Source: Candidatus Undinarchaeota archaeon (GTDB lineage Archaea; SpSt-1190; JASMDC01). Taken from it: 64,000 nucleotides of DNA. A model generated the notes under the pieces. It was not told the origin of the DNA. It worked only from the letters and a program-made list of their open reading frames with translations, and did not search any database. Positions 1 to 64,000 of the stretch are shown here, in pieces. Numbering within the stretch: the first letter of the stretch is position 1; the number at the start of each line of letters is the position of its first letter. The translations under genes were made by a program, and so were the position numbers. The stretch spans positions 96,001-160,000 of the forward strand of contig CAZFHY010000005.1 of NCBI GenBank assembly GCA_964519305.1, in the 5' to 3' direction.

Positions 1-1518
1 ACCATCTACGACGGTGTCCAACGACCTCTGCGGGTCATCCAGAAAGATACGGGGACCCCGTTCCTTCACCGCGGTGTCACCGCCTCGGCTCTCGACCGGG
101 AACGTAAATGGAAGTTCACGCCCGAACTGAAGAAAGGGGACGCGGTCAGCGGTGGCGAGGTCGTGGGCACCATCCCCGAGACCGCCGTGGTCACACACCG
201 GGTGCTCGTACCTCCCGGGCTGAGCGGTAAGGTCGCAAAGGTGTCTCCCGTCGGAGAGTACAACGTGGACGAAGTCCTCGCTGTTGTTGAGACAAAGGAC
301 GGCAAAGTGGAGGTCACCGCTGCACAGAAGTGGCCGGTGCGCACCCCACGTCCCAACTCGAAGAAGCTCGATCCATCCATCCCCCTACTCACAGGCCAGC
401 GAATCCTCGACACGTTCTTCCCTATGGCCAAGGGCGGTACAGGTGCTATCCCGGGCGGCTTCGGAACGGGAAAGACCGTCACCCAACAGCAGCTGGCCAA
501 GTGGGCCGACGCCGACATCGTCATCTACATCGGTTGTGGCGAGCGCGGGAACGAGATGACGGAAGTGCTCGACACATTCCCTGAGCTCGAGGACCCCAAG
601 TCGGGAAAGCCCCTCATGGAGCGGACAATCATCATCGCTAACACCTCCAACATGCCCGTAGCGGCCCGCGAGGCATCGGTGTATACCGGTATGACCCTCG
701 CCGAGTACTATCGCGACATGGGCTACTCGGTCGCTATCATGGCCGACTCCACCTCCCGGTGGGCAGAGGCCATGCGCGAGATCTCGGGACGTCTGGAGGA
801 GATGCCTGGCGAGGAGGGCTACCCCGCCTACCTCCCCACACGTCTTGCTCAGTTCTACGAGCGGGCCGGCCGGGTCACGACCCTCGGTGGTTCTGAGGGA
901 TCGGTGTCGGTCGTCGGTGCGGTCTCGCCGCCCGGTGGCGACTTCTCCGAGCCTGTGACCCAAGGGACCCTGCGAGTGGTCAAGGTGTTCTGGGCACTGG
1001 ACAAGTCCCTGGCCTCCCGCCGCCACTTCCCTGCCATAGGATGGCTCGACTCCTATTCGCTCTACCTTGACTCGGTCACCGATTGGTACGTCTCCAACGC
1101 CGGCGAGGGCTGGCGCGCGGCCCGCGACCGGTCCATGGCGCTCCTGCAGAAGGAGCAGTCGCTCCAGGAGATCGTCCAGCTCGTGGGACCCGATGCATTA
1201 CCAGAGAGCGAGCGTCTGGTTCTTGAGGTCACCCGGATCATCCGGGAGGACTTCCTGCAGCAGAACGCCTACCATCCTGAGGACTCGTTCTGCCCTATCG
1301 CCAAGCAGGTCGCCATGCTCCAGATCGCTCTGGCGTTCTACGATATGGCCATAAAAGCGCTAGAGACCGGCGTGTCGGTGGAACGGATCGCGACTATGAA
1401 GATCAAGGACCGCATCGCTCGGCTCAAGGAGGCGAAGAACACGACCTTCGAGGACACTGAGAACAAGGTGATGAAGGATATGCGCGAGGAGTTCGCGACC
1501 CTTGGAGGTGATGAATGA
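1..1518 (+). CDS. atpA: A/V-type ATP synthase subunit A (5'-partial; frame open from base 1)
   Basis: Frame 1 reads [10 protein letters not shown] from base 1; Walker [48 protein letters not shown]. Confidence 0.97.
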
Positions 1519-2924
1519 TGTCGAAGGCGAGCAAACAAGTGGAATACTCCACCATTGGAGAGATCACGGGGCCCCTCCTCATCGTCAACGGTGTGCGGGG
1601 CGTGGCCTACGGTGAACTGGTGGAGATCGATACGCCCACTGGTGAGCGGCGCAAGGGCCAGGTACTGGAAGCGCGCTCGGACGCTGCTGTAGTGCAGGTG
1701 TTCGAGGGAACACGCGACCTGGATGCAAAGGCCACACGAGTGCGGTTCATCGGCGAGACCATGAAGGTGGGCCTGTCACCCGACATAGTCGGCCGTGTGT
1801 TCGACGGGACTGGAAGACCCATCGACGGGGGTCCCCCCATCATCCCTGAGACCAAGGAGGACATAAACGGTGCCCCGATCAATCCGACGGCCCGGGAGTT
1901 CCCTCAGGAGTTCATCCAGACAGGGATCTCGGCCATCGACTGCATGAACACACTGGTCCGCGGTCAGAAGCTCCCACTATTCTCCGAGGCAGGACTGCCT
2001 CATAACGAACTGGCCGCTCAGATCGCACGCCAGGCACGAGTGCCCGGTGAGGAAGAGGCATTCGCCGTGGTCTTCTGCGCTATGGGGATCACCAATGAGG
2101 AGGCCCAGTTCTTCATGAAGGACTTCGAACGGACCGGTGCCATCGAGCGGATCGTGGCCTTCATGAACCTCGCAGATGATCCTGCCATCGAGCGCATCAT
2201 CACACCCCGCATCGCGCTGACCGCAGCAGAGTACCTTGCCTACGAGCAGGATATGCACGTACTGGTCATCCGTACGGACATGACAAATTATTGTGAGGCG
2301 CTGCGTGAGATAGCTGCTGCCCGTAACGAGATCCCGGGTCGGCGCGGCTATCCCGGTTACATGTACACGGACCTGGCCATGACCTATGAACGGGCCGGGC
2401 GCATCCGGGGCCGGAAAGGCTCTGTAACCCAGATCCCGATCCTCACCATGCCTCAGGGGGACATCTCCCACCCTATCCCAGATCTTACGGGATACATCAC
2501 CGAAGGTCAGATCGTGCTCTCCAAGGAACTGCACCGCAAGGGCATCTATCCGCCCATCGACGTGCTCCCCTCCCTCTCGCGTCTCATGGACGAGGGTATC
2601 GGTAAGGACCGGACCCGCGAGGACCATAAAGGAGTGTCGGACCAGTCGTATGCGGCTTATGCCGAAGGTCGCGACCTTCGCGACCTTGTGGCGGTCGTTG
2701 GCGAGGAGGCCCTCACCTCTCGTGACAAGAGCTTCCTGCGCTTCGCGGACGGATTCGAGGGCAAGTTCGTCACCCAGCGGCGGGATGAGAACCGCACGAT
2801 CGAGCGGACGCTCACCATCGGCTGGGACCTTCTTGCGGGATTGCCCGAGAACGAGCTGAAGAAGATACCACTGGACCAGATCGCCAAGTTCCGGCCCAAG
2901 GGAGCGGAGGACGAGCAGGAGTAG
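1515..2924 (+). CDS. atpB: A/V-type ATP synthase subunit B
   Basis: [68 protein letters not shown]; overlaps atpA stop. Confidence 0.97.
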
Positions 2925-2930
2925 TACGAT

Positions 2931-3575
2931 ATGGCGCGGCCCCTGAAAGCGACCCGGATGGAGCTACTGGCAGTCCGCAAGCGCATCACTCTGGCGCGGA
3001 AGGGGCACAAGCTCCTGAAAGAGAAGCGGGATGCTCTGATCGGGGAGTTCTTCAGTATCATCAAAGAACTCACAGCGCTCCGGGAACGGGTGGAGTCGGT
3101 CCTTGCCGATGCCCACCTGCAGCTCGGCGGTGCCATGGCCATCCATGGGCGGGAGTCCGTCGGTTCGGCAGCGCTCGCGGTATCCCGGGAGCTAGAGCTT
3201 AGAGCGGGATGGCGTCACATCATGGGCGTGCGGGTCCCCATCCTTGAGATCCTGGGGGGTACTCGGAAGACGGCCGAGGAGCGCGGGTATGGCTACATCG
3301 GTACATCTGCCCGGCTGGACACCGCCGTGGAGCGCTTCGAGGAGGCGCTGGGACTTGTCGTGGAGCTCGCCGAGGTGGAGCTCGGTGCTCGCGCGCTGGC
3401 CGAGGAGATCAACCGTACCAAGCGCAAGGTCAACGCCCTGGAGCGGGTGCTCATACCACGGATCGAGGGCGAGGCACGCCGCATCGAGATGTCCCTGGAG
3501 GAGATGGAGCGCGAGAACTTCGCTAGGCTCAAGACCATAAAACGGCGCATGGAACAGGCCGAGGCCGAAGCGTAG
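2931..3575 (+). CDS. atpD: A/V-type ATP synthase subunit D
   Basis: TRMELL..GHKLLKEKRDAL, TKRKVNALE, LEEMERENFARLK; A-B-D gene order. Confidence 0.95.
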   Translation: MARPLKATRMELLAVRKRITLARKGHKLLKEKRDALIGEFFSIIKELTALRERVESVLADAHLQLGGAMAIHGRESVGSAALAVSRELELRAGWRHIMGVRVPILEILGGTRKTAEERGYGYIGTSARLDTAVERFEEALGLVVELAEVELGARALAEEINRTKRKVNALERVLIPRIEGEARRIEMSLEEMERENFARLKTIKRRMEQAEAEA

Positions 3576-3703
3576 GTCACATATCGACTTCCCGGGATAT
3601 ACTCTGTCCGATACTTCTGCGATCATCGTGGGCGGACCGGCACTCGAGGGTCAACCTTTTATTGTTGATAATGGGATAGCGGTCAAACGGTTCGGTTGAT
3701 ACT

Positions 3704-4705
3704 ATGGCTGATAATGTTGGAGTCGCTGTCGTTGGCGTCGGTTTCGTTGGGGGACAGGCACACGTCCCCGCTTTCAAGAAGATCGAGGGCTCGAACCTCG
3801 TGGCCATTTGCGATATCGCAGAGGACCGGGTGAAGCCCCTCGCAAAGAAGTACGATGTACCGTACTACCTTGACTATGACAAGCTCCTGGAGGACGACAA
3901 GGTCGAGGCCGTGATGCTTTCGCTCCCGACCCCCCTACATTACGACATGACCATGAAGGCCATCAAGAAGGGGAAGCACGTCCTCTGTGAGATGCCGATC
4001 GCCGCGACCATCGAGCAGACGAAGGAGCTAGGTAAGGCCGCGGAAGAGGCGGGGGTCGTCCTGATGCCCAACCTCAACTTCCGGTTCGCACCCATCTACG
4101 CGAAAATCAAGGAGATGATCAAGGCCGGAAAGATTGGAAAGCCCATCGCCTTCCACTTCCGTGAGTTCATCCCAGCACCGGCATTGGCGGAGCAGTGGCC
4201 CCCCAGTTCCTGGGCCTGGAATCTTGAAAAGAGCGGGGGATATCCCGACTTCACCTTATCGGTCTGGTCTCTCGATATGTTCCGATGGTTGTTCGACAGC
4301 GAGATCGAGAGCGTTGAATGGATGCCCAGCTACCCTAAACTCGAGGTGGCAGGAGGAATCACCGGCTACAACACAATGGGCGTCATCAGGCTCTCCAACG
4401 GGATCGTGGGCAACCTGCACTACGGTGCCACCACAAACACCGCGGCCGCCGTCAGTCGGTTCGAGGTGTACGGGGACAACACTAACGTGGTCCACGCCAT
4501 CGATACCAATAAGGTCATCCTCTACGGATCCGAACCGGAGCGACAGGAATGGGACCTTGCGGTACGGGGTACGAGGGTGTGGGGGCATCGGCAGACGGAC
4601 GCACACTTCATCCAGTCCATCCTCAAAGGTAAGGTGCCCGATATCACTCTCGAGGACGCTATCAAGGTGCAGGAAATCGCGGGCAAGATCGTGGATACGT
4701 CATAG
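3704..4705 (+). CDS. Gfo/Idh/MocA family NAD(P)-dependent oxidoreductase
   Basis: N-terminal Rossmann VAVVGVGFVG, GKHVLCEMP (variant of the usual EKP), NFRFAP; substrate unknown. Confidence 0.85.
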   Translation: MADNVGVAVVGVGFVGGQAHVPAFKKIEGSNLVAICDIAEDRVKPLAKKYDVPYYLDYDKLLEDDKVEAVMLSLPTPLHYDMTMKAIKKGKHVLCEMPIAATIEQTKELGKAAEEAGVVLMPNLNFRFAPIYAKIKEMIKAGKIGKPIAFHFREFIPAPALAEQWPPSSWAWNLEKSGGYPDFTLSVWSLDMFRWLFDSEIESVEWMPSYPKLEVAGGITGYNTMGVIRLSNGIVGNLHYGATTNTAAAVSRFEVYGDNTNVVHAIDTNKVILYGSEPERQEWDLAVRGTRVWGHRQTDAHFIQSILKGKVPDITLEDAIKVQEIAGKIVDTS

Positions 4706-4851
4706 ACGTCACCAGGCGTGCGTGGCCGGTCCAGATAATAATTGGTAGTCTGCGTCCGGACTTAGTGTTTCAACTATAGGTGGGTTCCTGAGGGCCATAT
4801 ACGGACTAGGATCTCGAAGCATCAGGGCCATGAATATAACAATCGTAAAGC

Positions 4852-4899
4852 CATAACACTGTTATGATAAACATGTGCGCCGCAGCCTAGATATATTAA
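4852..4899 (+). promoter_or_regulatory. Putative cdh operon promoter: palindrome CATAACA-C-TGTTATG (4852-4866) plus TATA-like TATATTAA (4892-4899)
   Basis: Perfect 7-1-7 inverted repeat and an AT-rich TATA-like box in the 261-bp gap before cdhA. Confidence 0.5.
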
Positions 4900-4966
4900 C
4901 ATTTGCCCCTTTCCCAAACGTATACGGGAGAGATTTTTCCCGGCAACGGACGGGGGTGCACTCGGA

Positions 4967-7270
4967 ATGAGCGAGAAAGAAGAAGAAACCAAGACAGAAC
5001 TCCCTGACATGGGTCTCGGCAACATCCAGATCAATATCGGCGATCTCATCGAGGATTGGGAGGAGGAGGAAGGGCCGACGCCGTTCCCCAGCCTCGAATC
5101 CCTTCGCGAATGGGACCTCAAGTTATTGAAGAGGTACAAGCCGTTCTATATGCCTGCGTGCGATATGTGCTGCCTATGCACCATGGGGAAGTGCGACCTC
5201 CATGGGAAGAAAGGTGCGTGCGGCATCAAGGCCGACGCCCAGCAGGGGCGTATCGTCCTCATCGCCTGTTGCATCGGTACTGCAGCCCATCTGGCCCACG
5301 GCCGTCATCTTCTCAACGTGCTCCTCGAGCGGAAGGGGGCGAACACTAAGATCGACATGGGTGGACAGATCGCTATAGAAGCTCCCCTGACCAGGCTAAT
5401 CACCGGGATCAAGCCACAAAGGCTCGGGGATTTCAGGAAGGTGCTCGATTACTGTGAGGAACAGGTCCTCCACGCACTTTCCGCCACCCACACGGGGCAG
5501 GAAGGTGACGCCCTCGACTTCAACTCCAAAGCGTTCCATGTCAGCATGATCGATAATCTGGCCAAGGAAGTGGCCGACATCATCCAGATCATCGGGTTCG
5601 ACATGCCTAAGGGTGATTCCGAGGCACCTTTGGTGGACATCGGCATGGGCTCGCTCGATCCAAAGAAGCCGGTAATCCTCCTCATAGGCCACAACCTCGT
5701 GTCCGGGACCGATATATCCGACTACCTGGACAAGAACAACCTCTACGACAGCGTAGAGCTCGCGGGCATATGCTGCACCTCCCACGACGTCACACGACAC
5801 GACCACCGTGCAAAGGTCATCGGCCCCCTCTCCATGCAGCTGCGGTTCCTCAAGATGGGCGTCGCTGATGTCATCGTCATTGATGAGCAGTGCGTCCGCA
5901 CAGATGTCCTGGAGCATGCCAAGGAGACCGACACACCCTTGCTCGCAACATCCAACAAGGCCTGCTCGGGCCTCCCGGACCTTTCCAAGGAGGAGCCGGC
6001 GGTCATCATCGACAAGCTCAAGAGCGGTGAGCTCCCGGGCGCGTTCATCCCCGACTTCGCCAAGGTGGGCGAGGTGGCCGTGGAGCTGGCCCGGTACAAG
6101 TACGAACAGAGGAAGGACAAGAAGAACCGGTACCTCAAGTTCGATGTGAAGACCCTCGCTAGCAACTGCACGCAATGTCAGTTGTGTCAGCGTAACTGTC
6201 ACTTCAACAAGGATGTTCCCGCGGCCATGAAGAAGGCCGCCGAGGGGGACCTTACTGAACTCGCCAGGTTCTTTGACGAGTGTACAGGCTGCGGTAAGTG
6301 CGAGAGCGCGTGCAGCAAGGGTCTGCCCATCACCGAGATGGTGCTGGCCGCCGCTAAGGACAAGGTCGCGAACCAGCGGTCGAAGATGCGTATCGGGAGC
6401 GGACCCGTGCAAGACGTGCAGATCCGGACCGTGGGCCAGCCCATCGTGTTCGGGGAGATCCCAGGCATCATAGCGCTGGTGGGATGCCCCAACCACGAGG
6501 GCGGTAGCGCTAACGTCACGATCGCCGAGGAGTTCCTCAAGCGCAACTACATCGTGGTCGTATCCGGCTGCGCCGCTATGGATATCGCCCTCTACTCTGA
6601 CCTGTACGAGCAGTACCCGGGCGTCTTCGACAAGGGCGGCCTGGTCAACGTGGGCTCGTGTGTGGCGAACGCGCACATCCTCGGTGCTGCCGCGAAGGTG
6701 GCCGCCATCTTCGCCCACAGGAAGCTCAGGGCGAACTATGAGGAGATCGCCGATTACATCCTCAACCGTCTGGGGGCCGTGGGCATAGCCTGGGGTGCAT
6801 ACAGCCAGAAGGCAGCATCCATCGCTACGGGTGTGAACCGGATGGGCATCCCCGTGATCGTCGGGCCCCAGGGCAACATCTACCGACGCCTGATGCTCGG
6901 GGACACTGAGGATCCCGAGCGGTGGACGGTCTACAATGCTCGTGACGGCGAGGAGGTCCAGATCGATCCGTGCCCGGAGCATCTCCTGTACGTTGCTGAG
7001 ACCGTGGAGGAGACCATCGTGATGGCGTGCAAGCTCTGTATCCGGCCGAACGACACCGCCAAGGGTCGCCAGATCAAGCTCTCGCACTACATCGACCTTT
7101 CACAGAAGTACCTTGACCGGTTCCCGGACGACATCGACAAGTTCGTCCGCACCGAGCAGGACATCCCGCTCACCTACCGTGAACAGATGCTCAAGACGCT
7201 GAAGAAGAAAGGGTGGACGCGGAAGAAGACGGTCGATCCGACACTGCTGAAAAGGCTGGTGAGGGGGTGA
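4967..7270 (+). CDS. cdhA: CO dehydrogenase/acetyl-CoA synthase alpha subunit (archaeal CODH)
   Basis: CDMCCLCTMGKC, GACG, GICCT, two CxxCxxCxxxC ferredoxin motifs, VGCPN, SGC, GSCV, SQKA. Confidence 0.96.
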   Translation: MSEKEEETKTELPDMGLGNIQINIGDLIEDWEEEEGPTPFPSLESLREWDLKLLKRYKPFYMPACDMCCLCTMGKCDLHGKKGACGIKADAQQGRIVLIACCIGTAAHLAHGRHLLNVLLERKGANTKIDMGGQIAIEAPLTRLITGIKPQRLGDFRKVLDYCEEQVLHALSATHTGQEGDALDFNSKAFHVSMIDNLAKEVADIIQIIGFDMPKGDSEAPLVDIGMGSLDPKKPVILLIGHNLVSGTDISDYLDKNNLYDSVELAGICCTSHDVTRHDHRAKVIGPLSMQLRFLKMGVADVIVIDEQCVRTDVLEHAKETDTPLLATSNKACSGLPDLSKEEPAVIIDKLKSGELPGAFIPDFAKVGEVAVELARYKYEQRKDKKNRYLKFDVKTLASNCTQCQLCQRNCHFNKDVPAAMKKAAEGDLTELARFFDECTGCGKCESACSKGLPITEMVLAAAKDKVANQRSKMRIGSGPVQDVQIRTVGQPIVFGEIPGIIALVGCPNHEGGSANVTIAEEFLKRNYIVVVSGCAAMDIALYSDLYEQYPGVFDKGGLVNVGSCVANAHILGAAAKVAAIFAHRKLRANYEEIADYILNRLGAVGIAWGAYSQKAASIATGVNRMGIPVIVGPQGNIYRRLMLGDTEDPERWTVYNARDGEEVQIDPCPEHLLYVAETVEETIVMACKLCIRPNDTAKGRQIKLSHYIDLSQKYLDRFPDDIDKFVRTEQDIPLTYREQMLKTLKKKGWTRKKTVDPTLLKRLVRG

Positions 7271-7821
7271 TGGCCGTGGACAAGAAGACACAGGTCAAGG
7301 ACCCGTCATCTAAAACCTACAAACCGATCACGCGTGTCGTACAATCGGTGGAGGCCTGGAACCTCGGGAACGTCCCGGGGTCGAAACGGGCACGCCCGCT
7401 GAACGAGAAGATGGCGGGCGCGCTACTGAACAAGAAGGTCGTCATGCTCATCGGTGCACACACTGATGAAGAGCTTGCGAAAAAGCTCGTCAAGACAGCG
7501 GCGAAGCGCAAGAACGTGAAGCTGATTGGTGTGGGGAGCGGCTACAAGATCCTAAAGGGCCTTTCCAAGAAGGAGCCCGAGTACGAGGCGAACCTCTACG
7601 CATACCTTGCGCGTCTCAAGGACGATGATGATGTCCAAGTGGTGTTCATCATCGGGTTCCCGTACTACATGACATCAGCGGCATATAGTCACCTTAAGCA
7701 CTTCTCGAAGAAAATTTCGGTCAACCTCTCGCGGTTCGGCCAACCAAACGCTACCTATTCACTCGCTAACATGAGCGAAAAGAGCTGGAGAAAAATGATA
7801 GACACGATCTTGGAGGGATGA
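7270..7821 (+). CDS. cdhB: CODH/ACS epsilon subunit
   Basis: About 183 aa between cdhA and cdhC; IGFPYY..S.LKHF, QPNATYSLAN; ATG overlaps cdhA stop. Confidence 0.85.
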   Translation: MAVDKKTQVKDPSSKTYKPITRVVQSVEAWNLGNVPGSKRARPLNEKMAGALLNKKVVMLIGAHTDEELAKKLVKTAAKRKNVKLIGVGSGYKILKGLSKKEPEYEANLYAYLARLKDDDDVQVVFIIGFPYYMTSAAYSHLKHFSKKISVNLSRFGQPNATYSLANMSEKSWRKMIDTILEG

Positions 7822-7824
7822 TGA

Positions 7825-9252
7825 ATGTTCGAGGACATACCAGTTGAAGTGGGGATCGTCCACGAGGGAGAGCGGATCAGGCAACAACAGATGCACGTTG
7901 AGTTCGGTGGCCCGAAGGTCCCGAACAAGTTCGAGCTGGTCCAGATGAAAGATCCAAAGGAGGTCAAGGACGGGAAGGTGACCGTCGTCGGGAAGGACCT
8001 GGCCGATTTCAAGGTCGGTTCGAGAACTTCCTTCGCGCTCATCTTGCACACCGCCGGAAAGAAGATGGAGAAGGACTTGGAGCCCGTGCTCGAGCGGAGG
8101 ATCCACGACTTCTTCAACTACATCCAGGGCGTGATGCACCTGAACCAGCGCTACGACATCTGGATCAGGGTCAACAAGGACGACGTGAAGAAGGGCCTCA
8201 CCCTGGAGCATCTCGGTAAGATCACGATCCAGCTGATGAAGCAGGAGTTCAAGTTCATCGAGAAGATGGAGGCTTTCATCTACACCGATGAGAAGGAGAT
8301 CGAGTCGAAGATCGCCAACGCACGCGACATCTACGAAGCGCGTGATGCCCGGGCGCGGACACTGACGGACGACGAAGTGGACGAGTTCTATGGTTGTATC
8401 CTCTGCCAGTCCTTCGCACCCATCCATATCTGTGTAGTCACTCCCGAGCGGATGGCCCTGTGCGGTGCCATTTCGTGGTTCGATGCACGTGCCAGTGCGC
8501 GGATCGATCCTGAGGGCCCAAACTTCGTGATCGAGAAGGGTGAAGTTCTGGACGCGGACAAGGGACAATATTCTGGTGTGGACGAGGCCGTTGACGAGAA
8601 GTCGGGCGGCGTCACCAAAGAGATCTACCTGCACTCCATGTTCGGACTGCCCCACACATCATGCGGCTGCTTCGAGGCAATCGTGTTCTACATCCCGGAG
8701 ATCGACGGCGTCGGTCTCGTCAACCGGGAGTACATGGAGACATGTGTTAACGGTCTGAAGTTCTCCCAAATGGCTGAACAGACCGGTGGTGGCGAACAGA
8801 CCGAGGGATTCCTGGGGACGGCAGTCGAGTACTTCCGGTCCAAGAAGTTCCTCAAGGGTGATGGCGGGTGGACCCGGGTCGCCTGGATGCCCAAGGTGGT
8901 CTACGATGCCATCGGGGACTACATCCCCGAGGAGTTCAAGGACAAGATCGCTACCGAGGACGTCAAGAACCTCAAGGATCTGAAATCGTTCCTCGAGGAG
9001 AAGGAGCACCCTCTCGCTCAGGCATGGATGAAGCCGGCTGAGGAGGAGGCTCCGGTCGAAGCCCCCGCTCCAGCAGCGACCGAGATCGCGCCGGTGGCCG
9101 CCGCGCCGGGCGCGCTCATGCAGGTCCCGGCCGGTGCGCCCGTCATGACACTTCCTGCAGCGACCGTCCCGGCCGGTGGTGGTTTCAAGATCACCTTCAA
9201 GAACGCCAGGATCTACGCTGACAAGGTCATCATCCAAAAGGTGAAGGAGTAG
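7825..9252 (+). CDS. cdhC: CODH/ACS beta subunit (acetyl-CoA synthase)
   Basis: EGERIR, EPVLERRIH, FYGCILCQSFAP, LCGAISW, A-cluster PHTSCGCFE; Ala/Pro C-terminal linker. Confidence 0.96.
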   Translation: MFEDIPVEVGIVHEGERIRQQQMHVEFGGPKVPNKFELVQMKDPKEVKDGKVTVVGKDLADFKVGSRTSFALILHTAGKKMEKDLEPVLERRIHDFFNYIQGVMHLNQRYDIWIRVNKDDVKKGLTLEHLGKITIQLMKQEFKFIEKMEAFIYTDEKEIESKIANARDIYEARDARARTLTDDEVDEFYGCILCQSFAPIHICVVTPERMALCGAISWFDARASARIDPEGPNFVIEKGEVLDADKGQYSGVDEAVDEKSGGVTKEIYLHSMFGLPHTSCGCFEAIVFYIPEIDGVGLVNREYMETCVNGLKFSQMAEQTGGGEQTEGFLGTAVEYFRSKKFLKGDGGWTRVAWMPKVVYDAIGDYIPEEFKDKIATEDVKNLKDLKSFLEEKEHPLAQAWMKPAEEEAPVEAPAPAATEIAPVAAAPGALMQVPAGAPVMTLPAATVPAGGGFKITFKNARIYADKVIIQKVKE

Positions 9253-9267
9253 GACGGGTGACTGCTC

Positions 9268-10020
9268 GTGATCATCGCGGTCTCAGGTAAAGGCGGTACG
9301 GGCAAGACGTTCGTCGCCAGCGTACTGGTCACACAGCTACGCAAGACGTTCCCTGAGGCGGCAATCCTTGCCGTCGATGCCGATCCGGACGCCAACCTGG
9401 CTTTCGCCCTCGGTCTCGAGATGTCCCGCTCCATAGGGGATGTCCGTGAGCAGTTGCTGGCCGAGAAGGACAAGCTCGCCCCCAGCGTTACGAAGCGTGA
9501 GTGGTTGGACGGCCAGGTCTTCGAGGTTACAATCGAGGGGCCGAACTGTGACCTGCTCATCATGGGCAGGCCGGAGGGACGGGGGTGCTACTGCTCGGTC
9601 AACCATCTGCTGAGGAACATCATCGACAGTGCAAAGGACAGCTATGACCACGTTGTGATCGATGCCGAGGCCGGGCTCGAGCACCTGAGCAGGACGACGA
9701 CCAGGGATGTCGATACCTTGGTCGTGGTCACGGACCAATCCCTGAACTCCCTCAAGACCGCCTGTTCGATTCGCACGATGTCCAATGACCTGAAGCTCAA
9801 TGTCGGTAAGCTACTCGTCGTCGGGAACAAGATCCGTGATGGACAGGCTGATTTATTCCAATCAAAAGCCCAGGAAATGGGTCTCGATATCGACGCTATC
9901 GTCCCGTTCGACGAACACGTGACCGAGCTCGACCTAGAGGGCCGCCCCGTGGCGTCGCTCAAGGAAGGGTCGCCCGCCCTTGCGGCCGTCACTGAACTGG
10001 GAAACAGTATCTTTTCATGA
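9268..10020 (+). CDS. cooC: CooC/AcsF nickel-insertion ATPase
   Basis: Deviant Walker A GKGGTGKT, DADP, GCYC, DAEAGLEHLSR. Confidence 0.92.
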   Translation: MIIAVSGKGGTGKTFVASVLVTQLRKTFPEAAILAVDADPDANLAFALGLEMSRSIGDVREQLLAEKDKLAPSVTKREWLDGQVFEVTIEGPNCDLLIMGRPEGRGCYCSVNHLLRNIIDSAKDSYDHVVIDAEAGLEHLSRTTTRDVDTLVVVTDQSLNSLKTACSIRTMSNDLKLNVGKLLVVGNKIRDGQADLFQSKAQEMGLDIDAIVPFDEHVTELDLEGRPVASLKEGSPALAAVTELGNSIFS

Positions 10021-10035
10021 TAGGTAGTGATCACC

Positions 10036-11256
10036 ATGGCAGAAGAGAAGAAGGATACAAAGAACGGAGCAGTTACGATCTCTGACCTGATGTCAAAGGT
10101 CAAGCGGCTGGAACTGGAGAACGTGTCCATCGAGGCCGATGAGCTCGTGCTCGAGCTCACACCGGCCCTGACGCAGGTCCTTGTCCAGATGATGGGCGGA
10201 GCGGGCCCGGGGATGGCCGGTGCACCGGGTGCCCCTCCCAAGAAGGTCGGGCCTTTCAAGTTCGAGACCCCCATCGCGGAATGGAAGCAGGACATCCTAG
10301 AGCTCACTATCGGAGCGACGAAGGAGGATGGTGGTACGAGGGACTACAGCGTCGTCATCGGTGGCCAGAAGACCATGCCCTTCTACACCTTCGAGGCGAA
10401 GGTCCCGAACATGCCTGTGTTCTCCTATGATATCTTCGACATGGAGCTCAAGCTCCCCAAGGCCGTGCGAATGTACTATGATGGCGTAATGGACAGCCCT
10501 GTCGAATGGGCGAAGACGGCCATCGAGCGGTACAATGCCAAGATGATCACGCTCCATCTTATCTCCACCGATCCCATCAACGGGAAGGACACATCACCAG
10601 AGGACGCAGCGGCGCTCATCGAGGATATGCTCAAAGAGATCAAGGTCCCGATGATCATCTCAGGCTCAGGGAACAGAAAGAAGGACCCGCCTGTGCTGGT
10701 AAAGGCCGCTGAAGCGGCCTCAGGGGAACGGGTGCTCCTGTCAGCGGCGCTCAACGATAATTACCAATCCATAGCTCCGGCGGTAATAGAGCACAATCAC
10801 GCGGTGCTCGCCCTGGCCACCATGGACCCTGCCGCTCAGAAGACACTGACCCGAGGTCTGGTCGTCGAGGGTGTCCCACGGAACAGCATCGTCATGGACA
10901 CGTTCACCGGCTCCCTGGGCTACGGCGTGGAGTACACCATCACCACCATGGAGCGGATCCGTCAGATGGCGTTCCGCGGTGACAAGGACCTCAACTATCC
11001 GATACTCTCGGGGACCTCCAATGCGTGGGCCGCCAGGGAGGCCTGGCGTAAGAACGACGAGTGGGGCGAGAAGCTTTACCGCGGCCCGTTATGGGAGGCG
11101 ACAACCGGGTTAATGGCATTGCTCTCCGGTGCGGACATATTCATGATGCTTCACCCCGGCGCGATCGATGCTCTAAGATCGATCGCCGAGCAGCTCCTCA
11201 TCGAAGAGGACGACTCGAAGCCGATGAAACCCGAGCAATGGATCAAGGGGGTATGA
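10036..11256 (+). CDS. cdhD: CODH/ACS delta subunit (corrinoid Fe-S protein small subunit)
   Basis: IGG..MPFY, LHLISTDP, GSGN..KD, LGYGVEY, AWAAREAW, RGPLWE, MMLHP. Confidence 0.93.
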   Translation: MAEEKKDTKNGAVTISDLMSKVKRLELENVSIEADELVLELTPALTQVLVQMMGGAGPGMAGAPGAPPKKVGPFKFETPIAEWKQDILELTIGATKEDGGTRDYSVVIGGQKTMPFYTFEAKVPNMPVFSYDIFDMELKLPKAVRMYYDGVMDSPVEWAKTAIERYNAKMITLHLISTDPINGKDTSPEDAAALIEDMLKEIKVPMIISGSGNRKKDPPVLVKAAEAASGERVLLSAALNDNYQSIAPAVIEHNHAVLALATMDPAAQKTLTRGLVVEGVPRNSIVMDTFTGSLGYGVEYTITTMERIRQMAFRGDKDLNYPILSGTSNAWAAREAWRKNDEWGEKLYRGPLWEATTGLMALLSGADIFMMLHPGAIDALRSIAEQLLIEEDDSKPMKPEQWIKGV

Positions 11257-11260
11257 AAGG

Positions 11261-12664
11261 ATGCCACGACTTACACCTATGATGATCTACAAGTATCTCC
11301 CTGGCAGGAACTGCGAGGCCTGCGGCGAGGAATCGTGCATGGCCCTGGCCCTGAAGCTGATCCAGCGGGAGAAAACCCCCGAGAGCTGCGCCAGCATGAC
11401 CGATATGGAGCGCTTGGTGCTCGTTGACATCCTTACTCCGCCCATCAGGGAGATAACCATCGGTAGCGGTGCGACCGCCATCAAGCTCGGTGGTGAGGAG
11501 GTGCTCTATCGGCACGAGCTCAAGTACTTCAATCCGACGGCCATCGCCATTGATATAGCCGACACTATGGACGAGAAGACCATCAAGGAGCGCATCGAAT
11601 TCATCAACACCTTCTCCATAGAAAGGCTCGGCGTCATCCTGAACCTGGACATGGTCGCCATCCGGTGCGCATCGGATGATCCGGCCAAGTTCAAGACCGC
11701 CATCGAGCTCACAATGAAAGAGACGGACAAGTCGCTCATGCTCTGCACGGTCGATCCGAAGTTGATGGAGGAGGGGCTCAAGCTCCTCAAGGGGAAGAAC
11801 CCGGTCATGTACACTGCGACGGCCAAGAACTTCGACGCTTTCGTGTCCCTTGCCAAGACCTACGATGCCACCCTGGTGCTCTACTCGAAGAGCCCATCGA
11901 AGCTGGGGACCATGGTACGGAAGGCTGAGGCCGCAGGGCTCACGCGACTTGTGCTCGATCCCGCGACAGGCATCACCGGTAAGGCGCTGGGGAACTCGAT
12001 CAACCGGATGGTCAAGGAACGCAGGGCCGCTATCGAGAACGGCGTCAAGGAGCTGGGTTATCCCACCCTAACGATCCCGAGCGCCGTGGGACTTACAGAG
12101 GAGGACCCCGTACAGGCCTCGTTCATGGAGACCCTTGTAGCGAGCATACACCTGGACAGGTTCGCGGACATGATCGTGCTCAGTTCGGTGGAGCCTTGGT
12201 CGGTCCTTCCGCTCCTCACCCTCCGCCAGAACATCTACACGGACCCGAGGACGGAGCCGACGGTCAAGGCCGAGCTGTACAAGATCGGCGATCCCGACGA
12301 GCATTCACCCGTCATCCTCACGGTGAACTTCTCTTTAACCTACTTCACAGTGGAGGGCGACCTCCGACGGTCCGGGGTATCTGCCTGGCTCATCGTGCTC
12401 GACACCAACGGATTCGCCGTGGACACGGCAGTTGCAGCGAACACCATGAGCGCGGACGATGTCAAGAAGTTCATCGACGACTTCAAGGTGGAGGAGAAGG
12501 TCAAGCACCGCAAGATGCTGATCCCGGCGCTGGCCGCACAGTTACGGGGCGATCTCGAGGACACGACCGGCTGGGAGATCTTCGTGGCAGGACGGGACTC
12601 GTCAGAGATCGCAGGATTCCTGAAGGACAAGTGGGAATGGAGGGACTCGGTATGGAAAGGGTGA
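11261..12664 (+). CDS. cdhE: CODH/ACS gamma subunit (corrinoid Fe-S protein large subunit)
   Basis: N-terminal NCEACGEESC..C Fe-S site, GGEEVLYRHE, LRQNIYTDP, NFSLTYFTVEGD. Confidence 0.94.
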   Translation: MPRLTPMMIYKYLPGRNCEACGEESCMALALKLIQREKTPESCASMTDMERLVLVDILTPPIREITIGSGATAIKLGGEEVLYRHELKYFNPTAIAIDIADTMDEKTIKERIEFINTFSIERLGVILNLDMVAIRCASDDPAKFKTAIELTMKETDKSLMLCTVDPKLMEEGLKLLKGKNPVMYTATAKNFDAFVSLAKTYDATLVLYSKSPSKLGTMVRKAEAAGLTRLVLDPATGITGKALGNSINRMVKERRAAIENGVKELGYPTLTIPSAVGLTEEDPVQASFMETLVASIHLDRFADMIVLSSVEPWSVLPLLTLRQNIYTDPRTEPTVKAELYKIGDPDEHSPVILTVNFSLTYFTVEGDLRRSGVSAWLIVLDTNGFAVDTAVAANTMSADDVKKFIDDFKVEEKVKHRKMLIPALAAQLRGDLEDTTGWEIFVAGRDSSEIAGFLKDKWEWRDSVWKG

Positions 12665-13491
12665 AGATCGGGATTATCAAGACTGGCAACATAGGTATCT
12701 CACCGCTCATCGACCTCGTGCTTGACGAGCGAGCGGACCGGGAGGACCTCACGTTCATAGCACGGACATCGGGACCCAAGATGGACCCTGAGAGCTCACA
12801 GGAGGTGGCCGCGTCCCTTATCGCCGATAAACCGGACCTGGTCCTGTACTCGACACCGAACGCCGCTATCGCTGGCCCCAAGGTGGTGCGTAAGCTTCTT
12901 TCCGAAGCGGGCATCCCGAGCATCGTGTTCAGCGACGGACCAGCGGCACGCGCGAAGGAGGACTTCGAGGCCGAAGGACTGGGGTACGTCCTGATCAAGG
13001 GCGACCCCCTCATCGGGGCCCGACGAGAGTTCCTGGACCCCACCGAGATGGCCTTGTTCAACTCCGACATCATCCGCGTCCTCTCCGGGACGGGCGTGGT
13101 CCGGCACATCGTCGAACTGCTGGACACAGCTATCGAGCGGATCAAGAGCGGCACGCTCGGGTCCGACGACCTGCCACGGATAGTCATCACAGCACGCACC
13201 GTGGCCAAGATGGGATACTACCAGAACCCCTATGCGCTCGCCAAGGCAATGGCCGCCTATCGCATGGCCGAGAACGTGGCCGCAATCGACTTCGAGGCAT
13301 GCTTCAAGCTCAAGGAGGAACGAGATTACGTTCTGATGGCGGCCACCGCTCACGAAGTACTGGCCGCGGCCGCACGTCTGGTCGACGAGGCACGGGAGAT
13401 CGAGAAAGGCAACGACACCGTGCTGAGGACATCGCATTCCAAGAGCGGCAAGGTGACCGAACGGTCCGGACTGCTCGAGGGGGCGGACTGA
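12652..13491 (+). CDS. mtd: F420-dependent methylene-H4MPT dehydrogenase
   Basis: GNIG..DLVLDERADRED, SGPKM, DPLIGARREFLDPTEMA.FN, NPYA.AKA; start inferred at MERVKIG. Confidence 0.93.
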   Translation: MERVKIGIIKTGNIGISPLIDLVLDERADREDLTFIARTSGPKMDPESSQEVAASLIADKPDLVLYSTPNAAIAGPKVVRKLLSEAGIPSIVFSDGPAARAKEDFEAEGLGYVLIKGDPLIGARREFLDPTEMALFNSDIIRVLSGTGVVRHIVELLDTAIERIKSGTLGSDDLPRIVITARTVAKMGYYQNPYALAKAMAAYRMAENVAAIDFEACFKLKEERDYVLMAATAHEVLAAAARLVDEAREIEKGNDTVLRTSHSKSGKVTERSGLLEGAD

Positions 13492-13493
13492 CC

Positions 13494-14357
13494 GTGATCA
13501 TCGAGGACACATTCTCCGAAGTGTTCGGCACCAAGTGCGGGCGGTTCCTAGTGACCGCTTCGAACGAGCGGTGGGCACGCATCGCCGCCCAATCGGCCGT
13601 GGGATTCGCTACGTCAATCATCTTCTGTCCCGCAGAGGCAGGTATCGACACGTTCGTCGAGTCAGGGCCCGACGGTCGACCAGGATATGTGGTGATGATC
13701 ACCCACCCAAGCGGAAAAGTGCTGAAAGAACAGCTTTTGGAGCGGATCGGTCAATGCGTCCTCACGGCGCCTACGACGGCCTGCTTCAACCTCATCGAAT
13801 CGGAGGAACCCTATCCCATTGGCAAGATGATGAACTACTTCGGTGACGGTTATGGGACGGCGCTCGAACGGTGGGGGCGAAAGCTCTACTCGATCCCTAT
13901 CATGGGAGGAGACTTCCTTATCGAGGAGTCCTTCGGGTACGCGAAAGGGTACTCGGGCAACCTCTGGATCATGGTCAATGATGCTGAGAAGGGTCTTGCT
14001 GCGTGCGAGCGTGTCATCGAGCGGATCAGTGGGATGGAGGGGATCATTGCACCCTTCCCGGGCGGCATCTGCTCGTCCGGATCGAAGGTCGGTTCCATAA
14101 AGTACAAGTTCCTCAAAGCATCCACCAATCACGAATATTGCCCCACGATCAAAGACAATGTGGATGCCACGAAAGTCCCCGAGAACGTGGTGGGCATCTA
14201 CGAGTTCATCTTCAATGCGGTCGACCTCGATACTCTGACGAAGGGCTTCAAGAGCGCGGTGGACGTGCTCGCTGACGCCGAGGGGATTGAACGCATCTCG
14301 GCAGGTAACTACGGGGGCAAGCTCGGGCCCGAGAAGATCTACCTACGGGAGCTCTGA
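13494..14357 (+). CDS. ftr: Formylmethanofuran:H4MPT N-formyltransferase
   Basis: EDTFSE, ATSIIFCPAEAG, RIGQCVLTAPTT, SGSKVG, ASTN, SAGNYGGKLG; GTG start inferred. Confidence 0.94.
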   Translation: MIIEDTFSEVFGTKCGRFLVTASNERWARIAAQSAVGFATSIIFCPAEAGIDTFVESGPDGRPGYVVMITHPSGKVLKEQLLERIGQCVLTAPTTACFNLIESEEPYPIGKMMNYFGDGYGTALERWGRKLYSIPIMGGDFLIEESFGYAKGYSGNLWIMVNDAEKGLAACERVIERISGMEGIIAPFPGGICSSGSKVGSIKYKFLKASTNHEYCPTIKDNVDATKVPENVVGIYEFIFNAVDLDTLTKGFKSAVDVLADAEGIERISAGNYGGKLGPEKIYLREL

Positions 14358-14382
14358 CCAATACATAGGACGGTGATGCCAA

Positions 14383-14841
14383 ATGGTACGTGCGATGGAT
14401 TTCTACAATCTCCTGCCCAAGACGAACTGCGAGAAGTGCCCGCAGAAATCGTGCATGGCGTTCGCTATGGCGCTCCTGAAGAACGAGGCGAAGCTGGAGG
14501 ATTGCCTTCCAGTGACGGCCGAGGATTTCCAGGAGAACAGGGAGAAGCTCTTAGAGCTCCTTGAGACCATCAAGGATGCTGAGGCCTCAGGCCTGATCGT
14601 GCATGAGGAGCTCTGTGACGGATGCGGCAACTGTCTCGTGGCATGCCCCGTCAACGTCGTCGATCCAAAAGCTGCTGGGGGGAAGGGGCCCGACACCGAC
14701 GAGGTCATCATGAAGGTCATCAACGGTCGCATCAAGATCATCAATCTAGAGGTATGCCGCCGCGTATCGGGCGAGGTGGCCACACGAACGTGCCGGGTAT
14801 GCGGAGAGGCCTGCCCCAAGAAGGCGTTCGAGTTCATCTGA
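14383..14841 (+). CDS. fwdG: FwdG-like ferredoxin with an extra N-terminal Fe-S domain
   Basis: NCEKCPQKSCMAFA..C followed by CDGCGNCLVACPVN..GGKGP..CRVCGEACP; precedes fwdD. Confidence 0.75.
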   Translation: MVRAMDFYNLLPKTNCEKCPQKSCMAFAMALLKNEAKLEDCLPVTAEDFQENREKLLELLETIKDAEASGLIVHEELCDGCGNCLVACPVNVVDPKAAGGKGPDTDEVIMKVINGRIKIINLEVCRRVSGEVATRTCRVCGEACPKKAFEFI

Positions 14842-14851
14842 GGTAATCATT

Positions 14852-15262
14852 ATGGGATTCCTTATCCTAGCACCACCGATAAAATGCACCCTGGTCACGG
14901 TTCGGACCGCGCGGCAGGGTGAGGCCATGGAAATGGGTAAGCTCACCCAGGAGTACCAGGAAGAGTGCTCCACCGTCCTCATGGACGAGGATGATATGAA
15001 ACGGCTCCGCGTCAAGGAGGACTCCATCGTGAAGGTCACGACCAAGACGGGCTCAGTCGAGCTCAGGGTACGACCGGTCACGAACTCTCCGGGCGTCATC
15101 GCTGTACCGCTCGGCCCGTGGGCGAACTCGCTCATCCCATCCGACACATCTCATACCGGGATGCCGTCGTACAAAGGGATCCCGGCCGAGGTGTCCGCGT
15201 CCATGGGACAGGCGATCACGAGTCTTGACAGACTGCTCGGTGATCTGTACGGGGGTGCCTGA
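14852..15262 (+). CDS. fwdD: Formylmethanofuran dehydrogenase subunit D
   Basis: RT..QG, PLGPWAN, TGMPSYKG. Confidence 0.9.
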   Translation: MGFLILAPPIKCTLVTVRTARQGEAMEMGKLTQEYQEECSTVLMDEDDMKRLRVKEDSIVKVTTKTGSVELRVRPVTNSPGVIAVPLGPWANSLIPSDTSHTGMPSYKGIPAEVSASMGQAITSLDRLLGDLYGGA

Positions 15263-15263
15263 G

Positions 15264-16631
15264 ATGGCCGAGGAGGAGAAGGTCACGAACATCAAGCCCG
15301 ATCTCACTGATGTCACTGACGTCACGTGCCCGTTCTGCGGCAACCTCTGCGACGACATCCATATCAAGAGGACGGGCGACGACGAGGCCGAGGTCCATCA
15401 CGCGTGCGGTGTTGGATACTACAAGTTCAAGAAGTTCATCACCAAGGGGGCACCTAGGAAGAACCTGCTCAGAAAGAAGAGCGGTGACAAGAAGGCCTCT
15501 GACGACACGTTCAAGGAGGCCAAGCTGGACGCGTGCATCGACAAGGCGGCCGAGCTGCTCATCGCCGCCAAGAAACCGGTGCTCTTCGGCTGGGCATCCA
15601 CATCGGTGGAGGCGATCCGGGAAGGTATCGCCCTTTCTGAGGAGGTCGGCGGTATTATCGACCAGACCACTTCGGTCTGTCATGGCCCCTCCACACTAGC
15701 TGTCCAGGACGTGGGCATCTCTTCGTGCACCCTCGGGACGGTCCTCAACCATGCGGACCTCATCATCTACTGGGGATGCAATCCCTCCGAGGCCCACCTG
15801 CGGCACATGAGTAGATATACAGTCTACCCCAGGGGTGCCTTCAGGGAGAAGGGACGCCAGGACCGGGAGGTCGTGGTCGTCGACGTCAGGGAGACCTCGT
15901 CCACGAGTGTCGCCACCCAGTTCATCAAGGTGGACCCGAACACGGACTACGAACTGGTCCACGCGCTCAGGCTCGCCATGAAGGGCGAGGAGCTACCGGA
16001 CGAGATACCTGGGACCGGTGTCACCAAGAAGCAGGTCATGAAGCTCGCCCAAAGGCTCAAGCGCTCCAAGTTCTGCGCGTTCTTCTTCGGTCTCGGGCTG
16101 ACCATGACACGCGGAAGGCACCGGAACATCGATGCCATCCTCTCTCTGGGTGCCGAGCTCAACAAGGACACGAAGGTCGTCATCCGGCCCATGAGGGGAC
16201 ACTACAACGTCGCTGGCGCTGCTGAAGTGTTCACCTGGCAGACGGGGTACCCGTACGCTGTGGACCTCACGAGGGGGTATGCCAGATACAATCCTGGCGA
16301 GACCTCGCTGGTCGACCTCTTGGTACGGGATGATGCTGACTGCCTGTTCATCGTCGCGTCCGATCCGGTCGCGCACTTACCGAAGGAGGCCGCACGACGG
16401 TTCGGCAATCTGCCTGTTATCGTCATCGATCCTCACGCTACCATCACTTCGAAGTTCGCCGACGTCTACTTCCCGTGCGCGGTCACGGGTGTCGAATCCG
16501 AGGGCACCGCCTATAGGATGGACGGGGTCCCGATTAAGCTGAAGAAGGTCATCGACAGTGACCTGCCATCTGACACGGAGATCGTCGCCAATATCCTTGA
16601 ACGTGTCAAGAAGAAGAGAGGGGGTAAGTAG
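15264..16631 (+). CDS. fwdB: Formylmethanofuran dehydrogenase subunit B (Cys-ligated Mo/W)
   Basis: CPFCGNLCDD, SVCHGP, WGCNP, MRGHYNV, GTAYRMDG. Confidence 0.94.
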   Translation: MAEEEKVTNIKPDLTDVTDVTCPFCGNLCDDIHIKRTGDDEAEVHHACGVGYYKFKKFITKGAPRKNLLRKKSGDKKASDDTFKEAKLDACIDKAAELLIAAKKPVLFGWASTSVEAIREGIALSEEVGGIIDQTTSVCHGPSTLAVQDVGISSCTLGTVLNHADLIIYWGCNPSEAHLRHMSRYTVYPRGAFREKGRQDREVVVVDVRETSSTSVATQFIKVDPNTDYELVHALRLAMKGEELPDEIPGTGVTKKQVMKLAQRLKRSKFCAFFFGLGLTMTRGRHRNIDAILSLGAELNKDTKVVIRPMRGHYNVAGAAEVFTWQTGYPYAVDLTRGYARYNPGETSLVDLLVRDDADCLFIVASDPVAHLPKEAARRFGNLPVIVIDPHATITSKFADVYFPCAVTGVESEGTAYRMDGVPIKLKKVIDSDLPSDTEIVANILERVKKKRGGK

Positions 16632-16632
16632 G

Positions 16633-18309
16633 ATGGGACTGATACTCAAGAACGGTATAGTCTTCGATCCCAAGAACGGGATCCGCGGCGAGAAGATGGA
16701 CCTATTCATCAAGGACGGGAAGATAGTCGCTGAGAAAGACCTCGGAAAGAAGTCCGATACTATCGACCTAGTAGGTAAGGTCGTGTTCCCGGGCGGCGTC
16801 GACATCCATGCTCATATCGCCGGCTCGAAGGTGAACAGCGGTCGGCTCTTCCGACCAGAGGACAGCCGGATGCGCACCGTCCCGAGAACGAACGTCACAC
16901 GGGCCGGGTCAGGCTTCTCCGTACCTACCACGTACCTTACCGGGTATACATACTCGGAGATGGGCTACACCACGGTCATCGAGCCCGCGGTCCCGCCGCT
17001 GAAGGCCAGGCACACTCACGAGGAGTTCCACGATATCCCCATGCTCGACAAGACCGGGCTCCTACTCCTGGGCAACAACCATCAGGTCATCGAGTACCTC
17101 AAGGCCGGTGACCTCGACCGGTGCAGGGAGTGGGTCGCTTGGATGCTCTTGGCCACAAAGTGCTATGGTATCAAGTGCGTGAACCCGGGTGGTACGGCCA
17201 GCTGGGCGTGGGGCAAGAACGTGGAAGGCCTCGACGATCCCTGCACGTACTTCGAGGTAACGCCGCGGGAGATCATCCGTGGGCTCGTGGACATCAACGA
17301 GAACCTCGGTCTCCCTCATGCGGTCCATCTGCACTGCAACAACCTCGGCGCACCCGGTAACTATACGACCGCTATCGAGACAATCGACGCCGTCAAGGAC
17401 CTCAAGAACAAGGAACGGTCCGTCCTGCACCTCACCCACCTGCAGTTCAACGGGTATGGTGGCGACTCCTGGAAGACGTTCGAGTCCAAGGGGGTCGAGC
17501 TCGCCGAGAAGATAGACAAGACCCCGAACATCACGGTGGACACGGGGAACGTCTGCTTCGAGCCCACGACGACCATGACGGCCGACGGGCCCTTCGAGTT
17601 CCATCTCCACCGGCTCAGCAAGCAGAAATGGGTCAACTTCGACGTGGAGCTAGAGGCGGGTACCGGGATCGTGCCCTACGAGTACAAGAAGAACGTCAGC
17701 GTGAACGCGGTCCAGTGGGCCGTCGGTCTCGAGATGGTCCTTGCGCTAAAGGACCTCACGAAGATACACCTGACCACGGACCATCCGAACGGTGGCCCCT
17801 TCACGTGCTATGCAGAGATGATCGCGTGGCTCATGTCCAAGAAGGCCAGGGCCGAGACGATAGCAACGCTCCACGACGCTGTGAAGAGCAGGGCTGCGAT
17901 CTCAGACTTGGACCGTGAACTTGACCTCTTCGATATCTGTCTGATCACGCGCGGAACCGCACAGACCCTCGGTCTCGCGAACAAGGGTCATCTTGGTATC
18001 GGTGCCGACGCGGACGTCGCCGTGTACGACATCGGTGTCGAGGAGAAGGACGGGGCCAAGATCGAGCGTGCTTTCAGGCATTGTGCCTACACCATCAAGG
18101 GCGGAGAACTCGCGGTCAAGGACGGGAAGGTCGTCAATTCCGTTACGGGAAAGACGCTCTGGATCGACACGAAGCCGAAGGTGGACGCCATCGAGAAGGA
18201 CCTGAGAAAGCGGTTCGAAGCATATTACTCCGTATCGCTCGATAACTACCCCGTCGATATGAGCTATCTGGGGGAGAGCGAGATGGTCATGAAGAGGTGT
18301 AAGAAATGA
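16633..18309 (+). CDS. fwdA: Formylmethanofuran dehydrogenase subunit A
   Basis: DIHAHIAG, KCVNPGG, HLHCNNLG, THLQF, TTDHPNGGPF. Confidence 0.95.
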   Translation: MGLILKNGIVFDPKNGIRGEKMDLFIKDGKIVAEKDLGKKSDTIDLVGKVVFPGGVDIHAHIAGSKVNSGRLFRPEDSRMRTVPRTNVTRAGSGFSVPTTYLTGYTYSEMGYTTVIEPAVPPLKARHTHEEFHDIPMLDKTGLLLLGNNHQVIEYLKAGDLDRCREWVAWMLLATKCYGIKCVNPGGTASWAWGKNVEGLDDPCTYFEVTPREIIRGLVDINENLGLPHAVHLHCNNLGAPGNYTTAIETIDAVKDLKNKERSVLHLTHLQFNGYGGDSWKTFESKGVELAEKIDKTPNITVDTGNVCFEPTTTMTADGPFEFHLHRLSKQKWVNFDVELEAGTGIVPYEYKKNVSVNAVQWAVGLEMVLALKDLTKIHLTTDHPNGGPFTCYAEMIAWLMSKKARAETIATLHDAVKSRAAISDLDRELDLFDICLITRGTAQTLGLANKGHLGIGADADVAVYDIGVEEKDGAKIERAFRHCAYTIKGGELAVKDGKVVNSVTGKTLWIDTKPKVDAIEKDLRKRFEAYYSVSLDNYPVDMSYLGESEMVMKRCKK

Positions 18310-19082
18310 AGATCATCCTGCGGTCCAAGAACAAGGTCGACAAAATCAATGTCGAGGTCGATGGGATCAACCACCAGCTCTTCGGGATGGCCCTTGCCCA
18401 GATCAAGAAGGTAACCGTCCACCAAGGGAACCAGCAATGCTCATTGGGTGACTTCTTCGATGTGAGCATCGAGGATGCGAAGGGTAAAGGCCGACTGATC
18501 GTGCTCGAAGGCGACGACCTGGGCAGGTTCAAGCGCATCGGCGAGGCCCTCGAAGAGGGTGAGGTCCAGGTGAACGGGGATTGCGGTATGTACTGCGGTT
18601 ACCTTATGTCGGGCGGTAGGATCGTTGTGGAGGGTAACTGCGACGCGTTCTGTGGCATGGACATGACCGGTGGCGAGCTCGTCGTCAAGGGCAATGCATC
18701 GGACTACCTGGGCGCGGCCTACCGCGGTGAGTCCGCGGGCATGAAGGGTGGCAAGATCACCGTGCACGGGAACGCAGGTGTCGAGGTGGGCAGCAGGCTC
18801 GCCGGCGGCATGATCGTCATCAAGGGTGACACTGACCTGTTCACTGGGATCCACATGAAGAAGGGGCTCATCGTCATCGAGGGCACGGCCGGTCTACGAG
18901 TCGGCGCCCAGATGACCGGCGGGACTATCGTTCTCTCTAAGGGAGAGCTTCTGCCCGGGTTCAAGGAAGGTGAACCTGTCAAGGATCCCGATATCGAGGG
19001 CGAGGGATTCAGCGGGGACTACAGAACGTTCGCCGGAGACCTCGTTGAGAACGGAAAGGGGACAGTCCTCCTCAAGGATTGA
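18306..19082 (+). CDS. fwdC: Formylmethanofuran dehydrogenase subunit C
   Basis: GxxMxxG beta-helix repeats, AYRG..GMKGG, C-terminal GDL..GKG. Confidence 0.92.
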   Translation: MKIILRSKNKVDKINVEVDGINHQLFGMALAQIKKVTVHQGNQQCSLGDFFDVSIEDAKGKGRLIVLEGDDLGRFKRIGEALEEGEVQVNGDCGMYCGYLMSGGRIVVEGNCDAFCGMDMTGGELVVKGNASDYLGAAYRGESAGMKGGKITVHGNAGVEVGSRLAGGMIVIKGDTDLFTGIHMKKGLIVIEGTAGLRVGAQMTGGTIVLSKGELLPGFKEGEPVKDPDIEGEGFSGDYRTFAGDLVENGKGTVLLKD

Positions 19083-19103
19083 TCCGTAGTAATGTAGCGA
19101 GGG

Positions 19104-20525
19104 GTGACCATGGGAACGAACGACGATATCCTAAAGGAGCTACTAGAGACGGAGCGGCTGAAGTTCTGTTTCCAGTGCGGTGTCTGCACCGCGAGCTGCC
19201 CGATGATGGAGCTGCTCCCTCATCACTATAACCCCCGGAGCCTTCTCCAAGGGCTTCCGTTCGATCCTGAGAAGGTCATGAACGGCAAGGCCATCTGGTT
19301 GTGCGCCTGGTGCTATCGATGTCACCAGCGATGCCCCCAGGGACTGAAGGTGCCCGAGCTCCTTCTGCAGATGAAGGATGCTGCGGCCGAGAGGGGGAAC
19401 CTTGAGGCGTTCAAGGAAGCCCTCGACATCATCAAGAACGAGATGCCCCTGCCCGCGATCTGCACGTACATCTGCTTCAATCCACTTCACGGCCACGTGG
19501 AAAAACCACAGGTCGTCGAAGCTCTCAAGGGTTTCATATCCGAGTATGAACAAATGATCAAAGGGGAAGAACCGCCCCCCATCACACATGACGAGAAGAT
19601 CGCCATCGTCGGTTCCGGTCCTGCAGGGCTCACGGCTGCCTGGGAGCTTGCCGGGAATGGGTATCCCGTCACTATCTTCGAGTGCCTGCCCGAGGCCGGG
19701 GGCATGCCGAGAAGGTGCATACCTGAGTTCAGGCTGCCCTCGAAGGCGCTCGACGCCGACATCCAGCGGATCGAGAACCGGGGTGTGGACATCAGGACTG
19801 GGACCAAATCACCTGAGATCGACGACCTCCTAGAGGAGGGCTATCAGGCGGTGTTCGTCGCCACGGGCCTCCATATGAGCAGAAGGATCGGTATCAAGGG
19901 CGAGGACCTGGAAGGGGTCTACGATGTCCTCGACTTCCTCAGCGGGACGAAAACGGGAACACGGTTCGAGCTCGGGGACAAGGTCGTGGTCATCGGAGGA
20001 GGCAATGTGGCCATGGACGGTGCCCGGGCCGCATTGCGGCTCGGTGCCAAGGAGGTCCATATCGTCTGCGGTGAGTCGCGGGAGGAGATGCCTGCGTTCG
20101 AGCCCGAGATCGAGGAGGCCGTTGAAGAGGGCGTTATCCTCCATCCGGGATGGATGCCCACGCGGATCATTGAGAATGAAGGACGATGTACGGGCGTGGA
20201 GAGCCTGAAGTGTCTGTCGGTGTTCGATCCCAAGGGATTATTCTGCCCGAAGGTCGAGGCCGGAACAGAGTCCGTCGTGGAGGGTGATTCCATTATCGTC
20301 GCCATCGGGATGGGATTGGATCCCGGGGTTCTCAGGGCGTTCAAGCTCGCGGGAAGGGGCACCATCATCGCGGACCCGTTCAGTATGGAGTCGAGCCAGC
20401 CCGGTGTGTTCGCCGGTGGGGACGCCGTGTCGGGACCCGCCTCAGCAATGGAGGCGATCATTGCCGGAAAGCGGGCCGCCACATCGATCGACATGTATCT
20501 CACGGGCAGAGCGGAGGGGAGCTGA
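19104..20525 (+). CDS. HdrC-like 2x[4Fe-4S] domain fused to a GltD/NfnB-like FAD/NAD(P) oxidoreductase
   Basis: CFQCGVCTASCP and IWLCAWCYRCHQRCP (HdrC-like); GSGPAG, IPEFRLP, GGGNVAMD, VFAGGD (GltD-like). Confidence 0.85.
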   Translation: MTMGTNDDILKELLETERLKFCFQCGVCTASCPMMELLPHHYNPRSLLQGLPFDPEKVMNGKAIWLCAWCYRCHQRCPQGLKVPELLLQMKDAAAERGNLEAFKEALDIIKNEMPLPAICTYICFNPLHGHVEKPQVVEALKGFISEYEQMIKGEEPPPITHDEKIAIVGSGPAGLTAAWELAGNGYPVTIFECLPEAGGMPRRCIPEFRLPSKALDADIQRIENRGVDIRTGTKSPEIDDLLEEGYQAVFVATGLHMSRRIGIKGEDLEGVYDVLDFLSGTKTGTRFELGDKVVVIGGGNVAMDGARAALRLGAKEVHIVCGESREEMPAFEPEIEEAVEEGVILHPGWMPTRIIENEGRCTGVESLKCLSVFDPKGLFCPKVEAGTESVVEGDSIIVAIGMGLDPGVLRAFKLAGRGTIIADPFSMESSQPGVFAGGDAVSGPASAMEAIIAGKRAATSIDMYLTGRAEGS

Positions 20526-20529
20526 TACC

Positions 20530-22971
20530 ATGGTGAAAGGAAAAGCTAGCAAGAAGGCATCAGAGTCCTCCAGTGATGACAGCGAGATACGTGTCGGTGT
20601 GTACGTTTGTCATTGCGGTCTGAACATCGCCGGATCGGTCGACTGCGTGGATGTCGCCAAGTTCGCGGCCACGCTACCGAACGTCGTCGTCGCGAAGGAC
20701 AACAAGTACTGCTGCTCGGACCCTGGGCAGGAGGAGATCAAGAAGGACATAAAGGAGCAGAGATTGAACAGGGTCGTTGTCGCATCCTGCACACCACGCC
20801 TCCATGAGCCCACCTTCCGGAATGCCTGCGAGGATGCAGGACTGAACAAGTACCTGTTCGAGATGGCCAACATCCGGGACCACTGCAGCTGGGTCCACCT
20901 CTATGAGAAGGAGAAGGGTACCCAGAAGGCAAAGGACCTGGTCCGGATGGCCGTGTCCAAGGTCTCCCTGCTCAAGCCCCAGGTGGAGCTCGAAGTGCCC
21001 GTGATAAGGAAGACCCTTGTCGTCGGCGGCGGAGTCGCCGGGCTCCAGGCCGCATTGGACCTCGGTAACGCGGGATACCAGGTATATCTCGTTGAGAAGG
21101 AACCGAGCATCGGGGGCAGAATGGCCCAGATCGATAAGACATTCCCTACTCTGGACTGCTCCATCTGCATCCTTGCACCGGTGATGTCCGACGTCGGTCG
21201 TCACCCGAACATCGAGCTAATGGCCAACAGCGAGGTCGTGAACGTCGCAGGGTACATCGGGAACTTCACGGTGACGGTCAAGAAGAAGCCGTGGTACGTC
21301 GTTGAGTGCAACAGCTGTGGCGACTGCGCCAAGGTCTGCCCGGTCCAGGTCCCCAACAAGTTCGACGCCAACTTCGCCCCACGCAAGGCCATCTACACGC
21401 CCTTCGCCCAGGCCGTCCCATCGTGCTACATCGTCGACATGGACCACTGCATCAGATGTCATGAGTGCGTCAAGGCGTGCAAGGCCTCGGGTGCAGGGGC
21501 CATCGACCTCAGGCAGGAGCCCGAGGAGGTCGAGATCGAGGTGGGCACAGTCATCATCGCCACCGGTGCGGACGTGTACGATCCCTCAGCGTTGAAAGCG
21601 TACGGGTACGGACGGTTCCCGAACGTCATCAGCGCTCTGGAGTTCGAGCGTATGATCAATGCCGGGGGACCTTCCGGCGGCCACCTTATCCGGCCCAGCG
21701 ACCGCGAGATCCCGAAGTCGGTAGCGTTCGTCCAGTGCGTAGGATCGCGCTCTGAGAAGTGCGGCCAGCCGTACTGCAGCAGCGTCTGTTGCATGAACAC
21801 GCTCAAGGACGCCCTGCTCATCAAGGAGCACTGGCCTGACACCAAGATCTACGTGTTCTACGTGGACATGCGTTGCTTCGGCAAGGGGTACGAGGACCTC
21901 TACCGAAGGGCGAAAGCTGCGGGCGTGGTGTTCATCCGCGGACTGCCCGCCGAGATCTTCGAGCGCAAGGGAGGTGACCTGCGTATGGTCGGGGAGAACA
22001 CCCTGCAGAAGGAGCTGTTCAACATCGAGTGCGAGATGGCTATCCTTTCCATTGGTCTGAAACCGGGAGAGGACGCCGATACGATCCAACGTCTCTTCAA
22101 CCTCTCTAGGACCGCGGACGGATTCTTCATGGAGGCGCACCCCCAGCTCAAGCCAGTGGACGCACCCACCGGGGGGATCTTCTTCGCCGGATGCGCCGAG
22201 TCGCCAAAGGCCATCAAGGACAGCGTGACCCAGGCCGGCGCGGCCGCGGCCCATGCGAACATCCTCATGGCAAGGGGGAAGGTGACCGTGGAGGCCATCA
22301 CGCCACAGTTGATCGAGGAGAAGTGCAGGGGCTGTGGCCTCTGCGCCAAGGTCTGCCCCTATAACGCCATCGCATTCGACAAGGAGACGAAGAAAATTTC
22401 AATCATCGAGGCCGCGTGTCATGGCTGCGGTACCTGTGGTGCGGAATGCCCCACGAACGCCCTTGTCATGCGCCACTTCACCGACGAGCAGATTTTCTCA
22501 CAGATCGACGCGGCCACCGCGGAGAACGCTGACAAGAAGATCGTCGCGTTCTGCTGCAACTGGTGCTCCTACGCAGGCGCGGACTTCGCTGGTGTGAGCC
22601 GCATGCAGTACCCGCCCAGCGTGCGCATCATACGGATGATGTGCTCGGGGAGGATGGCCACGAAGTTCATCGAGCGGGCCTTCGCACGAGGGGCCGCTAC
22701 GGTGCTCGTCTCGGGCTGTCACATCGGCGACTGCCACTACATAGACGCCAACCACTATGCCAAGAAACGTGTGGAGCGCTTCTGGAAGCGGATGGACAAG
22801 CTTGGCCTTGACAAGGACCGGTTGCACCTGGGATGGTTCTCTGCTGCCGAGGGAGAGCGGTTCTCCAACAAGATCAAGGAAATGGACGCCATCGTTGGGA
22901 AGGTGACGAAGGCTGAGCTGGACAAGACGAAGAAAGCCTTCGAGAAAGCCCTAGGGGGTGGTGACCGATGA
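20530..22971 (+). CDS. hdrA: Heterodisulfide reductase subunit A fused to MvhD
   Basis: VYVCHCGLNI, ASCTPRLHE, NIRDHCSWVH, TFPTLDCSIC, QCVGSR, YCSSVCC; C-terminal FCCNWCSYAGAD..MCSGR..GCHIGDCHY (MvhD). Confidence 0.93.
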   Translation: MVKGKASKKASESSSDDSEIRVGVYVCHCGLNIAGSVDCVDVAKFAATLPNVVVAKDNKYCCSDPGQEEIKKDIKEQRLNRVVVASCTPRLHEPTFRNACEDAGLNKYLFEMANIRDHCSWVHLYEKEKGTQKAKDLVRMAVSKVSLLKPQVELEVPVIRKTLVVGGGVAGLQAALDLGNAGYQVYLVEKEPSIGGRMAQIDKTFPTLDCSICILAPVMSDVGRHPNIELMANSEVVNVAGYIGNFTVTVKKKPWYVVECNSCGDCAKVCPVQVPNKFDANFAPRKAIYTPFAQAVPSCYIVDMDHCIRCHECVKACKASGAGAIDLRQEPEEVEIEVGTVIIATGADVYDPSALKAYGYGRFPNVISALEFERMINAGGPSGGHLIRPSDREIPKSVAFVQCVGSRSEKCGQPYCSSVCCMNTLKDALLIKEHWPDTKIYVFYVDMRCFGKGYEDLYRRAKAAGVVFIRGLPAEIFERKGGDLRMVGENTLQKELFNIECEMAILSIGLKPGEDADTIQRLFNLSRTADGFFMEAHPQLKPVDAPTGGIFFAGCAESPKAIKDSVTQAGAAAAHANILMARGKVTVEAITPQLIEEKCRGCGLCAKVCPYNAIAFDKETKKISIIEAACHGCGTCGAECPTNALVMRHFTDEQIFSQIDAATAENADKKIVAFCCNWCSYAGADFAGVSRMQYPPSVRIIRMMCSGRMATKFIERAFARGAATVLVSGCHIGDCHYIDANHYAKKRVERFWKRMDKLGLDKDRLHLGWFSAAEGERFSNKIKEMDAIVGKVTKAELDKTKKAFEKALGGGDR

Positions 22972-24698
22972 GGTGCATGTTGAACACGGGCAGAACGGTC
23001 GGCCAGGGCATGGCCTTAGAGGTCGGCAAGACATCGGCGGAGTACTACGATGAAGTGGCCGTGGCGTTCATGAACGGGGACGACATGGATGACCTGGGGA
23101 TCGCGGAGAACGCGCCCGTCAAGGCCTCTTCGGGCTCAGGTTCTGTCGTTGTCCGGGCAAGAAAGGGTCAGCTAGATCGCGGCAACGTGTTCATCCCCGT
23201 GGGCCCTTGGGCGAACGCCCTCATCGGTGGTGATACCGGGGGTACTGGTATGCCACGGTTCAAGGGCATGTGGATCGAACTATCCAAGACCGAGGACGGG
23301 CCAACATCACTCAACGACCTTCTCCCGAGCAAGGATGAGATCGTCCAAGCTCCCGACCAGTCCCCTCCCCCCACATCTTCCGATGAGGACGAGCGATCGA
23401 TCGTCACGGACGTGGTCTGTCCATTCTGCGGTTGTCTGTGCGACGACGTGGAGCTCGTGATGACAAAGGGGAAGATCACTGACATCGAGATCGGGTGCGA
23501 CATCACCAGGAGCAGGTTCGTCAACTGGGACCGTGACCGGGCGAAGGCCGCGGTGAGGAAGAAGGGAAAGCTCGTGGAAGTACCCCTCAAGGAGGCTTTG
23601 GACAAGGCCGCCGATATCCTGAAGGGAGCGGACTTCCCATTGATCTACGGACTCAGTTCCACCGAGGTCGACGCTCAGCGGCGTGCCATCGAGCTCGCCG
23701 AGCTGCTCGGAGCGACCATCGACAACACATCCTCCGTATGCCATGGACCGACCGTGGTGGCCGCCCAGGACGTCGGCGTGTCAAAATGCACGCTCGGTGA
23801 GGTACGGAACCGGGCGGACCTGGTGATCTACTGGGGATGCAACCCCGCCGAAGCCCATATCAGGCACATCACACGCTATTCGGGGACACCCGAGGGCATG
23901 TACTCTCCTGATGGAAGGGATGATCGCACAATCGTCCACGTGGACGTAAGGGAGACAAAGACCTCCCAGGTGGATCCCCGATGGAAGTACACCTACCAGC
24001 TGGCGGACCAGTTCATCAAGGTCCGGCAGGGCCAGGACTATGAACTCCTGTCCGCGCTTCGGGCCACGCTCAAAGGGCACGATGTGGGTGACGTTGCAGG
24101 CGTCCCGGCCAGCGCCATCAAGGAGCTGGCCGACCGGATGAAGAGCTGTAAGTTCGGTATCATCTTCTTCGGTCTGGGGCTTACCATGTCCGATGGACGT
24201 CACATGAACGTCAATGCGGCCTTGCGCCTTGTCAGGGACCTGAACGACCATACGAAGTTCACCATCCTCCCCATGCGAGGCCATTACAACGTGACGGGGA
24301 TCAACGCGGTCATGACGTGGACCACAGGCTATCCCTTCGCCGTCAACCTATCACGAGGCTACCCGGTGTACAATCCGGGAGAGTTCTCGGCCGTTGACAT
24401 GCTGGCCCGTAAGGAGTGCGATGCCGCGTTAATCATCGCATCTGACCCCGCCGCTAACTTCCCACGGGAAGCGGTCGAACACCTGTCGAAGATACCCACG
24501 ATCGTCATCGATCCGAAGCTCAACCTCACCTCGCCCATCGCCGATGTCCTGATCCCTTCAGCGATCGCCGGTATCGAATGCGAGGGGACCGCCTACAGAA
24601 TGGACGGCATCCCCATCAGGCTCCGAAAGGTGGTCGAGTCCGACCAGCTGCCTGATAAGGTCGTCCTTGAAAAGCTCATCGAGAGGGTGAGACCATGA
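22968..24698 (+). CDS. fwdB: Formylmethanofuran dehydrogenase subunit D-B fusion (second copy)
   Basis: N-terminal LNTGRT..QG, GPWAN, GTGMP.FKG; Pro/Ser linker; CPFCGCLCDD, SVCHGP, MRGHYNV. Confidence 0.92.
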   Translation: MRCMLNTGRTVGQGMALEVGKTSAEYYDEVAVAFMNGDDMDDLGIAENAPVKASSGSGSVVVRARKGQLDRGNVFIPVGPWANALIGGDTGGTGMPRFKGMWIELSKTEDGPTSLNDLLPSKDEIVQAPDQSPPPTSSDEDERSIVTDVVCPFCGCLCDDVELVMTKGKITDIEIGCDITRSRFVNWDRDRAKAAVRKKGKLVEVPLKEALDKAADILKGADFPLIYGLSSTEVDAQRRAIELAELLGATIDNTSSVCHGPTVVAAQDVGVSKCTLGEVRNRADLVIYWGCNPAEAHIRHITRYSGTPEGMYSPDGRDDRTIVHVDVRETKTSQVDPRWKYTYQLADQFIKVRQGQDYELLSALRATLKGHDVGDVAGVPASAIKELADRMKSCKFGIIFFGLGLTMSDGRHMNVNAALRLVRDLNDHTKFTILPMRGHYNVTGINAVMTWTTGYPFAVNLSRGYPVYNPGEFSAVDMLARKECDAALIIASDPAANFPREAVEHLSKIPTIVIDPKLNLTSPIADVLIPSAIAGIECEGTAYRMDGIPIRLRKVVESDQLPDKVVLEKLIERVRP

Positions 24699-26314
24699 GC
24701 CTGATCATAGAGAACGGCACCGTCTACGATCCCGCGAACGGGATCGACGGGGAACGGATGGACATCTTCATCAAGGACGGAAAGATCGTCGAGGAAGCGA
24801 AGGGAAAGGTCATCGATGCCACGGGCCTCATCGTCCTCCCGGGCGGTATGGACATACATACCCACATCGCTGGAGGGAAGGTGAACCTTGGCCGGCTGTT
24901 CAGACCGGAGGACCATCGCAAGGATCCTGTGCCGAGGACCGCGGTCTCGCGTGCGGGGACGGGATACTCGGTCCCGACGACCTACGTGACAGGGTACCGT
25001 TACGCGACCATGGGATACACCACGGTGATGGAACCGGCGATCACCCCGCTCTCGGCCCGTCACACGCACGAGGAGCTGGTCGACACACCCATCCTGGACA
25101 AGGCGGGCTACACCCTCCTTGGTAACAACCACTTCGTCATGCACTACATCAAGGAGGGGGACCGGGAGAATCTCAAGAACACCGTTGCCTGGTTCCTGGG
25201 TGCGTCGAAGGGGTACGCCGTGAAACTTGTGAATCCCGGTGGTGTGGAGAACTGGAAGTGGGGCCGTGACGTGGAGAGCCTCGACGATCCAGTGGACAAC
25301 TACGAGGTCACACCACGGGAGGTGCTCGCAGGTCTCGCCAGAGCGAACGAGGAGCTGGGCCTCCCTCATCCCATCCACGTGCACGCCAACAATCTGGGCA
25401 TGCCCGGTAACTATGAGACCACCATCAAGACCATCGACGCCGTCAAGGAGCGTCTCCATCTCACTCACCTGCAGTTCCAGGCGTACACCGGCGAGGGATG
25501 GAAGGACTTCGGTTCCGGGATGGCCGAAATCGCGAAGCTGATCAACAAGCGCGACAACGTGACCTGCGACATGGGACAGGTGATTTTCGACGACACTACC
25601 ACCATGACCGCTGATGGTCCGGCACAGCACCATCTGTACAAGCTGACGAAGAACAAGTGGTTCAACGCGGACGTCGAGATGGAGACGGGGGCCGGCATAG
25701 TCCCGTACAGGTACTTGGAGAGGAATCCGGTCAACGCAGTGCAGTGGGCCATCGGGCTCGAGGTCGCGCTCATGATCACGGATCCCTGGAAGGTAAGCCT
25801 CACGACCGACCACCCCAACGGCGGTCCTTTCTACCACTACCCGAAAATCATCTCTTGGTTGATGAGCAAGAAGGAGCGAGAGACCACCCTTGGTACGATC
25901 CACAAGGCCGCGGCCGCCAGGGCGGCACTGGCGAGCCTTGACAGGGAGTACTCGCTCTATGAGATCGCAGTGATAACGCGAGCGGCCACTGCCAAGGCTC
26001 TCGGGCTAACAGGGAAGGGGCATCTGGGTGTCGGGGCCGACGCGGACCTGGCCATCTACCGTTTCTCAGAGGACGATATCGAGGGCTCGTTCAAACGCAC
26101 GGTCTACACGATCAAGGACGGAAAGATCGTCGTGAAGAACGGGGCCGTGGTCGACACGCCCGAGGGCAGGACCTATTGGATAGATGCTGGTGGTGAGCTC
26201 ACCGACGAGGACCGTCAGGTGTTCACGAAGTACTACACGATGACACCGGATAACTACCCCGTGCAGGCCGAGTATCTGCCACGAGGGGAAGCTGTTCGAA
26301 CCGGAGGGAGCTAA
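24695..26314 (+). CDS. fwdA: Formylmethanofuran dehydrogenase subunit A (second copy)
   Basis: DIHTHIAG, KLVNPGG, HVHANNLG, TTDHPNGGPF; clear paralog of 16633-18309. Confidence 0.94.
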   Translation: MSLIIENGTVYDPANGIDGERMDIFIKDGKIVEEAKGKVIDATGLIVLPGGMDIHTHIAGGKVNLGRLFRPEDHRKDPVPRTAVSRAGTGYSVPTTYVTGYRYATMGYTTVMEPAITPLSARHTHEELVDTPILDKAGYTLLGNNHFVMHYIKEGDRENLKNTVAWFLGASKGYAVKLVNPGGVENWKWGRDVESLDDPVDNYEVTPREVLAGLARANEELGLPHPIHVHANNLGMPGNYETTIKTIDAVKERLHLTHLQFQAYTGEGWKDFGSGMAEIAKLINKRDNVTCDMGQVIFDDTTTMTADGPAQHHLYKLTKNKWFNADVEMETGAGIVPYRYLERNPVNAVQWAIGLEVALMITDPWKVSLTTDHPNGGPFYHYPKIISWLMSKKERETTLGTIHKAAAARAALASLDREYSLYEIAVITRAATAKALGLTGKGHLGVGADADLAIYRFSEDDIEGSFKRTVYTIKDGKIVVKNGAVVDTPEGRTYWIDAGGELTDEDRQVFTKYYTMTPDNYPVQAEYLPRGEAVRTGGS

Positions 26315-26315
26315 G

Positions 26316-27125
26316 ATGGTCGTTCTCAAACCCAAGACCGAGTTCACGGTACCTGTCGAGGCAGAATGTATATCGCCCGATGTCTTCGCTGCACGGCCTG
26401 CAAAGGAGCTGGGAAAGCTCGAAGTGCTGTGGGGGAACAAGCTCAAGCCGCTGAGTGAGCTGTTCGAGATCGATCCATCAGGCAAGCTGGACGAGATCGT
26501 CATCGAGGGCGATGTCAGCGCCGTCAAGCACATCGGAGCACGGATGACCACGGGCCTGATAACCATCCACGGGAACGTCGGGATGCACCTCGGCAGAGAG
26601 ATGGACGGCGGCAGGATCATCGTCCACGGGGATGTCGGGGACTGGCTCGGCGCCGAGATGAAGGACGGCACCATCCAGGTCACTGGAAACGCTGGCCACC
26701 TAGCCGGAGCCGGCTACCGGGGCTCGAAGTCCGGTATGGCGGGCGGCACCATCATCATCGAAGGGAATGCTGGCGATGAGGTCGGGGAGCTGATGTGCGG
26801 CGGTACGATCGCCGTCGCTGGCGATCTGGGGACCTTCGCGGGGACGCTCATGACCGGTGGGACCATCGTGTGCCTCGGTGCTCTTGGCGGGCGGGCTGGG
26901 GGTGCGATGGAAGGTGGTACCATCATCGCCCTCACAACACCGCGGCTGCTCCCCACGTTCATCACACAGGGAGCCGATCGCCCTGCCCACGTAGGGGAGC
27001 TCCTGCAGCAGCTTAAGGGCAACGGATTCCCGCTCGCAGAGGAGCATATCGGAGCGCTCTTTGACAGGTACGAAGGTGATATTGCAGGTAAGGGAAAGGG
27101 CGAGGTCCTCGTCAGGATAGGATGA
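26316..27125 (+). CDS. fwdC: Formylmethanofuran dehydrogenase subunit C (second copy)
   Basis: VEAECISPD, GxxMxxG repeats, YRG..GMAGG, GD..GKGE. Confidence 0.92.
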   Translation: MVVLKPKTEFTVPVEAECISPDVFAARPAKELGKLEVLWGNKLKPLSELFEIDPSGKLDEIVIEGDVSAVKHIGARMTTGLITIHGNVGMHLGREMDGGRIIVHGDVGDWLGAEMKDGTIQVTGNAGHLAGAGYRGSKSGMAGGTIIIEGNAGDEVGELMCGGTIAVAGDLGTFAGTLMTGGTIVCLGALGGRAGGAMEGGTIIALTTPRLLPTFITQGADRPAHVGELLQQLKGNGFPLAEEHIGALFDRYEGDIAGKGKGEVLVRIG

Positions 27126-27146
27126 CATACCAGGAAGGTTCTCATT

Positions 27147-28076
27147 ATGGGACTCAACGAAAGCAGCCTCGGGCTCGTCGAGCAATTGAAGGAAAGGTGC
27201 CCTACGCAGACCCTCGACTGTGGCGCCACGGTGATCGACTGCGGTGTGTCATGGAAAGGGAGCGTTCAGGCAGGGCTATTGTTCGCCAAGATCACCTTAG
27301 GAGGGCTGGCCGAGGTCCAGCTGTCAACCAGAAACGAGAAGGACCTGACCTACCCCGTGGTCGAGGTCCGCACCGACCACCCGACGACGGCCACCATCGC
27401 CTCGCAGATGGCAGGATGGCAGGTTGTCGCCGGGAAGTTCTTCGGCATGGGATCAGGTCCGGCCAGGGCGCTGGCCCTTAAACCCAAGGACGTTTACGAG
27501 GCCATCGACCACCAGCGCGAGGACGATGATGTTGCGGTACTATGCCTTGAGTCGAGTTCGCTCCCGAGCGATGATATTGCGAGGACCGTTGCCAAGGAGT
27601 GTGGTATCAAACCGCGGGACGTTCACCTTCTCGTGGCGCGGACGGACAGTATTACCTCATCGGTCCAGCTGGCAAGTCGGACGCTCGAGATGGGTACGTT
27701 CCGGATGCTCGACGTGCTCAAGTTCGACGTGCGGAAGGTCGTCTCGGCCTTCGGTGTTGCTCCGTTGGCACCCGTGTACAAGGGACTTGCTGCCATGGGG
27801 GCCACAAACGATGCCCTCATCTACGGGGGCGACAACCTGTACTTCATCGACGGCTTCAGTCAAGAGCTAACCGACAAGGTCGTCTCCGAGGGGTCCAAGA
27901 GCTACGGCAAGCGGTTCGAGCAGTTGTTCAAGGAGGCCGGGAAGGACTTCTATAAGATGGACCACGATATATTCGCCCCTGCCAAGGTAACGGTCAACGA
28001 CCTTGCTGCAGGGAGGGTGTATTGCGCCGGACACATCAACCTTGACGTGCTCCGAAAGGTGTTCGCTCAGTCTTGA
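27147..28076 (+). CDS. mch: Methenyl-H4MPT cyclohydrolase
   Basis: IDCGV, SQMAGW, GSGPARAL, TNDALIYGG, DFYKMD..FAPA. Confidence 0.93.
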   Translation: MGLNESSLGLVEQLKERCPTQTLDCGATVIDCGVSWKGSVQAGLLFAKITLGGLAEVQLSTRNEKDLTYPVVEVRTDHPTTATIASQMAGWQVVAGKFFGMGSGPARALALKPKDVYEAIDHQREDDDVAVLCLESSSLPSDDIARTVAKECGIKPRDVHLLVARTDSITSSVQLASRTLEMGTFRMLDVLKFDVRKVVSAFGVAPLAPVYKGLAAMGATNDALIYGGDNLYFIDGFSQELTDKVVSEGSKSYGKRFEQLFKEAGKDFYKMDHDIFAPAKVTVNDLAAGRVYCAGHINLDVLRKVFAQS

Positions 28077-28197
28077 GGTCGTAAGAAACACAAAGGACAG
28101 GTATTTGAACCACGGGGTATAACTATTGTTATCTATCTTTACGGCCAAGTCAGGATTTAAGTCATTTACACAGCCCGTGCACGAAGGAGAGATCATC

Positions 28198-28446
28198 ATG
28201 TTGGACAAATGCCCTGGAGCGGAAAAACTAAGGCGCCCTTCCATCATCTTAAAGAGCTGTCCCGAGTGTGGTGAGGAGATTGAACTGTTCACTACGGACG
28301 CCAAGATGGACTGTCCGGAGTGCGGTTTCACAGTGTACAATGATGCGATGTCCTGTGTCCAATGGTGCAAGTACGCCAAGGAGTGCGTTGGGGACGAGAT
28401 CTACGAAGAGATGATGAAGAGGCTCGAACAGAAAGCCACAGAGTGA
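28198..28446 (+). CDS. Small 8-Cys metal-binding (zinc-ribbon-like) protein
   Basis: CPG..CPECG..CPECG..CVQWC..EC; AAGGAG RBS upstream. Confidence 0.75.
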   Translation: MLDKCPGAEKLRRPSIILKSCPECGEEIELFTTDAKMDCPECGFTVYNDAMSCVQWCKYAKECVGDEIYEEMMKRLEQKATE

Positions 28447-28492
28447 TGCCCCGATAACTGGATAGGACGCCCGATCCTTACTCGAAAGCCAG

Positions 28493-30664
28493 TTACTTCT
28501 TCTTCGAGGTCCTCTTCTTCTTGGGCGCTGCCTTCTTTGCTACCGCTTTCTTCTTGGTGGATTTCTTGGGGGCGGCCTTCTTCTTGGGCGCCGCTTTCTT
28601 CTTGGTTGCCGCCTTCTTCTTGGTGGGTTTCTTTGCGGGAGCCTTCTTCTTCGCAGCAGGAGCTTTCTCCTTGACAGGAGGTGCCGGTAAGGGCTCGGTC
28701 TCCTTCTCGCGCGCCTTCTCAGGTTCGGCTTCTGGTGCCTCCTTCTCTTCTGATGGGGGCGCTTCTGCTTCTTCCTCGGCCGATTCTCCCATGGTCTTAA
28801 TCTTGACCTTGGGTTCGAACGCCCCGGGGGGAGCGACGACGACGACCTCTGACCCGGGCTCCTCCTCCGCACGACGTTCAGGTCCGCTGGAGAGCTGGGT
28901 GTAGGTGATTATGAGGATAAGGGCAAGAACACCAAGGAGCAATGCCGAAGAGTCCCCCTTGTCGGTCGGGGTCTCGGGCTCGGCGGAAGGTGCAGGTGTC
29001 TGTGTAGGGAGCTCGATGTCGTCAGAATCCGTCGTGGTCGGTGTGCTTGTAGGCGTATCGGAAGTGGGCTCGGGCGTAGCCTCGATGGGCTCGACCGGCG
29101 TTGGTGTGGGCGGCGGGGGCGTGGGTGTCGGACAGGCGTCAAAACATGCCGACTCATCAGGGCACCACGTCTGGCCTTTACCGCAGCAATGGCCATCGGC
29201 ACAAATACCTGGGCACTCGGCATGCGCCAAGCACTCATCTCCGGTCTCCAGTGTACCGGCTATGTAGCATGTCCCGCCAACGCACTTGAGCCCTTCAACA
29301 CACTCCTCGTCCACGGTGCATGCCTCGCTCCGTTGAACAGTGGCCGGCTGGACGCATGTACCCACACATAGACCGCTTGCACACTGACGCTCGCAGGTGC
29401 AGGAGGTCCCGTCAGGTTGTGCGGGGAGCACGCATGCTTTAGCCTCTGCGCACCAGAACCGATCGCCTGGACAACATGTGCCCTCCACGCATACAAGGTG
29501 GTCACACTGCTCATTGCACACGCAGGAGTCGCCCTCACCGAGGATGTGCAGACCCTCGACACATTGTTCATTACAGAGCACACGACCCGGTTCGCATGTG
29601 TAGAGCTCATCGAAGATCGTAGCGTTCCCGTACGATATGCTCATGAGAGCGCTATCGATACCTAACTCGCACCGCGTCCCAGTCTCAGGACCACAGTCCC
29701 ACGAACCCTTCTCACGCATCTGGTCCGCATGCCCGAGGAACTCGGGCTTGAACTCACCGGCCTTGAGGTAAGCCTGGATGAGCACGGCCTGGTTCTGGCC
29801 GAGCCCGCACTTCCAGCCGGTGTCGGGGCCACAGTCCCGCGATCCGGTTGCGATAAGCTCGTCGATCCAGGTCAGGAGGGTTTCGTTGTGCAGATGTTCG
29901 ACCACGTGAACATAGGCATAAGTGAGCCACGCGGCCGAGACGGCATCGTTGCACCGCCAGCCTGTGTTCGGGCCGCACTCGGACGCGCCCTTGCGGAACA
30001 TCCCCTCTAGAGCCTCGAAATAGCTAGCCTCGCCGGTGAGCTCGTAAAGACGAGCGTAGCCCAGCATGTACGGTCCCTGTGAGTAGCCGAACTTGCATTG
30101 CCAGCCCGCCCTGGGGCCGCACTCGAGCGAGCCCTCATCACCGAGCTCCCGGGCCATCGCGAGGTCCTGCTCACGGCCAAGTACCTTGTAGGCCGTTGTG
30201 TAGGACAAGATCGTGAAACCCTGCATCTTACCATCACGACATCGAGCACCGAACTTACCACCGCAGTCCGTGGAGCCGGAATCGGCCAGACTCTCTAGAC
30301 CCTCTTTGAACTCGGTGAGGTTGGTGGCCTCGTAGGCCGCCGCGTACCCCAGCATCATCCATGTCTGAGGCCAGGCAGTACCACAGTTCCAGCCAGTGTG
30401 CTGTCCGCAGTCCGACGTTCCCATCGCGTGCAGTTCCTGCATGGCATTGAGATATGCCTCTTCACCCGTTTCCCTGTAGCGAAGGGCGTTGGCGAATATC
30501 AAGCTACCCATCGATTCACCGGTCTGACACTTCCATGTGGTCTTGGGTCCGCACTCTCGTGCACCCTCCAACAGGAAGTCGTCGGATGTAACCTCAATGG
30601 CGGTTGTCAGTGCGAGCACGCACACCAAGGCTATGACAGTAAACAGCCGGGAATCCGGGACCAT
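28493..30664 (-). CDS. Membrane-anchored surface protein: 7 x 46-48-aa Cys-loop repeats, Cys-rich region, Pro/Thr linker, TM helix, Lys/Ala-rich tail
   Basis: Signal peptide, GxxxCGxxxGWxC repeats, ALLLGVLALILIITY helix, KKAAPKKK tail; TTTATAA about 25 bp upstream. Confidence 0.8.
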   Translation of the reverse strand: MVPDSRLFTVIALVCVLALTTAIEVTSDDFLLEGARECGPKTTWKCQTGESMGSLIFANALRYRETGEEAYLNAMQELHAMGTSDCGQHTGWNCGTAWPQTWMMLGYAAAYEATNLTEFKEGLESLADSGSTDCGGKFGARCRDGKMQGFTILSYTTAYKVLGREQDLAMARELGDEGSLECGPRAGWQCKFGYSQGPYMLGYARLYELTGEASYFEALEGMFRKGASECGPNTGWRCNDAVSAAWLTYAYVHVVEHLHNETLLTWIDELIATGSRDCGPDTGWKCGLGQNQAVLIQAYLKAGEFKPEFLGHADQMREKGSWDCGPETGTRCELGIDSALMSISYGNATIFDELYTCEPGRVLCNEQCVEGLHILGEGDSCVCNEQCDHLVCVEGTCCPGDRFWCAEAKACVLPAQPDGTSCTCERQCASGLCVGTCVQPATVQRSEACTVDEECVEGLKCVGGTCYIAGTLETGDECLAHAECPGICADGHCCGKGQTWCPDESACFDACPTPTPPPPTPTPVEPIEATPEPTSDTPTSTPTTTDSDDIELPTQTPAPSAEPETPTDKGDSSALLLGVLALILIITYTQLSSGPERRAEEEPGSEVVVVAPPGAFEPKVKIKTMGESAEEEAEAPPSEEKEAPEAEPEKAREKETEPLPAPPVKEKAPAAKKKAPAKKPTKKKAATKKKAAPKKKAAPKKSTKKKAVAKKAAPKKKRTSKKK

Positions 30665-30703
30665 GGAGGTCTCACTCCGGTCAAAACCTTATAAAGGGAA
30701 CCC

Positions 30704-31321
30704 TCAGAGCACCCGTTCGATCTCCTCACGAGAGTACCCGAACTCCTTCATGGTGCTTCTTATCTCGTCGTCGGTGTGTCCTTTAGCACGACATTCTTCC
30801 ACGTACTCATGTGCCTCATCCATGGATTCGTCATCCTCCCCTGCATGGCGGCTGCGCCAGCGCAGTGCCACGACCGCTAGCATCAGGCCCGTGATGATGA
30901 GGACGATCAATGTTCTATAGGGTGCGAGCACGGCGACGACGCACGTCCCCCAGGGTAACATAAAGGGAAGAGAGGAGCACAGATCCCATGCCTTGCCCGT
31001 GTCCCGCCCGGCCACGACTGCGGCCGTGTCGATAAGGCACCAATCACGCCATGATGTGTTGTTTATGAGCCGGCAGGTCCCCATGGCGGTCTGGACGTTG
31101 GTCCTCGCGAGCACGGGAGCCACTTCAGCCAAACACTCGTCCAACCACACATCGTCCGACAAGGTAAGACACATGTCCACCCTCCCCTCTGGTGGAGCCC
31201 TTATACGATAGCAATGCTCCTGTTCCAGTCCGGGAGTTAGAAGGGTACAGTCGTCCACGCCCTGTGCTGTGGCTAGAACGACGAGCATGAAGATGGTGAT
31301 GAGCGTGCGAACACAGGACAT
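30704..31321 (-). CDS. Membrane protein with Cys-containing helical repeats and a short C-terminal helical module
   Basis: Signal peptide, C..L..W.D.CL..A repeats, TM helix, EYVEECRAKGHTDDEIR..GY; TATAAA 25 bp before ATG 31321. Confidence 0.65.
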   Translation of the reverse strand: MSCVRTLITIFMLVVLATAQGVDDCTLLTPGLEQEHCYRIRAPPEGRVDMCLTLSDDVWLDECLAEVAPVLARTNVQTAMGTCRLINNTSWRDWCLIDTAAVVAGRDTGKAWDLCSSLPFMLPWGTCVVAVLAPYRTLIVLIITGLMLAVVALRWRSRHAGEDDESMDEAHEYVEECRAKGHTDDEIRSTMKEFGYSREEIERVL

Positions 31322-31362
31322 CGGCCACCCATGAAGGTGACTCACTTTATATCGTTGTCGAT

Positions 31363-31894
<532 letters not shown>

Positions 31895-31906
31895 TGAGGG
31901 ATAATC

Positions 31907-32332
31907 ATGACAAAAGGATCAATTCGTCTCGGCATCGTTGCCGCGGAGTTCAACTACGACATCGTGTACGCTATGATGGAGCTGGCCAAGGAACATGCCA
32001 CGTTCCTTGATGCCAAGGTCACCCATGTCATCAAGGTACCCGGGGTGTTCGACATGCCCCTGGCCGTACGCACGCTACTGAAGAAGAATGACATCGACGC
32101 GGTCGTCACGCTCGGTGCCGTCATCGAGGGATCGACCGAGCACGACACGGTCGTGGCGAGCAATGCCAGCCGTCTCATCGCTGATATGTCCCTGGAGTTC
32201 GAGAAGCCCGTGGCGCTCGGTATCACCGGGCCCGGGATGTCCCGGCTCGAGGCCTCCCAGCGGGTGGCCAACGCCAAGCGCGCCGTAGAGGCCGCAGTGA
32301 AGATGACGCGCGTTGTGAAGGCGAACGCCTGA
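31907..32332 (+). CDS. ribH: 6,7-dimethyl-8-ribityllumazine synthase
   Basis: [39 protein letters not shown]. Confidence 0.94.
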
Positions 32333-33009
32333 TGGGTTCCCTCGACGAAGCACTGGCGGCCTTCAGGGAAGGCCGGATCGTGCTGGTTTTCGACCGGGAT
32401 GATAGGGAAGGGGAGACGGACATGCTCGTCTCCTCGCTCCACGTGACCCCTGCCCACGTGCGCACCATGCGACGGGACGCGGGAGGTCTCATATGCACCG
32501 CTCTCGGCCATGAGGAGTGCAAGGCCATAGGTATCCCCTTCATGACCGACGTGCTCTCCGAAGCTTCCCAACGGTTCCCTGTGCTCCCATCGCTCAGTCC
32601 ACATGACATCCCGTACGATGAGCGCTCGTCCTTCTCCATCACCGTGAACCACAGAAGGACCTTCACCGGCATCACCGACGATGACCGGGCGCTAACGATC
32701 AAGGAACTGGCCGCTCTGGTCGTTGACAGACGATTCGCCGAGTTCGGTTCCCTTTTCCGATCCCCGGGCCACGTGCCTCTTCTACGGGGCGCGGACGGGC
32801 TGCTCGATGTCCGTCAGGGGCATACCGAGATCACCCTCGCGATGGCGGACATGGCGGGGCTTCCACAGGTCACCACCATATGCGAGATGATGGCTGATAC
32901 AGGAAAAGCCCTTCCTCCAAGTGAGGCTCAGGGTTATGCTGAGAAACACCGGCTCCCCTTCATCAGCTGCGATGAGATCATGGATGCCTGGCGGGAGGAG
33001 CGACCATGA
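32332..33009 (+). CDS. ribB: 3,4-dihydroxy-2-butanone-4-phosphate synthase
   Basis: DDREGETD, GGLIC, PYDERSSF, TGITDDDRA, FRSPGH, RQGHTE, CEM. Confidence 0.94.
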   Translation: MGSLDEALAAFREGRIVLVFDRDDREGETDMLVSSLHVTPAHVRTMRRDAGGLICTALGHEECKAIGIPFMTDVLSEASQRFPVLPSLSPHDIPYDERSSFSITVNHRRTFTGITDDDRALTIKELAALVVDRRFAEFGSLFRSPGHVPLLRGADGLLDVRQGHTEITLAMADMAGLPQVTTICEMMADTGKALPPSEAQGYAEKHRLPFISCDEIMDAWREERP

Positions 33010-33758
33010 TCCAGATGAGCCTGGTCCAGATAGATAACTACGGTCCCTGGACGGTGGATCCCGCTCCCAAACGTGAGGCCGACATCCAGATACTCCAGTC
33101 GTCATTCTACGCTGATGTCCAGCACCAGTTCTCCAGCAGGGATGGTCTAGCTTTCGCCACCCGGTTCGACAACATCCTGGCCATCTCCAACGGTATCGAT
33201 AAGGAGGCGCACCTCCGCATCCAACAGAGCCTTCACGCTCGCTACCCATTCACGTTGAGCATCGGAGTGGGTGCTGGGCGTACAGCGCTAGAGGCCCAGG
33301 AGGAGGCAACTCGTCACATCCATAAGGCGGGCTCGGCCCAGTCCTCGCGCACTGCGGTCGTCGAGGGCTCCTTTCTTGACTCGGGTCAAGTTGACATCGG
33401 CCACTTCGACATCGATGATGCTACAGGTACGATCACCGACGTGCTCTCCGCCTACGATGCCTACCTGGCTGTGAAACGGGCCTACCTCACCCTTGCCCAG
33501 GGGCTACGTGAGCTCGGAGCAACCGCGTTCTTCGTTGGTGGGGACAACGTCATCGCACCCATCAACGGCGTGGACAAGAAGGACATCTGTGCGCTCCTCA
33601 ACCGGCTCAAGGAACATGAGGACGTTCCGCTAAAGGTCGGATTCGGAACAGGTTCCAACGCCCATGAGGCGGACCTTGCTGCAAAGCACGAGCTCGAGCA
33701 CATCAGGTCGCTCAACGGAGCGGCCAGGGTAGCGGCATCGTGCAGGCATCAGGTTTAA
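33006..33758 (+). CDS. gch3: GTP cyclohydrolase III
   Basis: QIDNYGPWT..P.RE..Q.LQ, RFDN, HFDIDD.T, FFVGGDN, LKVGFG. Confidence 0.9.
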   Translation: MIQMSLVQIDNYGPWTVDPAPKREADIQILQSSFYADVQHQFSSRDGLAFATRFDNILAISNGIDKEAHLRIQQSLHARYPFTLSIGVGAGRTALEAQEEATRHIHKAGSAQSSRTAVVEGSFLDSGQVDIGHFDIDDATGTITDVLSAYDAYLAVKRAYLTLAQGLRELGATAFFVGGDNVIAPINGVDKKDICALLNRLKEHEDVPLKVGFGTGSNAHEADLAAKHELEHIRSLNGAARVAASCRHQV

Positions 33759-33785
33759 AAGCCCCGCCTGATTCATCCCACGACG

Positions 33786-34295
33786 ATGATCGTCCCGCGA
33801 CGCGTGTTCCTGACAGCAGGCCGAGGGCAGCATCCCGACCGCATCCACGCCTTCGAGCTGGCGCTCCGGGACGCGGGGATCGAACAGTGCAACCTCGTGC
33901 CCGTCTCCAGTGTCCTCCCACCGGGGTGCCGGATCGTGGACTGCGAGGAGGGGACCGCAGCCCTGGTACCGGGAGCCATCACGTTCTGTGTCATGGCACG
34001 TGATGAGAGCAATGTTGAAGGCGCCCCTCTGTCTGCTTCTGTTTGCATCGCCGTCCCCAAGGACACTTCACGCCATGGTTATATCGGCGAGTGCGCTGGA
34101 AACGGTCGATCCCTGAAAGAGATTGAGGCCGATGCACGCGAACTCGCACAGGGTATGATGGCCACGTCCTCGGAAATCGACAACTCGCGCGCCGATGAGG
34201 TCTGTGCGGCAGCCCCCACCATCTCCTGCGTAACCAGGGTAAAAGAGGGTGTGTGGAACGTGGCGGTCGCCGTGGCTGTCTTCCTTGAGAACTAG
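33786..34295 (+). CDS. pdaD: Pyruvoyl-dependent arginine decarboxylase
   Basis: FELALRDAGI..NLVPVSSVLPP (Ser-Ser autocleavage site), GYIGE. Confidence 0.88.
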   Translation: MIVPRRVFLTAGRGQHPDRIHAFELALRDAGIEQCNLVPVSSVLPPGCRIVDCEEGTAALVPGAITFCVMARDESNVEGAPLSASVCIAVPKDTSRHGYIGECAGNGRSLKEIEADARELAQGMMATSSEIDNSRADEVCAAAPTISCVTRVKEGVWNVAVAVAVFLEN

Positions 34296-34960
34296 TCCCT
34301 GTGTAGCACCCGGTAACGCAGGAGCACCTCGGTCCCTATCACTTCGAAGTCCTCCAGCTCAAGATGAGGTGCGTCGTCGACCGACATCACGCCCTCTCCT
34401 CCAACCAGCGGCACCGAATCCGTCCCACCTATGACAAACGGAGCGACCGTGAGATGGACCTTGTCCACTAGACCGGCCGCGAACATAGCAGCGTTAAGTC
34501 CACCCCCGCCCTCCAACATCGCAGTGCGTACACCGCGCGCGGCCAGATCATCGAGCATTGCCGCCAGGTCGACGTGCCCCTCTCCCAACACAACTACATC
34601 GCACGTCTCACGCAGAGCGGCGATCCTTGCTGATGGTGCTTTTCGTGATACGTAGACCACTGTGGGCGCACCATCATCGAGCACACGAGCACCCAAAGGT
34701 GTCCTGGCCCTGCCGTCCACAACGACACGCAAGGGGCTCGGGCCGTCCACGAGGCGGGTCGTGAGGCTGGGGTCGTCGGCCAGCACTGTCCCAGAACCCA
34801 CCAGGATAGCGTCAACTCTGGCGCGGAGGGCGTGCACGCGGACAAGGTCATCCGGGCTCGATATGCGTGAATCGCCTGCTCGCGTCGATATCCTCCCGTC
34901 CAGGCTCATGGCCGACGAGAGTACGATCTCAGGCTTCGAGGTCCCCGGTTTTGATGACAT
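34292..34960 (-). CDS. ribD: 2,5-diamino-6-ribosylamino-pyrimidinone 5'-phosphate reductase (RibD C-terminal / ArfC type)
   Basis: AMSLDGRI, VHALRA, VGSGTVLADDPSLT, EGGG.LN, APFVIGG; no deaminase domain. Confidence 0.88.
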   Translation of the reverse strand: MSSKPGTSKPEIVLSSAMSLDGRISTRAGDSRISSPDDLVRVHALRARVDAILVGSGTVLADDPSLTTRLVDGPSPLRVVVDGRARTPLGARVLDDGAPTVVYVSRKAPSARIAALRETCDVVVLGEGHVDLAAMLDDLAARGVRTAMLEGGGGLNAAMFAAGLVDKVHLTVAPFVIGGTDSVPLVGGEGVMSVDDAPHLELEDFEVIGTEVLLRYRVLHRD

Positions 34961-36248
34961 CGTTCACCGTCTTCCCGAGCTTGTCCACAGGAACACGCTC
35001 TTCATCGCCGGAGGTCATGTTCCGCAGCACGACCACACCCTCCTTCAGGTCCCGAGGGCCCACCACGAGCACGTAGGGGACGCCCATGATGTCGGCGTAC
35101 TCGAAGAGCTTGCCCAGCTTCCGGCCACGGAGGTCCAGGTCGGTCGCGATTCCAGCGCCCCGGAGCACCTGTGCCAGCTCAATGGCCTTCGACCGCATCG
35201 TATCGTTCACGGGTGCAACCAGCACTCGGGCCATGGTCCGTGTGTCGGGGACCATCTTCCGTTCGATCATGATCGCCATGAGACGCTCGATACCAAGGGA
35301 TATGCCCACTGCGGGTTGTGGTTGAGCGCCGTACATCCCGATAAGACCGTCGTAGCGCCCGCCTCCCGAGACGCTCCCCACGCCACCTTCGGGGATGTTG
35401 GCTTCGAAGATCGGTCCGGTATAATAGGATAGGCCTCGAACCAAAGACAGGTCGATGACCACTTCGTCACTGATACCGAAAGCATTGAGATGATCTGCGA
35501 TCTGGCGGAGCTCATCGATGCCCTGTTTTCCCAGCGGGTGCTCGCCAACAAGTTCCTCGGCCTTGGACAGCACCTCCCCGGGAGGGCCTGAAATCTCGAT
35601 GAAGTCAAGGATGGACTCGATAGCATCGAACTCGATGCCCTTCTCCTCCATCTCCTCCCACACGCCCTTGCGTCCGATCTTGTCGATCTTGTCCATGGCT
35701 CGGAAGGCTGCCGGGATGAGTTCCTCGGGAATGCCGCACACGGCCGCCAGCGCCTCTAACAGCTTGCGATGATTGATCCTCACCTGGAAACTTGCGAACC
35801 CGAGAGCGCGCAGGCACTCGACCGCGACCGCGACCGCCTCGGCATCTGCGAGCATCAATGGAGAACCCACGACGTCCACGTCGGCCTGCCAGAACTCGCG
35901 GTATCGCCCTTTCTGCTGGCGCTCGTACCGCCAGACCCTGGAGATATGGTAACGCTTGAAAGGCATCGGGAGATTCGGGTTCTGGGCCACGAGCCGGGCC
36001 AGAGGCGTGGTTAGATCGAAGCGTAATCCCAGCTTCCTGCCGGACTTGTCCTCGAAGGCGTAGATCTGCTCGTCGACCTCATCACCGCCCTTGCAGGTCA
36101 GCGTCTCAAGGTGCTCGAACGCCGGCGTCTCGATGGGTGAGTATCCATAGCGGGCAAAGATGCCCTCGATGACCTGGATGACGTGCTTGCGGGCGATCAT
36201 GACCTCGGGAAGGAAATCACGCGTACCGCGGGGCGTCTTGAGCTCCAT
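34929..36248 (-). CDS. hisS: Histidyl-tRNA synthetase
   Basis: RGTRDF, LRFDLT, WRYER..GRYREFWQ.D, RGLSYYTG, GGGRYD, GIER. Confidence 0.97.
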   Translation of the reverse strand: MELKTPRGTRDFLPEVMIARKHVIQVIEGIFARYGYSPIETPAFEHLETLTCKGGDEVDEQIYAFEDKSGRKLGLRFDLTTPLARLVAQNPNLPMPFKRYHISRVWRYERQQKGRYREFWQADVDVVGSPLMLADAEAVAVAVECLRALGFASFQVRINHRKLLEALAAVCGIPEELIPAAFRAMDKIDKIGRKGVWEEMEEKGIEFDAIESILDFIEISGPPGEVLSKAEELVGEHPLGKQGIDELRQIADHLNAFGISDEVVIDLSLVRGLSYYTGPIFEANIPEGGVGSVSGGGRYDGLIGMYGAQPQPAVGISLGIERLMAIMIERKMVPDTRTMARVLVAPVNDTMRSKAIELAQVLRGAGIATDLDLRGRKLGKLFEYADIMGVPYVLVVGPRDLKEGVVVLRNMTSGDEERVPVDKLGKTVNDVIKTGDLEA

Positions 36249-36348
36249 AGCCCGGAGGACAAGGCCAAGCTTTTCAAACTTTCCGAAGCCGGCCCGCGGA
36301 TAAATTTATTAAAGAACCCGGCACTCCCATCGCGCAGGTGTCCCATCG

Positions 36349-38088
36349 ATGGCGAAGAAGGACAAGAAGCCCTCCAAGAAGAAAGATGATAATGTGATGG
36401 AGGCTCTCCACGAGATCGAAGAGACCGAGCATCGTATCGAGGAGGTTGAGCATCGCATCGAGGAGGAGGAGCACATCATCGAGAACGAGCTCCACCAGTT
36501 AAGGGAGGAGCAGCGTGCCATGGACATCTGGATCATTCTTGTAGTAGTGCTGGGCATCATCATAACCATCGGTGCCATCGGATACTACTTCCAACAGGGA
36601 CGCACACTGCCCACGGACCGACCGGTCCCGACCATCATGCCCACGGCGGGCCCGGGAGAGATCCCGAGCTTGGATACTCTGGGCCCCTCATCACTGCTCG
36701 ACAGCGCTCGTGTCCCACTCAGTGACCTGGGCGGGGCTTCCTGCGGAGCCAACATCACGCTCTTCTCTGCTCCGAGCTCGCTCAACTCGGTAAAGGCGCG
36801 CGATGCCCTGCTGCGCATGGGCGAGCGCATCACGTTCACAGAGGCCTGCATCGGATTCAATCCTCAGGATGCGGCCGATTGCGAGCGGCTCGATGGTGCT
36901 GAGACGTTCGCACGCACTATGGGACTGGTCCGCAGGCTCAATGCAACAGGAGCCTTCACCGGCGTGCCTACTGAACTCATCGGGTGCCGCTACCTCCGCT
37001 CGGGCACATTCGCCCACTTGAGCCAGAAGGCCGAGGACGCTGAGCTGGAGACGCTGATATGCGCCCTCTCCGATCCCATGCCAGATTGGTGTGGGGTGGA
37101 TGTCCGTTATGCTCGTCCACCCGGCTGCACGACCTGCGAGTCGTTCGATAAGCTGGTCGCAGCAATCTCCAATCCCCGTGCACGACTGGTCGATGGTACG
37201 GCAACCCAGATGGCGGGTCGCGAGCCTCCTTATATTCTCATGCCAAAGGAACTCCTCTACTACGACACCCGACTGTCCAAGACAGTCGAGAGTCTCATCT
37301 TAGGGGAGATGGGGAGCATCACCTATACCGCTATGGAGAACCACTGGGTGTTCATCCCGCCCCAGGACCTGGTGGCGACCCTAGTAGAGGAGCCTTGCCC
37401 GATCTGCCCCATATCGCCTCTTGGCGATGTTATCAAGGACATCCAATCCGTTGGTGGCCGGATCGTTGAGGGCGATAAGTCCAATATGCGGCCCATCGCT
37501 TCAGCGCTATATATCGAAGCTGAAGCGGTCCGCTCCAACTACCCCGCTATCCAGGCACTGCTCAACAAGTATAAGGGCCTGCTGCACTTCATGAACCTGG
37601 ACGAGACGGACCCGAACACTCCGCTGGTGATCGCCCCGCTCATCTATGCCCGTGATGACAACTCCTGCGGCAACGCCACAGACGCATACCTCTTCGTGTT
37701 CTATACGCCGAACGATGCGGCCTCCGAAGGGGTCGCCCTGACCAGTCAGGTCCTGACCGAGCTGTTCGATGACGCCTTGCATATCCGTACTGAGTGCGTC
37801 AAGACCAAAGAGGGTGACGCCACGATCTGTGCGGCCGACGATCCCGAGAGCTACATGGAAGCCGAGCAGCTGCGCGCCATCTTCGGAATACGTAACGTCC
37901 CCGCATATGTGTTCAACTGCCGGTATGTCTGGCCTGATACCCAATTCACCGACGATCCCAATGTCAACAAGGACCGGGTCGTTGCAGAGGTAGAGGTTCT
38001 GCGTAAGAACCTGTGCATACTCCTTGATCATAACAACACCGCGTGCGGCGAGATACACGGCTCATTAGCGATCCCGGATATGGGTTGA
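36349..38088 (+). CDS. Membrane-anchored multi-domain thioredoxin-like protein with an N-terminal His-heptad coil
   Basis: One TM helix; CTTC and CPIC motifs; duplicated GVPT..CRY / NVPA..CRY segments. Confidence 0.6.
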   Translation: MAKKDKKPSKKKDDNVMEALHEIEETEHRIEEVEHRIEEEEHIIENELHQLREEQRAMDIWIILVVVLGIIITIGAIGYYFQQGRTLPTDRPVPTIMPTAGPGEIPSLDTLGPSSLLDSARVPLSDLGGASCGANITLFSAPSSLNSVKARDALLRMGERITFTEACIGFNPQDAADCERLDGAETFARTMGLVRRLNATGAFTGVPTELIGCRYLRSGTFAHLSQKAEDAELETLICALSDPMPDWCGVDVRYARPPGCTTCESFDKLVAAISNPRARLVDGTATQMAGREPPYILMPKELLYYDTRLSKTVESLILGEMGSITYTAMENHWVFIPPQDLVATLVEEPCPICPISPLGDVIKDIQSVGGRIVEGDKSNMRPIASALYIEAEAVRSNYPAIQALLNKYKGLLHFMNLDETDPNTPLVIAPLIYARDDNSCGNATDAYLFVFYTPNDAASEGVALTSQVLTELFDDALHIRTECVKTKEGDATICAADDPESYMEAEQLRAIFGIRNVPAYVFNCRYVWPDTQFTDDPNVNKDRVVAEVEVLRKNLCILLDHNNTACGEIHGSLAIPDMG

Positions 38089-38093
38089 GTATC

Positions 38094-38954
38094 ATGAGCG
38101 TCATTATATCCAGCCCCATGGACGTGACCCTCGCCATCGAGGGAAAGCATCCACTTACCCGGGAAGAACTCCTTTCTCTTGTCAACGGCTTCGATGGGTA
38201 CGAGAGCCGGGAGGGTGCCGATGAGCGCATCGTGGTCGACGTGAAGAGCGTGCATGAGAGCGGTACACTCGTGCTGCATCTCTGTCCACAGTACAAGGTG
38301 AGCTATGCAGAGATCGATAAATTCATCACGCGGATGATCAGTGAGATACTCAAAGGCTGCGGGCTCGAGAAGTGTTCACATCGCATCATCGAGATCACGT
38401 GGCACATCGAGGAGCTGGGCGTGCCCAGCGAGCTAGCGCCGATCCATGTGGACGCTCCGCTGGAGGATGAGGTGTCAACGGAGCCGGCCTTCACCCTGGA
38501 ACTCGGTAGGGCGTACTACATCGAGGAGCGTCGGAACGAGTTAGGGCTCAGTATCTTCGCGGACCATCTCCACCACGGATTCCACGGGCTGGCCATCACT
38601 CGTATCTATCCCGAACACATAAGAGACGAGTACAAACTCCAGAAGACGCCAATAGTATGGCTGACACATACCGAGCATAGCGACGACATACTCGCGACGG
38701 ACAACCTCCACATGCTCTCGGACATGGTCCGCAACGACATACTCGGTAAGTACGAGCAGAGCATCATCCTTCTTAGCGGACTTGAATACCTTAGTACCCA
38801 TGCGGGCTCCCGACCTGTTCTCAAGTTCCTTCAGTATCTGGTGGACCAGGTGGCCTTGCACAAAGCGTTGTTGATAATCTCTCTCAATCCATCGGCGTTC
38901 AATGATCTGGAGTTCAACCTCCTCACACGGGACCTGATCAGGTACGAGGAGTGA
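38094..38954 (+). CDS. DUF835 (inactive RecA/KaiC-like) domain protein
   Basis: GLAITR.YP, PIVWLT, IILLSGLEYL, LKFL..L.D. Confidence 0.75.
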   Translation: MSVIISSPMDVTLAIEGKHPLTREELLSLVNGFDGYESREGADERIVVDVKSVHESGTLVLHLCPQYKVSYAEIDKFITRMISEILKGCGLEKCSHRIIEITWHIEELGVPSELAPIHVDAPLEDEVSTEPAFTLELGRAYYIEERRNELGLSIFADHLHHGFHGLAITRIYPEHIRDEYKLQKTPIVWLTHTEHSDDILATDNLHMLSDMVRNDILGKYEQSIILLSGLEYLSTHAGSRPVLKFLQYLVDQVALHKALLIISLNPSAFNDLEFNLLTRDLIRYEE

Positions 38955-38961
38955 GCTTCCC

Positions 38962-39495
38962 TTACCATCCCAGTCTAATGGCCGCCCGGTTGGTCGCAAC
39001 ATGCAGGGGGACCGCGAGGACAATGAAGGATACTGCCACATCGGACGGGACGGGGGTTAGCACCCAGATGGCTACCAACGCTCCGAACGCAGCGTCCAGC
39101 TGATCGAAAGGGAACCAGTCCTCGCCCGGGGACACTCCCCTTCTCCTTTTCACGAAGCTCTCGACAAGGTCGCCGGTCAGAGCGCCTGCTCCGAGCATTG
39201 CCCCGACAAGGAGCGGATGGATCCCCTGCACTATGACATAACGCCGGGGGACCTGGACCGATGCCTGGACCAGGGCCGTGACCGCTCCCCCGAGCACTCC
39301 AAGGACGAGCCCCCGCAGGGTCTTATGATCTCCAAGGAGACGCTTACCATCTCGCCATGTCCTCCCGCCATCCACCGGAGCTCCCAGGACAGGGAGGTCG
39401 CGAGCGATAAGGGGCATCTGGTTGGCCATCATTGCAGGCAGGAACACCCACATCGTACGGAGCACGAGATCGACCGGCCAAGGGAGAGGTACCAC
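38962..39495 (-). CDS. carS: CDP-archaeol synthase (DUF46)
   Basis: PA..AN..P, PVDGG..DGKR.LGDHKT.RG, GDLVESFVKRR.G, PFDQLD, LH..N. Confidence 0.9.
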   Translation of the reverse strand: MVPLPWPVDLVLRTMWVFLPAMMANQMPLIARDLPVLGAPVDGGRTWRDGKRLLGDHKTLRGLVLGVLGGAVTALVQASVQVPRRYVIVQGIHPLLVGAMLGAGALTGDLVESFVKRRRGVSPGEDWFPFDQLDAAFGALVAIWVLTPVPSDVAVSFIVLAVPLHVATNRAAIRLGW

Positions 39496-39527
39496 GAATA
39501 CCGAGTCGTGCCCATACTAAATAAAGC

Positions 39528-40361
39528 CTATGCGTTGGTCGCGCTCCAACGGGGTAACACTGCTACGGTCACTTGTGTCTTGCTTCCATCGTTCTTATCG
39601 CACCGGAAATCCAGGGCCGTGTTGATGGTCGCGGGCAGCTCCGCATCAAAGTGTAGCATGTTCCCTTCCACCATCTCCCGGGGTACCTCCTGGAAGGACG
39701 AGCAGCGCCCTTCAACCCCATCATCACGAAGGGTGCACAGTTTCACTTCAAGGGTCCGTATACACCATCCTTCGGGCACGGGGATATCGATGGTCACGTT
39801 GTACTCAGGTACTACAGGTTCGTCCGGACCCTTTATCGTGATGGAGAACTCCTCGTCGATATCGACGGTTTCAACGCTCAGACATTCATCGCAGGGTTCC
39901 ACGGCCTCGGGAGTTACTAGGACTATCAGCCAATCGGGGCCGCGTGGCGGAAGCAACCGGATCGTGGTGGCTCGCGCCGAGGGGACCTGATCAGCGGGGG
40001 CGGGCGCCCATCCAGCTCCTGCCACCACTGGACCGACGATCTCGGGTAGATCGGGGTCCTGTGTGGGAGTTACGGGTGCCTCTGAGGGGACCGGCACAGG
40101 TGGCCCCTCAAGGCTTGATTTGGTAGATGGCACTAGCGGACCTACCACGAACTCCGGAGAAGGTGGTCCCTCGACCGACAAGCGGGCATCCTGCTCCTTG
40201 ACCTTGGTTGGACTAGTGTGCTCCACGGTAACGACGGTCGGCCCAAGGAACACGGCCGTGATGATTATGAGCGATGCGATGAGCAGGACGACATGGAGAT
40301 GATCGGTCCCGGGCACAGACCGCGGTCGGGATACCACGCTTTTATTGCTTTCTTTCTCCAT
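39528..40361 (-). CDS. Membrane-anchored hypothetical protein (Pro-rich stalk, Cys-containing C-terminal domain)
   Basis: N-terminal TM helix, Pro-rich region; overlaps the upstream radical SAM stop. Confidence 0.55.
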   Translation of the reverse strand: MEKESNKSVVSRPRSVPGTDHLHVVLLIASLIIITAVFLGPTVVTVEHTSPTKVKEQDARLSVEGPPSPEFVVGPLVPSTKSSLEGPPVPVPSEAPVTPTQDPDLPEIVGPVVAGAGWAPAPADQVPSARATTIRLLPPRGPDWLIVLVTPEAVEPCDECLSVETVDIDEEFSITIKGPDEPVVPEYNVTIDIPVPEGWCIRTLEVKLCTLRDDGVEGRCSSFQEVPREMVEGNMLHFDAELPATINTALDFRCDKNDGSKTQVTVAVLPRWSATNA

Positions 40362-41676
40362 GCCGCCGCTCCTCCCTTAGTGTGTCCAGTGATTGTGTGA
40401 GCCAGGGCTCACCATCGCGCACAACCAATCCTGCATCGCACCGCAGTGCGTAGGCCACATCAAAGGTGTCGGGATCGCACAACGAGCCCGCGCCAACGAC
40501 AAGGAGCCCGGGCGTGGCCAGAGTATCCAAGGGCCCCATTCCTGCCAGTGGCCGGACCGCAGCGGACAGGAGGGTGCGCACGAGATTCGGTTCCCGCACA
40601 AGCGGTAACGCCTCGGCGGCCAGCTGGGCGGCCGCACCCCATCTCCAGCGATGACGGGTCACACGGAACCTTTCCAGTGCGTCGTTCAGCCCATCAATGT
40701 CGACGAGCTCTTCCGCGGCAGTCCACGTGCCATCGGTACGTCGGAGCATTGGATAGAACTGGTTGTACAGGCAACTGGGGACACCCAGGAGGTTGAACGC
40801 AGCGTAAAGCGCCTTCTGGACGGTGGTCCAGCCGGGGGGGGTTATTCGTCCATCCGAGGCGTCCGCCACCATGGACACGACCTCCTCGACCCGCAGCCGC
40901 GCCGTCGGACCTAGCCCGGCGATCCCAAGATGACCGTAGGAGCGGAAGAACACACCGCGTACGAAGGAATGGCCCAGCGCGTAGGTCAGAAGCTCTGATA
41001 CGGCGTCGTCGTTCACCCCTCGGGCCAACGTGCATTCCAGACCCGTGGGCATATCGGCCCTCTCCAGAGCATCCAGGGCCTTGCGTTTTATCGCTGTCAA
41101 ATCCCTGCCCCGGAGCGTCTTGTCCCCCTGTCCGGAAAGACCATCTAGCTGGAGATGTACCTCACCCAGACCCGCCGTACGCAGTTCGTCCAGCATACCT
41201 TCCTCGGCCAGAAGGAGGCCGTTCGTGGCAAGCACGGGCACATTCCCGGACGCGATGACCGCGGTCACGATGTCCGGCAGGTCGTTGCGGACCGTGGGCT
41301 CACCGCCATATAGCTGGACCTTGGCCCCAGTAACGCCCGCAAGCAGCCTTGCGACGTCCCCGGGAGAAGGCTCACGCTCATCCCCGCGCTTTGGTCCTGA
41401 GCGGGTGAAGCAGATAGGACAGGCGAGGTTGCACCTGTCCGTGAGGGGAAGGTTCAGGTTCTTGTCACCGATGCCGGGCAGAGGTGCCATCATCTCCTCA
41501 TAGAAGGCGGCCAGCTCGGCCCATGCGGGACCATCCTTGGCCACCAGCGCACTGGAATCCCCATGCTCCGGGCAGTGCTTGACCAGATGGACCATCCCGT
41601 CCTCCAGCACAAGAGAGGCCGGCACCGCGGCGAGGCAGGTGGGACAGGTACCCAGGGTCACCCGCAGGAGAACCAT
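40342..41676 (-). CDS. Radical SAM protein, tetraether synthase (Tes/MJ0619)-like, paralog 2
   Basis: CPTC..CPEHG N-terminal metal site, CNLACPIC, GGEPT, TNG, LQLDG, LCDPDTFD..C. Confidence 0.75.
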   Translation of the reverse strand: MVLLRVTLGTCPTCLAAVPASLVLEDGMVHLVKHCPEHGDSSALVAKDGPAWAELAAFYEEMMAPLPGIGDKNLNLPLTDRCNLACPICFTRSGPKRGDEREPSPGDVARLLAGVTGAKVQLYGGEPTVRNDLPDIVTAVIASGNVPVLATNGLLLAEEGMLDELRTAGLGEVHLQLDGLSGQGDKTLRGRDLTAIKRKALDALERADMPTGLECTLARGVNDDAVSELLTYALGHSFVRGVFFRSYGHLGIAGLGPTARLRVEEVVSMVADASDGRITPPGWTTVQKALYAAFNLLGVPSCLYNQFYPMLRRTDGTWTAAEELVDIDGLNDALERFRVTRHRWRWGAAAQLAAEALPLVREPNLVRTLLSAAVRPLAGMGPLDTLATPGLLVVGAGSLCDPDTFDVAYALRCDAGLVVRDGEPWLTQSLDTLREERRHGERKQ

Positions 41677-43031
41677 ATCCCCTCCTCCGGATCTCCCCGG
41701 GCCTTAAGACTACGCCTCTCGAGCTCGAGGTGAGCGTAGGGCATAGTCTGTGTGCCTTCAGCGGTGAGTTGTAGCCGATCACAGGCATCTGCCACCTGGA
41801 AATCGAACGAGTAAGGCTCGCACATGGCGCCGAACCCTAAGATGAACAAACGGTCCGATACTCCCGAATCACCATAGGAGAACATCTCGTGCTTGACGAG
41901 CTTGCCCTTCATCACCGACAGTGCATCACGGATGAACCTCAGCGAACGCGGATGTGCCGCGCGCCGCGCGACCTGTGCAAGGAACAGAGGTAGTGCTAGC
42001 ATCGAGCCCTCGCGGATCCTGTGACGGAATGCGTCCAAAGCCGTTTGAATGCCATGGACATCGAACAGCTCGTTCACGAGCTTGTAGCCACCGTCAGGTG
42101 TGCGGTACATGAAAGTGTACTGGCTGTAATGACACCGACGCAGGTGCACAAGCTTGTAGAATGCATATAGCAGTCGCTGGAGCTCGTAGACGCTCCTAAG
42201 CGAGATGCGTCCTCTCGTGGATTCGTCGAACCGCTCGATCATGTCCTCGATGGCTACCGAGCTGGCGTGCTCGAGCCCGGCCTTGCCCATGACAACGTAG
42301 GATCGGAAGAAAAGCCCCCGGATGTGCGGGCGTGGGACGCAGTACTCGAACGTGGGCACCATCTGGTCCTCGTTGAGGTCATGAGCGACTGTGTACTCTA
42401 GCACCGTCGGTATCCCCAGTTCCTCGAGGTTATCCAGGGCCTTGGTCTTGGAGGCGACCATGGGCTTGCCGCGGAGCACCTTGTACACACGCTCCTCAAA
42501 ACCGTCGAACTGTAGGTGGACCTCCTCAAGTCCGGCATCTCTGAGCTCCTCCAGATATGCACGGTCCTCGAGCTTGATGCCGTTGGTATAGAGCACGGGG
42601 ATATTGCCCGATCGACGGATGAGACGGATTATGTCCGGTAGGTCCTTGCGCACCGTGGGTTCACCGCCGAAGAGGCAAAGACGTACACCTTGCATGCCCT
42701 CGATCATCGCACCCACATCCTCGAGAGAGGGATCCGCGTATCGGGTGACGTTGGCATTGGTGAAGCAGATAGGACAATTGATGTTACAGCGCATTGTGAC
42801 GTAGAAGTTGTACTCCAGCTCCTCTTTCTTCCCGCCTATGGCAAGGCCGCGATAGAAATCAGCGAGGCCCAGATAATACCAGGACCGCGAGGAAAGCTCG
42901 ACCGTGATGGGGCCGTGGTCCGGACAGGTCTTGCGCATCAACACCCGCCCACCCTCCTCGTCCACGACGGCAGGGATGCGACGTAGGCACCGCGGGCACA
43001 CGGACTCGGTCTCCTTGACCCGCTGCATCAT
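41658..43031 (-). CDS. Radical SAM protein, tetraether synthase (Tes/MJ0619)-like, paralog 1
   Basis: TESVCPRC..KTCPDHG, CNINCPICFTNA, GGEPT, LQFDG, MCEPYSFD..C. Confidence 0.8.
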   Translation of the reverse strand: MMQRVKETESVCPRCLRRIPAVVDEEGGRVLMRKTCPDHGPITVELSSRSWYYLGLADFYRGLAIGGKKEELEYNFYVTMRCNINCPICFTNANVTRYADPSLEDVGAMIEGMQGVRLCLFGGEPTVRKDLPDIIRLIRRSGNIPVLYTNGIKLEDRAYLEELRDAGLEEVHLQFDGFEERVYKVLRGKPMVASKTKALDNLEELGIPTVLEYTVAHDLNEDQMVPTFEYCVPRPHIRGLFFRSYVVMGKAGLEHASSVAIEDMIERFDESTRGRISLRSVYELQRLLYAFYKLVHLRRCHYSQYTFMYRTPDGGYKLVNELFDVHGIQTALDAFRHRIREGSMLALPLFLAQVARRAAHPRSLRFIRDALSVMKGKLVKHEMFSYGDSGVSDRLFILGFGAMCEPYSFDFQVADACDRLQLTAEGTQTMPYAHLELERRSLKARGDPEEGIWFSCG

Positions 43032-43052
43032 CCATGGGCTTGCGCAGAAAAC

Positions 43053-43058
43053 ATTAAT
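43053..43058. promoter_or_regulatory. Putative shared bidirectional TATA element (ATTAAT)
   Basis: Palindromic AT box 22 and 25 bp from the divergent starts at 43031 and 43083. Confidence 0.4.
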
Positions 43059-43082
43059 AGGGTACGGTATAACCGTCGTGCG

Positions 43083-44534
43083 ATGGCCGACCTAGTCCTC
43101 GTCCAACCCCGCATCGGGTTCGTTGACGAGGTAGTGTCCCCCTTCAGCCTACCCCTGGCACTGCTCCATGCTTGTTCCCGTGCAGTGGCCGATTTCGATG
43201 TGACGATCATCGACCAGCGCATCGATCCGCGGTGGAAGGAGACCCTCCGGCATGAGTTAGCGTCAGGACCACTGCTCGTCGGTTCCACGGCCATGGCCGG
43301 GCGACCCGTGGCCCATATGCTGGAGGCCGCCACCGTTGTCAAGAAGGAAACAACGGATGTGCCATTCGCCCTGGGCGGTATCCTGGGGACCATGCTCCCT
43401 GAGCTGGCACTGGCCGATCCGCGCATCGACATGGTCGTCCGTGGCGAGGGTGAAAAGACCCTCCCTGCACTCCTTGCGGCCCTTCGCGATGGCCGTCCGG
43501 TACACCGTGTGGCTGGCGTGTCGACGATCATTGACGGGCGCCCTGTGCACTCTCCGGACCGATCTCCCATAGAGCTCGATGCCCAGCCAGAGCTGCCCTA
43601 CGACCTTGTGGACGTGGCGCGGTATACACCCATCCGTCTGGGAAGACGATCGATGGTCATGGAAAGCTCTCGGGGATGCCCACATAGGTGCGCTTTCTGC
43701 TACAACACGGTCTACAATCGTCGACGGTGGCGAGGCCAGAGCGCCGAGCGCATGGTGGAACGGGTGCGATACGTGGTAGAACGGTTCGGTATCGGGAACG
43801 TACGTTTCGAGGATGAGAACCTGTTCGCGGACCTCGGTCGAGTCCGACGTTTCGCCCGACTCCTTGTCAACGAAGGGCTCGATGTAATCTGGGAGGCCCA
43901 AGGGGTTCGTGTAGAGTCCATCATGGCCTTTAACGAAGAGGATATGCAACTGCTGGAGCGCAGCGGATGTCGTCAGCTCAACTTCGGAGTGGAATCAGGT
44001 TCCCAGCCGGTACTGGACCGGGTGTGCAAGGACATCCGGGTAGAGGACGTCATGGCAGTGAACCAGCGTCTGGTGGGTTCGGATATAGCCCCTGTTTTCA
44101 ACTTCATGTGCGGTTTCCCGGATGAAGGGCCAGAGGACCTACGTGCCACTGTCGACCTAATGTTCACGCTCCTTGGTGATAATCCCCGTGCCCGTGTACC
44201 GGGCGCCTTCATCTTCGTCCCTTATCCTGGAACGGCCCTGTATGAGGAGGCTGTGTCCTTGGGTTTCGACCCCCCCGATTCTCTGGCCCACTGGGCCGAC
44301 GTTGCCGCCGACCATGTGGTAGTGCCGTGGGTGGGGGAAGATGAGCGCAAGGTCCTCGAGGGTCTGTCATTCCTCTCGATGTTCCTGGATGTTGGTTCCG
44401 GACAGCTGGCCATGAATCCCGCAGTAGCGGCGCTGGCAAGGCTCTACCGACCACTGGCACGAGCCCGGGTGGGACGTATGTACTTCGACCATCTATGGGA
44501 GCGGCGGCTGGCGCGTCGGTTCGTTCCCGAGTGA
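43083..44534 (+). CDS. B12-binding domain radical SAM protein (class B-like)
   Basis: LPLAL, IDQR, GG..T..PE, VRGEGE, SRGCPHRCAFC, DENLF, GVESGS, GFPDE, PYPGT. Confidence 0.9.
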   Translation: MADLVLVQPRIGFVDEVVSPFSLPLALLHACSRAVADFDVTIIDQRIDPRWKETLRHELASGPLLVGSTAMAGRPVAHMLEAATVVKKETTDVPFALGGILGTMLPELALADPRIDMVVRGEGEKTLPALLAALRDGRPVHRVAGVSTIIDGRPVHSPDRSPIELDAQPELPYDLVDVARYTPIRLGRRSMVMESSRGCPHRCAFCYNTVYNRRRWRGQSAERMVERVRYVVERFGIGNVRFEDENLFADLGRVRRFARLLVNEGLDVIWEAQGVRVESIMAFNEEDMQLLERSGCRQLNFGVESGSQPVLDRVCKDIRVEDVMAVNQRLVGSDIAPVFNFMCGFPDEGPEDLRATVDLMFTLLGDNPRARVPGAFIFVPYPGTALYEEAVSLGFDPPDSLAHWADVAADHVVVPWVGEDERKVLEGLSFLSMFLDVGSGQLAMNPAVAALARLYRPLARARVGRMYFDHLWERRLARRFVPE

Positions 44535-44537
44535 GCC

Positions 44538-46373
44538 TCAGGGTTGCACGAGCCATAGCCCGACCGAGCCATCAGGCAGAGTGAACGCTACCTTGGTCCT
44601 TCCGCGAGGTATTGCGGGGGGTACCGTCACACGTTTCTCACCGAGGCGGATCTCGTCAAAGGATGCTCTGACGAGGTACTCGCCCGGCGGTACGCTGAGG
44701 CCGATGAGGGACCGGTACTGGCCAGCACAAGGTCGCTCGCACGTCCCGCCCTCTACGGGTACGAACCTCACTTCGATCACCCCTGCTGTCCCCCGGTCCA
44801 GTTCGAACCCCATCTCCCGGCAGATATCGGGTAGGTCCAGAGTTGCGGACACGTTTAGCTCGCCGGGGGCCGTGACCACTTCGAACGGGACCACATCGGG
44901 GAGCGGACCGCATGTTCGGTCCAGAACATCCACGTCCGTGATGCTCACGGTGAATGGGCCTCCGGGGGTGAGCAGCATGGTCCCCGCGGGCAGTGGGGGT
45001 CGCTCGAAGGAGAGCCCGGTCCCATCCCATCCACTTGCCAGATACCTGTCGGGGAGCACGCGTCTATGGAAGAGCACTTGGGCATAAGCGTTCTCGATAG
45101 CGGGGTCGATCGCCAGGGACGTCCCCGTTTCAATTGCATCAAGGGCCGTCCGGAGCGGCTCCCCTGTGGCCAATGCCACATCGGGGAGAGCGGGGTAATC
45201 GACGAGACGCTCGGCCTGGACCGTAGCGAAGGAGAGCGCGATAAGACAAGCAATAATGAGTGTCACGTTTTCCCCGTGACGACGCCGCATGACGCCGAGG
45301 GCATAGGCCGCGAGCAGGTGCGGGAGTGGTAGCAGGGCAATCGCCCTACGTGCCTGTGCTACCTCAATGTCGGTGGCAGCACCGGCCAATGGGAAGATCA
45401 TGAGCCAAGCCACCAGTGCCCACCGCCCCTCGCGTAGGGCGAGCCCGAGCCCCAGCAGTGCAAGCACTGCGGTCACCGGTTCCAACAGGCCGCGCTCGGG
45501 AAGGCCGTTGAGGGGATCGGGATCCCCTGAGAAGAAAAGGAACGATGGCGATATGTGAAGGGAATAGTTACGCAGGAAGCGGAGCGTCGTGGCCGCGAGC
45601 GGTGACGTCGTACCAAAACGCGCCATGTCGAGCCTGACTACCTCGTCGGAGGCGATCGACAACATCCCTATTCGAGCATCCGCCCGGTCAGGATGTGTGA
45701 TGTGAAGCTTGACGAGCGGCGCGAGGATAAGGGCCGCTGCCAGCACCCCTAACAGGAGATATCGTTTTTGGCCCGCGAGTTCACGCCGGCGTAGCACTAG
45801 CACGGCGTATGCGAGAAGGGGGAGAAATGCCTTCCCCACAGCGTAGGAGTACATCCCAAGTGCTAGAGCGGGTCCGGCAAGAACGAGATCCCGTCCCTTG
45901 CCCATGAGGAAGTATAGCGAAAGCGCCGTCCAGAATGGCAGGAGCACAGGCTCCAATGCAAGCCGGCTGAAGTGGATGTGCCATGGGCACACTGCAAGAA
46001 GCAAGGCTGCCACACGGGCTTCCCGGGGTCCTATGAGACGTCGGGCGAGCAGGTAAGTGGCCGCCACTCCTGCGATGCCGAACAGCGCCGAGACCGCACG
46101 GACCGAGGTGGTAGATAGTCCGAGCACCGCGACAAGCGGCATTGTGGCATAGACGTTCACCGGGTCCTTGTAATCACCGAAGGACTCGAGGTAGACAGGC
46201 CACGGATTGTCTCGGTGGTCGCGACCCGTGAGTAGAAGTGACCAGGCATCGTACCCGATGGAGGCCTCGTCGAAGGTGAGGCCTGGAGGACTTTGGTCGA
46301 GGGCCGGGAGACGGAGCAGGGCTGCCAGGACCAGCACGACCATCATCCCCTGCCATCCACCTCGGACAGTCAT
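44538..46373 (-). CDS. ArnT/PMT (GT39/GT83-like) polytopic glycosyltransferase
   Basis: LRL..L..PPGL..DEAS.GYDA, multiple TM helices, PWHIHFSR; start inferred from TATA spacing. Confidence 0.8.
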   Translation of the reverse strand: MTVRGGWQGMMVVLVLAALLRLPALDQSPPGLTFDEASIGYDAWSLLLTGRDHRDNPWPVYLESFGDYKDPVNVYATMPLVAVLGLSTTSVRAVSALFGIAGVAATYLLARRLIGPREARVAALLLAVCPWHIHFSRLALEPVLLPFWTALSLYFLMGKGRDLVLAGPALALGMYSYAVGKAFLPLLAYAVLVLRRRELAGQKRYLLLGVLAAALILAPLVKLHITHPDRADARIGMLSIASDEVVRLDMARFGTTSPLAATTLRFLRNYSLHISPSFLFFSGDPDPLNGLPERGLLEPVTAVLALLGLGLALREGRWALVAWLMIFPLAGAATDIEVAQARRAIALLPLPHLLAAYALGVMRRRHGENVTLIIACLIALSFATVQAERLVDYPALPDVALATGEPLRTALDAIETGTSLAIDPAIENAYAQVLFHRRVLPDRYLASGWDGTGLSFERPPLPAGTMLLTPGGPFTVSITDVDVLDRTCGPLPDVVPFEVVTAPGELNVSATLDLPDICREMGFELDRGTAGVIEVRFVPVEGGTCERPCAGQYRSLIGLSVPPGEYLVRASFDEIRLGEKRVTVPPAIPRGRTKVAFTLPDGSVGLWLVQP

Positions 46374-46398
46374 CGCCCCTCCTGAGTCTCCCAAGGCA

Positions 46399-46404
46399 TT
46401 TAAA
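46399..46404. promoter_or_regulatory. Putative shared bidirectional TATA element (TTTAAA)
   Basis: 26 bp from ATG 46373 (-) and 24 bp from in-frame GTG 46428 (+). Confidence 0.4.
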
Positions 46405-46427
46405 GCATGTCCGTCCCATCCGCGAGC

Positions 46428-47165
46428 GTGACTGGGCCCTTCGAGGAGCGGTATGCGTCCTGGATGCACCGGACGCGTTGGGACGCCACCCTTGTGTGGC
46501 GTATCAGGACATTGCTCAATCCTCTGCCCGGAGATACCCTTGTCGATGTGGGATGCGGTGCCGGTCACCTCTGCATCGCTATGGGGCAGCGAGGGTTACA
46601 ATGTATTGGGATCGACAGTTCACCGGCCGGTTGTCGTGTGCTGGAAAAACGTGGTGGTGCCGCGGTCCTTGGGGACATGAATGTACTTCCACTTCCGGAC
46701 GCTGCGTTCGACCTGGCCGCATGTAGCCATGTGCTCGAGTATACGCTCGATCCCATCAGTTTCCTTACCGAGGTCCGACGTGTTCTCCGTCCAGGAGGGC
46801 GCGTCTATGTGCTCGTGTCACGTCCGCCCGAGCGTGTGACGCTGCCACTTCGGCCAGTCGTCAGACACTTCGACCGCGTAGGGAAACGGCAGGCCCATCT
46901 TGACGTGGACGAGCTGATAGCTGCTGCGCGAGAGGCCGGTCTTGAGCCTATTGCCACGGGCATGAGCGGACACCTCATCATGGTCAAGGCGGCAGTGATC
47001 CACTGGATCATCGCTCTCGTATCCCGGGACGTCGCGGACAGGCTCCTGTTCCCATTACTCTCTCTTGATGACCGACTTGCGGGACTGGTCGGAGGCGGTG
47101 TTGACGCGTGGGCCGTATTCCGGCGCCCAAAAGAGGAACATCAGGAGCCGGACAACACCCGGTAG
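46428..47165 (+). CDS. Class I SAM-dependent methyltransferase
   Basis: VDVGCGAG, LPLPDAAFD, SHVLEY, RVLRPGG; alternative ATG at 46407. Confidence 0.85.
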   Translation: MTGPFEERYASWMHRTRWDATLVWRIRTLLNPLPGDTLVDVGCGAGHLCIAMGQRGLQCIGIDSSPAGCRVLEKRGGAAVLGDMNVLPLPDAAFDLAACSHVLEYTLDPISFLTEVRRVLRPGGRVYVLVSRPPERVTLPLRPVVRHFDRVGKRQAHLDVDELIAAAREAGLEPIATGMSGHLIMVKAAVIHWIIALVSRDVADRLLFPLLSLDDRLAGLVGGGVDAWAVFRRPKEEHQEPDNTR

Positions 47166-48832
47166 AGCATGACGCTCCGAGCCTTCTCTGTATCGATCCA
47201 TGAGCGACACGTACCCGCGCGGGCCGCCACCTCAAGGGGCAAGGTCCGTTGGACCGTCGCACTTTCACGGACCGGCACCCAGTCAGCGCATGTGTCCAGA
47301 TAGAGGACACACTCGCTCCGTGCTAGAGCCCGGAGCCGGTCGCGTAGCTTGACATCACCGGCGGCCGCACGGACGTCAACAGCTGGGCTACCGGTATAGA
47401 ACGCCGTGGCCAGCGGGATAGGGGATACCATGGTGCATTCCCTGAAAGGGGATGAGGCCAGCCATTGACCGGTGCGCGCGTTCTGGAAGAACAGGTCGTC
47501 TAGAGGGCCCGCTGCCGTCCCTGCATTCCCGCTATGGAGCTGGAGCATCGCTGCTGACCCCTGAGTATGGAACCGGAGGAGCATTATCACCAGCAAGGCC
47601 GCCGCCGTCCGACCACCGCCCGGGAACGAGTTCGCGAGCGCACCTAGACCGACACCGGCAAGCACAGGTAGCAGGCACACTGCGTTGAAAACATGGCGTG
47701 GATCAGAGGCGAAGAAGCTATTGGCCGCGATGAGCGCTATTACATAACCCAGCACAAGTACATGGCCGCGCTGTGGTCGTGCTGCCACACCAGCGATTGC
47801 CAGAAGTGTGGCCCACACGACCAGCGGGTCCACGTCACCCCACTGGTTCCCAAGCACCCTTATCATAGGATCGTCCGACGGCTCGGGCGGCCCTGGAGTC
47901 CAGTAGCGGACACCGGCGAAAACATGGAGGAGGTAACCCGGTAATGATCCATTGGTCCCGATGTCCGATCCCTCTTTGAGGACCTTGTCGAAAGAGAACT
48001 CCTCGAAGGCGCCCTCTGCCCAGGGAGATGGGAGCCCGCCTTCGGGCGCAGCACCCGGCGGGAGCGCTGCGAGGAGTAGGAGAGAGGGCACCAGCGCTAC
48101 CGCTGTGAAGAGAGCCGCTCGTCGAACCCCCGTGCCATACCAGAGGTAAAGAGCGATAACGGGAACTACCACCGTATCGGCCGTGCGCACCTGAGTAGCA
48201 AGACCTGCTGCGATGGCGGCCGCCACTGTCCATGGGAATGCCCGGCCTCGACGGGATGAATAGACCGCAAGGACCAGGGCCAGGAGCGTCAGGGTAAAGG
48301 AGGAGGACGCGCTCCACCCTGTGACCGAGTAGCGTATGTGCTCAGGACTGAGAGCGATAAGAGCGGCCGCTGCGAGCGCGCCCCAATGATCACGGAACAG
48401 AATGTATACAAGCACAAAGATCAGGGGGACCGCGAGGGTTCCCGCGATCGCTGACACAAGGGCTGCTGCCCGGTCCGTGCCGCCCAGGAGAGCGAGCGGT
48501 ATTGTCGTGAGGGCGGCGTAGCCCGACCGATGTGCGGGCGGGAGCAGGTGGAGGTTCAGAGGATAGCCCGCCCGTTGGTATACCAGCATGTGGCGAGCCG
48601 ATAGGAGTACCTCGTACTCGTCCGAGTACACTATCGCTGCTGCCTCGATGTTGCTGAGGCGGAGCCCCGCAGCCACTAGTACAAGCAGGAGGAGACAGTT
48701 GCGCACCTCGTGGGGAAGGTCGAGCACTTCACGTCGATGGCGTCGAACGAGCAGCACAAGAACGAGAGCGAGGGCCCAGATCATGAGATGCAGCATGACG
48801 GGTACGAGCGTGAGGGGATCGAGCGCGCCCAT
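47141..48832 (-). CDS. PMT/GT39-like polytopic glycosyltransferase
   Basis: LR..SDEY, many TM helices, AAALIALSPEHIRYS. Confidence 0.7.
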   Translation of the reverse strand: MGALDPLTLVPVMLHLMIWALALVLVLLVRRHRREVLDLPHEVRNCLLLLVLVAAGLRLSNIEAAAIVYSDEYEVLLSARHMLVYQRAGYPLNLHLLPPAHRSGYAALTTIPLALLGGTDRAAALVSAIAGTLAVPLIFVLVYILFRDHWGALAAAALIALSPEHIRYSVTGWSASSSFTLTLLALVLAVYSSRRGRAFPWTVAAAIAAGLATQVRTADTVVVPVIALYLWYGTGVRRAALFTAVALVPSLLLLAALPPGAAPEGGLPSPWAEGAFEEFSFDKVLKEGSDIGTNGSLPGYLLHVFAGVRYWTPGPPEPSDDPMIRVLGNQWGDVDPLVVWATLLAIAGVAARPQRGHVLVLGYVIALIAANSFFASDPRHVFNAVCLLPVLAGVGLGALANSFPGGGRTAAALLVIMLLRFHTQGSAAMLQLHSGNAGTAAGPLDDLFFQNARTGQWLASSPFRECTMVSPIPLATAFYTGSPAVDVRAAAGDVKLRDRLRALARSECVLYLDTCADWVPVRESATVQRTLPLEVAARAGTCRSWIDTEKARSVMLYRVLSGS

Positions 48833-48841
48833 GGGGTCGCC

Positions 48842-50017
48842 CTACGCTTGCTGTGCGCCACCGCGGCCGAGAATGATGGCCACCACGAGCACCAGGACCA
48901 CAACGCCCATGATGAGGAGGGTGGACGAGTCGCCCCCGCTGCCGCCACCGGCTCCGGGCTCGGGCCAGCCTGTCTCGTAGATCATGTCCCCTGGCTGGGG
49001 GGAGTTGGTGCCTGCAGGCCATACGCGAACCGCTGTCCTGTATCCGCTAAGGTCCGCGAGCTTGGGTATGCGCGCTTGCATCCAATTGCGACCGAACACA
49101 ACCGCCATTTTCTCAGTGGACAGTTCCTTTAATGAGGGCGTGTGCTGGTAGAGATGGTACTCCTTGCTCAGTTTGATGTTGGCAGCGTAGTCGGCGCGCG
49201 CATCACCGTCGGTATCGAACATTATGTCGTAGATATGGAACGGATTATTGCTGTCGGTATGGAGGTCGATCTTGAGGTAGATGTACTCGGTGTCCTCCTT
49301 GATGGCGAGCGAGCGCAGGTCTGTCCCAAGGTCGTGGTCCCCTTGTGCATCCGTGGCCAGCGGGGCAACCCCTTGCCAGCTCACGCCCTGCCAAACAGGG
49401 GCGGGCGTGGGCGTGGGGGCGGGTGTCGCGGTAGGAAGGAGCGTGACGGCAACAGGTGGTGCATCCCCTCCGCCCGGAGGGTACTCGGTCCACTCGGGAT
49501 TGTCTATCCGGTCGGAGCCCTCTTCAAAATCCCCGAAAGGCCAGACTGTAAGCTGGACCTTTAATCTGTAGTCACCGTTCGTGATGTTGAGCGGGATCCT
49601 GATCTGGACCTCGGTTCCCCGGTACATTATCGCCGTGTTCCCCGGCCGGCTCAGTTCCCGTGCGAACTCACCGTTCACGTTCTTCGTCTCGTACCAAAGG
49701 ACAGTACCACGAGGGAAGAAATTTGTTGCGTAGCCCACGACGTCTTCCGTGGGCTCGAATAGGTCAAGAGCGAACTCGTAGTTGGTACTCGGCTGTACCG
49801 GTGTATGATGGTCCACCTTGATGTACAGGTATTCGCTGTCGTGGGTTATGTAGAGCGCCTTTAGGTCCACGTCCCCGAATCGATGGTCGTCCTGCGGGTC
49901 TTCCGCCAGGGGTCTGATGCGACCCCAGTCCATACCTTCCCACAAAGCCCTAGGGATGGCAATGGCTGGTTGAAGGAGCAGTGCAACGAGCAGCAAGGCG
50001 ACTACCGCCGACCTCAT
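48842..50017 (-). CDS. Surface protein with two tandem DOMON/CBM9-like repeats and a C-terminal TM anchor
   Basis: W.G..W....PLA.D..D...DL..L.I..D.EY.Y.K.D occurs twice; PTATPAPTPTP linker; signal peptide; TTTTTAAT about 23 bp upstream. Confidence 0.7.
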   Translation of the reverse strand: MRSAVVALLLVALLLQPAIAIPRALWEGMDWGRIRPLAEDPQDDHRFGDVDLKALYITHDSEYLYIKVDHHTPVQPSTNYEFALDLFEPTEDVVGYATNFFPRGTVLWYETKNVNGEFARELSRPGNTAIMYRGTEVQIRIPLNITNGDYRLKVQLTVWPFGDFEEGSDRIDNPEWTEYPPGGGDAPPVAVTLLPTATPAPTPTPAPVWQGVSWQGVAPLATDAQGDHDLGTDLRSLAIKEDTEYIYLKIDLHTDSNNPFHIYDIMFDTDGDARADYAANIKLSKEYHLYQHTPSLKELSTEKMAVVFGRNWMQARIPKLADLSGYRTAVRVWPAGTNSPQPGDMIYETGWPEPGAGGGSGGDSSTLLIMGVVVLVLVVAIILGRGGAQQA

Positions 50018-50184
50018 GAGCGTTGTTTGGCCGGGAAGTATTAAAAAGATGATGGCGGCGCCGGAGATTGACTTAATAGGGGCCGCGCCCCCATCGTGGG
50101 TTCGATTATCACACGACCACCCCATGAGAAACGTTAAAAGAGCGATTCACCCGCGTCCCGCAGTAACGATCGGTGTCGACCATC

Positions 50185-51072
50185 ATGACCGTCTACGCGC
50201 TCGAGGACGTCGTTGGGGTATACCATGCCAAGGGTACCGAAGAACTGGCCGCTGATCAGTGTGACTATGAGTTCACTGCGGGTGCCTGGTTGCCTTACGA
50301 AGTACCGCCTGCGGTCTCGGACGCGGTCAAGGGACTCGTCGAGGAGCGCATGCCCGGCTACCATTATCTCGGCGGCGGCAAGGACTGTCGCGCCTTTGTG
50401 AACGAGGATGTTGGGAAGGTGCTGAAGGTCTATGCATCGTGGACCTCGGAAGCGAAGGAACGACTCAAGAGCAACGATGGCTCTCTTCCGGTGAACGCTC
50501 TCAAGGACCTGTATCGGCACGCTCCGCCATTCGAGCTAGAGCACATGGAGGAGGAGCTGGCGAATAACTTTGCCCTTTCCTCCGCACCCTCGATGCAGGA
50601 AACCCTTGCCCGTCACTGCGTGGACGTCCCCCGGTTCTACGGCCACATCACTATCGCTTACAACGATGACATCGCTCTCCACATCGCCGTCCAGGAGTAC
50701 ACACCGCAGCAGGGTGGTCGTATGCAGATGTGGAACGATGACGCTGTCGTTGACGGGAATCGCCTGCGGGTGGAGCGTGATGGGAAGGAGGTCGGACTCT
50801 TCGACTCTCTTCGCTCCGAGGGCATCTATCTCGATACCGGGACGACGAACAACTTCATGGTCCGCAGCGATCGCTCCCTTCGCACAGCAGGATTCGGGAA
50901 CGCGGCTCCAGAGACGACGGTCATCCCTCAGGACCCCTCGGAGCACGAGTTCACCATGACCTACGTTGACTGGATGAATGCGTCGAGCCAAGTGACACAA
51001 CGCGCTCGTAGCGAGGTAGATAGTACGGGTGAGCTCTCACCCGACGAGTTCTGGTCGGTCATCTCCTCGTAG
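50185..51072 (+). CDS. Atypical protein-kinase-fold hypothetical protein
   Basis: LGGGKDCRAF, VLKV, VPRFYG, VQEY, DTGTTNN, VDW in kinase-like order. Confidence 0.55.
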   Translation: MTVYALEDVVGVYHAKGTEELAADQCDYEFTAGAWLPYEVPPAVSDAVKGLVEERMPGYHYLGGGKDCRAFVNEDVGKVLKVYASWTSEAKERLKSNDGSLPVNALKDLYRHAPPFELEHMEEELANNFALSSAPSMQETLARHCVDVPRFYGHITIAYNDDIALHIAVQEYTPQQGGRMQMWNDDAVVDGNRLRVERDGKEVGLFDSLRSEGIYLDTGTTNNFMVRSDRSLRTAGFGNAAPETTVIPQDPSEHEFTMTYVDWMNASSQVTQRARSEVDSTGELSPDEFWSVISS

Positions 51073-51140
51073 GTACGAACGCCGCACATACGCGGCAGAG
51101 AAATCTCACTTATCCGATAACAACTTGAAAAATAAAGGTC

Positions 51141-51166
51141 GGGGAGGGGCGCGATAGCCCCTCCCC
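51141..51166 (-). terminator. GC hairpin downstream of ppsA followed by a T-rich tract
   Basis: Perfect 10-bp stem GGGGAGGGGC / GCCCCTCCCC, 6-nt loop; CTTTATTTTT follows on the minus strand. Confidence 0.7.
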
Positions 51167-51188
51167 TTCTTCATGTTCTACTGTCGAC

Positions 51189-53705
51189 CTACCAGTCAAG
51201 CTCCGGATCGTCCACGAGACCCTTGCCGGTCGCAGCGTCCAGCAGGATGCGCTGCTCCACGGCCGCAACGAGGTTCTTGGTCGCCTTCACGGTGTCCGGG
51301 TTCACCGACACGCTGTCGATGCCGCACTTGATGAGGAACTTCGTGAAGTTCGGGTAGAAGCTCGGCGCCTGCCCACAGATCGAGACGGTCTTGCCTTCTT
51401 TGTGGGCCACCTTGATCAGGTGCTTGATGGCACGCTTGACCACCAGGTTCCGCTCGTCTGCTATGTGGGCGATGGTGTCCGAATCCCGGTCCAGCCCCAT
51501 AAGGAGCATGGTCAGATCGTTGGAACCGATGGAGTACCCGTCAACGTACTTGTTGAACTGGTCGGCCAGGATGATGTTGGAGGGGATCTCCGCCATCACC
51601 CAGATCTGGAAGTCCGGACCCCGCTTGAGGCCGTTCTCCTCCATGATGGCCACCGTCTTGCGGCACTCTTCGACGGTGCGGCAGAACGGAATCATCACGT
51701 GGATGTTGGTAAGCCCGTACTCATTGCGACAGCGCTTGATCGCCTCAAGTTCCAGCTTGAAGGCCTCGATGTACTTGTCGTCGTAGTACCGCGAGGCACC
51801 ACGCCATCCGAGAAGAGGCGCAGGCTCCCTGGGTTCGTACTTCTCGCCTCCCTCCAGATCCCTGTACTCGCTGGACTTGAAGTCCGCGAGGCGCAGGATC
51901 ACAGGGCGGGGGCTCATGGCCTGGGCCACGGTCCGGATGCCCTCTGCCAGCTGGTCAACAACGACCTCGGGCTGACCGATCTCGATGAGGTGGAGGGGAT
52001 GCTTACCGATGAAGGTGCCCCAGATGAACTCTTCCCTCATGAGCCCGATGCCGTCGCACGGCAACTTGGCGTACTCCTCGGCCATGTCAGGATTACCTAG
52101 GTTCATGTATACCTTGGTGCCTGTGGCCTGGAAGAACTCGGCCGCCACGGTCCCTGTAGCGGGAGCCGCCTTGGCCTCGGCCTTCTTCACTGCCTCTTCC
52201 AGAACACCCTCGTACACGACACCAGCACTGGCGTCCACGGTTATCATGTCGCCGTTCTTGAGGATGTCAGTTACGCGTGTGCCCTTGTTGGCTGTGCCTA
52301 CGATACAGGGAATGCCCATCTCGCGGGAAACGATGGCCGCATGGCAGGTCTTGCCACCAGAGTTGGTGACAATGGCCAGCGCCTTCTTCATGGCCGGTAC
52401 CCAGTCAGGATCGGTCATCTCGGTGACGAGGATGGTGCCCTTCTCGAAGGTGTTGAGCACGTTTGCCTTCCAGTCCTTCTCGAGCTGCTCGGCCTCTTTG
52501 GTCTTGCCCTCGGCCTCGAGCTTCTCCATCTGCTCCTCGAGCTCGTCCTTTGGGTACACCATGGCCTTGCCGAACACCATGCCAGGCGAGGCAGCAGTAC
52601 CCTTCACGATGACGTTGCGCTCGCTTGTGGTGGCAACGCCGGCAGCGGCTCCGGCCTCGGCAGGAGCAGCGGCCTCGGGCGCGGCCTTCTGAGACCAGAC
52701 TGTCTCGGGGCGCGCCTGCAGGATGAACAGCTGGTTAGTGCGCTCGTCAAGACCCCACTCGATGTCCATATGTCGACCGTAGTGGTCCTCGATCTTCCTA
52801 GCGTAGTTTGCCAACTCGATAATCTGGTCGTCATTGAGCACCTGGGACTTACCGTCCTCCGGGGGTACCTTGACCTCCAGCACGCCTCCCTCAGGCTTGC
52901 GGATGAGCTGGACGTTCTGGATATTGACGTCCTTGTCCACGATCTGACCGGTGGCCTTGGACACAGTGTAGTTGTCCGGGGACACCTTGCCCTGAACCAC
53001 GTATTCACCCAAGCCGTAAGCGGCCTCGATGTCAACCTGATCTCGGTTGCCGTTGGACACATTGAGTGTGAACATCACACCAGCGGACTTTGAGAACACC
53101 ATTAGCTGGACGACGGCCGAGAGAGCCACCTCCATGTGCTCGAAACCCTTCTGTACGCGGTAGTAGATAGCGCGGTCGGTGAAGAGCGATGCATAGCAGT
53201 GCTTCACCATCTCGATGACCTGCTCGGCGCCAAGGACGTTGAGGTAGGTCTCCTGCTGTCCGGCAAAGGACGCGTCAGGAAGGTCCTCTGCGGTGGCGCT
53301 CGACCGGACCGCCACATAAGGAAGGTCCGTTGTACCGGTCTGGGCCTGGTACTTGGCAGCGAGCTCAAGGTAGGCCTTGCGGAATGCCTCGGCCAGTTCG
53401 GGGGGGATATCCGCGGACTTCACGGTCTCGCGGAGTTCCTCGCCCACCTTCTGGAGCATCTGTGAGTCCTCGGGATCAGTGAGCTGCGAGAGTATCTGTC
53501 CAATTTTGTCCCGCAGGCCACTCTTCTTGATGAAGACATCATATGCGGCCGCGGTGGTCGCGAACCCATAGGGCACGGGGACCTTGGTCTGGGAGGTCAT
53601 CTCCCCGAGCGAGGCGGACTTCCCGCCCACCAGGGGCACATCTGTGTTCCGCAGTTCGTCGAACCACAGTACGAACTTCTGTTCTCTGGGTACATCTTCA
53701 GGCAT
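51189..53705 (-). CDS. ppsA: Phosphoenolpyruvate synthase
   Basis: [69 protein letters not shown]. Confidence 0.96.
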
Positions 53706-54237
53706 GTGGTGTCACCACCTTCTCCACTAGGATAAGGCAACGGTTCGGAAGCTTCATTTTGGCCCTGTACAGGGCCTCCTTGGCCGTGACGATATTCTCT
53801 TCATCGGTATACACGGTCATGACTTTCTGTTTGGCCTTCACCCGAGCGGTCCTGCCGATGGGCTTACCGAAGGCCTTTTTCATGCCGGTCTGGAACCGGT
53901 CCGCCCCCGCACCAGTAGCAAGAGGGTTCTCTCGCATGATGTGGTGGGGCCAGACGCGGATCTTCAGACGATATCCGAGCTTTCCAAGCTGTTTGGTGAG
54001 ATACTTGTTCGTCGCGACGCGCGCGGCTTCCAGAGCATTATGGCGGAGTTGTTTCCGCTCTGCGGTAACGAGAGAGATCTCCGTGTTAAAAGAACCCGAT
54101 TTATTGCCCATATCGTACATAACGACCTTGGAACCCGGGATTCCTTTGATATACGATTTTCTTGGGAGTCTCTTCGAAAAACGCGTGTAAGCCGGGTTTT
54201 TTACATCCCGGTAGCATTTTGACGGTCTAAGGCCCAT
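53698..54237 (-). CDS. rpl10e: 50S ribosomal protein L10e (uL16)
   Basis: [43 protein letters not shown]. Confidence 0.95.
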
Positions 54238-54339
54238 TTGCGATCCATCTCCTTTGAACGAGTACAGCCGCGGAGAACTTCGTGGGATATATAAATCTTG
54301 TTATTGGTTCTAGAGACGCGCGCGAGGAGGGGGAAGCGC

Positions 54340-54945
54340 ATGACGAAGGCTATAACTTGCATGAAATGCGGGGCACCGCTCCAGCTAACTAATCCCGACG
54401 TCAGAACCATCAAGTGCGAGTTCTGTGACGTCATCAACCAGCTCGATACGGAACAGAACCCGGCAAAGATGGGCAAGTTCGTCCCGAAGAAGACTTCCGC
54501 CGGCCCGCTAAAGGTCGGTATGCAGGGCAACTTCCGCGGGCAGCAGCCCTTCACGATCTCAGGTGCCTTAGAGTACTCTGAGGACGGTGATACGTGGTAT
54601 GAGTACATGTGCGAGTTCGCAGACGGCACCCTCGGGTGGCTGCAATATGATGATGGGGACTGGACCATGTACTTCAAGAAGCGCCTGAAGACCCCCATCC
54701 CGCCCGGCGTAAGGGCCAACTCGCGTATCAATATCAACGGGATGTCCGTCACGGTGGAGGAGGTGGGCACCGCCCGCATCACCCACGTCGAGGGCCAGAT
54801 CCCATTCGCTGTTGACTACGAAGAGGAGGTCGACTATATCGACGGATGGACGGAGGACGATAAGGCGATCAGCATCGAGATGGCCGAGGATGAGGTAGAG
54901 CTCTTCATCGGTCGCGAGGTTAACCGCCGGATGCTGGGAGTATAG
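54340..54945 (+). CDS. Zinc-ribbon plus DUF4178 domain protein
   Basis: CMKCGA..CEFC, LKVGMQG, WYEY..GWL..D.G.W, VEGQIP. Confidence 0.7.
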   Translation: MTKAITCMKCGAPLQLTNPDVRTIKCEFCDVINQLDTEQNPAKMGKFVPKKTSAGPLKVGMQGNFRGQQPFTISGALEYSEDGDTWYEYMCEFADGTLGWLQYDDGDWTMYFKKRLKTPIPPGVRANSRININGMSVTVEEVGTARITHVEGQIPFAVDYEEEVDYIDGWTEDDKAISIEMAEDEVELFIGREVNRRMLGV

Positions 54946-54957
54946 GGAGGAGATCAC

Positions 54958-55494
54958 ATGGCTATCGAGTTCGAACACGGTATCAAGGACAAACTCGTCA
55001 ACCTCATACCGGGGTATGGCGGATATGCAAGCAAGGAGCGCAGAAGGGAGACCGACAGGCTCATCAGGGATAAGGCAGTGCTCTTCCTTGAGCACGGCAA
55101 GGGAGCGGTCGACCAGCTACAGGCCATGCTCCTTCAACTGGGCCAGCGCAACAGCCTCCCCATGGCAGAGAAACTGCGTAGCCAGATCGATGTGGTGAAC
55201 GCCACCATCCGCTCGGCCGAGTACGGGTACGGCGGTCTCTTCGACCAGGTCAAGGTCAAGGAGAACACACTGGAAGGCCTGGCGAACTACGACGGTCGCA
55301 TCATCATCAAGTCGAAGAACTTCCAGCGTCACTGTGAGGAACTCACCGATAAGGCCATGGGGGCCCCCGATACGGTGCTCAAGGAGATCCTCGACCTACA
55401 GCGTGAGATCGAGGTCATCCGCAAGGATTTCGAACGACGCAAGGATGTCATCAACGGCGTAGTCACCATCGAGGACGACGTCGATTTCTCGTAG
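54958..55494 (+). CDS. Conserved helical hypothetical protein (IPGYGGY..KE.RRE.D)
   Basis: RBS GGGAGG, helical/coiled-coil composition, YGYGGLFD motif. Confidence 0.65.
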   Translation: MAIEFEHGIKDKLVNLIPGYGGYASKERRRETDRLIRDKAVLFLEHGKGAVDQLQAMLLQLGQRNSLPMAEKLRSQIDVVNATIRSAEYGYGGLFDQVKVKENTLEGLANYDGRIIIKSKNFQRHCEELTDKAMGAPDTVLKEILDLQREIEVIRKDFERRKDVINGVVTIEDDVDFS

Positions 55495-55503
55495 GTGTTG
55501 CTC

Positions 55504-55920
55504 ATGACCCAGGAAGAAATGGCCATCAAGATCGCGGGCGCCATCGTGGTCCTCGGTATCATCTACTACATCTACATGCTCCGTGACAAGCGCCGTCGGG
55601 CCGCTATCGCCGCCCATGACGACATCCGTAAAATGATCAACGACCTGCGACGGTCCGCCGAGTACATGGACAGTCGCATCCAGTGGACGTTCCAGGAGGG
55701 GGGCGACTACGAGTCCCTCATCCGCGTGAACCAGATGCTCGCAAAGCTTCAGGAGAAGGGCGACTGGAACATCGCCGCTTTCAAAGAGAAGCACAACGAC
55801 GAATGGAACGACGTGCAGAACTCTCTCTCCGAGTGGGTGAAGAAGAAGCCCAACTACGATACGAAGGACGATTTCCTGCGCGACGTCAAACGACTTGAGG
55901 ATATAATCCAGAGGTGGTAA
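55504..55920 (+). CDS. Small membrane-anchored helical protein
   Basis: N-terminal TM helix followed by RDKRRR; AGGTG RBS. Confidence 0.6.
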   Translation: MTQEEMAIKIAGAIVVLGIIYYIYMLRDKRRRAAIAAHDDIRKMINDLRRSAEYMDSRIQWTFQEGGDYESLIRVNQMLAKLQEKGDWNIAAFKEKHNDEWNDVQNSLSEWVKKKPNYDTKDDFLRDVKRLEDIIQRW

Positions 55921-55923
55921 TCA

Positions 55924-56982
55924 ATGCCGATATCAGCCTATACTGTTGAATGGCAGCCCGGAGAGCTCGCGAAGATAGTGGACGTGGGGCGAATCCCACA
56001 CTTCCTCGTCAACGAGTACGAGCGCTGTCTGTTCATCCGCGACGGTAAGATCTATCAGGAATTCGGTGCCGGACGGCACGTGACCTCGAACATGCCCATC
56101 GTGGGCAGTTCTCAGTTCGTGTACGTGCGACTGCGACCCTTCGAGTTCAAGTGGGGCCTGCCCGAAACGTTCTCCAAGGACAACGTTCGAGTAGGGGCAT
56201 TCGGCACCATGGAACTGCAGATCAGCGATTCAAAGCTGTTCTACACTCAGGTGCTGGCCGGGAAGCCCTTGTACAACACGCAGATGCTCCGAGCACAGCT
56301 CATGGACAACATCCAGGGGGTCATCCGTTCAGAGCTATCCAACCTCGATGTCAAGCAGATCTACGTCGAGAGGGACGTGCTCATCTCTGTCGTTCGCGCC
56401 AAGCTCCAGGAGCTCTTCGGCGTCCGCGGTATCGACTACAAGCGCCTTGAGATCCAGGGCGTGAACGTTCCCGACAACATCAAGGAGGCGCTGGAGTCGC
56501 TGAAACTCCAGGAGATCTCCATGATGAAGAAGAAGTCGGAGATGTCCGTAGAGATGGAGCGGATGAAGATGGCCCAGGAGATGGGCATCGATGCTCTCAA
56601 GCTCAAGGAGATGGAGATCCTCGAGAAGAGCCCCGACATCCTCGGCAAGAAGTACGAGAAGGAATCGTACCAGCAGGCCATGCAGGCATCCCGCACGTCC
56701 AACGTAAATGTGGGCGTCATGGGTCAGCCTCAGATGTCCCCTGATCAGCAGATGTGGCAGCAGCAGATGATGATGCAGCAGCAGCAGCGTCAACAGATGG
56801 CAACACGGCAGTGGCAGCAGCAGCCCATGCAGGGCGCACCACAGCCCGCAGCCCCTGCAGCAGCACCCGCCGGCGACGACATCGGGACCAAGCTCAACAA
56901 GCTCAAGGGACTCTTCGAGCAGGGACTAATCAGCGAGCAGGAGTACGCCCAGAAGAAGCAGGAGCTGATGTCCAACTTCTAG
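55924..56982 (+). CDS. SPFH/Band-7 protein with Gln/Met-rich linker and C-terminal SHOCT domain
   Basis: LVNEYE..LF.RDGK...FGAG, FKWG, AFG; KLNKLKGLFEQGLISEQEYAQKKQEL (SHOCT). Confidence 0.8.
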   Translation: MPISAYTVEWQPGELAKIVDVGRIPHFLVNEYERCLFIRDGKIYQEFGAGRHVTSNMPIVGSSQFVYVRLRPFEFKWGLPETFSKDNVRVGAFGTMELQISDSKLFYTQVLAGKPLYNTQMLRAQLMDNIQGVIRSELSNLDVKQIYVERDVLISVVRAKLQELFGVRGIDYKRLEIQGVNVPDNIKEALESLKLQEISMMKKKSEMSVEMERMKMAQEMGIDALKLKEMEILEKSPDILGKKYEKESYQQAMQASRTSNVNVGVMGQPQMSPDQQMWQQQMMMQQQQRQQMATRQWQQQPMQGAPQPAAPAAAPAGDDIGTKLNKLKGLFEQGLISEQEYAQKKQELMSNF

Positions 56983-57575
56983 GGTACGAGAGGCATCGGT
57001 GGTCGGGGCAATCGTGAGTCGGGCCAGTTCCCATACTCTTCTCTGAATAGTATCAGGGTCACGTTCCCATCTTGGGCGGTCCCTGTTACGAGGCTGCATC
57101 TGACGTCCGAGCGACACGCGTTGTAGCCACGCTTATTACCCGCTTCCAGGAACGGACGACCCACGGGGCCCGCGGTCATGTAGTAGTCGAGCCCGTGAGG
57201 CCCCAGATTATTCTCGACGAAGGGCCCCATCTCCCTATCGATCGCCACGGGTACGTAGTCGACCGCGTCTTGGGTATCTATCTTCCCACCTCTGGCAGCG
57301 TGTTGGAGCAGTTGACGTATCGTTATGTTCCCCTCCAGACCCTCATCCGTTCCTGAGAGCAGTATCGAGAGCATGTGTCCTGCGATGAGAGTGAGAGCGT
57401 CTCCTTCGAAGTCTCTTGCGTACGACAAGCGGTCGTCGGTTTCCCAGCGGAGCCCTTGCAGCTCTTGCTCGAGCTCGGTCTTGTCCCGGACGAGGCTGAC
57501 GCACTTGGCGAGGAGGACGATGCACGCGATGAGGAGCAGGATGATAACGACGACAGCAGGTTTGTTCAATGACAT
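56979..57575 (-). CDS. Membrane-anchored paralog of the pilin-like protein at 58571-59119
   Basis: N-terminal TM helix; colinear similarity across the C-terminal ~110 aa. Confidence 0.65.
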   Translation of the reverse strand: MSLNKPAVVVIILLLIACIVLLAKCVSLVRDKTELEQELQGLRWETDDRLSYARDFEGDALTLIAGHMLSILLSGTDEGLEGNITIRQLLQHAARGGKIDTQDAVDYVPVAIDREMGPFVENNLGPHGLDYYMTAGPVGRPFLEAGNKRGYNACRSDVRCSLVTGTAQDGNVTLILFREEYGNWPDSRLPRPPMPLVP

Positions 57576-57588
57576 TTCATGAAGCCCC

Positions 57589-58560
57589 CTAGTTCCCCGG
57601 AAGGAATTGTCCCCCCTCAACGAGCGCACGCTTGAGCGTCAGCACCCGCAGATCGTCCATGGTGACGTCCTCATCGCCAGCAAGAGCCTCCAATGTACCG
57701 GGCGGTAGCCCTTCTCCGCCATTGAGCTTCTCTTCGGGTCCCAGAGCATCCGGGTGGGAGCAGCGAAGAAGGTGTAGGATGAGGCGATTCCTTACCCTGA
57801 GATAGAATGCCCCTAAAGCCTCACGATCACCGACACCTGCCACCCCTGCTTCGCCCACCATGAGGGATAATCGGGATGATCGGATAAAACCGTGTACTCC
57901 CAAGGCGCGGTCCAGCCCTTTCAGTGCTGCGCCCCGAGCACCGTGTTCGTCTGCGGCCACCCCACAGAACGTGACTCGCTGACCACTGGCCTCCAGCTCC
58001 TGACAGACGAAGGACGCGAGCTTCCGAAGGTCCTGAGGTCGTCCCGTGACAAGAAAGGAATCGAGCGCTGTGCCTGACGACCATTCGACAAGGACGTCCA
58101 GGGCAGAGGATATGTACACGAAAAGGTGATTGATGAGCCAACGGAACATTGCCAGCCACCCTCTGCCGATGGAGATGAGCACGAGACCAATTGCGTCCAT
58201 TACAGTGCCGGTCTCCAGGAGGAGCTGGTCCACACCCCCCCGCACTTCGGCATAGGTCCGCGGATAATAACGGTTGCGGCGCCGGTATGCATCGTTCGCA
58301 CCGTGCAGGATTCCCATTATCAGGGGGAGCAGCACGAGGATCATGAAGCGGAAACTGATACCGAAAGCCCGGCGAGTGGCATATGACGCGATGCGATCCA
58401 GCCAGGGGATATGCTCGACGAAGGGGATATATGGTGCGATGAACACCAGCATCCAGAACCACGATACAGCAAGGCTCAACCGCGCCAAGAGGTCGCCCGA
58501 GCGCTGAGTGCGGATAATATGACCATAGAGCGTTACCCAGTCCGCGAACGCCCGCAACAT
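57589..58560 (-). CDS. Hypothetical membrane protein
   Basis: Long ORF with 2-3 hydrophobic segments inside the co-oriented cluster; start uncertain. Confidence 0.5.
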   Translation of the reverse strand: MLRAFADWVTLYGHIIRTQRSGDLLARLSLAVSWFWMLVFIAPYIPFVEHIPWLDRIASYATRRAFGISFRFMILVLLPLIMGILHGANDAYRRRNRYYPRTYAEVRGGVDQLLLETGTVMDAIGLVLISIGRGWLAMFRWLINHLFVYISSALDVLVEWSSGTALDSFLVTGRPQDLRKLASFVCQELEASGQRVTFCGVAADEHGARGAALKGLDRALGVHGFIRSSRLSLMVGEAGVAGVGDREALGAFYLRVRNRLILHLLRCSHPDALGPEEKLNGGEGLPPGTLEALAGDEDVTMDDLRVLTLKRALVEGGQFLPGN

Positions 58561-58570
58561 GACATTCACC

Positions 58571-59119
58571 TCATGTGCACTGGCCCTTGCCATCAGTGCT
58601 TGTCCAGCATGTACGGAAGATGAACAGGTAGATGTCCTCGAACTGGTCGGTATACGCCTGCAAACGGCATTTGGGATCGGTCTTGCACTTATTGTACTTC
58701 TCATAGTCGCCTGCGGTGAGGATAGGCCTGTCAATCGAACCCACGTAAAGGTAGTAGTGCATACTGTATCGCTCCAGGAAGCGATTGGAGAACATCCGCA
58801 TCTTCTTATGGATCACTGGAGGTGTGTAGGTCTTGGCGTCCTTGATGCCCACCTTCTTGTCCTCCTTGGCCGATTTGATGAGGTCATAGATCGTTATATG
58901 CTGCTCAAGGTCGTCATCCGTAGCCGACAGCAGACCCAGGAGAGCGTTGTTCACCATACGGTCGAAGAACTTCTTCTCGATACCATAGGCGCCCGCTGTG
59001 AGCGACTGTCGCACGAGCATGATCGTGGCCACCATGATGACGGCTGCGATGAGCACCACCCCAAGCATGCCTGCCTGGGAACGCCGGGAACCGATGAACA
59101 GTCTTCGTCTCGTCACCAT
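58571..59119 (-). CDS. Class III signal peptide (pilin-like) protein
   Basis: Basic leader ending RRS|Q followed by hydrophobic MLGVVLIAAVIMVATIML. Confidence 0.65.
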   Translation of the reverse strand: MVTRRRLFIGSRRSQAGMLGVVLIAAVIMVATIMLVRQSLTAGAYGIEKKFFDRMVNNALLGLLSATDDDLEQHITIYDLIKSAKEDKKVGIKDAKTYTPPVIHKKMRMFSNRFLERYSMHYYLYVGSIDRPILTAGDYEKYNKCKTDPKCRLQAYTDQFEDIYLFIFRTCWTSTDGKGQCT

Positions 59120-59123
59120 GGTA

Positions 59124-60122
59124 TCACCAGTCGTACTCGATCGCCGCCACCCGCAGCACGGCCAGATGCACGGGCTTGGTCCGCAGGGTGGTCGGTCGGC
59201 CGTCGCAGTAGTATGAGATGGCCGCAGGGAACTCGTAGATTATCTTTCGCTTGATGACCTTCTTCTGACGTCCCTCTCGCAGGGCCTGGAGGTCACGATC
59301 GGATGGGCCGATACGCCAGTAGGCACAGCGCATGCAGTCGATGTTAACATGAACGCTGGGATCCATAAGGTTGGTACCGGGAGCAGGATCGGGTGTCAGC
59401 CACCCAGGATGTGCAGCAGCACAGTTCTTGGGATAAGGGGTTGCCGATGGATTGGGGCGCACGGGAACGCACATATCCCCGGTCGATCCTACCGATGAGA
59501 CAGTCCGGTCCCAGTTCACTGTTCCGGGGGAACAATCGAACTGTTGTCGTTCCTCCTTGCGGCAGTTAGAGAGCCGTACCTCGCCCTTGGTATCGTCGCC
59601 GACACGGCACTTGACCGCGTCATTCTGACATCGTCGGATCTCCCGTTCACGGTCCTCACGTGTGGGCTCCTCATCGGCCCTCAAGCGGCACTCCGAAGCG
59701 GTCCCTTCACAATCCTCCATGTCCTGAGCATAGTCCTTGTAACACTTGTCGATCTTCTCGCGATAGTCACCCTCGAGATCGAACACCTCTATCTCCCAGT
59801 CGATCCGGTTCTCCTGAAGGTACTCCTTGAGGTCATCGTAGTTTGCAGTGGAGAGCTTGATGGGATCGAACACGGCCGTCTTCTTCTGACCCGATGGGCT
59901 CGATGCCACAAGGAACTCGGAGGACGACACGCGCTCGGCTATCTCGAAGACCATATCATGAGCAGTAGCGGAGAACTTGCTCATGTTCATGGAGCGCTGG
60001 ACCTTTGCCACCATCATGATGAAGAAGAAGAACATGAAGAACAGGAAGAACATGGTCATGTACATCTCGATGGTGTTCATCGAGAGGCCGCGCCTATCCC
60101 TGAGAAGGTCACGTCGTACCAT
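59124..60122 (-). CDS. Class III signal peptide (pilin-like) Cys-rich protein
   Basis: RDRRG|LSMNTIEMYMTMFFLFF..; helical Cys-spaced insertion. Confidence 0.7.
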   Translation of the reverse strand: MVRRDLLRDRRGLSMNTIEMYMTMFFLFFMFFFFIMMVAKVQRSMNMSKFSATAHDMVFEIAERVSSSEFLVASSPSGQKKTAVFDPIKLSTANYDDLKEYLQENRIDWEIEVFDLEGDYREKIDKCYKDYAQDMEDCEGTASECRLRADEEPTREDREREIRRCQNDAVKCRVGDDTKGEVRLSNCRKEERQQFDCSPGTVNWDRTVSSVGSTGDMCVPVRPNPSATPYPKNCAAAHPGWLTPDPAPGTNLMDPSVHVNIDCMRCAYWRIGPSDRDLQALREGRQKKVIKRKIIYEFPAAISYYCDGRPTTLRTKPVHLAVLRVAAIEYDW

Positions 60123-60125
60123 ATC

Positions 60126-61580
60126 TCAAACCCTCGGGAGGCTGCATTCCAGCAGCTTCGATTGTTTAGAGGATAGCCGGCCACCGATGCTCTGGGTGAC
60201 AATGCAGTTGGAGAGGGCGGAAGCATCCGGCGGGGCGTGGGTGCAGTACTGATCATCATAGAGCACAGGATCGCTCATCCCGTCCAGGGTCTCAAGAAGG
60301 ATACGGGGATCACGGTAGCTCTCGAGCGCCGCGAGGATCAACTCGAGCTCGGTCTGAACCTCATTGAGATAGAACTTCTGGTCCTTGTCATAACTGCCGC
60401 TAAGGGGACAGGGGCAGTCCTGGCCTTTAGGACAGAATATACGCTTGAGGACCTCCGTCTTGCGCTTTGTACGGTTTATGTAGGAATAGAGCTGGTTATA
60501 TTGATAGGCTGCCGCGTAAAAGGGTCCGTCTGGAGAAACCACGTACTGCAGTAGCGGGTAGGCGTTCTGAGTTGGGCAGAAGTAGTAAGCGAAATCGTGC
60601 TCGTCGAAAGTCTCCTGATTGAACACATTGAGCTCGAACCGCGTACGATAGGGACAGTCGCGGTGGGCGTCGTTGGTAGAGCGCTGGAGCACGATTACAT
60701 CGGTCGCGTTCACTCGCGGGATGGCTGCAGCGACCTCTGCTTTGATATCGTCCGGTTGCCGGTTGGACTGGGTGATGACTACCACGACCTTCTTGGCGTT
60801 CTGGTTCGGGAAGAATATGCCTTTGGCATTTGTGTTCAGGATGTGCTCGATCACGTTGTAATCACATGCGCTCTCGAGCCCCGCCCGCTTGCGGACCATG
60901 TCCAGATCGAAGGCGTACGAGATGGTCAGCGACTTCTTCTTGGTGAAGAACATGTACTCCCTATCGCCCGGGATTATGACCTCGTCGTAGTTGGAAAGCG
61001 AATCTGTGATCTTCGAGATTAACTCCTTCTGACGTTGTGACTCGTCCTCATGTCCCGTTGCACCAACGCAGTCAGGGATGATTATCATCTCTAGTGGCGG
61101 GTAGATGAGCACGATGTTCGTGGTCATGGACACCGATGAGAACGTATTGGCCATGGAGAACTTCTTGATAGCGAGCTGCTTGAACTGGGGGTACCTGATC
61201 TCTGAAGAGATTATGTTCCGTGCCGAGAGGGTGAGGTCGACCTTCGAGTCACCCAGGTCGATGAAGAGCTTCTTCTTGAGAAGGGGTTCGCCCTCCGCCT
61301 GAGGCACGATCTCGTCCTCGAATGATAGCGAGTACTTTTCCTTGCCAAAAGAGGGGAGAGAGTATACCTGCTCCATCTCAGAAGGTGATCCTATTGCGAT
61401 CGAGATGAAGTTGTTAATGCCTGAGATAAGGGCCTGGCCGGTAGAGATGTGCAGGACCTCTGACTCGCCGACCATGAACCGGTAAGCGAGCATGAAGAAC
61501 ACAGCGCCCGCCATCATACCCATGATGACCGTGAACCACCATGCAATGCTCCCGCGTCGTCCTGTCCAGAGGTCCATCAT
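60126..61580 (-). CDS. Class III signal peptide protein, possible vWA-like adhesin
   Basis: GRRG|SIAWWFTVIMGMM..; EMIIIPD and AKKVVVVIT strands. Confidence 0.6.
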   Translation of the reverse strand: MMDLWTGRRGSIAWWFTVIMGMMAGAVFFMLAYRFMVGESEVLHISTGQALISGINNFISIAIGSPSEMEQVYSLPSFGKEKYSLSFEDEIVPQAEGEPLLKKKLFIDLGDSKVDLTLSARNIISSEIRYPQFKQLAIKKFSMANTFSSVSMTTNIVLIYPPLEMIIIPDCVGATGHEDESQRQKELISKITDSLSNYDEVIIPGDREYMFFTKKKSLTISYAFDLDMVRKRAGLESACDYNVIEHILNTNAKGIFFPNQNAKKVVVVITQSNRQPDDIKAEVAAAIPRVNATDVIVLQRSTNDAHRDCPYRTRFELNVFNQETFDEHDFAYYFCPTQNAYPLLQYVVSPDGPFYAAAYQYNQLYSYINRTKRKTEVLKRIFCPKGQDCPCPLSGSYDKDQKFYLNEVQTELELILAALESYRDPRILLETLDGMSDPVLYDDQYCTHAPPDASALSNCIVTQSIGGRLSSKQSKLLECSLPRV

Positions 61581-61650
61581 CAGTACCCGATGGCTCGGTC
61601 CTCCCTATTGTACGGTGTCCTCCCCAGGCTATATACCTTGGCGCTCCGCA

Positions 61651-62301
61651 TCACGTCCCCTCCTTAAGGCGTCCGGATTCCTTCAGTGCTGTGAGAAGGT
61701 CCCCCTCACACTCGTTCTCCGCGGCAGCGGCGCTCTCGAGCGATGATGGCATTGTCGTCAGTCTACATACCATGGATTTCCCTCGGAGCAGTTCTGCCTC
61801 GGCCTTGAGGGCCTCCTCTGTCACGGCGTATCCAGTGACCACCATCTCTACATTACATCGCCCATCGCTGCCATCCAGGATGCGGAACTGCACGGACATG
61901 CCCCCTGCATCGAGACCTGTCCGGGCCGGGCGACAGTTTGCGAACCTCGTTCTGAAGCTCTCCGGATCGCCGGTACAGTCCATCTCCATCACGAACAGGT
62001 AATAGTATCCGGCCGTCAGCAGCAGGATACCGCACAGGATTAGGAAGAGCACGGCCGGGAGCATGGACGGTTTCCCACGTCGGGCGCGATGCTTGGCAAT
62101 GGGTGGCGGTGGCGCCTCGGGCTCGGATACTTCGTCAACGCTCTCTTCGACCTCCTCTGTCGCTCCCCCGAGCAAGCGGTCTAAAGCACCGTCCACGTCG
62201 TCCTGCTCATAACCGGCCTCCTTCAGACGTTCGCGGACCTCGTCCTCGGTATAGCCGTCCTTGAAGCAGTCCTTGATGTAATCCTCGAGCGCATCGCCCA
62301 T
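61651..62301 (-). CDS. Single-pass membrane protein with an N-terminal short helical module and a Cys-containing ectodomain
   Basis: DYIKDCFKDGYTEDEVRERLKEAGY, TM helix, C..F...C.P..C..C..C. Confidence 0.65.
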   Translation of the reverse strand: MGDALEDYIKDCFKDGYTEDEVRERLKEAGYEQDDVDGALDRLLGGATEEVEESVDEVSEPEAPPPPIAKHRARRGKPSMLPAVLFLILCGILLLTAGYYYLFVMEMDCTGDPESFRTRFANCRPARTGLDAGGMSVQFRILDGSDGRCNVEMVVTGYAVTEEALKAEAELLRGKSMVCRLTTMPSSLESAAAAENECEGDLLTALKESGRLKEGT

Positions 62302-62347
62302 TGATAGGTGATTGAAAACGGGCTATCTTTAAGTTGATTATGATGAT

Positions 62348-62381
62348 GGCCGGGGGGCCGCGCGCGGCACGACCCCCGGCC
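62348..62381 (-). terminator. GC-rich hairpin downstream of the pilin-like gene 62403-63227
   Basis: GGCCGGGGG / CCCCCGGCC stem enclosing the palindrome GCCGCGCGCGGC; no clear T tract. Confidence 0.45.
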
Positions 62382-62402
62382 TATTCATCCTTTCCTCTTC
62401 TT

Positions 62403-63227
62403 CTACTCTTCGCTGTGCACCTGAAGGTGGAAAGCCGCCGAGTCGTACCAGAGGTAGCAGCCCTGCGCGTTGTTCCCCGAACACTTGTCCACTGGGTTCT
62501 GACGGCAGTTCTCGGGGATACAGGCATTACATCCCTCGCCCCATTCCTTGCAGATACCGTCCTCGAAACCACCAGGGCAGGAGGGCTTGTACTCGCACAC
62601 TTCGACCGTGAACGCCCAGCGGCCGTTAGGGGCCTCGAGCGGGTCGCGCGGGAGCTCAAGAGAGACCTTGACATCGTTGGCCTGTTCGCCATCGACGCGG
62701 ATACCGGCCTCGCCCACGAACCAGTTGTTGGGCTTACACTTGCCCGCACCGGCCCAGCACGACTGAGGTGTGTACCGCTTCAGCTTCTTCTTCAACTGGT
62801 CCTCATCCGTCACTGATGTCCAGTCCGTCCCCGATGACAGCGATCCTGACATAGAGCTCTTGGAGATCTCAATGCTATACGATCCAGGGCCGTCAAGGCC
62901 CAGCAGATGCGGGAACACACAGAAGCATTTGGTCTCGGGGCTGATATTGTTAATTACCACCGAGATATCGCGTCTCCGCTCCTTTCGTGTCATTTTAATC
63001 GAGGTGGGAATCGACAGCATGACCTTCTCGTTCTTGGTCTTGATATCGTTAAGGATGCGTTCACGCATCGTGTCCGATACCTCGTCCGACATCCCCATGA
63101 TGCTGCTTGCCATTTTACTGATGTACTTTACACCGACGGTCAGCATCAGACCGCCCAGGATAACCATCACTAAGAAAGTGAAAGACATCTGGATGGTACC
63201 CCTCTTGTTCAGGAACCCTTTACGCAT
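62403..63227 (-). CDS. Class III signal peptide (pilin-like) Cys-rich protein
   Basis: NKRG|TIQMSFTFLVMVILGGLML; GGTGA RBS; TATTTAAA upstream. Confidence 0.75.
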   Translation of the reverse strand: MRKGFLNKRGTIQMSFTFLVMVILGGLMLTVGVKYISKMASSIMGMSDEVSDTMRERILNDIKTKNEKVMLSIPTSIKMTRKERRRDISVVINNISPETKCFCVFPHLLGLDGPGSYSIEISKSSMSGSLSSGTDWTSVTDEDQLKKKLKRYTPQSCWAGAGKCKPNNWFVGEAGIRVDGEQANDVKVSLELPRDPLEAPNGRWAFTVEVCEYKPSCPGGFEDGICKEWGEGCNACIPENCRQNPVDKCSGNNAQGCYLWYDSAAFHLQVHSEE

Positions 63228-63314
63228 GGTATTCACCTTAATAGACCGTGAACACGTTTACTCTTTAAATAGCTCTTGTTAGGGTTGTGTGTTAGATAGC
63301 ACTCGCGGGTCCCG

Positions 63315-63998
63315 TTATTCATCAAGATCAATGATGAACGCTTCACTGTCGTACCACGAATAGCAGTCATCCTTCGTCCACTCGTCGCACGCGTACACGG
63401 GCTCTTGACGACAGAATTCCGGCATGCAGGCCTCACAGCCCACAAGCCACTCAATACACCGGGATGGGTCCGCCGGATCCCACCTGTCGCACGGCGGGCG
63501 GTACTCGCATACGTCCATGATGAAGCTCCATCGCCCTACAGGGGCTTCCCGAGCAGAGGGAGTTATGTCCAGGAGCATCCCGATCGAGGCCCGACCCCCG
63601 GGCGAGACCGTGATGTCTGATCTTCCTTCGAACCAGGAGTTCGGACGGCACTGACCGTCGCCGGCCCAACATTCGCGAGGAGAAGCGCCCATGAGCGCGT
63701 TCACGGTGGAGGGATCGTCCAAACCCTCCCACCACTCCTCGTGTAGCGAATCGAGGTCGCGGTCGATCGTGTAACCCCCCGAACCCAGACCGTCTAGCGA
63801 CACGAGGTGCGGGTAGACGCAAAAGCACCGCCGATAGTCGCCATCGTTGGTAATGGCCACGACGACGCTCCGCTCAGGTCCAGATCGACTTATGGAGATG
63901 AGCGAGGGGATGGAAAGGCCCACTCGCTTGTTCGTTGTTCGCATCTCCTTCTGAAGTCTTTCGCGTTCGGTAAGGGCCGGATCGCCTGTCAGGTTGCC
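63315..63998 (-). CDS. Paralog of the pilin-like protein at 62403-63227 (5'-partial; frame open to window edge)
   Basis: Shared LSIP, CFCV.PHL..LDG, CWAG.G.C.PN.WF, EAP.GRW.F...VCEY.P.C, WYDS.AF. Confidence 0.75.
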   Translation of the reverse strand, partial: GNLTGDPALTERERLQKEMRTTNKRVGLSIPSLISISRSGPERSVVVAITNDGDYRRCFCVYPHLVSLDGLGSGGYTIDRDLDSLHEEWWEGLDDPSTVNALMGASPRECWAGDGQCRPNSWFEGRSDITVSPGGRASIGMLLDITPSAREAPVGRWSFIMDVCEYRPPCDRWDPADPSRCIEWLVGCEACMPEFCRQEPVYACDEWTKDDCYSWYDSEAFIIDLDE

Positions 63999-64000
63999 GG

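Follow-up and report, generated by a model that had tools for sequence, protein, structure and literature searches.

We found that a 64,000-nucleotide stretch of Candidatus Undinarchaeota DNA (hereafter, the window) carries a five-gene cassette in which a chimeric Fe-S flavoprotein (GltDl) precedes an HdrA-MvhD fusion (HdrA2) and the FwdDB, FwdA, and FwdC subunits of formylmethanofuran dehydrogenase (Fwd). We propose, with a probability of about 0.5, that these genes encode an HdrA-centred three-port bifurcating or confurcating system, with NAD(P)(H) at the heterodisulfide's place and Fwd as the low-potential partner. The proposal builds on the makeup of GltDl, its predicted docking on HdrA2, and a gene neighborhood that recurs in other archaea.

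Gene cassette and genomic context

All five genes lie on the + strand (positions 19104 to 27125); mch is listed as context, outside the cassette proper.

19104-20525, + strand: GltDl, chimeric Fe-S flavoprotein (HdrC-like plus NfnB/GltD-like)
19146-19418, + strand: HdrC-like N-terminal domain of GltDl (TIGR03290, PDB HdrC chains, Foldseek)
19581-20513, + strand: FAD- and NAD(P)H-binding part of GltDl (Rossmann motifs, NfnB/GltD alignments)
20530-22971, + strand: HdrA-MvhD, HdrA2 type (NF040770, PF02662)
20530-22515, + strand: HdrA core with N-terminal, FAD, inserted-ferredoxin, and C-terminal-ferredoxin domains (NF040770)
22531-22899, + strand: MvhD domain, fused to the HdrA C-terminus (PF02662)
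22968-24698, + strand: FwdD-FwdB fusion (FwdDB), pterin subunit of formylmethanofuran dehydrogenase (TIGR03129, NF042908)
24695-26314, + strand: FwdA, amidohydrolase subunit (TIGR03121)
26316-27125, + strand: FwdC (TIGR03122)
27147-28076, + strand: Mch, methenyl-H4MPT cyclohydrolase (TIGR03120)

The spacing was 21 nt from the upstream fwdC to GltDl, 4 nt to HdrA-MvhD, -4 nt to FwdDB (i.e., the fwdDB start overlaps the hdrA2 stop by 4 nt), -4 nt to FwdA, 1 nt to FwdC, and 21 nt to mch. The product of mch, the final gene of the same-strand run, scored 349.7 bits against TIGR03120 (cutoff, 228.8). Coordinates, spacing, and family models agree with the original prediction of five tightly coupled genes between fwdC and mch. 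A search for RNA runs found none that contains this stretch. The cassette belongs to a one-strand run of Wood-Ljungdahl genes (~23 kb, from the CODH/ACS genes through mch) that includes a first Fwd set.

4967-14357, + strand: CODH/ACS (CdhA, CdhC, CooC-like, CdhD, CdhE), then Mtd and Ftr (Pfam)
14383-14841, + strand: small Fe-S protein, 152 aa (PF04060 and two [4Fe-4S] motifs)
14852-15262, + strand: FwdD, first Fwd set (family models)
15225-16631, + strand: FwdB, first Fwd set (family models)
16558-18309, + strand: FwdA, first Fwd set (family models)
18306-19082, + strand: FwdC, first Fwd set (family models)

The Pfam families in 4967-14357 were Prismane, CdhC, ACS_CODH_B_C, CdhD (twice), MTD, and FTR. 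The first and second Fwd sets share 36 to 56% identity. A domain-model search of the five cassette proteins detected no HdrB/CCG, hydrogenase, Fdh, or polyferredoxin domains, and no FwdF/FwdG polyferredoxin wire was present within 19104-27125. The original prediction had described HdrB, MvhAG, Fdh, and FwdF as missing; this stands for the cassette but not fully for the larger cluster, in which the Fe-S protein at 14383-14841, outside the cassette, is a possible FwdG-like wire.

The same gene order was found in a genome of the same genus (G001; 88 to 93% identity), in genomes G056 and G061, both from an unrelated class (49% identity for GltDl, 75 to 78% for HdrA, and 63 to 67% for FwdDB), and on three metagenome contigs (L138 to L140). 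In G001 and L139, mch also follows fwdC. With these recurrences, the arrangement is conserved and exceeds chance.

Chimeric flavoprotein GltDl

As originally proposed, GltDl is a genuine chimera, with HdrC-like sequence and fold over the first ~105 residues and an NfnB/GltD-like remainder. The HdrC similarity spans residues 15 to 135. The HdrC model TIGR03290 matched residues 20 to 105 at 65.7 bits (model positions 2 to 87 of 144), PDB HdrC chains matched the N-terminal domain (E values, 6e-17 to 9e-12), and the best blastp match of this domain was the genome's own HdrC (1.8e-14). In a Foldseek search with the isolated domain, ranks 1 to 7 were HdrC chains (5odc_C; E, 2.2e-4; TM, 0.57), and Nfn chains appeared only at ranks 29 to 32 (NfnI-L, rank 29). 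GltDl does not qualify as a full-length HdrC (TIGR03290 cutoff, 160 bits), and the HdrB-holding C-terminal part is absent. Two CxxCxxCxxxCP motifs (residues 22 to 33, C22/25/28/32; residues 67 to 78, C67/70/73/77) contain eight cysteines, none of which varies across the aligned sequences (24 of 24 and 23 of 23), and the motifs predict that the domain coordinates two [4Fe-4S] clusters.

NfnB and GltD chains align to GltDl from residues 66 to 103 onward, and the GSGPAG (170-175) and GGGxxA (298-303) motifs are invariant in the alignments. Pfam detected Pyr_redox_2 (107.6 bits) and Fer4_8/Fer4_17. The AF2 model (pLDDT, 86.6) had NfnABC, NfnI-L, NfnB, GltD, and DPD as top fold matches, with TM scores of 0.65 to 0.70 for the first four. 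GltDl scored below every NCBIfam equivalog cutoff (best, NF009410, 312.6 bits versus 516; TIGR01316, 244.5 versus 471.75), and Fer4_20, the canonical N-terminal Fe-S domain of the GltD/NfnB type, reached 22.1 bits (cutoff, 25.8). Its neighbors are FwdC and HdrA2, and no GltB, NfnA, or SudB partner subunit lies beside it. Following its second Rossmann strand, GltDl has the motif CGE, where most relatives have YRR (CLE and CME were also seen); because of this replacement, the preferred nucleotide here is probably NADH. The protein comprises 473 aa from a GTG at 19104 or 471 aa from an ATG at 19110 (upstream letters GAGGGGTG), the latter being the likely true start. A relative with 89% identity has 471 aa, and no 473-aa form is recorded.

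Predicted complex of GltDl with HdrA2

Complex prediction was performed with full-length GltDl and a shortened HdrA2 (residues 147 to 662, omitting residues 1 to 146 and the MvhD domain). Three runs scored 0.75, 0.77, and 0.76, while the best of three controls scored 0.00; 58 of 80 solved complexes attained the pass mark for this score, as did 2 of 110 mismatched pairs. The runs had at least 96% of contacts in common, with a partner pLDDT of at least 82. On GltDl, the predicted interface comprises residues 18 to 46 and 76 to 80 (i.e., both Cys motifs). On HdrA2, it comprises FAD-domain residues 357, 403 to 414, 445 to 446, and 471 to 497, which surround C403-X12-C416-X3-C420-C421, corresponding to C386/C399/C403/C404 of 5odc_A. 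From 5ODC, we take the C403 cluster to belong to the HdrC-ward branch. The predicted models thus dock the HdrC-like domain of GltDl onto the HdrA2 FAD domain, as would be expected from the HdrA contact claimed for the fusion beforehand (0.76 versus 0.00 for the best control). Given that HdrA-HdrC complexes have already been solved and that the N-terminal domain of GltDl is HdrC-like, this prediction may merely echo the known likeness.

HdrA2 and Fwd subunits

HdrA2 scored 1207.7 bits against NF040770 (cutoff, 1100) and aligned without large gaps to residues 3 to 649 of 5odc_A (E, 4e-246). It has no insert across 5odc_A residues 225 to 325, and its ferredoxin domain is uninterrupted. The fused domain matched MvhD/FlpD (PF02662; 159.5 bits; HdrA2 residues 671 to 789) and PDB MvhD chains (E, 5e-43), and its C675/676/679/705/730/735 are invariant in 23 aligned relatives. 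K426 and E373 (the counterparts of K409 and E356 in 5odc_A) and every Cys motif of HdrA2 are conserved without exception in the 23 sequences aligned. In the available part of PMC12054007, K409 and E356 are described as stabilising the bifurcating FAD of HdrA.

The Fwd subunits were assigned by TIGR03129 (FwdB, 559 bits; cutoff, 327.8), TIGR03121 (FwdA, 797.9; cutoff, 392.75), and TIGR03122 (FwdC, 258; cutoff, 130.65). The FwdD domain scored 106.6 bits, under the cutoff of 175, with the "exception" model NF042908 and matched PDB FwdD chains (E, 1e-20 to 3e-23). FwdDB aligned with 5t5i_B (E, 9e-139), retaining the N-terminal CxxCxxxC motif and the Cys of the SVCHGP motif, which excerpts of PMC12054007 identify as the pterin metal ligand Cys118.

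Distribution and phylogeny

The two-gene module of GltDl followed by HdrA-MvhD is common in sediment archaea. Among 80 metagenome loci, 74 were decidable; GltDl adjoins hdrA in 62 of these, with its stop mostly overlapping the hdrA start, and an adjacent GltDl is absent in 12. In the 62 loci with enough downstream sequence, the pair is followed by 2-oxoacid:ferredoxin oxidoreductase (OFOR, delta-alpha-beta-gamma) in 39, by Fwd in 3, and by neither in 20. The OFOR loci carry their own ferredoxin-like delta subunit, and both downstream partners, Fwd and OFOR, operate at ferredoxin potentials. The dedicated Fwd isoenzyme of the original prediction is thus retained for two lineages only, most relatives having the module before OFOR. 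Seven loci were inspected for a third redox partner (five of them OFOR type); neither the cassette nor the region ahead of GltDl encoded one.

In the loci examined, GltDl and hdrC-hdrB excluded each other as neighbors. The best 30 HdrA-MvhD loci from 401 archaeal genomes had GltDl in 4 cases, hdrC/hdrB in 7, and both in 0; the best 30 from 151 genomes in the class of L008 (labelled Bathyarchaeia) had GltDl in 12, hdrC/hdrB in 7, neither within 1.5 kb in 11, and both in 0. In the HdrA tree, 31 of 31 GltDl-adjacent rows fell into one 40-row clade (support, 100) that contained 0 of 17 hdrB-adjacent rows, and the Fwd-linked HdrA formed their own subclade (support, 100). Operons of Fwd-HdrA(MvhD)-HdrC-HdrB occur in other archaea (L118, L120, and L238 to L240). 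The examined loci and the tree are in line with the earlier inference that HdrC is fused here to a flavoprotein and does not partner HdrB.

The HdrL/type III form, with a GltD-type module inserted in the HdrA ferredoxin domain, was present in 17 of the 80 loci and was a single open frame in all 14 checked (716 to 1526 aa). This insertion is a different way of joining such a module to HdrA, which we count against the proposed mechanism.

Other redox genes in the genome

McrA was not found in the genome (99.8% complete). The HdrB model TIGR03288 matched in three places (contigs C21, C4, and C31) and nowhere on the window's contig (C5). The sole full hdrC-hdrB lies on C21 in an operon with a separate hdrA-mvhD, and there are two further HdrB/HdrC-like loci. 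That hdrBC elsewhere might be the real partner had been raised as an objection; the C21 hdrCB has its own hdrA. An Mvh-type [NiFe] hydrogenase on contig C13 is accompanied by its own MvhD, HdrA, and NuoEF-like genes, which count against it as a partner of the cassette.

Proposed mechanism and alternatives

GltDl would bind HdrA2 via its HdrC-like di-cluster domain at the usual site of HdrC, and its FAD would link the HdrC branch to NAD(P)+/NAD(P)H, so that NAD(P) would occupy the position held in methanogens by HdrBC and the heterodisulfide. At a second port, the ferredoxin domains of HdrA2 may exchange low-potential electrons with FwdDB/A/C, directly or via ferredoxin, coupled to CO2 + methanofuran <-> formylmethanofuran. 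At a third, the fused MvhD or the HdrA2 flavin may take a mid-potential couple encoded outside the cassette, the best candidate being H2 through the C13 hydrogenase. The net reaction would be 2 D(red) + NAD(P)+ + CO2 + MFR <-> 2 D(ox) + NAD(P)H + formyl-MFR. From the standard potentials (NAD, -320 mV; H2, -414 mV; formyl-MFR, about -530 mV), the H2-driven reaction is expected to be near equilibrium, which we count against the proposal. The analysis shows the gene content, domain identities, conservation, and exclusivity with hdrCB, and it predicts the contact of GltDl with HdrA2; we infer the nucleotide used, the branch assignment, the coupling to Fwd, the third partner, and the direction. The absence of a polyferredoxin (FwdF/G) from the cassette counts against HdrA-FwdB wiring. 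Hdr-Fwd supercomplexes have been solved (PMC13518236 and PMC12054007, available in part), and for type III HdrA, the accessible text of PMC12054007 proposes NADH as a mid-potential donor, not as a heterodisulfide substitute.

NAD(P)H might accordingly be the bifurcation donor here, with GltDl feeding the HdrA2 flavin, Fwd as the uphill branch, and the MvhD port leading downhill to a high-potential acceptor (for instance, a different enzyme or a disulfide carrier that HdrBC-like proteins reduce). As far as the available excerpts go, this role is in print for GltD-bearing HdrA (HdrL, PMC2702500; type III, PMC12054007), and NADH has it in MetFV-HdrABC-MvhD (PMC5861303, PMC7325909). A dock at the HdrC site leaves the direction free because Fe-S chains conduct both ways, and the genome does hold hdrCB and the two other HdrB/HdrC-like loci. 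We nevertheless consider this improbable: in the loci inspected, no enzyme that could accept electrons at high potential is conserved next to the module and hdrCB never adjoins a GltDl-type HdrA, while the C21 hdrCB is already paired with its own hdrA-mvhD, and a methanogenic heterodisulfide is not expected because there is no Mcr.

The predominance of OFOR over Fwd downstream of the module, the ferredoxin-like delta subunit that OFOR itself supplies, the lack of FwdF/G, and the ferredoxin site of HdrA itself (PMC5861303, in the part available) would suit a different arrangement, in which GltDl-HdrA(MvhD) is a free-standing ferredoxin:NAD(P) module, Nfn-like or confurcating to hydrogenase or F420, and its link to Fwd is regulatory, with no complex formed. 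The 4-nt overlap of fwdDB with hdrA2, the gene order preserved between two classes, and the separate subclade of Fwd-linked HdrA argue that this is unlikely, as do the Fwd-Hdr supercomplexes that are the rule where studied, according to the accessible portions of PMC13518236 and PMC12054007. Very unlikely, in our view, is the absence of any bifurcation, with HdrA2 and GltDl as a plain wire and the cassette as an NAD(P)+-reducing formylmethanofuran dehydrogenase working in the oxidative direction. The genes do show two substrates only, and oxidation of formyl-MFR by NAD(P)+ would be strongly downhill by the potentials above; however, a plain wire would not need K426, E373, the Fe-S motifs, and an intact MvhD, all kept in 23 of 23 relatives, and it would waste ~200 mV in an organism with several energy-saving Hdr systems.

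Overall, the interpretation offered in the original prediction is partly supported, and we prefer the system with NAD(P)(H) in place of the heterodisulfide. Electrons near -500 mV are needed for the reductions that yield formylmethanofuran from CO2 or 2-oxoacids from acyl-CoA, and their source in non-methanogenic archaea with an H4MPT Wood-Ljungdahl pathway is an open problem. The sole HdrA mechanism characterised, to our knowledge, pays by reducing the methanogen heterodisulfide. A module in which the HdrC-like domain is joined to an NAD(P)H flavoprotein and does not lead to HdrB would be a concrete, testable answer, as a two-gene unit that could be expressed and assayed and that is found with two or more kinds of low-potential enzyme. 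More tentatively, and with the odds somewhat against it, GltDl plus HdrA-MvhD may be a widespread heterodisulfide-free archaeal engine that produces or uses up electrons at the ferredoxin level, NAD(P) serving as its "high" branch. It would be the counterpart, among [NiFe]/HdrA systems, of bacterial bifurcating hydrogenases and Nfn, and it would plug directly into the CO2-fixing enzymes OFOR (Bathyarchaea-like lineages) or Fwd (here). Such an engine would explain how Mcr-less Wood-Ljungdahl archaea drive the -500 mV steps without CoM-S-S-CoB. If the module works as we propose, it would add a new branch type to HdrA-based bifurcation and change redox-balance models of abundant sediment archaea.

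Comparison with known systems

With the methanogen MvhADG-HdrABC and the Fdh-Hdr-Fmd and Hdr-Vhu-Fwd supercomplexes (5ODC, 7BKB; PMC13518236, available in part), the cassette shares a full-domain HdrA with an MvhD module, Fwd (here the proposed low-potential acceptor) in the same operon, and a di-cluster HdrC-type domain docking on HdrA (here predicted). In contrast to these systems, it has no HdrB, CCG clusters, or HdrC C-terminal arm, and an NfnB/GltD-type FAD/NAD(P)H module is present instead; it includes no hydrogenase, Fdh, or polyferredoxin, and its host lacks Mcr. HdrA2B2C2 of Methanosarcina acetivorans (type Ia HdrA; PMC5861303, PMC12054007) has the same HdrA2 type with fused MvhD, but the partner here is GltDl, not HdrB2C2, and the GltDl-linked HdrA clade is separate from hdrB-linked HdrA-MvhD.

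NfnAB/NfnI and NfnABC (4YLF, 5JCA, 9BOV, 9N5U) are the best sequence and fold matches for GltDl residues ~100 to 470, and both kinds of protein appear to have sites for FAD and NAD(P)H as well as a pair of [4Fe-4S] clusters. Unlike in Nfn, an NfnA or Bfu partner is not adjacent, and the N-terminal Fe-S domain is not of the Nfn/DPD type. The proposed chemistry would resemble that of the bifurcating hydrogenases linked to CO2 reduction, HytA-E/FdhA and HydABC, in which, according to the available part of PMC5861303, electrons from a mid-potential donor go jointly to NAD(P)+ and to a low-potential site of CO2 reduction; the proteins are unrelated (NuoF/FMN based, [FeFe]), and the analogy is functional only. 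MetFV-HdrABC-MvhD and the NuoEF-type HdrA cluster (like that on C13) likewise couple a pyridine nucleotide to the HdrA flavin, but these NADH-linked systems either retain HdrBC or handle the nucleotide with NuoEF-like or MetF modules, and none has the HdrC-GltD chimera.

Whether the arrangement had already been characterised is answered in part by HdrL of Desulfobacterium autotrophicum, i.e., type III HdrA, or the HdrA-NfnB of ANME-1 and Bathyarchaeota (PMC2702500, PMC12054007, and PMC9012536, in the portions available). An NAD(P)H-linked HdrA is in print in this form (PMC2702500, PMC12054007), with a GltD/NfnB-type flavoprotein joined to HdrA as here, and the flavoprotein parts are homologous to that of GltDl (32 to 44% identity). 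The architecture differs: the HdrL module sits in frame inside HdrA, whereas GltDl is a separate gene with an HdrC-type Fe-S domain.

Organization of the cassette and its surroundings

The source genome (G000; 3.63 Mb; 42 contigs; completeness rating, 99.83%) carries in this window (G000:C5:96001-160000) five tightly packed genes between the first fwdC and mch, as the original prediction had described. We confirmed this cassette at positions 19104-27125 (+ strand), with intergenic gaps of 4, -4, -4, and 1 nt.

19104-20525, + strand: GltDl, Fe-S flavoprotein (473 aa; a 471-aa form from the ATG at 19110 is more likely)
20530-22971, + strand: HdrA2, HdrA with a C-terminal MvhD domain (813 aa; NF040770 and PF02662)
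remainder to 27125, + strand: FwdD-FwdB fusion, FwdA, and FwdC, in that order

HdrA2 scored 1,207.7 bits with NF040770 (cutoff, 1,100) and 159.5 bits with PF02662 in its MvhD domain, and all three Fwd products exceeded the NCBIfam cutoffs. An alignment with 5t5i_B showed that the cassette FwdB retains the SVCHGP Cys as well as the Cys motif at its N terminus.

Upstream of the cassette lies a first Fwd set (D, B, A, and C), preceded by genes for a 152-aa Fe-S protein, Ftr, Mtd, and five CODH/ACS proteins; Mch is encoded downstream. Given the Wood-Ljungdahl genes on both sides, the cassette is part of a one-strand Wood-Ljungdahl run of approximately 23 kb. This run (4967-28076; CdhA, CdhC, a CooC-like gene, CdhD, CdhE, Mtd, Ftr, two Fwd sets, and Mch) is a nearly complete archaeal Wood-Ljungdahl pathway; family searches detected no Mer within it. 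Just past mch, two ORFs on the - strand (28493-30664, 723 aa; 30704-31372, 222 aa) matched no Pfam family at an E value of ≤1e-5. The contig is present in marine samples, and no RNA run was listed as containing this stretch. A third FwdD-FwdB and a third FwdA-FwdC (G000:C3:131941-133610 and G000:C1:156768-159244, respectively) were 38 to 54% identical to the two sets in the window. The genome is itself unusual in size (3.6 Mb, compared with 0.6 to 1.2 Mb for every one of the 15 genomes that the collection assigns to the "same class"), and two source names, "Methanopyri archaeon" and "Candidatus Undinarchaeales archaeon," appear among 90%-identity cluster members. The genome may be unstably placed, or it could represent a large-genome lineage among reduced ones.

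GltDl is a chimera of an HdrC-like domain and an NfnB/GltD-like flavoprotein

Residues ~15 to 105 of GltDl contain two CxxCxxCxxxCP motifs. The HdrC model TIGR03290 matched GltDl with 65.7 bits over model positions 2 to 87 of 144, a score under the 160-bit cutoff for a whole HdrC; GltDl does not have the C-terminal part of HdrC, which leads to HdrB in HdrABC. The N-terminal part also matched HdrC chains of solved complexes (E values, 6e-17 to 9e-12) and the HdrC of G000 itself (E value, 1.8e-14). For full-length GltDl modeled with AF2 (pLDDT, 86.6), the nearest folds were NfnABC, NfnI-L, Xfn, NfnB, GltD, and DPD. When residues 3 to 140 were modeled alone (pLDDT, 79.6), HdrC chains occupied ranks 1 to 7, followed by SdhB/FrdB chains, and Nfn-type chains appeared only at ranks 29 to 32.

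HdrC and the normal GltD Fe-S domain are both of the helical-ferredoxin kind. We considered whether GltDl is an ordinary GltD/NfnB whose "HdrC" part is simply the normal GltD Fe-S domain. We rejected this reading because alignments of canonical NfnB, NfnI-L, and GltD chains to GltDl begin only at residues 66 to 103, the Pfam GltD/DPD-type Fe-S domain (Fer4_20) scored below its cutoff, and the isolated domain matches HdrC first. GltDl is therefore a true chimera, and the proposed HdrC-GltD fusion stands, with HdrC matches in sequence and fold over the N terminus and the NfnB/GltD type beyond it. A second GltD-like gene (G000:C5:86433-87656, - strand; ~8.3 kb before the window start) is 34% identical to GltDl over residues 73 to 469; with its similarity confined to that region, it does not encode the HdrC-like N terminus. 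Scanning of genome contigs with alignment A1, in which the patterns proved generic, yielded mostly ordinary GltD-like genes among the matches listed.

The motif following the second Rossmann strand (residues 320 to 326; window positions about 20061-20081) is YRR in most GltDl relatives, CGE in G000 and its congener G001, and CLE or CME in a few others. YRR at this position is as in NADPH-using relatives, and an acidic residue usually indicates NADH under the Rossmann rule. The acidic residue of the CGE form thus suggests an NADH preference in G000. The two Fwd-linked lineages differ at this site (CGE in G000 and G001; YRR in locus L140, which resembles G056, a genome of an unrelated class). 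Should the proposed function hold, the module has changed between NADH and NADPH use from one lineage to the other.

Predicted docking of GltDl on HdrA2

Residues 19 to 662 of HdrA2 align to 5odc_A with no insert. K426 and E373, as well as all Cys motifs, including those of MvhD, were retained in 23 of 23 relatives; the corresponding K409 and E356 of the reference HdrA are described as FAD stabilizing (PMC12054007).

We predicted the complex from HdrA2 residues 147 to 662 and full-length GltDl, with one 23-row alignment each. Three runs scored 0.75, 0.77, and 0.76 and shared at least 96% of their contacts (partner pLDDT, at least 82), and the best of three controls scored 0.00. Of 80 solved complexes, 58 attain the score mark, as do 2 of 110 mismatched pairs; these counts hold only roughly here because we supplied our own alignments. 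As HdrA-HdrC complexes have already been solved, the pass may come from likeness to them.

On the GltDl side, the predicted interface comprises residues 18 to 46 and 76 to 80 (i.e., the two Cys-motif regions). On the HdrA2 side, the contacts (residues 357, 403 to 414, 445 to 446, and 471 to 497) are confined to the FAD domain, where they surround the C403-X12-C416-X3-CC421 motif. This motif aligns with C386/C399/C403/C404 of 5odc_A and presumably binds the cluster leading toward HdrC. None of the named HdrA2 contacts fell in the inserted (~253 to 331) or C-terminal (~584 to 662) ferredoxin domain. An HdrA contact for the fusion was thus predicted, through its HdrC-like domain (0.76 versus 0.00 for the best control).

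We also asked whether hdrBC elsewhere in the genome could be the real partner. Contig C21 encodes one full HdrC (161.8 bits, above the cutoff) and an adjoining HdrB (338.2 bits, just below the 345.15-bit cutoff), directly followed by another HdrA-MvhD that is 36% identical to HdrA2; this pair therefore has an HdrA of its own. Searches of G000, G001, and G056 detected no McrA; a heterodisulfide cycle of the methanogen type is therefore not expected. On contig C13, Mvh-type [NiFe] hydrogenase genes occur alongside their own MvhD, HdrA, and NuoEF-like genes, in a second NADH-type Hdr cluster (G000:C13:69200-82300; locus L105, 3202-16335).

Hdr/Nuo part: HdrA; HdrA N-terminal part fused to a NuoE-like [2Fe-2S] domain; NuoF-like FMN protein
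Remainder: NuoG-like/ferredoxin protein; MvhD; two Fe-S proteins; FNR-like protein; [NiFe] hydrogenase small and large subunits

Conservation and phylogeny

Of the 401 archaeal genomes searched, 4 carried the full cassette, GltDl-HdrA2-FwdDB(-A-C): G000 and its congener G001, plus G056 and G061 from another class. We also surveyed 80 metagenome loci, each with an HdrA 67 to 88% identical to HdrA2, and 3 of them held the full cassette. In 56 loci, GltDl immediately preceded hdrA on the same strand; it was divergent in 5, downstream in 1, and absent in 12, and 6 loci were too short to judge. Its stop codon usually overlaps the hdrA start. Among the 62 loci with at least 900 nt downstream of the pair, genes for 2-oxoacid:ferredoxin oxidoreductase (OFOR; POR_N, TPP_enzyme_C, and POR subunits; in L142, with a delta-type ferredoxin ORF in front) followed in 39, Fwd in 3, and something else in 20. 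Upstream genes differed among the seven loci inspected (five OFOR type and two Fwd type), the nearest being on the opposite strand in five.

In the class containing locus L008 (record title, Bathyarchaeia), 54 of 151 genomes had a strong HdrA-MvhD match. The best 30 loci had GltDl in 12 (HdrA identity to HdrA2, at least 63% in each), hdrC-hdrB in 7 (three with Fwd upstream), and neither within 1.5 kb in 11. Co-occurrence of the fusion with hdrA-mvhD, without hdrB, is supported by the 62 of 74 decidable metagenome loci with an adjacent GltDl and by the absence of any locus with both GltDl and hdrC-hdrB among these best 30.

For an HdrA tree (FastTree; local SH-like supports only), we sampled 95 loci (L104, L108 to L137, every third of L138 to L217 [27 of 80], and L218 to L254) and excluded 6 with an HdrA match of <550 aa or an X or stop, leaving 89 rows. 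All 31 GltDl-adjacent HdrAs fell in a single 40-row clade (support, 100) that contained none of the 17 hdrB-adjacent rows, indicating that the GltDl-HdrA partnership arose once. The five Fwd+GltDl rows grouped as a subclade of their own (support, 100), with OFOR-linked rows around it. The Fwd link is therefore a later and rarer module recombination, shared by the two lineages through descent or transfer. Conservation with Fwd held in that the full cassette spans two classes, but Fwd follows the pair in only 3 of 62 loci, against 39 for OFOR. The main addition to the original prediction is that the cassette core is a common, modular two-gene unit. In other archaea, L118, L120, and L238 to L240 encode FwdA-FwdC-HdrA(MvhD)-HdrC-HdrB in one run, which is the heterodisulfide-type counterpart of the cassette.

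A proposed three-port model and its alternatives

The original prediction was an HdrB-less, NAD(P)H-linked HdrA-Fwd complex with NAD(P) in place of CoM-S-S-CoB, and independent sequence and modeling lines partly support it. In our model, NAD(P)(H) would enter or leave through GltDl at the HdrC site, Fwd (OFOR in relatives) would occupy the ferredoxin-level port, and a third, mid-potential couple would act at the MvhD port or the HdrA2 flavin. The potentials of NAD, H2, and formyl-MFR are -320, -414, and about -530 mV, respectively, on which H2 would fit as the third partner in either direction; the hydrogenase genes on C13, however, are grouped with MvhD, HdrA, and NuoEF-like genes of their own. 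The F420 potential is given as -360 mV (PMC5861303); for F420, the sole fitting role would be that of an acceptor when the system runs in the confurcating direction. With the revision of the heterodisulfide potential from -138 to -281 mV (PMC12054007), NAD(P) becomes less exotic as a replacement than it seems at first sight.

Other readings assign the same proteins different roles. NAD(P)H might be the donor of the bifurcation and not a heterodisulfide substitute, which we regard as unlikely. It is similarly doubtful that GltDl and HdrA(MvhD) form a free-standing Fd:NAD(P) module. That HdrA2 and GltDl are a plain wire, with no bifurcation, appears very improbable.

Comparison with HdrL-type fusions

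In the open-access literature searched, we found no description of an HdrC-GltD protein that stands alone and pairs with HdrA-MvhD, or of a link between such a protein and Fwd or OFOR; Table S3 of PMC12054007 (hdrA gene clusters) and the supplement of PMC9012536 could list such neighbors. GltD-like segments within HdrA occurred in 17 of 80 genome loci, and all 14 fused genes checked were single open frames (716 to 1,526 aa). This fused form corresponds to HdrL of Desulfobacterium autotrophicum, type III HdrA, and HdrA-NfnB of ANME-1 (PMC2702500, PMC12054007, and PMC9012536). In metagenome loci L183, L191, L199, and L212, a GltDl-clade HdrA-MvhD is directly preceded by an HdrL-type HdrA-GltD fusion together with a second HdrA, an MvhD, and an HdrC-like gene; the two architectures can thus stand side by side.

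A Rosetta-stone reading, in which these genes are fused forms of GltDl, was rejected because the Fe-S part of the inserts matched the GltDl N terminus only at E values of at least 0.002, against 1.8e-14 for HdrC. The inserts retain the canonical GltD Fe-S domain, unlike the N terminus of GltDl. HdrL-type fusions consequently support a general association of GltD with HdrA, not the docking site proposed for GltDl. They show that the concept of an HdrA linked to NAD(P)H is already established and that the architecture of the cassette is distinct from the HdrL type.

Follow-up and report, generated by a model that had tools for sequence, protein, structure and literature searches.

What does an uncultured marine archaeon (Candidatus Undinarchaeota) do with two overlapping radical SAM genes that are followed by genes for a membrane protein and a CDP-archaeol-synthase-like enzyme and face a B12-binding radical SAM gene? 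In the window, that is, the whole 64,000-nucleotide stretch of DNA analyzed here, rsA (41658–43031, minus strand; 457 aa), encoding a Tes/GDGT-MAS-like radical SAM enzyme of the "short" branch described below, overlaps by 19 nt with rsB (40342–41676, minus strand; 444 aa), encoding a second such enzyme. The 3′ end of rsB overlaps by 20 nt with mem277 (39528–40361, minus strand; 277 aa) for a protein predicted to be membrane-anchored by a single pass, and a gap of 32 nt precedes carS2 (38962–39495, minus strand; 177 aa from a GTG start) for a divergent CDP-archaeol-synthase-like cytidylyltransferase, the four genes being overlapping or closely packed. Across a divergent spacer of 51 bp (43032–43082) from rsA lies a gene (43083–44534, plus strand; 483 aa) for a class B (B12-binding) radical SAM enzyme, hereafter designated B12-rSAM. 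An earlier note on this DNA had described the two overlapping paralogs with their motifs, as well as the divergent B12 gene across 51 bp, and both descriptions match the coordinates exactly, with the motifs conserved; its order of a membrane protein followed by carS also holds, although the former is a single-pass surface protein by prediction and not a polytopic one. Given the 19- and 20-nt overlaps, the 32-nt gap, the gene order kept in the sister species, and purifying selection, we read rsA-rsB-mem277-carS2 as one operon, with B12-rSAM probably as its partner across the spacer. A neighboring block, assigned by Pfam, consists of two GT-C (PMT_2) glycosyltransferase genes (44538–46568 and 47141–48832, both minus strand) and a class I SAM methyltransferase gene between them (46407–47165, plus strand); it is convergent with the B12-rSAM gene and is regarded here as a neighbor, not as a part of the locus.

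Both rsA and rsB, which are 36% identical to each other, contain the Pfam domains PF23545 (Zn_ribbon_HMPTM) and PF04055. Across 21 aligned sequences, the residues found to be invariant (in rsA numbering) include C12, C15, C36, and H39, C82, C86, and C89, GGEP 122–125, and C300, C404, and C417, and every family-invariant residue is present in rsB. The first four correspond to a rubredoxin-type CX2CX20CX2H iron site (C11/C14/C35/H38 in rsB), C82/C86/C89 to the radical SAM motif CX3CX2C, and G122–P125 to the SAM-binding GGEP motif, the latter two being the same in rsB, and HLQFDG of rsA reads HLQLDG in rsB. In these three motifs, including the identical spacing of the first, the two proteins resemble Tes/GDGT-MAS, whose rubredoxin-type motif CX2CX20CX2H is described in the available text of Lloyd 2022. 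Moreover, the best Foldseek matches of the AF2 model of rsA (pLDDT 85.5) were 7TOM and 7TOL (TMq 0.79; 26–27% identity; 491–500 columns), the next being MoaA with a TM of only 0.37, and rsB matched 7TOL over residues 5–288 with E 2.7e-38. By these matches, the GDGT-MAS/Tes fold extends through the whole of rsA and rsB, minus the [Fe4S4]N domain, and the relationship to Tes/GDGT-MAS proposed earlier is borne out by the TM of 0.79 over about 495 columns.

The two proteins nevertheless differ from Tes, being 40–60 residues shorter. The ligands of [Fe4S4]N in Tes (C73/C77/C80/His83), whose columns are 100% conserved in 20/20 canonical Tes sequences, are gaps in all of the 74 short-branch sequences, rsA and rsB included. 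Two ligands of the C-terminal cluster of Tes, C338 and C455, are equivalent to rsA C300 and C417 and invariant in the short branch, whereas the third, C470, is not conserved there (M430 in rsA and Q428 in rsB), and the labile Met439 of the MHFxD loop, which is Met in 20/20 canonical Tes sequences, is replaced by G401 in rsA and G397 in rsB. The short branch has an invariant Cys of its own (rsA C404), three residues past the Met439 position, which would be, judging from the alignment, a ligand of the C-terminal cluster, and a branch-specific Arg310, differing from Tes. This comparison by column agrees with the previous remark that the C-terminal Tes motifs are only partly matched. Because Met439, Cys470, and the [Fe4S4]N domain, all of them hallmarks of how Tes works, are missing, the chemistry of the short branch may differ from that of Tes.

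Identity with Tes itself is ruled out by the missing [Fe4S4]N domain and Met439 and by scores of 163.0 bits (rsA) and 127.3 bits (rsB) on the Tes model (NF045702; cut-off, 450 bits), on which a Methanocaldococcus control gave 727.1 bits. TrsS (NF045646), a member of the same superfamily, gave rsA and rsB their highest NCBIfam scores, but these, 183.6 and 165.6 bits, respectively, lie far below the cut-off of 490 and rule out this assignment as well. Unlike rsA and rsB, true TrsS members (L066, 553 bits; L081, 581 bits) have a second CX3CX2C motif and fall in a two-motif superclade, and the cut-off was passed by none of 17 short-branch representatives (maximum, 206.1 bits). By their sequences, rsA and rsB belong to an uncurated "short" (one-motif) branch, for which we found no paper; for TrsS, too, we found no function, the literature found naming it in a table only. 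As for a second copy of the Tes family, such a paralog, when expressed, gave macrocyclic archaeol in trace amounts and GDGT not at all, according to the available text of Zeng 2022, and this paralog, likened to the present ones by description alone, sets a precedent for a different or weak activity.

The carS2 product matched PF01864 with 112.4 bits (gathering threshold, 22) and the CarS model NF003114 with 144.0 bits against a cut-off of 148; since database gene calls give 163 aa, its start may lie later than the GTG that gives 177 aa. CarS2 aligns full-length with CarS from Aeropyrum pernix (ApCarS, 5GUF) and retains each of the conserved polar residues at the CTP/metal site (PxD, DGxR, GD, SFxKRR, DQLD, H, and N), as do 7/7 members of the CarS2 clade, but it is only 33–35% identical to the canonical CarS of the same genome (contig C6; 167.6 bits on the CarS model). 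Thus, the carS gene reported at this locus in the earlier note is CarS-like, although a second, divergent copy. The seven sequences of the clade have fixed changes at hydrophobic or small positions, e.g., Y→M22, F→A31, and AP→W127-F128; the catalytic residues are intact, and the hydrophobic positions differ from those of the housekeeping copy. For mem277, a hydropathy scan predicted one TM segment near residues 16–44; a linker rich in Pro follows, and the C-terminal domain contains six Cys. The protein has no Pfam, NCBIfam, or Atlas match and no paralog in the genome, and its counterpart in the sister species shows 76.5% identity over 277/277 residues.

The five-gene block is collinear in the sister species, with 87% nucleotide identity and no frame breaks, and purifying selection acts on each of the five genes (dN/dS: rsA, 0.066; rsB, 0.11; B12-rSAM, 0.10; mem277, 0.23; carS2, 0.24). 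It may be added that evolution is faster in carS2 and mem277 than in the radical SAM genes. The full cluster with carS2 was found in two species of one genus only, and the linkage to carS is conserved in both, in line with the earlier note. The best orthologs outside the genus of rsB (P0009, 69%) and CarS2 (P0085, 59%) are both singletons on a 5140-base contig, the shared contig size being suggestive only as a sign of rsB-carS2 linkage beyond the genus. Seven short-branch paralogs occur in the genome (G000) and seven in that of the sister species (G001), and rsB sits in a subclade of the tree separate from rsA. Judged from the tree, the two are old paralogs within this seven-member in-genome family, neither close duplicates nor the outcome of a recent duplication; the suggested rsA/rsB heterodimer gained no support. 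Other in-genome paralogs adjoin genes for polyprenyl synthetase, LPG_synthase_TM, PMT_2, and B12-rSAMs, and their loci also hold carbamoyltransferase and glycoside hydrolase genes.

In B12-rSAM, PF02310 (49.9 bits) and PF04055 (78.6 bits) were detected, the translation contains CPHRCAFC, and no NCBIfam equivalog cut-off was reached, the best being ApyD with 132 bits against 750. Its closest in-genome paralog (43%) adjoins a close rsA paralog on contig C16. Homologs of B12-rSAM co-locate with short-branch (one-motif) genes at 17/46 loci and with two-motif genes at 0/32, where the loci counted are kin and not independent samples; the association with a B12-rSAM noticed earlier is that of a recurrent neighbor of the short branch. 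Among bacterial Pfam-annotated loci, the adjacency was seen in 10/21 (9/9 in one set and 1/12 in the other), and the nearest relatives of B12-rSAM outside the genus (≤45% identity) are mostly bacterial (Omnitrophica, Elusimicrobia, and Latescibacterota). The layout of B12-binding plus radical SAM domains is common to the locus enzyme and GrsA/B, Gmm, GDGT methylases, and Ted, likened here by layout alone; lipid-modifying B12-rSAM enzymes, as described in the available texts of Garcia 2024 and Garcia 2025, provide the comparison for genomic association with the Tes family.

Canonical Tes was found neither in the genome (99.8% complete; best, 132 bits) nor in the sister species (98% complete; best, 123.5 bits) at the cut-off of 450, which answers the earlier suggestion to look for a tes gene elsewhere. 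Both species have a complete ether-lipid pathway, represented in the genome by GGGPS (224 bits) and a G1PDH-type enzyme, with five GGR paralogs scoring above the cut-off, and each has a separate canonical CarS. In Methanobacteriaceae, canonical Tes lies ≤1 kb from canonical carS at 8/8 loci by BLASTP (7/8 by tblastn), which is, by analogy, an independent precedent for Tes-CarS linkage.

The explanation that we favor, though tentatively and at somewhat less than even chances, is that the rsA-rsB-mem277-carS2 operon tailors an isoprenoid membrane lipid, B12-rSAM probably cooperating; as the function, we infer radical tailoring of the lipid with CDP activation next. Each of rsA and rsB would form a 5′-deoxyadenosyl radical from SAM and abstract H from an unactivated sp3 carbon of the lipid tail, and the C-terminal cluster (rsA C300/C404/C417) would hold or relay the substrate radical, leading to C–C coupling or other C–H functionalization. 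As old paralogs, rsA and rsB would serve two different steps or different positions. The B12 enzyme would add methyl groups or otherwise modify the chain, and CarS2 would then CDP-activate the modified phosphatidate-type lipid for head-group attachment. Because no canonical Tes was found in the organism, tail-to-tail coupling may come from one or more of its seven paralogs of the short branch. Weighing against this explanation are the loss of the Tes hallmarks, the limited B12 adjacency among the bacterial loci, the restriction of the full cluster to one genus, the faster evolution of carS2 and mem277, and the varied bacterial contexts described below. A bolder proposal, which we regard as a long shot, is that the short branch offers another means of coupling tails, one that dispenses with the N-terminal cluster and the labile Met, rsA and rsB in this lineage lacking Tes making cross-linked isoprenoid lipids (membrane-spanning, macrocyclic, or other) at the archaetidic-acid stage and a dedicated CarS2 then activating the coupled product. 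If true, two independent enzymatic routes to tetraether-type lipids would exist, the pathway would be reordered with coupling ahead of head-group attachment, and gene surveys based on Tes would overlook a class of tetraether producers.

In bacteria, short-branch genes neighbor those for DegT sugar aminotransferases, GT2, WbqC, epimerases, U32 hydroxylase-like proteins, and FAD oxidases, and in 4/4 Myxococcota/Proteobacteria members examined, in unrelated contexts, the enzyme is fused to hemerythrin. To judge from these neighborhoods, the short branch is not uniformly lipid-linked, and, because its bacterial members stand in such sugar-/glycolipid-type and other varied contexts, we infer a lipid substrate rather than report one as a finding. 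The DegT, GT2, WbqC, and epimerase genes of the bacterial operons, the PMT_2, LPG_synthase_TM, carbamoyltransferase, and glycoside hydrolase genes at the other paralog loci, and the two PMT_2 and SAM methyltransferase genes directly beside the B12 gene would all suit a substrate that is not a core ether phospholipid but a lipid-linked glycan, a glycolipid, or a polyprenyl-phosphate carrier, with the flanking genes acting in the same process and CarS2 cytidylylating, or acting CTP-dependently on, a polyprenyl-type phosphate. We consider this rather unlikely, since CarS2 is CarS-like throughout (144 bits against 148, with all the CarS polar residues), the convergent PMT_2 block lies outside the rsA operon, and the operon has no sugar-nucleotide genes.

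The heterogeneous bacterial contexts, including the hemerythrin fusions, and the co-translational coupling of mem277 between rsB and carS2 could also point to a substrate other than a lipid, i.e., a cofactor, a small metabolite, or a peptide or protein, possibly mem277, the adjacency of carS2 being a lineage-specific accident. This is improbable in our estimation: the GDGT-MAS fold is retained in full, with its C-terminal domain, the first 150 residues of mem277 contain no Cys, the protein has no lipobox, and the linkage persists in both species under purifying selection. A lipid has been found bound to purified GDGT-MAS. The C-terminal domain forms lipid pockets in 7TOL, according to the available text of the structure paper (Lloyd 2022). 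Least credible by far is C-methylation of pterin in the biosynthesis of methanopterin, as MJ0619 was formerly annotated, whence the Pfam domain name; the window encodes H4MPT-dependent enzymes (Mch, 27147–28076; Fwd-like subunits, 22968–27125), so that the organism needs a methanopterin-type cofactor, but the earlier MJ0619 findings were not corroborated and MJ0619 was shown to be a lipid synthase (Lloyd 2022, in the text available), two methylations do not call for as many as seven paralogs, and the operon has no pterin-pathway gene.

Finally, no Rfam elements were found in 36000–47500. On direct reading of the sequence, the divergent spacer contains the A/T-rich elements ATTAATA (43053–43059) and GGTATAA (43066–43072), which could act as archaeal TATA boxes for the two transcripts, both of leaderless type.

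The locus is a two-enzyme operon in an archaeon that has no Tes; both enzymes belong to a trimmed, uncurated branch of the Tes/GDGT-MAS fold. The operon comes with a dedicated second CarS, and a B12-binding radical SAM enzyme is associated with it. ORF listing and translation bore out the gene layout described in the earlier note: on the minus strand, the radical SAM genes rsA (41658–43031; 457 aa) and rsB (40342–41676; 444 aa), both carrying the Pfam domains PF23545 (Zn_ribbon_HMPTM) and PF04055, lie with mem277 (39528–40361; 277 aa) and the CarS-like gene carS2 (38962–39495; 177 aa counted from a GTG start; PF01864), and on the plus strand lies the B12-binding radical SAM gene (43083–44534; 483 aa; PF02310 and PF04055). 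rsA and rsB overlap by 19 nt and rsB and mem277 by 20 nt, and a gap of 32 nt separates mem277 from carS2. The B12-radical SAM gene diverges from rsA across a 51-bp spacer, in which two A/T-rich elements were read in the sequence; these could be candidate TATA boxes for the two transcripts. No riboswitch or other RNA family was detected within 36000–47500, and a promoter and terminator scan with bacterial models, which are not applicable to archaea, gave nothing beyond shuffled sequences. Eight sequencing runs from two studies, listed as possible sources, were all of DNA and none of RNA. A single hydrophobic segment sits close to the N-terminus of the mem277 product; a Pro-rich linker follows, and the C-terminal part contains six Cys residues. 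The protein is single-pass anchored, not polytopic; it matched no family in Pfam or NCBIfam, no paralog in the genome, and nothing in the Atlas.

The top-scoring NCBIfam models for both radical SAM proteins were TrsS (184 bits for rsA and 166 bits for rsB; cut-off, 490) and Tes (163 and 127 bits; cut-off, 450), though all these scores are far under the curated cut-offs. The sequence match to GDGT-MAS (PDB 7TOL) covers rsA residues 6–299 only, and the second CX3CX2C segment of GDGT-MAS falls in a gap of the alignment. When an AlphaFold2 model of rsA (21-row alignment; pLDDT, 85.5; pTM, 0.87) was compared with the PDB by Foldseek, 7TOM and 7TOL came out on top (TMq, 0.79; 26–27% identity across 491–500 columns), and the next match was MoaA (TM, 0.37). 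In this predicted structure, rsA has the entire fold in common with GDGT-MAS, the C-terminal domain included. A heterodimer model of rsA and rsB scored 0.00 in two runs performed without controls, which speaks neither for nor against binding.

GDGT-MAS is described as having four metal sites (Lloyd et al. 2022, PMC9433317): a rubredoxin-type site, C9X2C12X20C33X2H36; a surface [Fe4S4]N cluster on C73, C77, C80, and a His; the RS cluster; and a C-terminal [Fe4S4]C cluster with a labile Met439, which bonds a substrate carbon. In a column comparison of 74 one-motif and 20 canonical Tes sequences, in which the Methanocaldococcus numbering coincides with that of PMC9433317, the rubredoxin and RS sites were common to both groups, whereas the C73/C77/C80/H83 columns were gaps in all 74 short-branch (one-motif) sequences. 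Canonical C338 and C455 correspond to the invariant C300 and C417 of rsA, but C470 is not kept (M430 in rsA), Met439 is substituted (G401), and an invariant Cys found only in the short branch (C404) occupies canonical position 442. C404, C300, and C417 would make up a putative three-Cys cluster site without a labile Met; an Arg (R310) is almost invariant among the short-branch sequences. The C-terminal motifs named in the earlier note (MHF.D, CIHY, and IPFC) are genuine in canonical Tes and only partially matched in rsA and rsB, in line with the suspicion in that note.

The family was delineated by a scan of species-representative genomes (79 loci), which together with database matches gave 160 members. 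Within the N-terminal 220 residues, 82 members contain one CX3CX2C motif, 77 contain two, and one contains none, and the one-motif and two-motif superclades separate almost cleanly in a FastTree phylogeny. The two-motif superclade comprises canonical Tes (from methanogens, Bathyarchaeia, and others) and TrsS, with loci L066 and L081 exceeding the TrsS cut-off, and none of 17 one-motif representatives reached either the Tes or the TrsS cut-off; hence, the short branch is uncurated. The genes noticed at first reading stand, but their family assignment is refined to the short branch, which by the cut-offs is neither Tes nor TrsS. All seven paralogs of the genome fall, together with metagenomic sequences, in a 25-row clade split from the bacterial members with an SH-aLRT of 99 in a quick tree. 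Within the short branch, rsB groups with the paralogs C5:3513 and C4:131124 in an 8-row clade (support, 93) that leaves rsA outside. By both the FastTree phylogeny and the quick tree, the two tandem genes diverged long ago and are not a recent duplication. A metagenome scan for rsB relatives yielded three loci, two from the sister species and one a 34% relative, and added no lineage.

The window covers positions 96001–160000 of contig C5 in a genome of 3.63 Mb (42 contigs, 99.8% complete), which carries the archaeal markers TFIIE, family B DNA polymerase, L10e, and GTP cyclohydrolase III. GGGPS and a G1PDH-type enzyme are also encoded, as are five geranylgeranyl reductase paralogs over the cut-off, indicating that the organism makes its own ether lipids. 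A canonical tes elsewhere was found with the Tes model neither in this genome, where 34 matches at E ≤ 0.001 included none above the cut-off (best, 132 bits), nor in the sister species (98% complete; best, 123.5 bits); each genome contains seven short-branch paralogs, those of the former all full-length. A true Tes (632 bits) is encoded in G014, a small genome from the class to which both belong.

The B12-radical SAM enzyme of the window has 26 further relatives within the genome, the closest of which (43%) adjoins a close rsA paralog (C16:43257; 41% identity), so that the two pairs look like a duplicated module of a Tes-like and a B12 enzyme. Among 79 loci searched by tblastn (E ≤ 1e-5, at least 200 aa), homologues of this enzyme adjoin one-motif genes in 17 of 46 loci and two-motif genes, whose loci are longer on the median, in 0 of 32; since the loci are kin, this is an association and not a statistic. 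Outside the genus, the top matches are at most 45% identical and mostly bacterial, and one such relative (P0154) and the Tes-like P0005 both come from 6641-base contigs, which is suggestive only. Lipid methylases of the B12-radical SAM type, together with a desaturase and Gms, which is of the SPASM type, have been established (Garcia 2024, Garcia 2025). A Gms requires a length of no less than 400 aa, an N-terminal COG4001 extension, and a SPASM domain (Garcia 2024). Two radical SAM proteins of 338 and 377 aa adjoining two other paralogs were considered as Gms (GMGT synthase) and excluded, because they contain PF04055 only; their best match was HxsC4 (135–138 bits; cut-off, 500).

A CarS encoded on contig C6 (167.6 bits) passes the NCBIfam equivalog cut-off of 148, whereas the window copy scores 144.0; carS2, which is 33–35% identical to the C6 copy, is accordingly a divergent extra copy. 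CarS2 aligns over its full length with ApCarS (PDB 5GUF), and the conserved CarS polar residues (PxD, DGxR, GD, SFxKRR, DQLD, H, and N) are all kept in CarS2 and in 7 of 7 members of its clade, where several hydrophobic or small positions are fixed otherwise than in the canonical, mostly Methanobacteriaceae, set. Judged from these residues, CarS2 is probably catalytically active as a cytidylyltransferase, with a changed lipid site. At Methanobacteriaceae loci (L069, L071, L073, L075, L080, L082, L083, and L088), the distance between canonical Tes and canonical carS, which are arranged in tandem or divergently, is no more than about 1 kb; BLASTP showed this at 8 of 8 loci and tblastn at 7 of 8. 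This proximity is a precedent for the linkage at the rsA/rsB locus.

A record from the sister species (L015) is collinear with window positions 31710–46336 at 87% nucleotide identity. The amino acid identities and dN/dS values were 94% and 0.066 for rsA, 92% and 0.11 for rsB, 91% and 0.10 for the B12-radical SAM enzyme, 76.5% and 0.23 for mem277, and 79% and 0.24 for carS2, compared with a dN/dS of 0.079 for HisRS. Two metagenome contigs (L094 and L095) gave protein identities equal to those of L015, except that rsA is cut off in L094, and were therefore taken as the same species; the full cluster is thus seen in two species of one genus only, and in both the linkage of the Tes-like pair to carS is kept. 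The best orthologs of rsB (P0009, 69%) and carS2 (P0085, 59%) outside the genus are single-member entries, each encoded on a contig that is exactly 5140 bases long, which suggests that the rsB–carS2 linkage may extend more widely. In the sister record, about 1.5 kb of extra sequence (L015 5157–6696) lies between the first PMT_2 and the methyltransferase genes, being missing at window 46336–46393. The DUF835 gene (38043–38954) has an ortholog there with one in-frame stop by tblastn and a low dN/dS (0.068).

The surroundings of the short branch elsewhere were annotated with Pfam at nine bacterial loci and then at 12 further loci. Two contexts recur among the nine. Omnitrophota operons combine up to four short Tes-like genes with 3–7 B12-radical SAM genes, a MiaB-like enzyme, and DegT aminotransferases, to which L032 adds GT2 and WbqC; same-strand operons of this kind occur in L017, L021, L023, L027, and L032 (Omnitrophota and an unclassified bacterium). 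The second context is a cassette of an FAD amine-oxidase-like protein, a Tes-like protein, a peptidase U32 (UbiU/TrhP-like), a protein of about 265 aa without assigned function, a B12-radical SAM(-GNAT) protein, and a small radical SAM protein, accompanied by PEMT/ICMT, DegT, and epimerases. It occurs in several bacterial phyla (L018, L022, L029, L035, L036, and L043) and partially in the present genome (C2:33307–37661, equal to L012:7307–11661), U32 being an anaerobic hydroxylase family. A B12 neighbour was present in 1 of the 12 further loci. All four Myxococcota/Proteobacteria examined (L030, L040, L044, and L052) have, in unrelated neighbourhoods, a short Tes-like protein with an N-terminal hemerythrin fusion, a domain pairing suggestive of regulation by O2, NO, or iron.

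In the genome itself, the neighbours of the paralogs resemble both bacterial contexts and include U32, HxsC4-like radical SAM, and B12-radical SAM proteins, an aminotransferase with a polyprenyl synthetase, LPG_synthase_TM, PMT_2, and a carbamoyltransferase; these and the bacterial contexts tie the short branch broadly to envelope chemistry of lipids and lipid-linked sugars. For the operon, we tentatively favour a reading in which an isoprenoid ether lipid is tailored by radical chemistry and then CDP-activated, at somewhat less than an even chance. Action of the short branch on core ether lipids is putative, and the neighbour contexts cut against a simple lipid reading. A carrier lipid or glycolipid as the substrate is a rather unlikely alternative, and a non-lipid substrate is more doubtful still. 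Pterin methylation is very improbable, and the remaining weight falls on readings outside these four.

Full-text searches on Tes homologs, TrsS, and CarS paralogs returned no description of the short branch. According to Zeng 2022, where Tes homologs were set by BLAST thresholds, a second homolog (MA_1114) yielded no more than traces of macrocyclic archaeol, and no function is assigned to the homologs from bacteria and halobacteria; a 2026 review covers the bacterial homologs bioinformatically only. The presence or absence of Tes is used for inferring GDGT producers and reading tetraether palaeoclimate proxies (Zeng 2022). Given an uncurated branch with seven copies in a Tes-less, ether-lipid-making archaeon with a second CarS, thresholds such as a BLAST value of 1e-50 may merge enzymes differing in cluster chemistry, and unsought lipid modifications, even an alternative coupling route, may exist. 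The trimmed metal sites without the labile Met would offer a clean comparison for the cluster-sulfur capture mechanism proposed for GDGT-MAS, and the operon is a small gene set open to direct testing.

An HdrA/FlpD-like fusion (20284–22971), formylmethanofuran dehydrogenase-like (Fwd-like) subunits (22968–27125), and Mch (27147–28076) are also encoded in the window; this H4MPT-type C1 set, in a genome from which McrA is absent, points to a non-methanogenic archaeal Wood–Ljungdahl-type metabolism. The genome (3.6 Mb) and that of the sister species (3.8 Mb) are placed in a class in which the other 15 genomes sampled measure 0.6–1.2 Mb, and public labels of close relatives conflict ('Candidatus Undinarchaeales archaeon' and 'Methanopyri archaeon'); either the two form a deep branch with large genomes within a DPANN-type class, or their placement is doubtful. 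The toolkit of radical and lipid enzymes is unusually large, with 27 B12-radical SAM ORFs related to the window copy, which is itself included, beside the five geranylgeranyl reductases.
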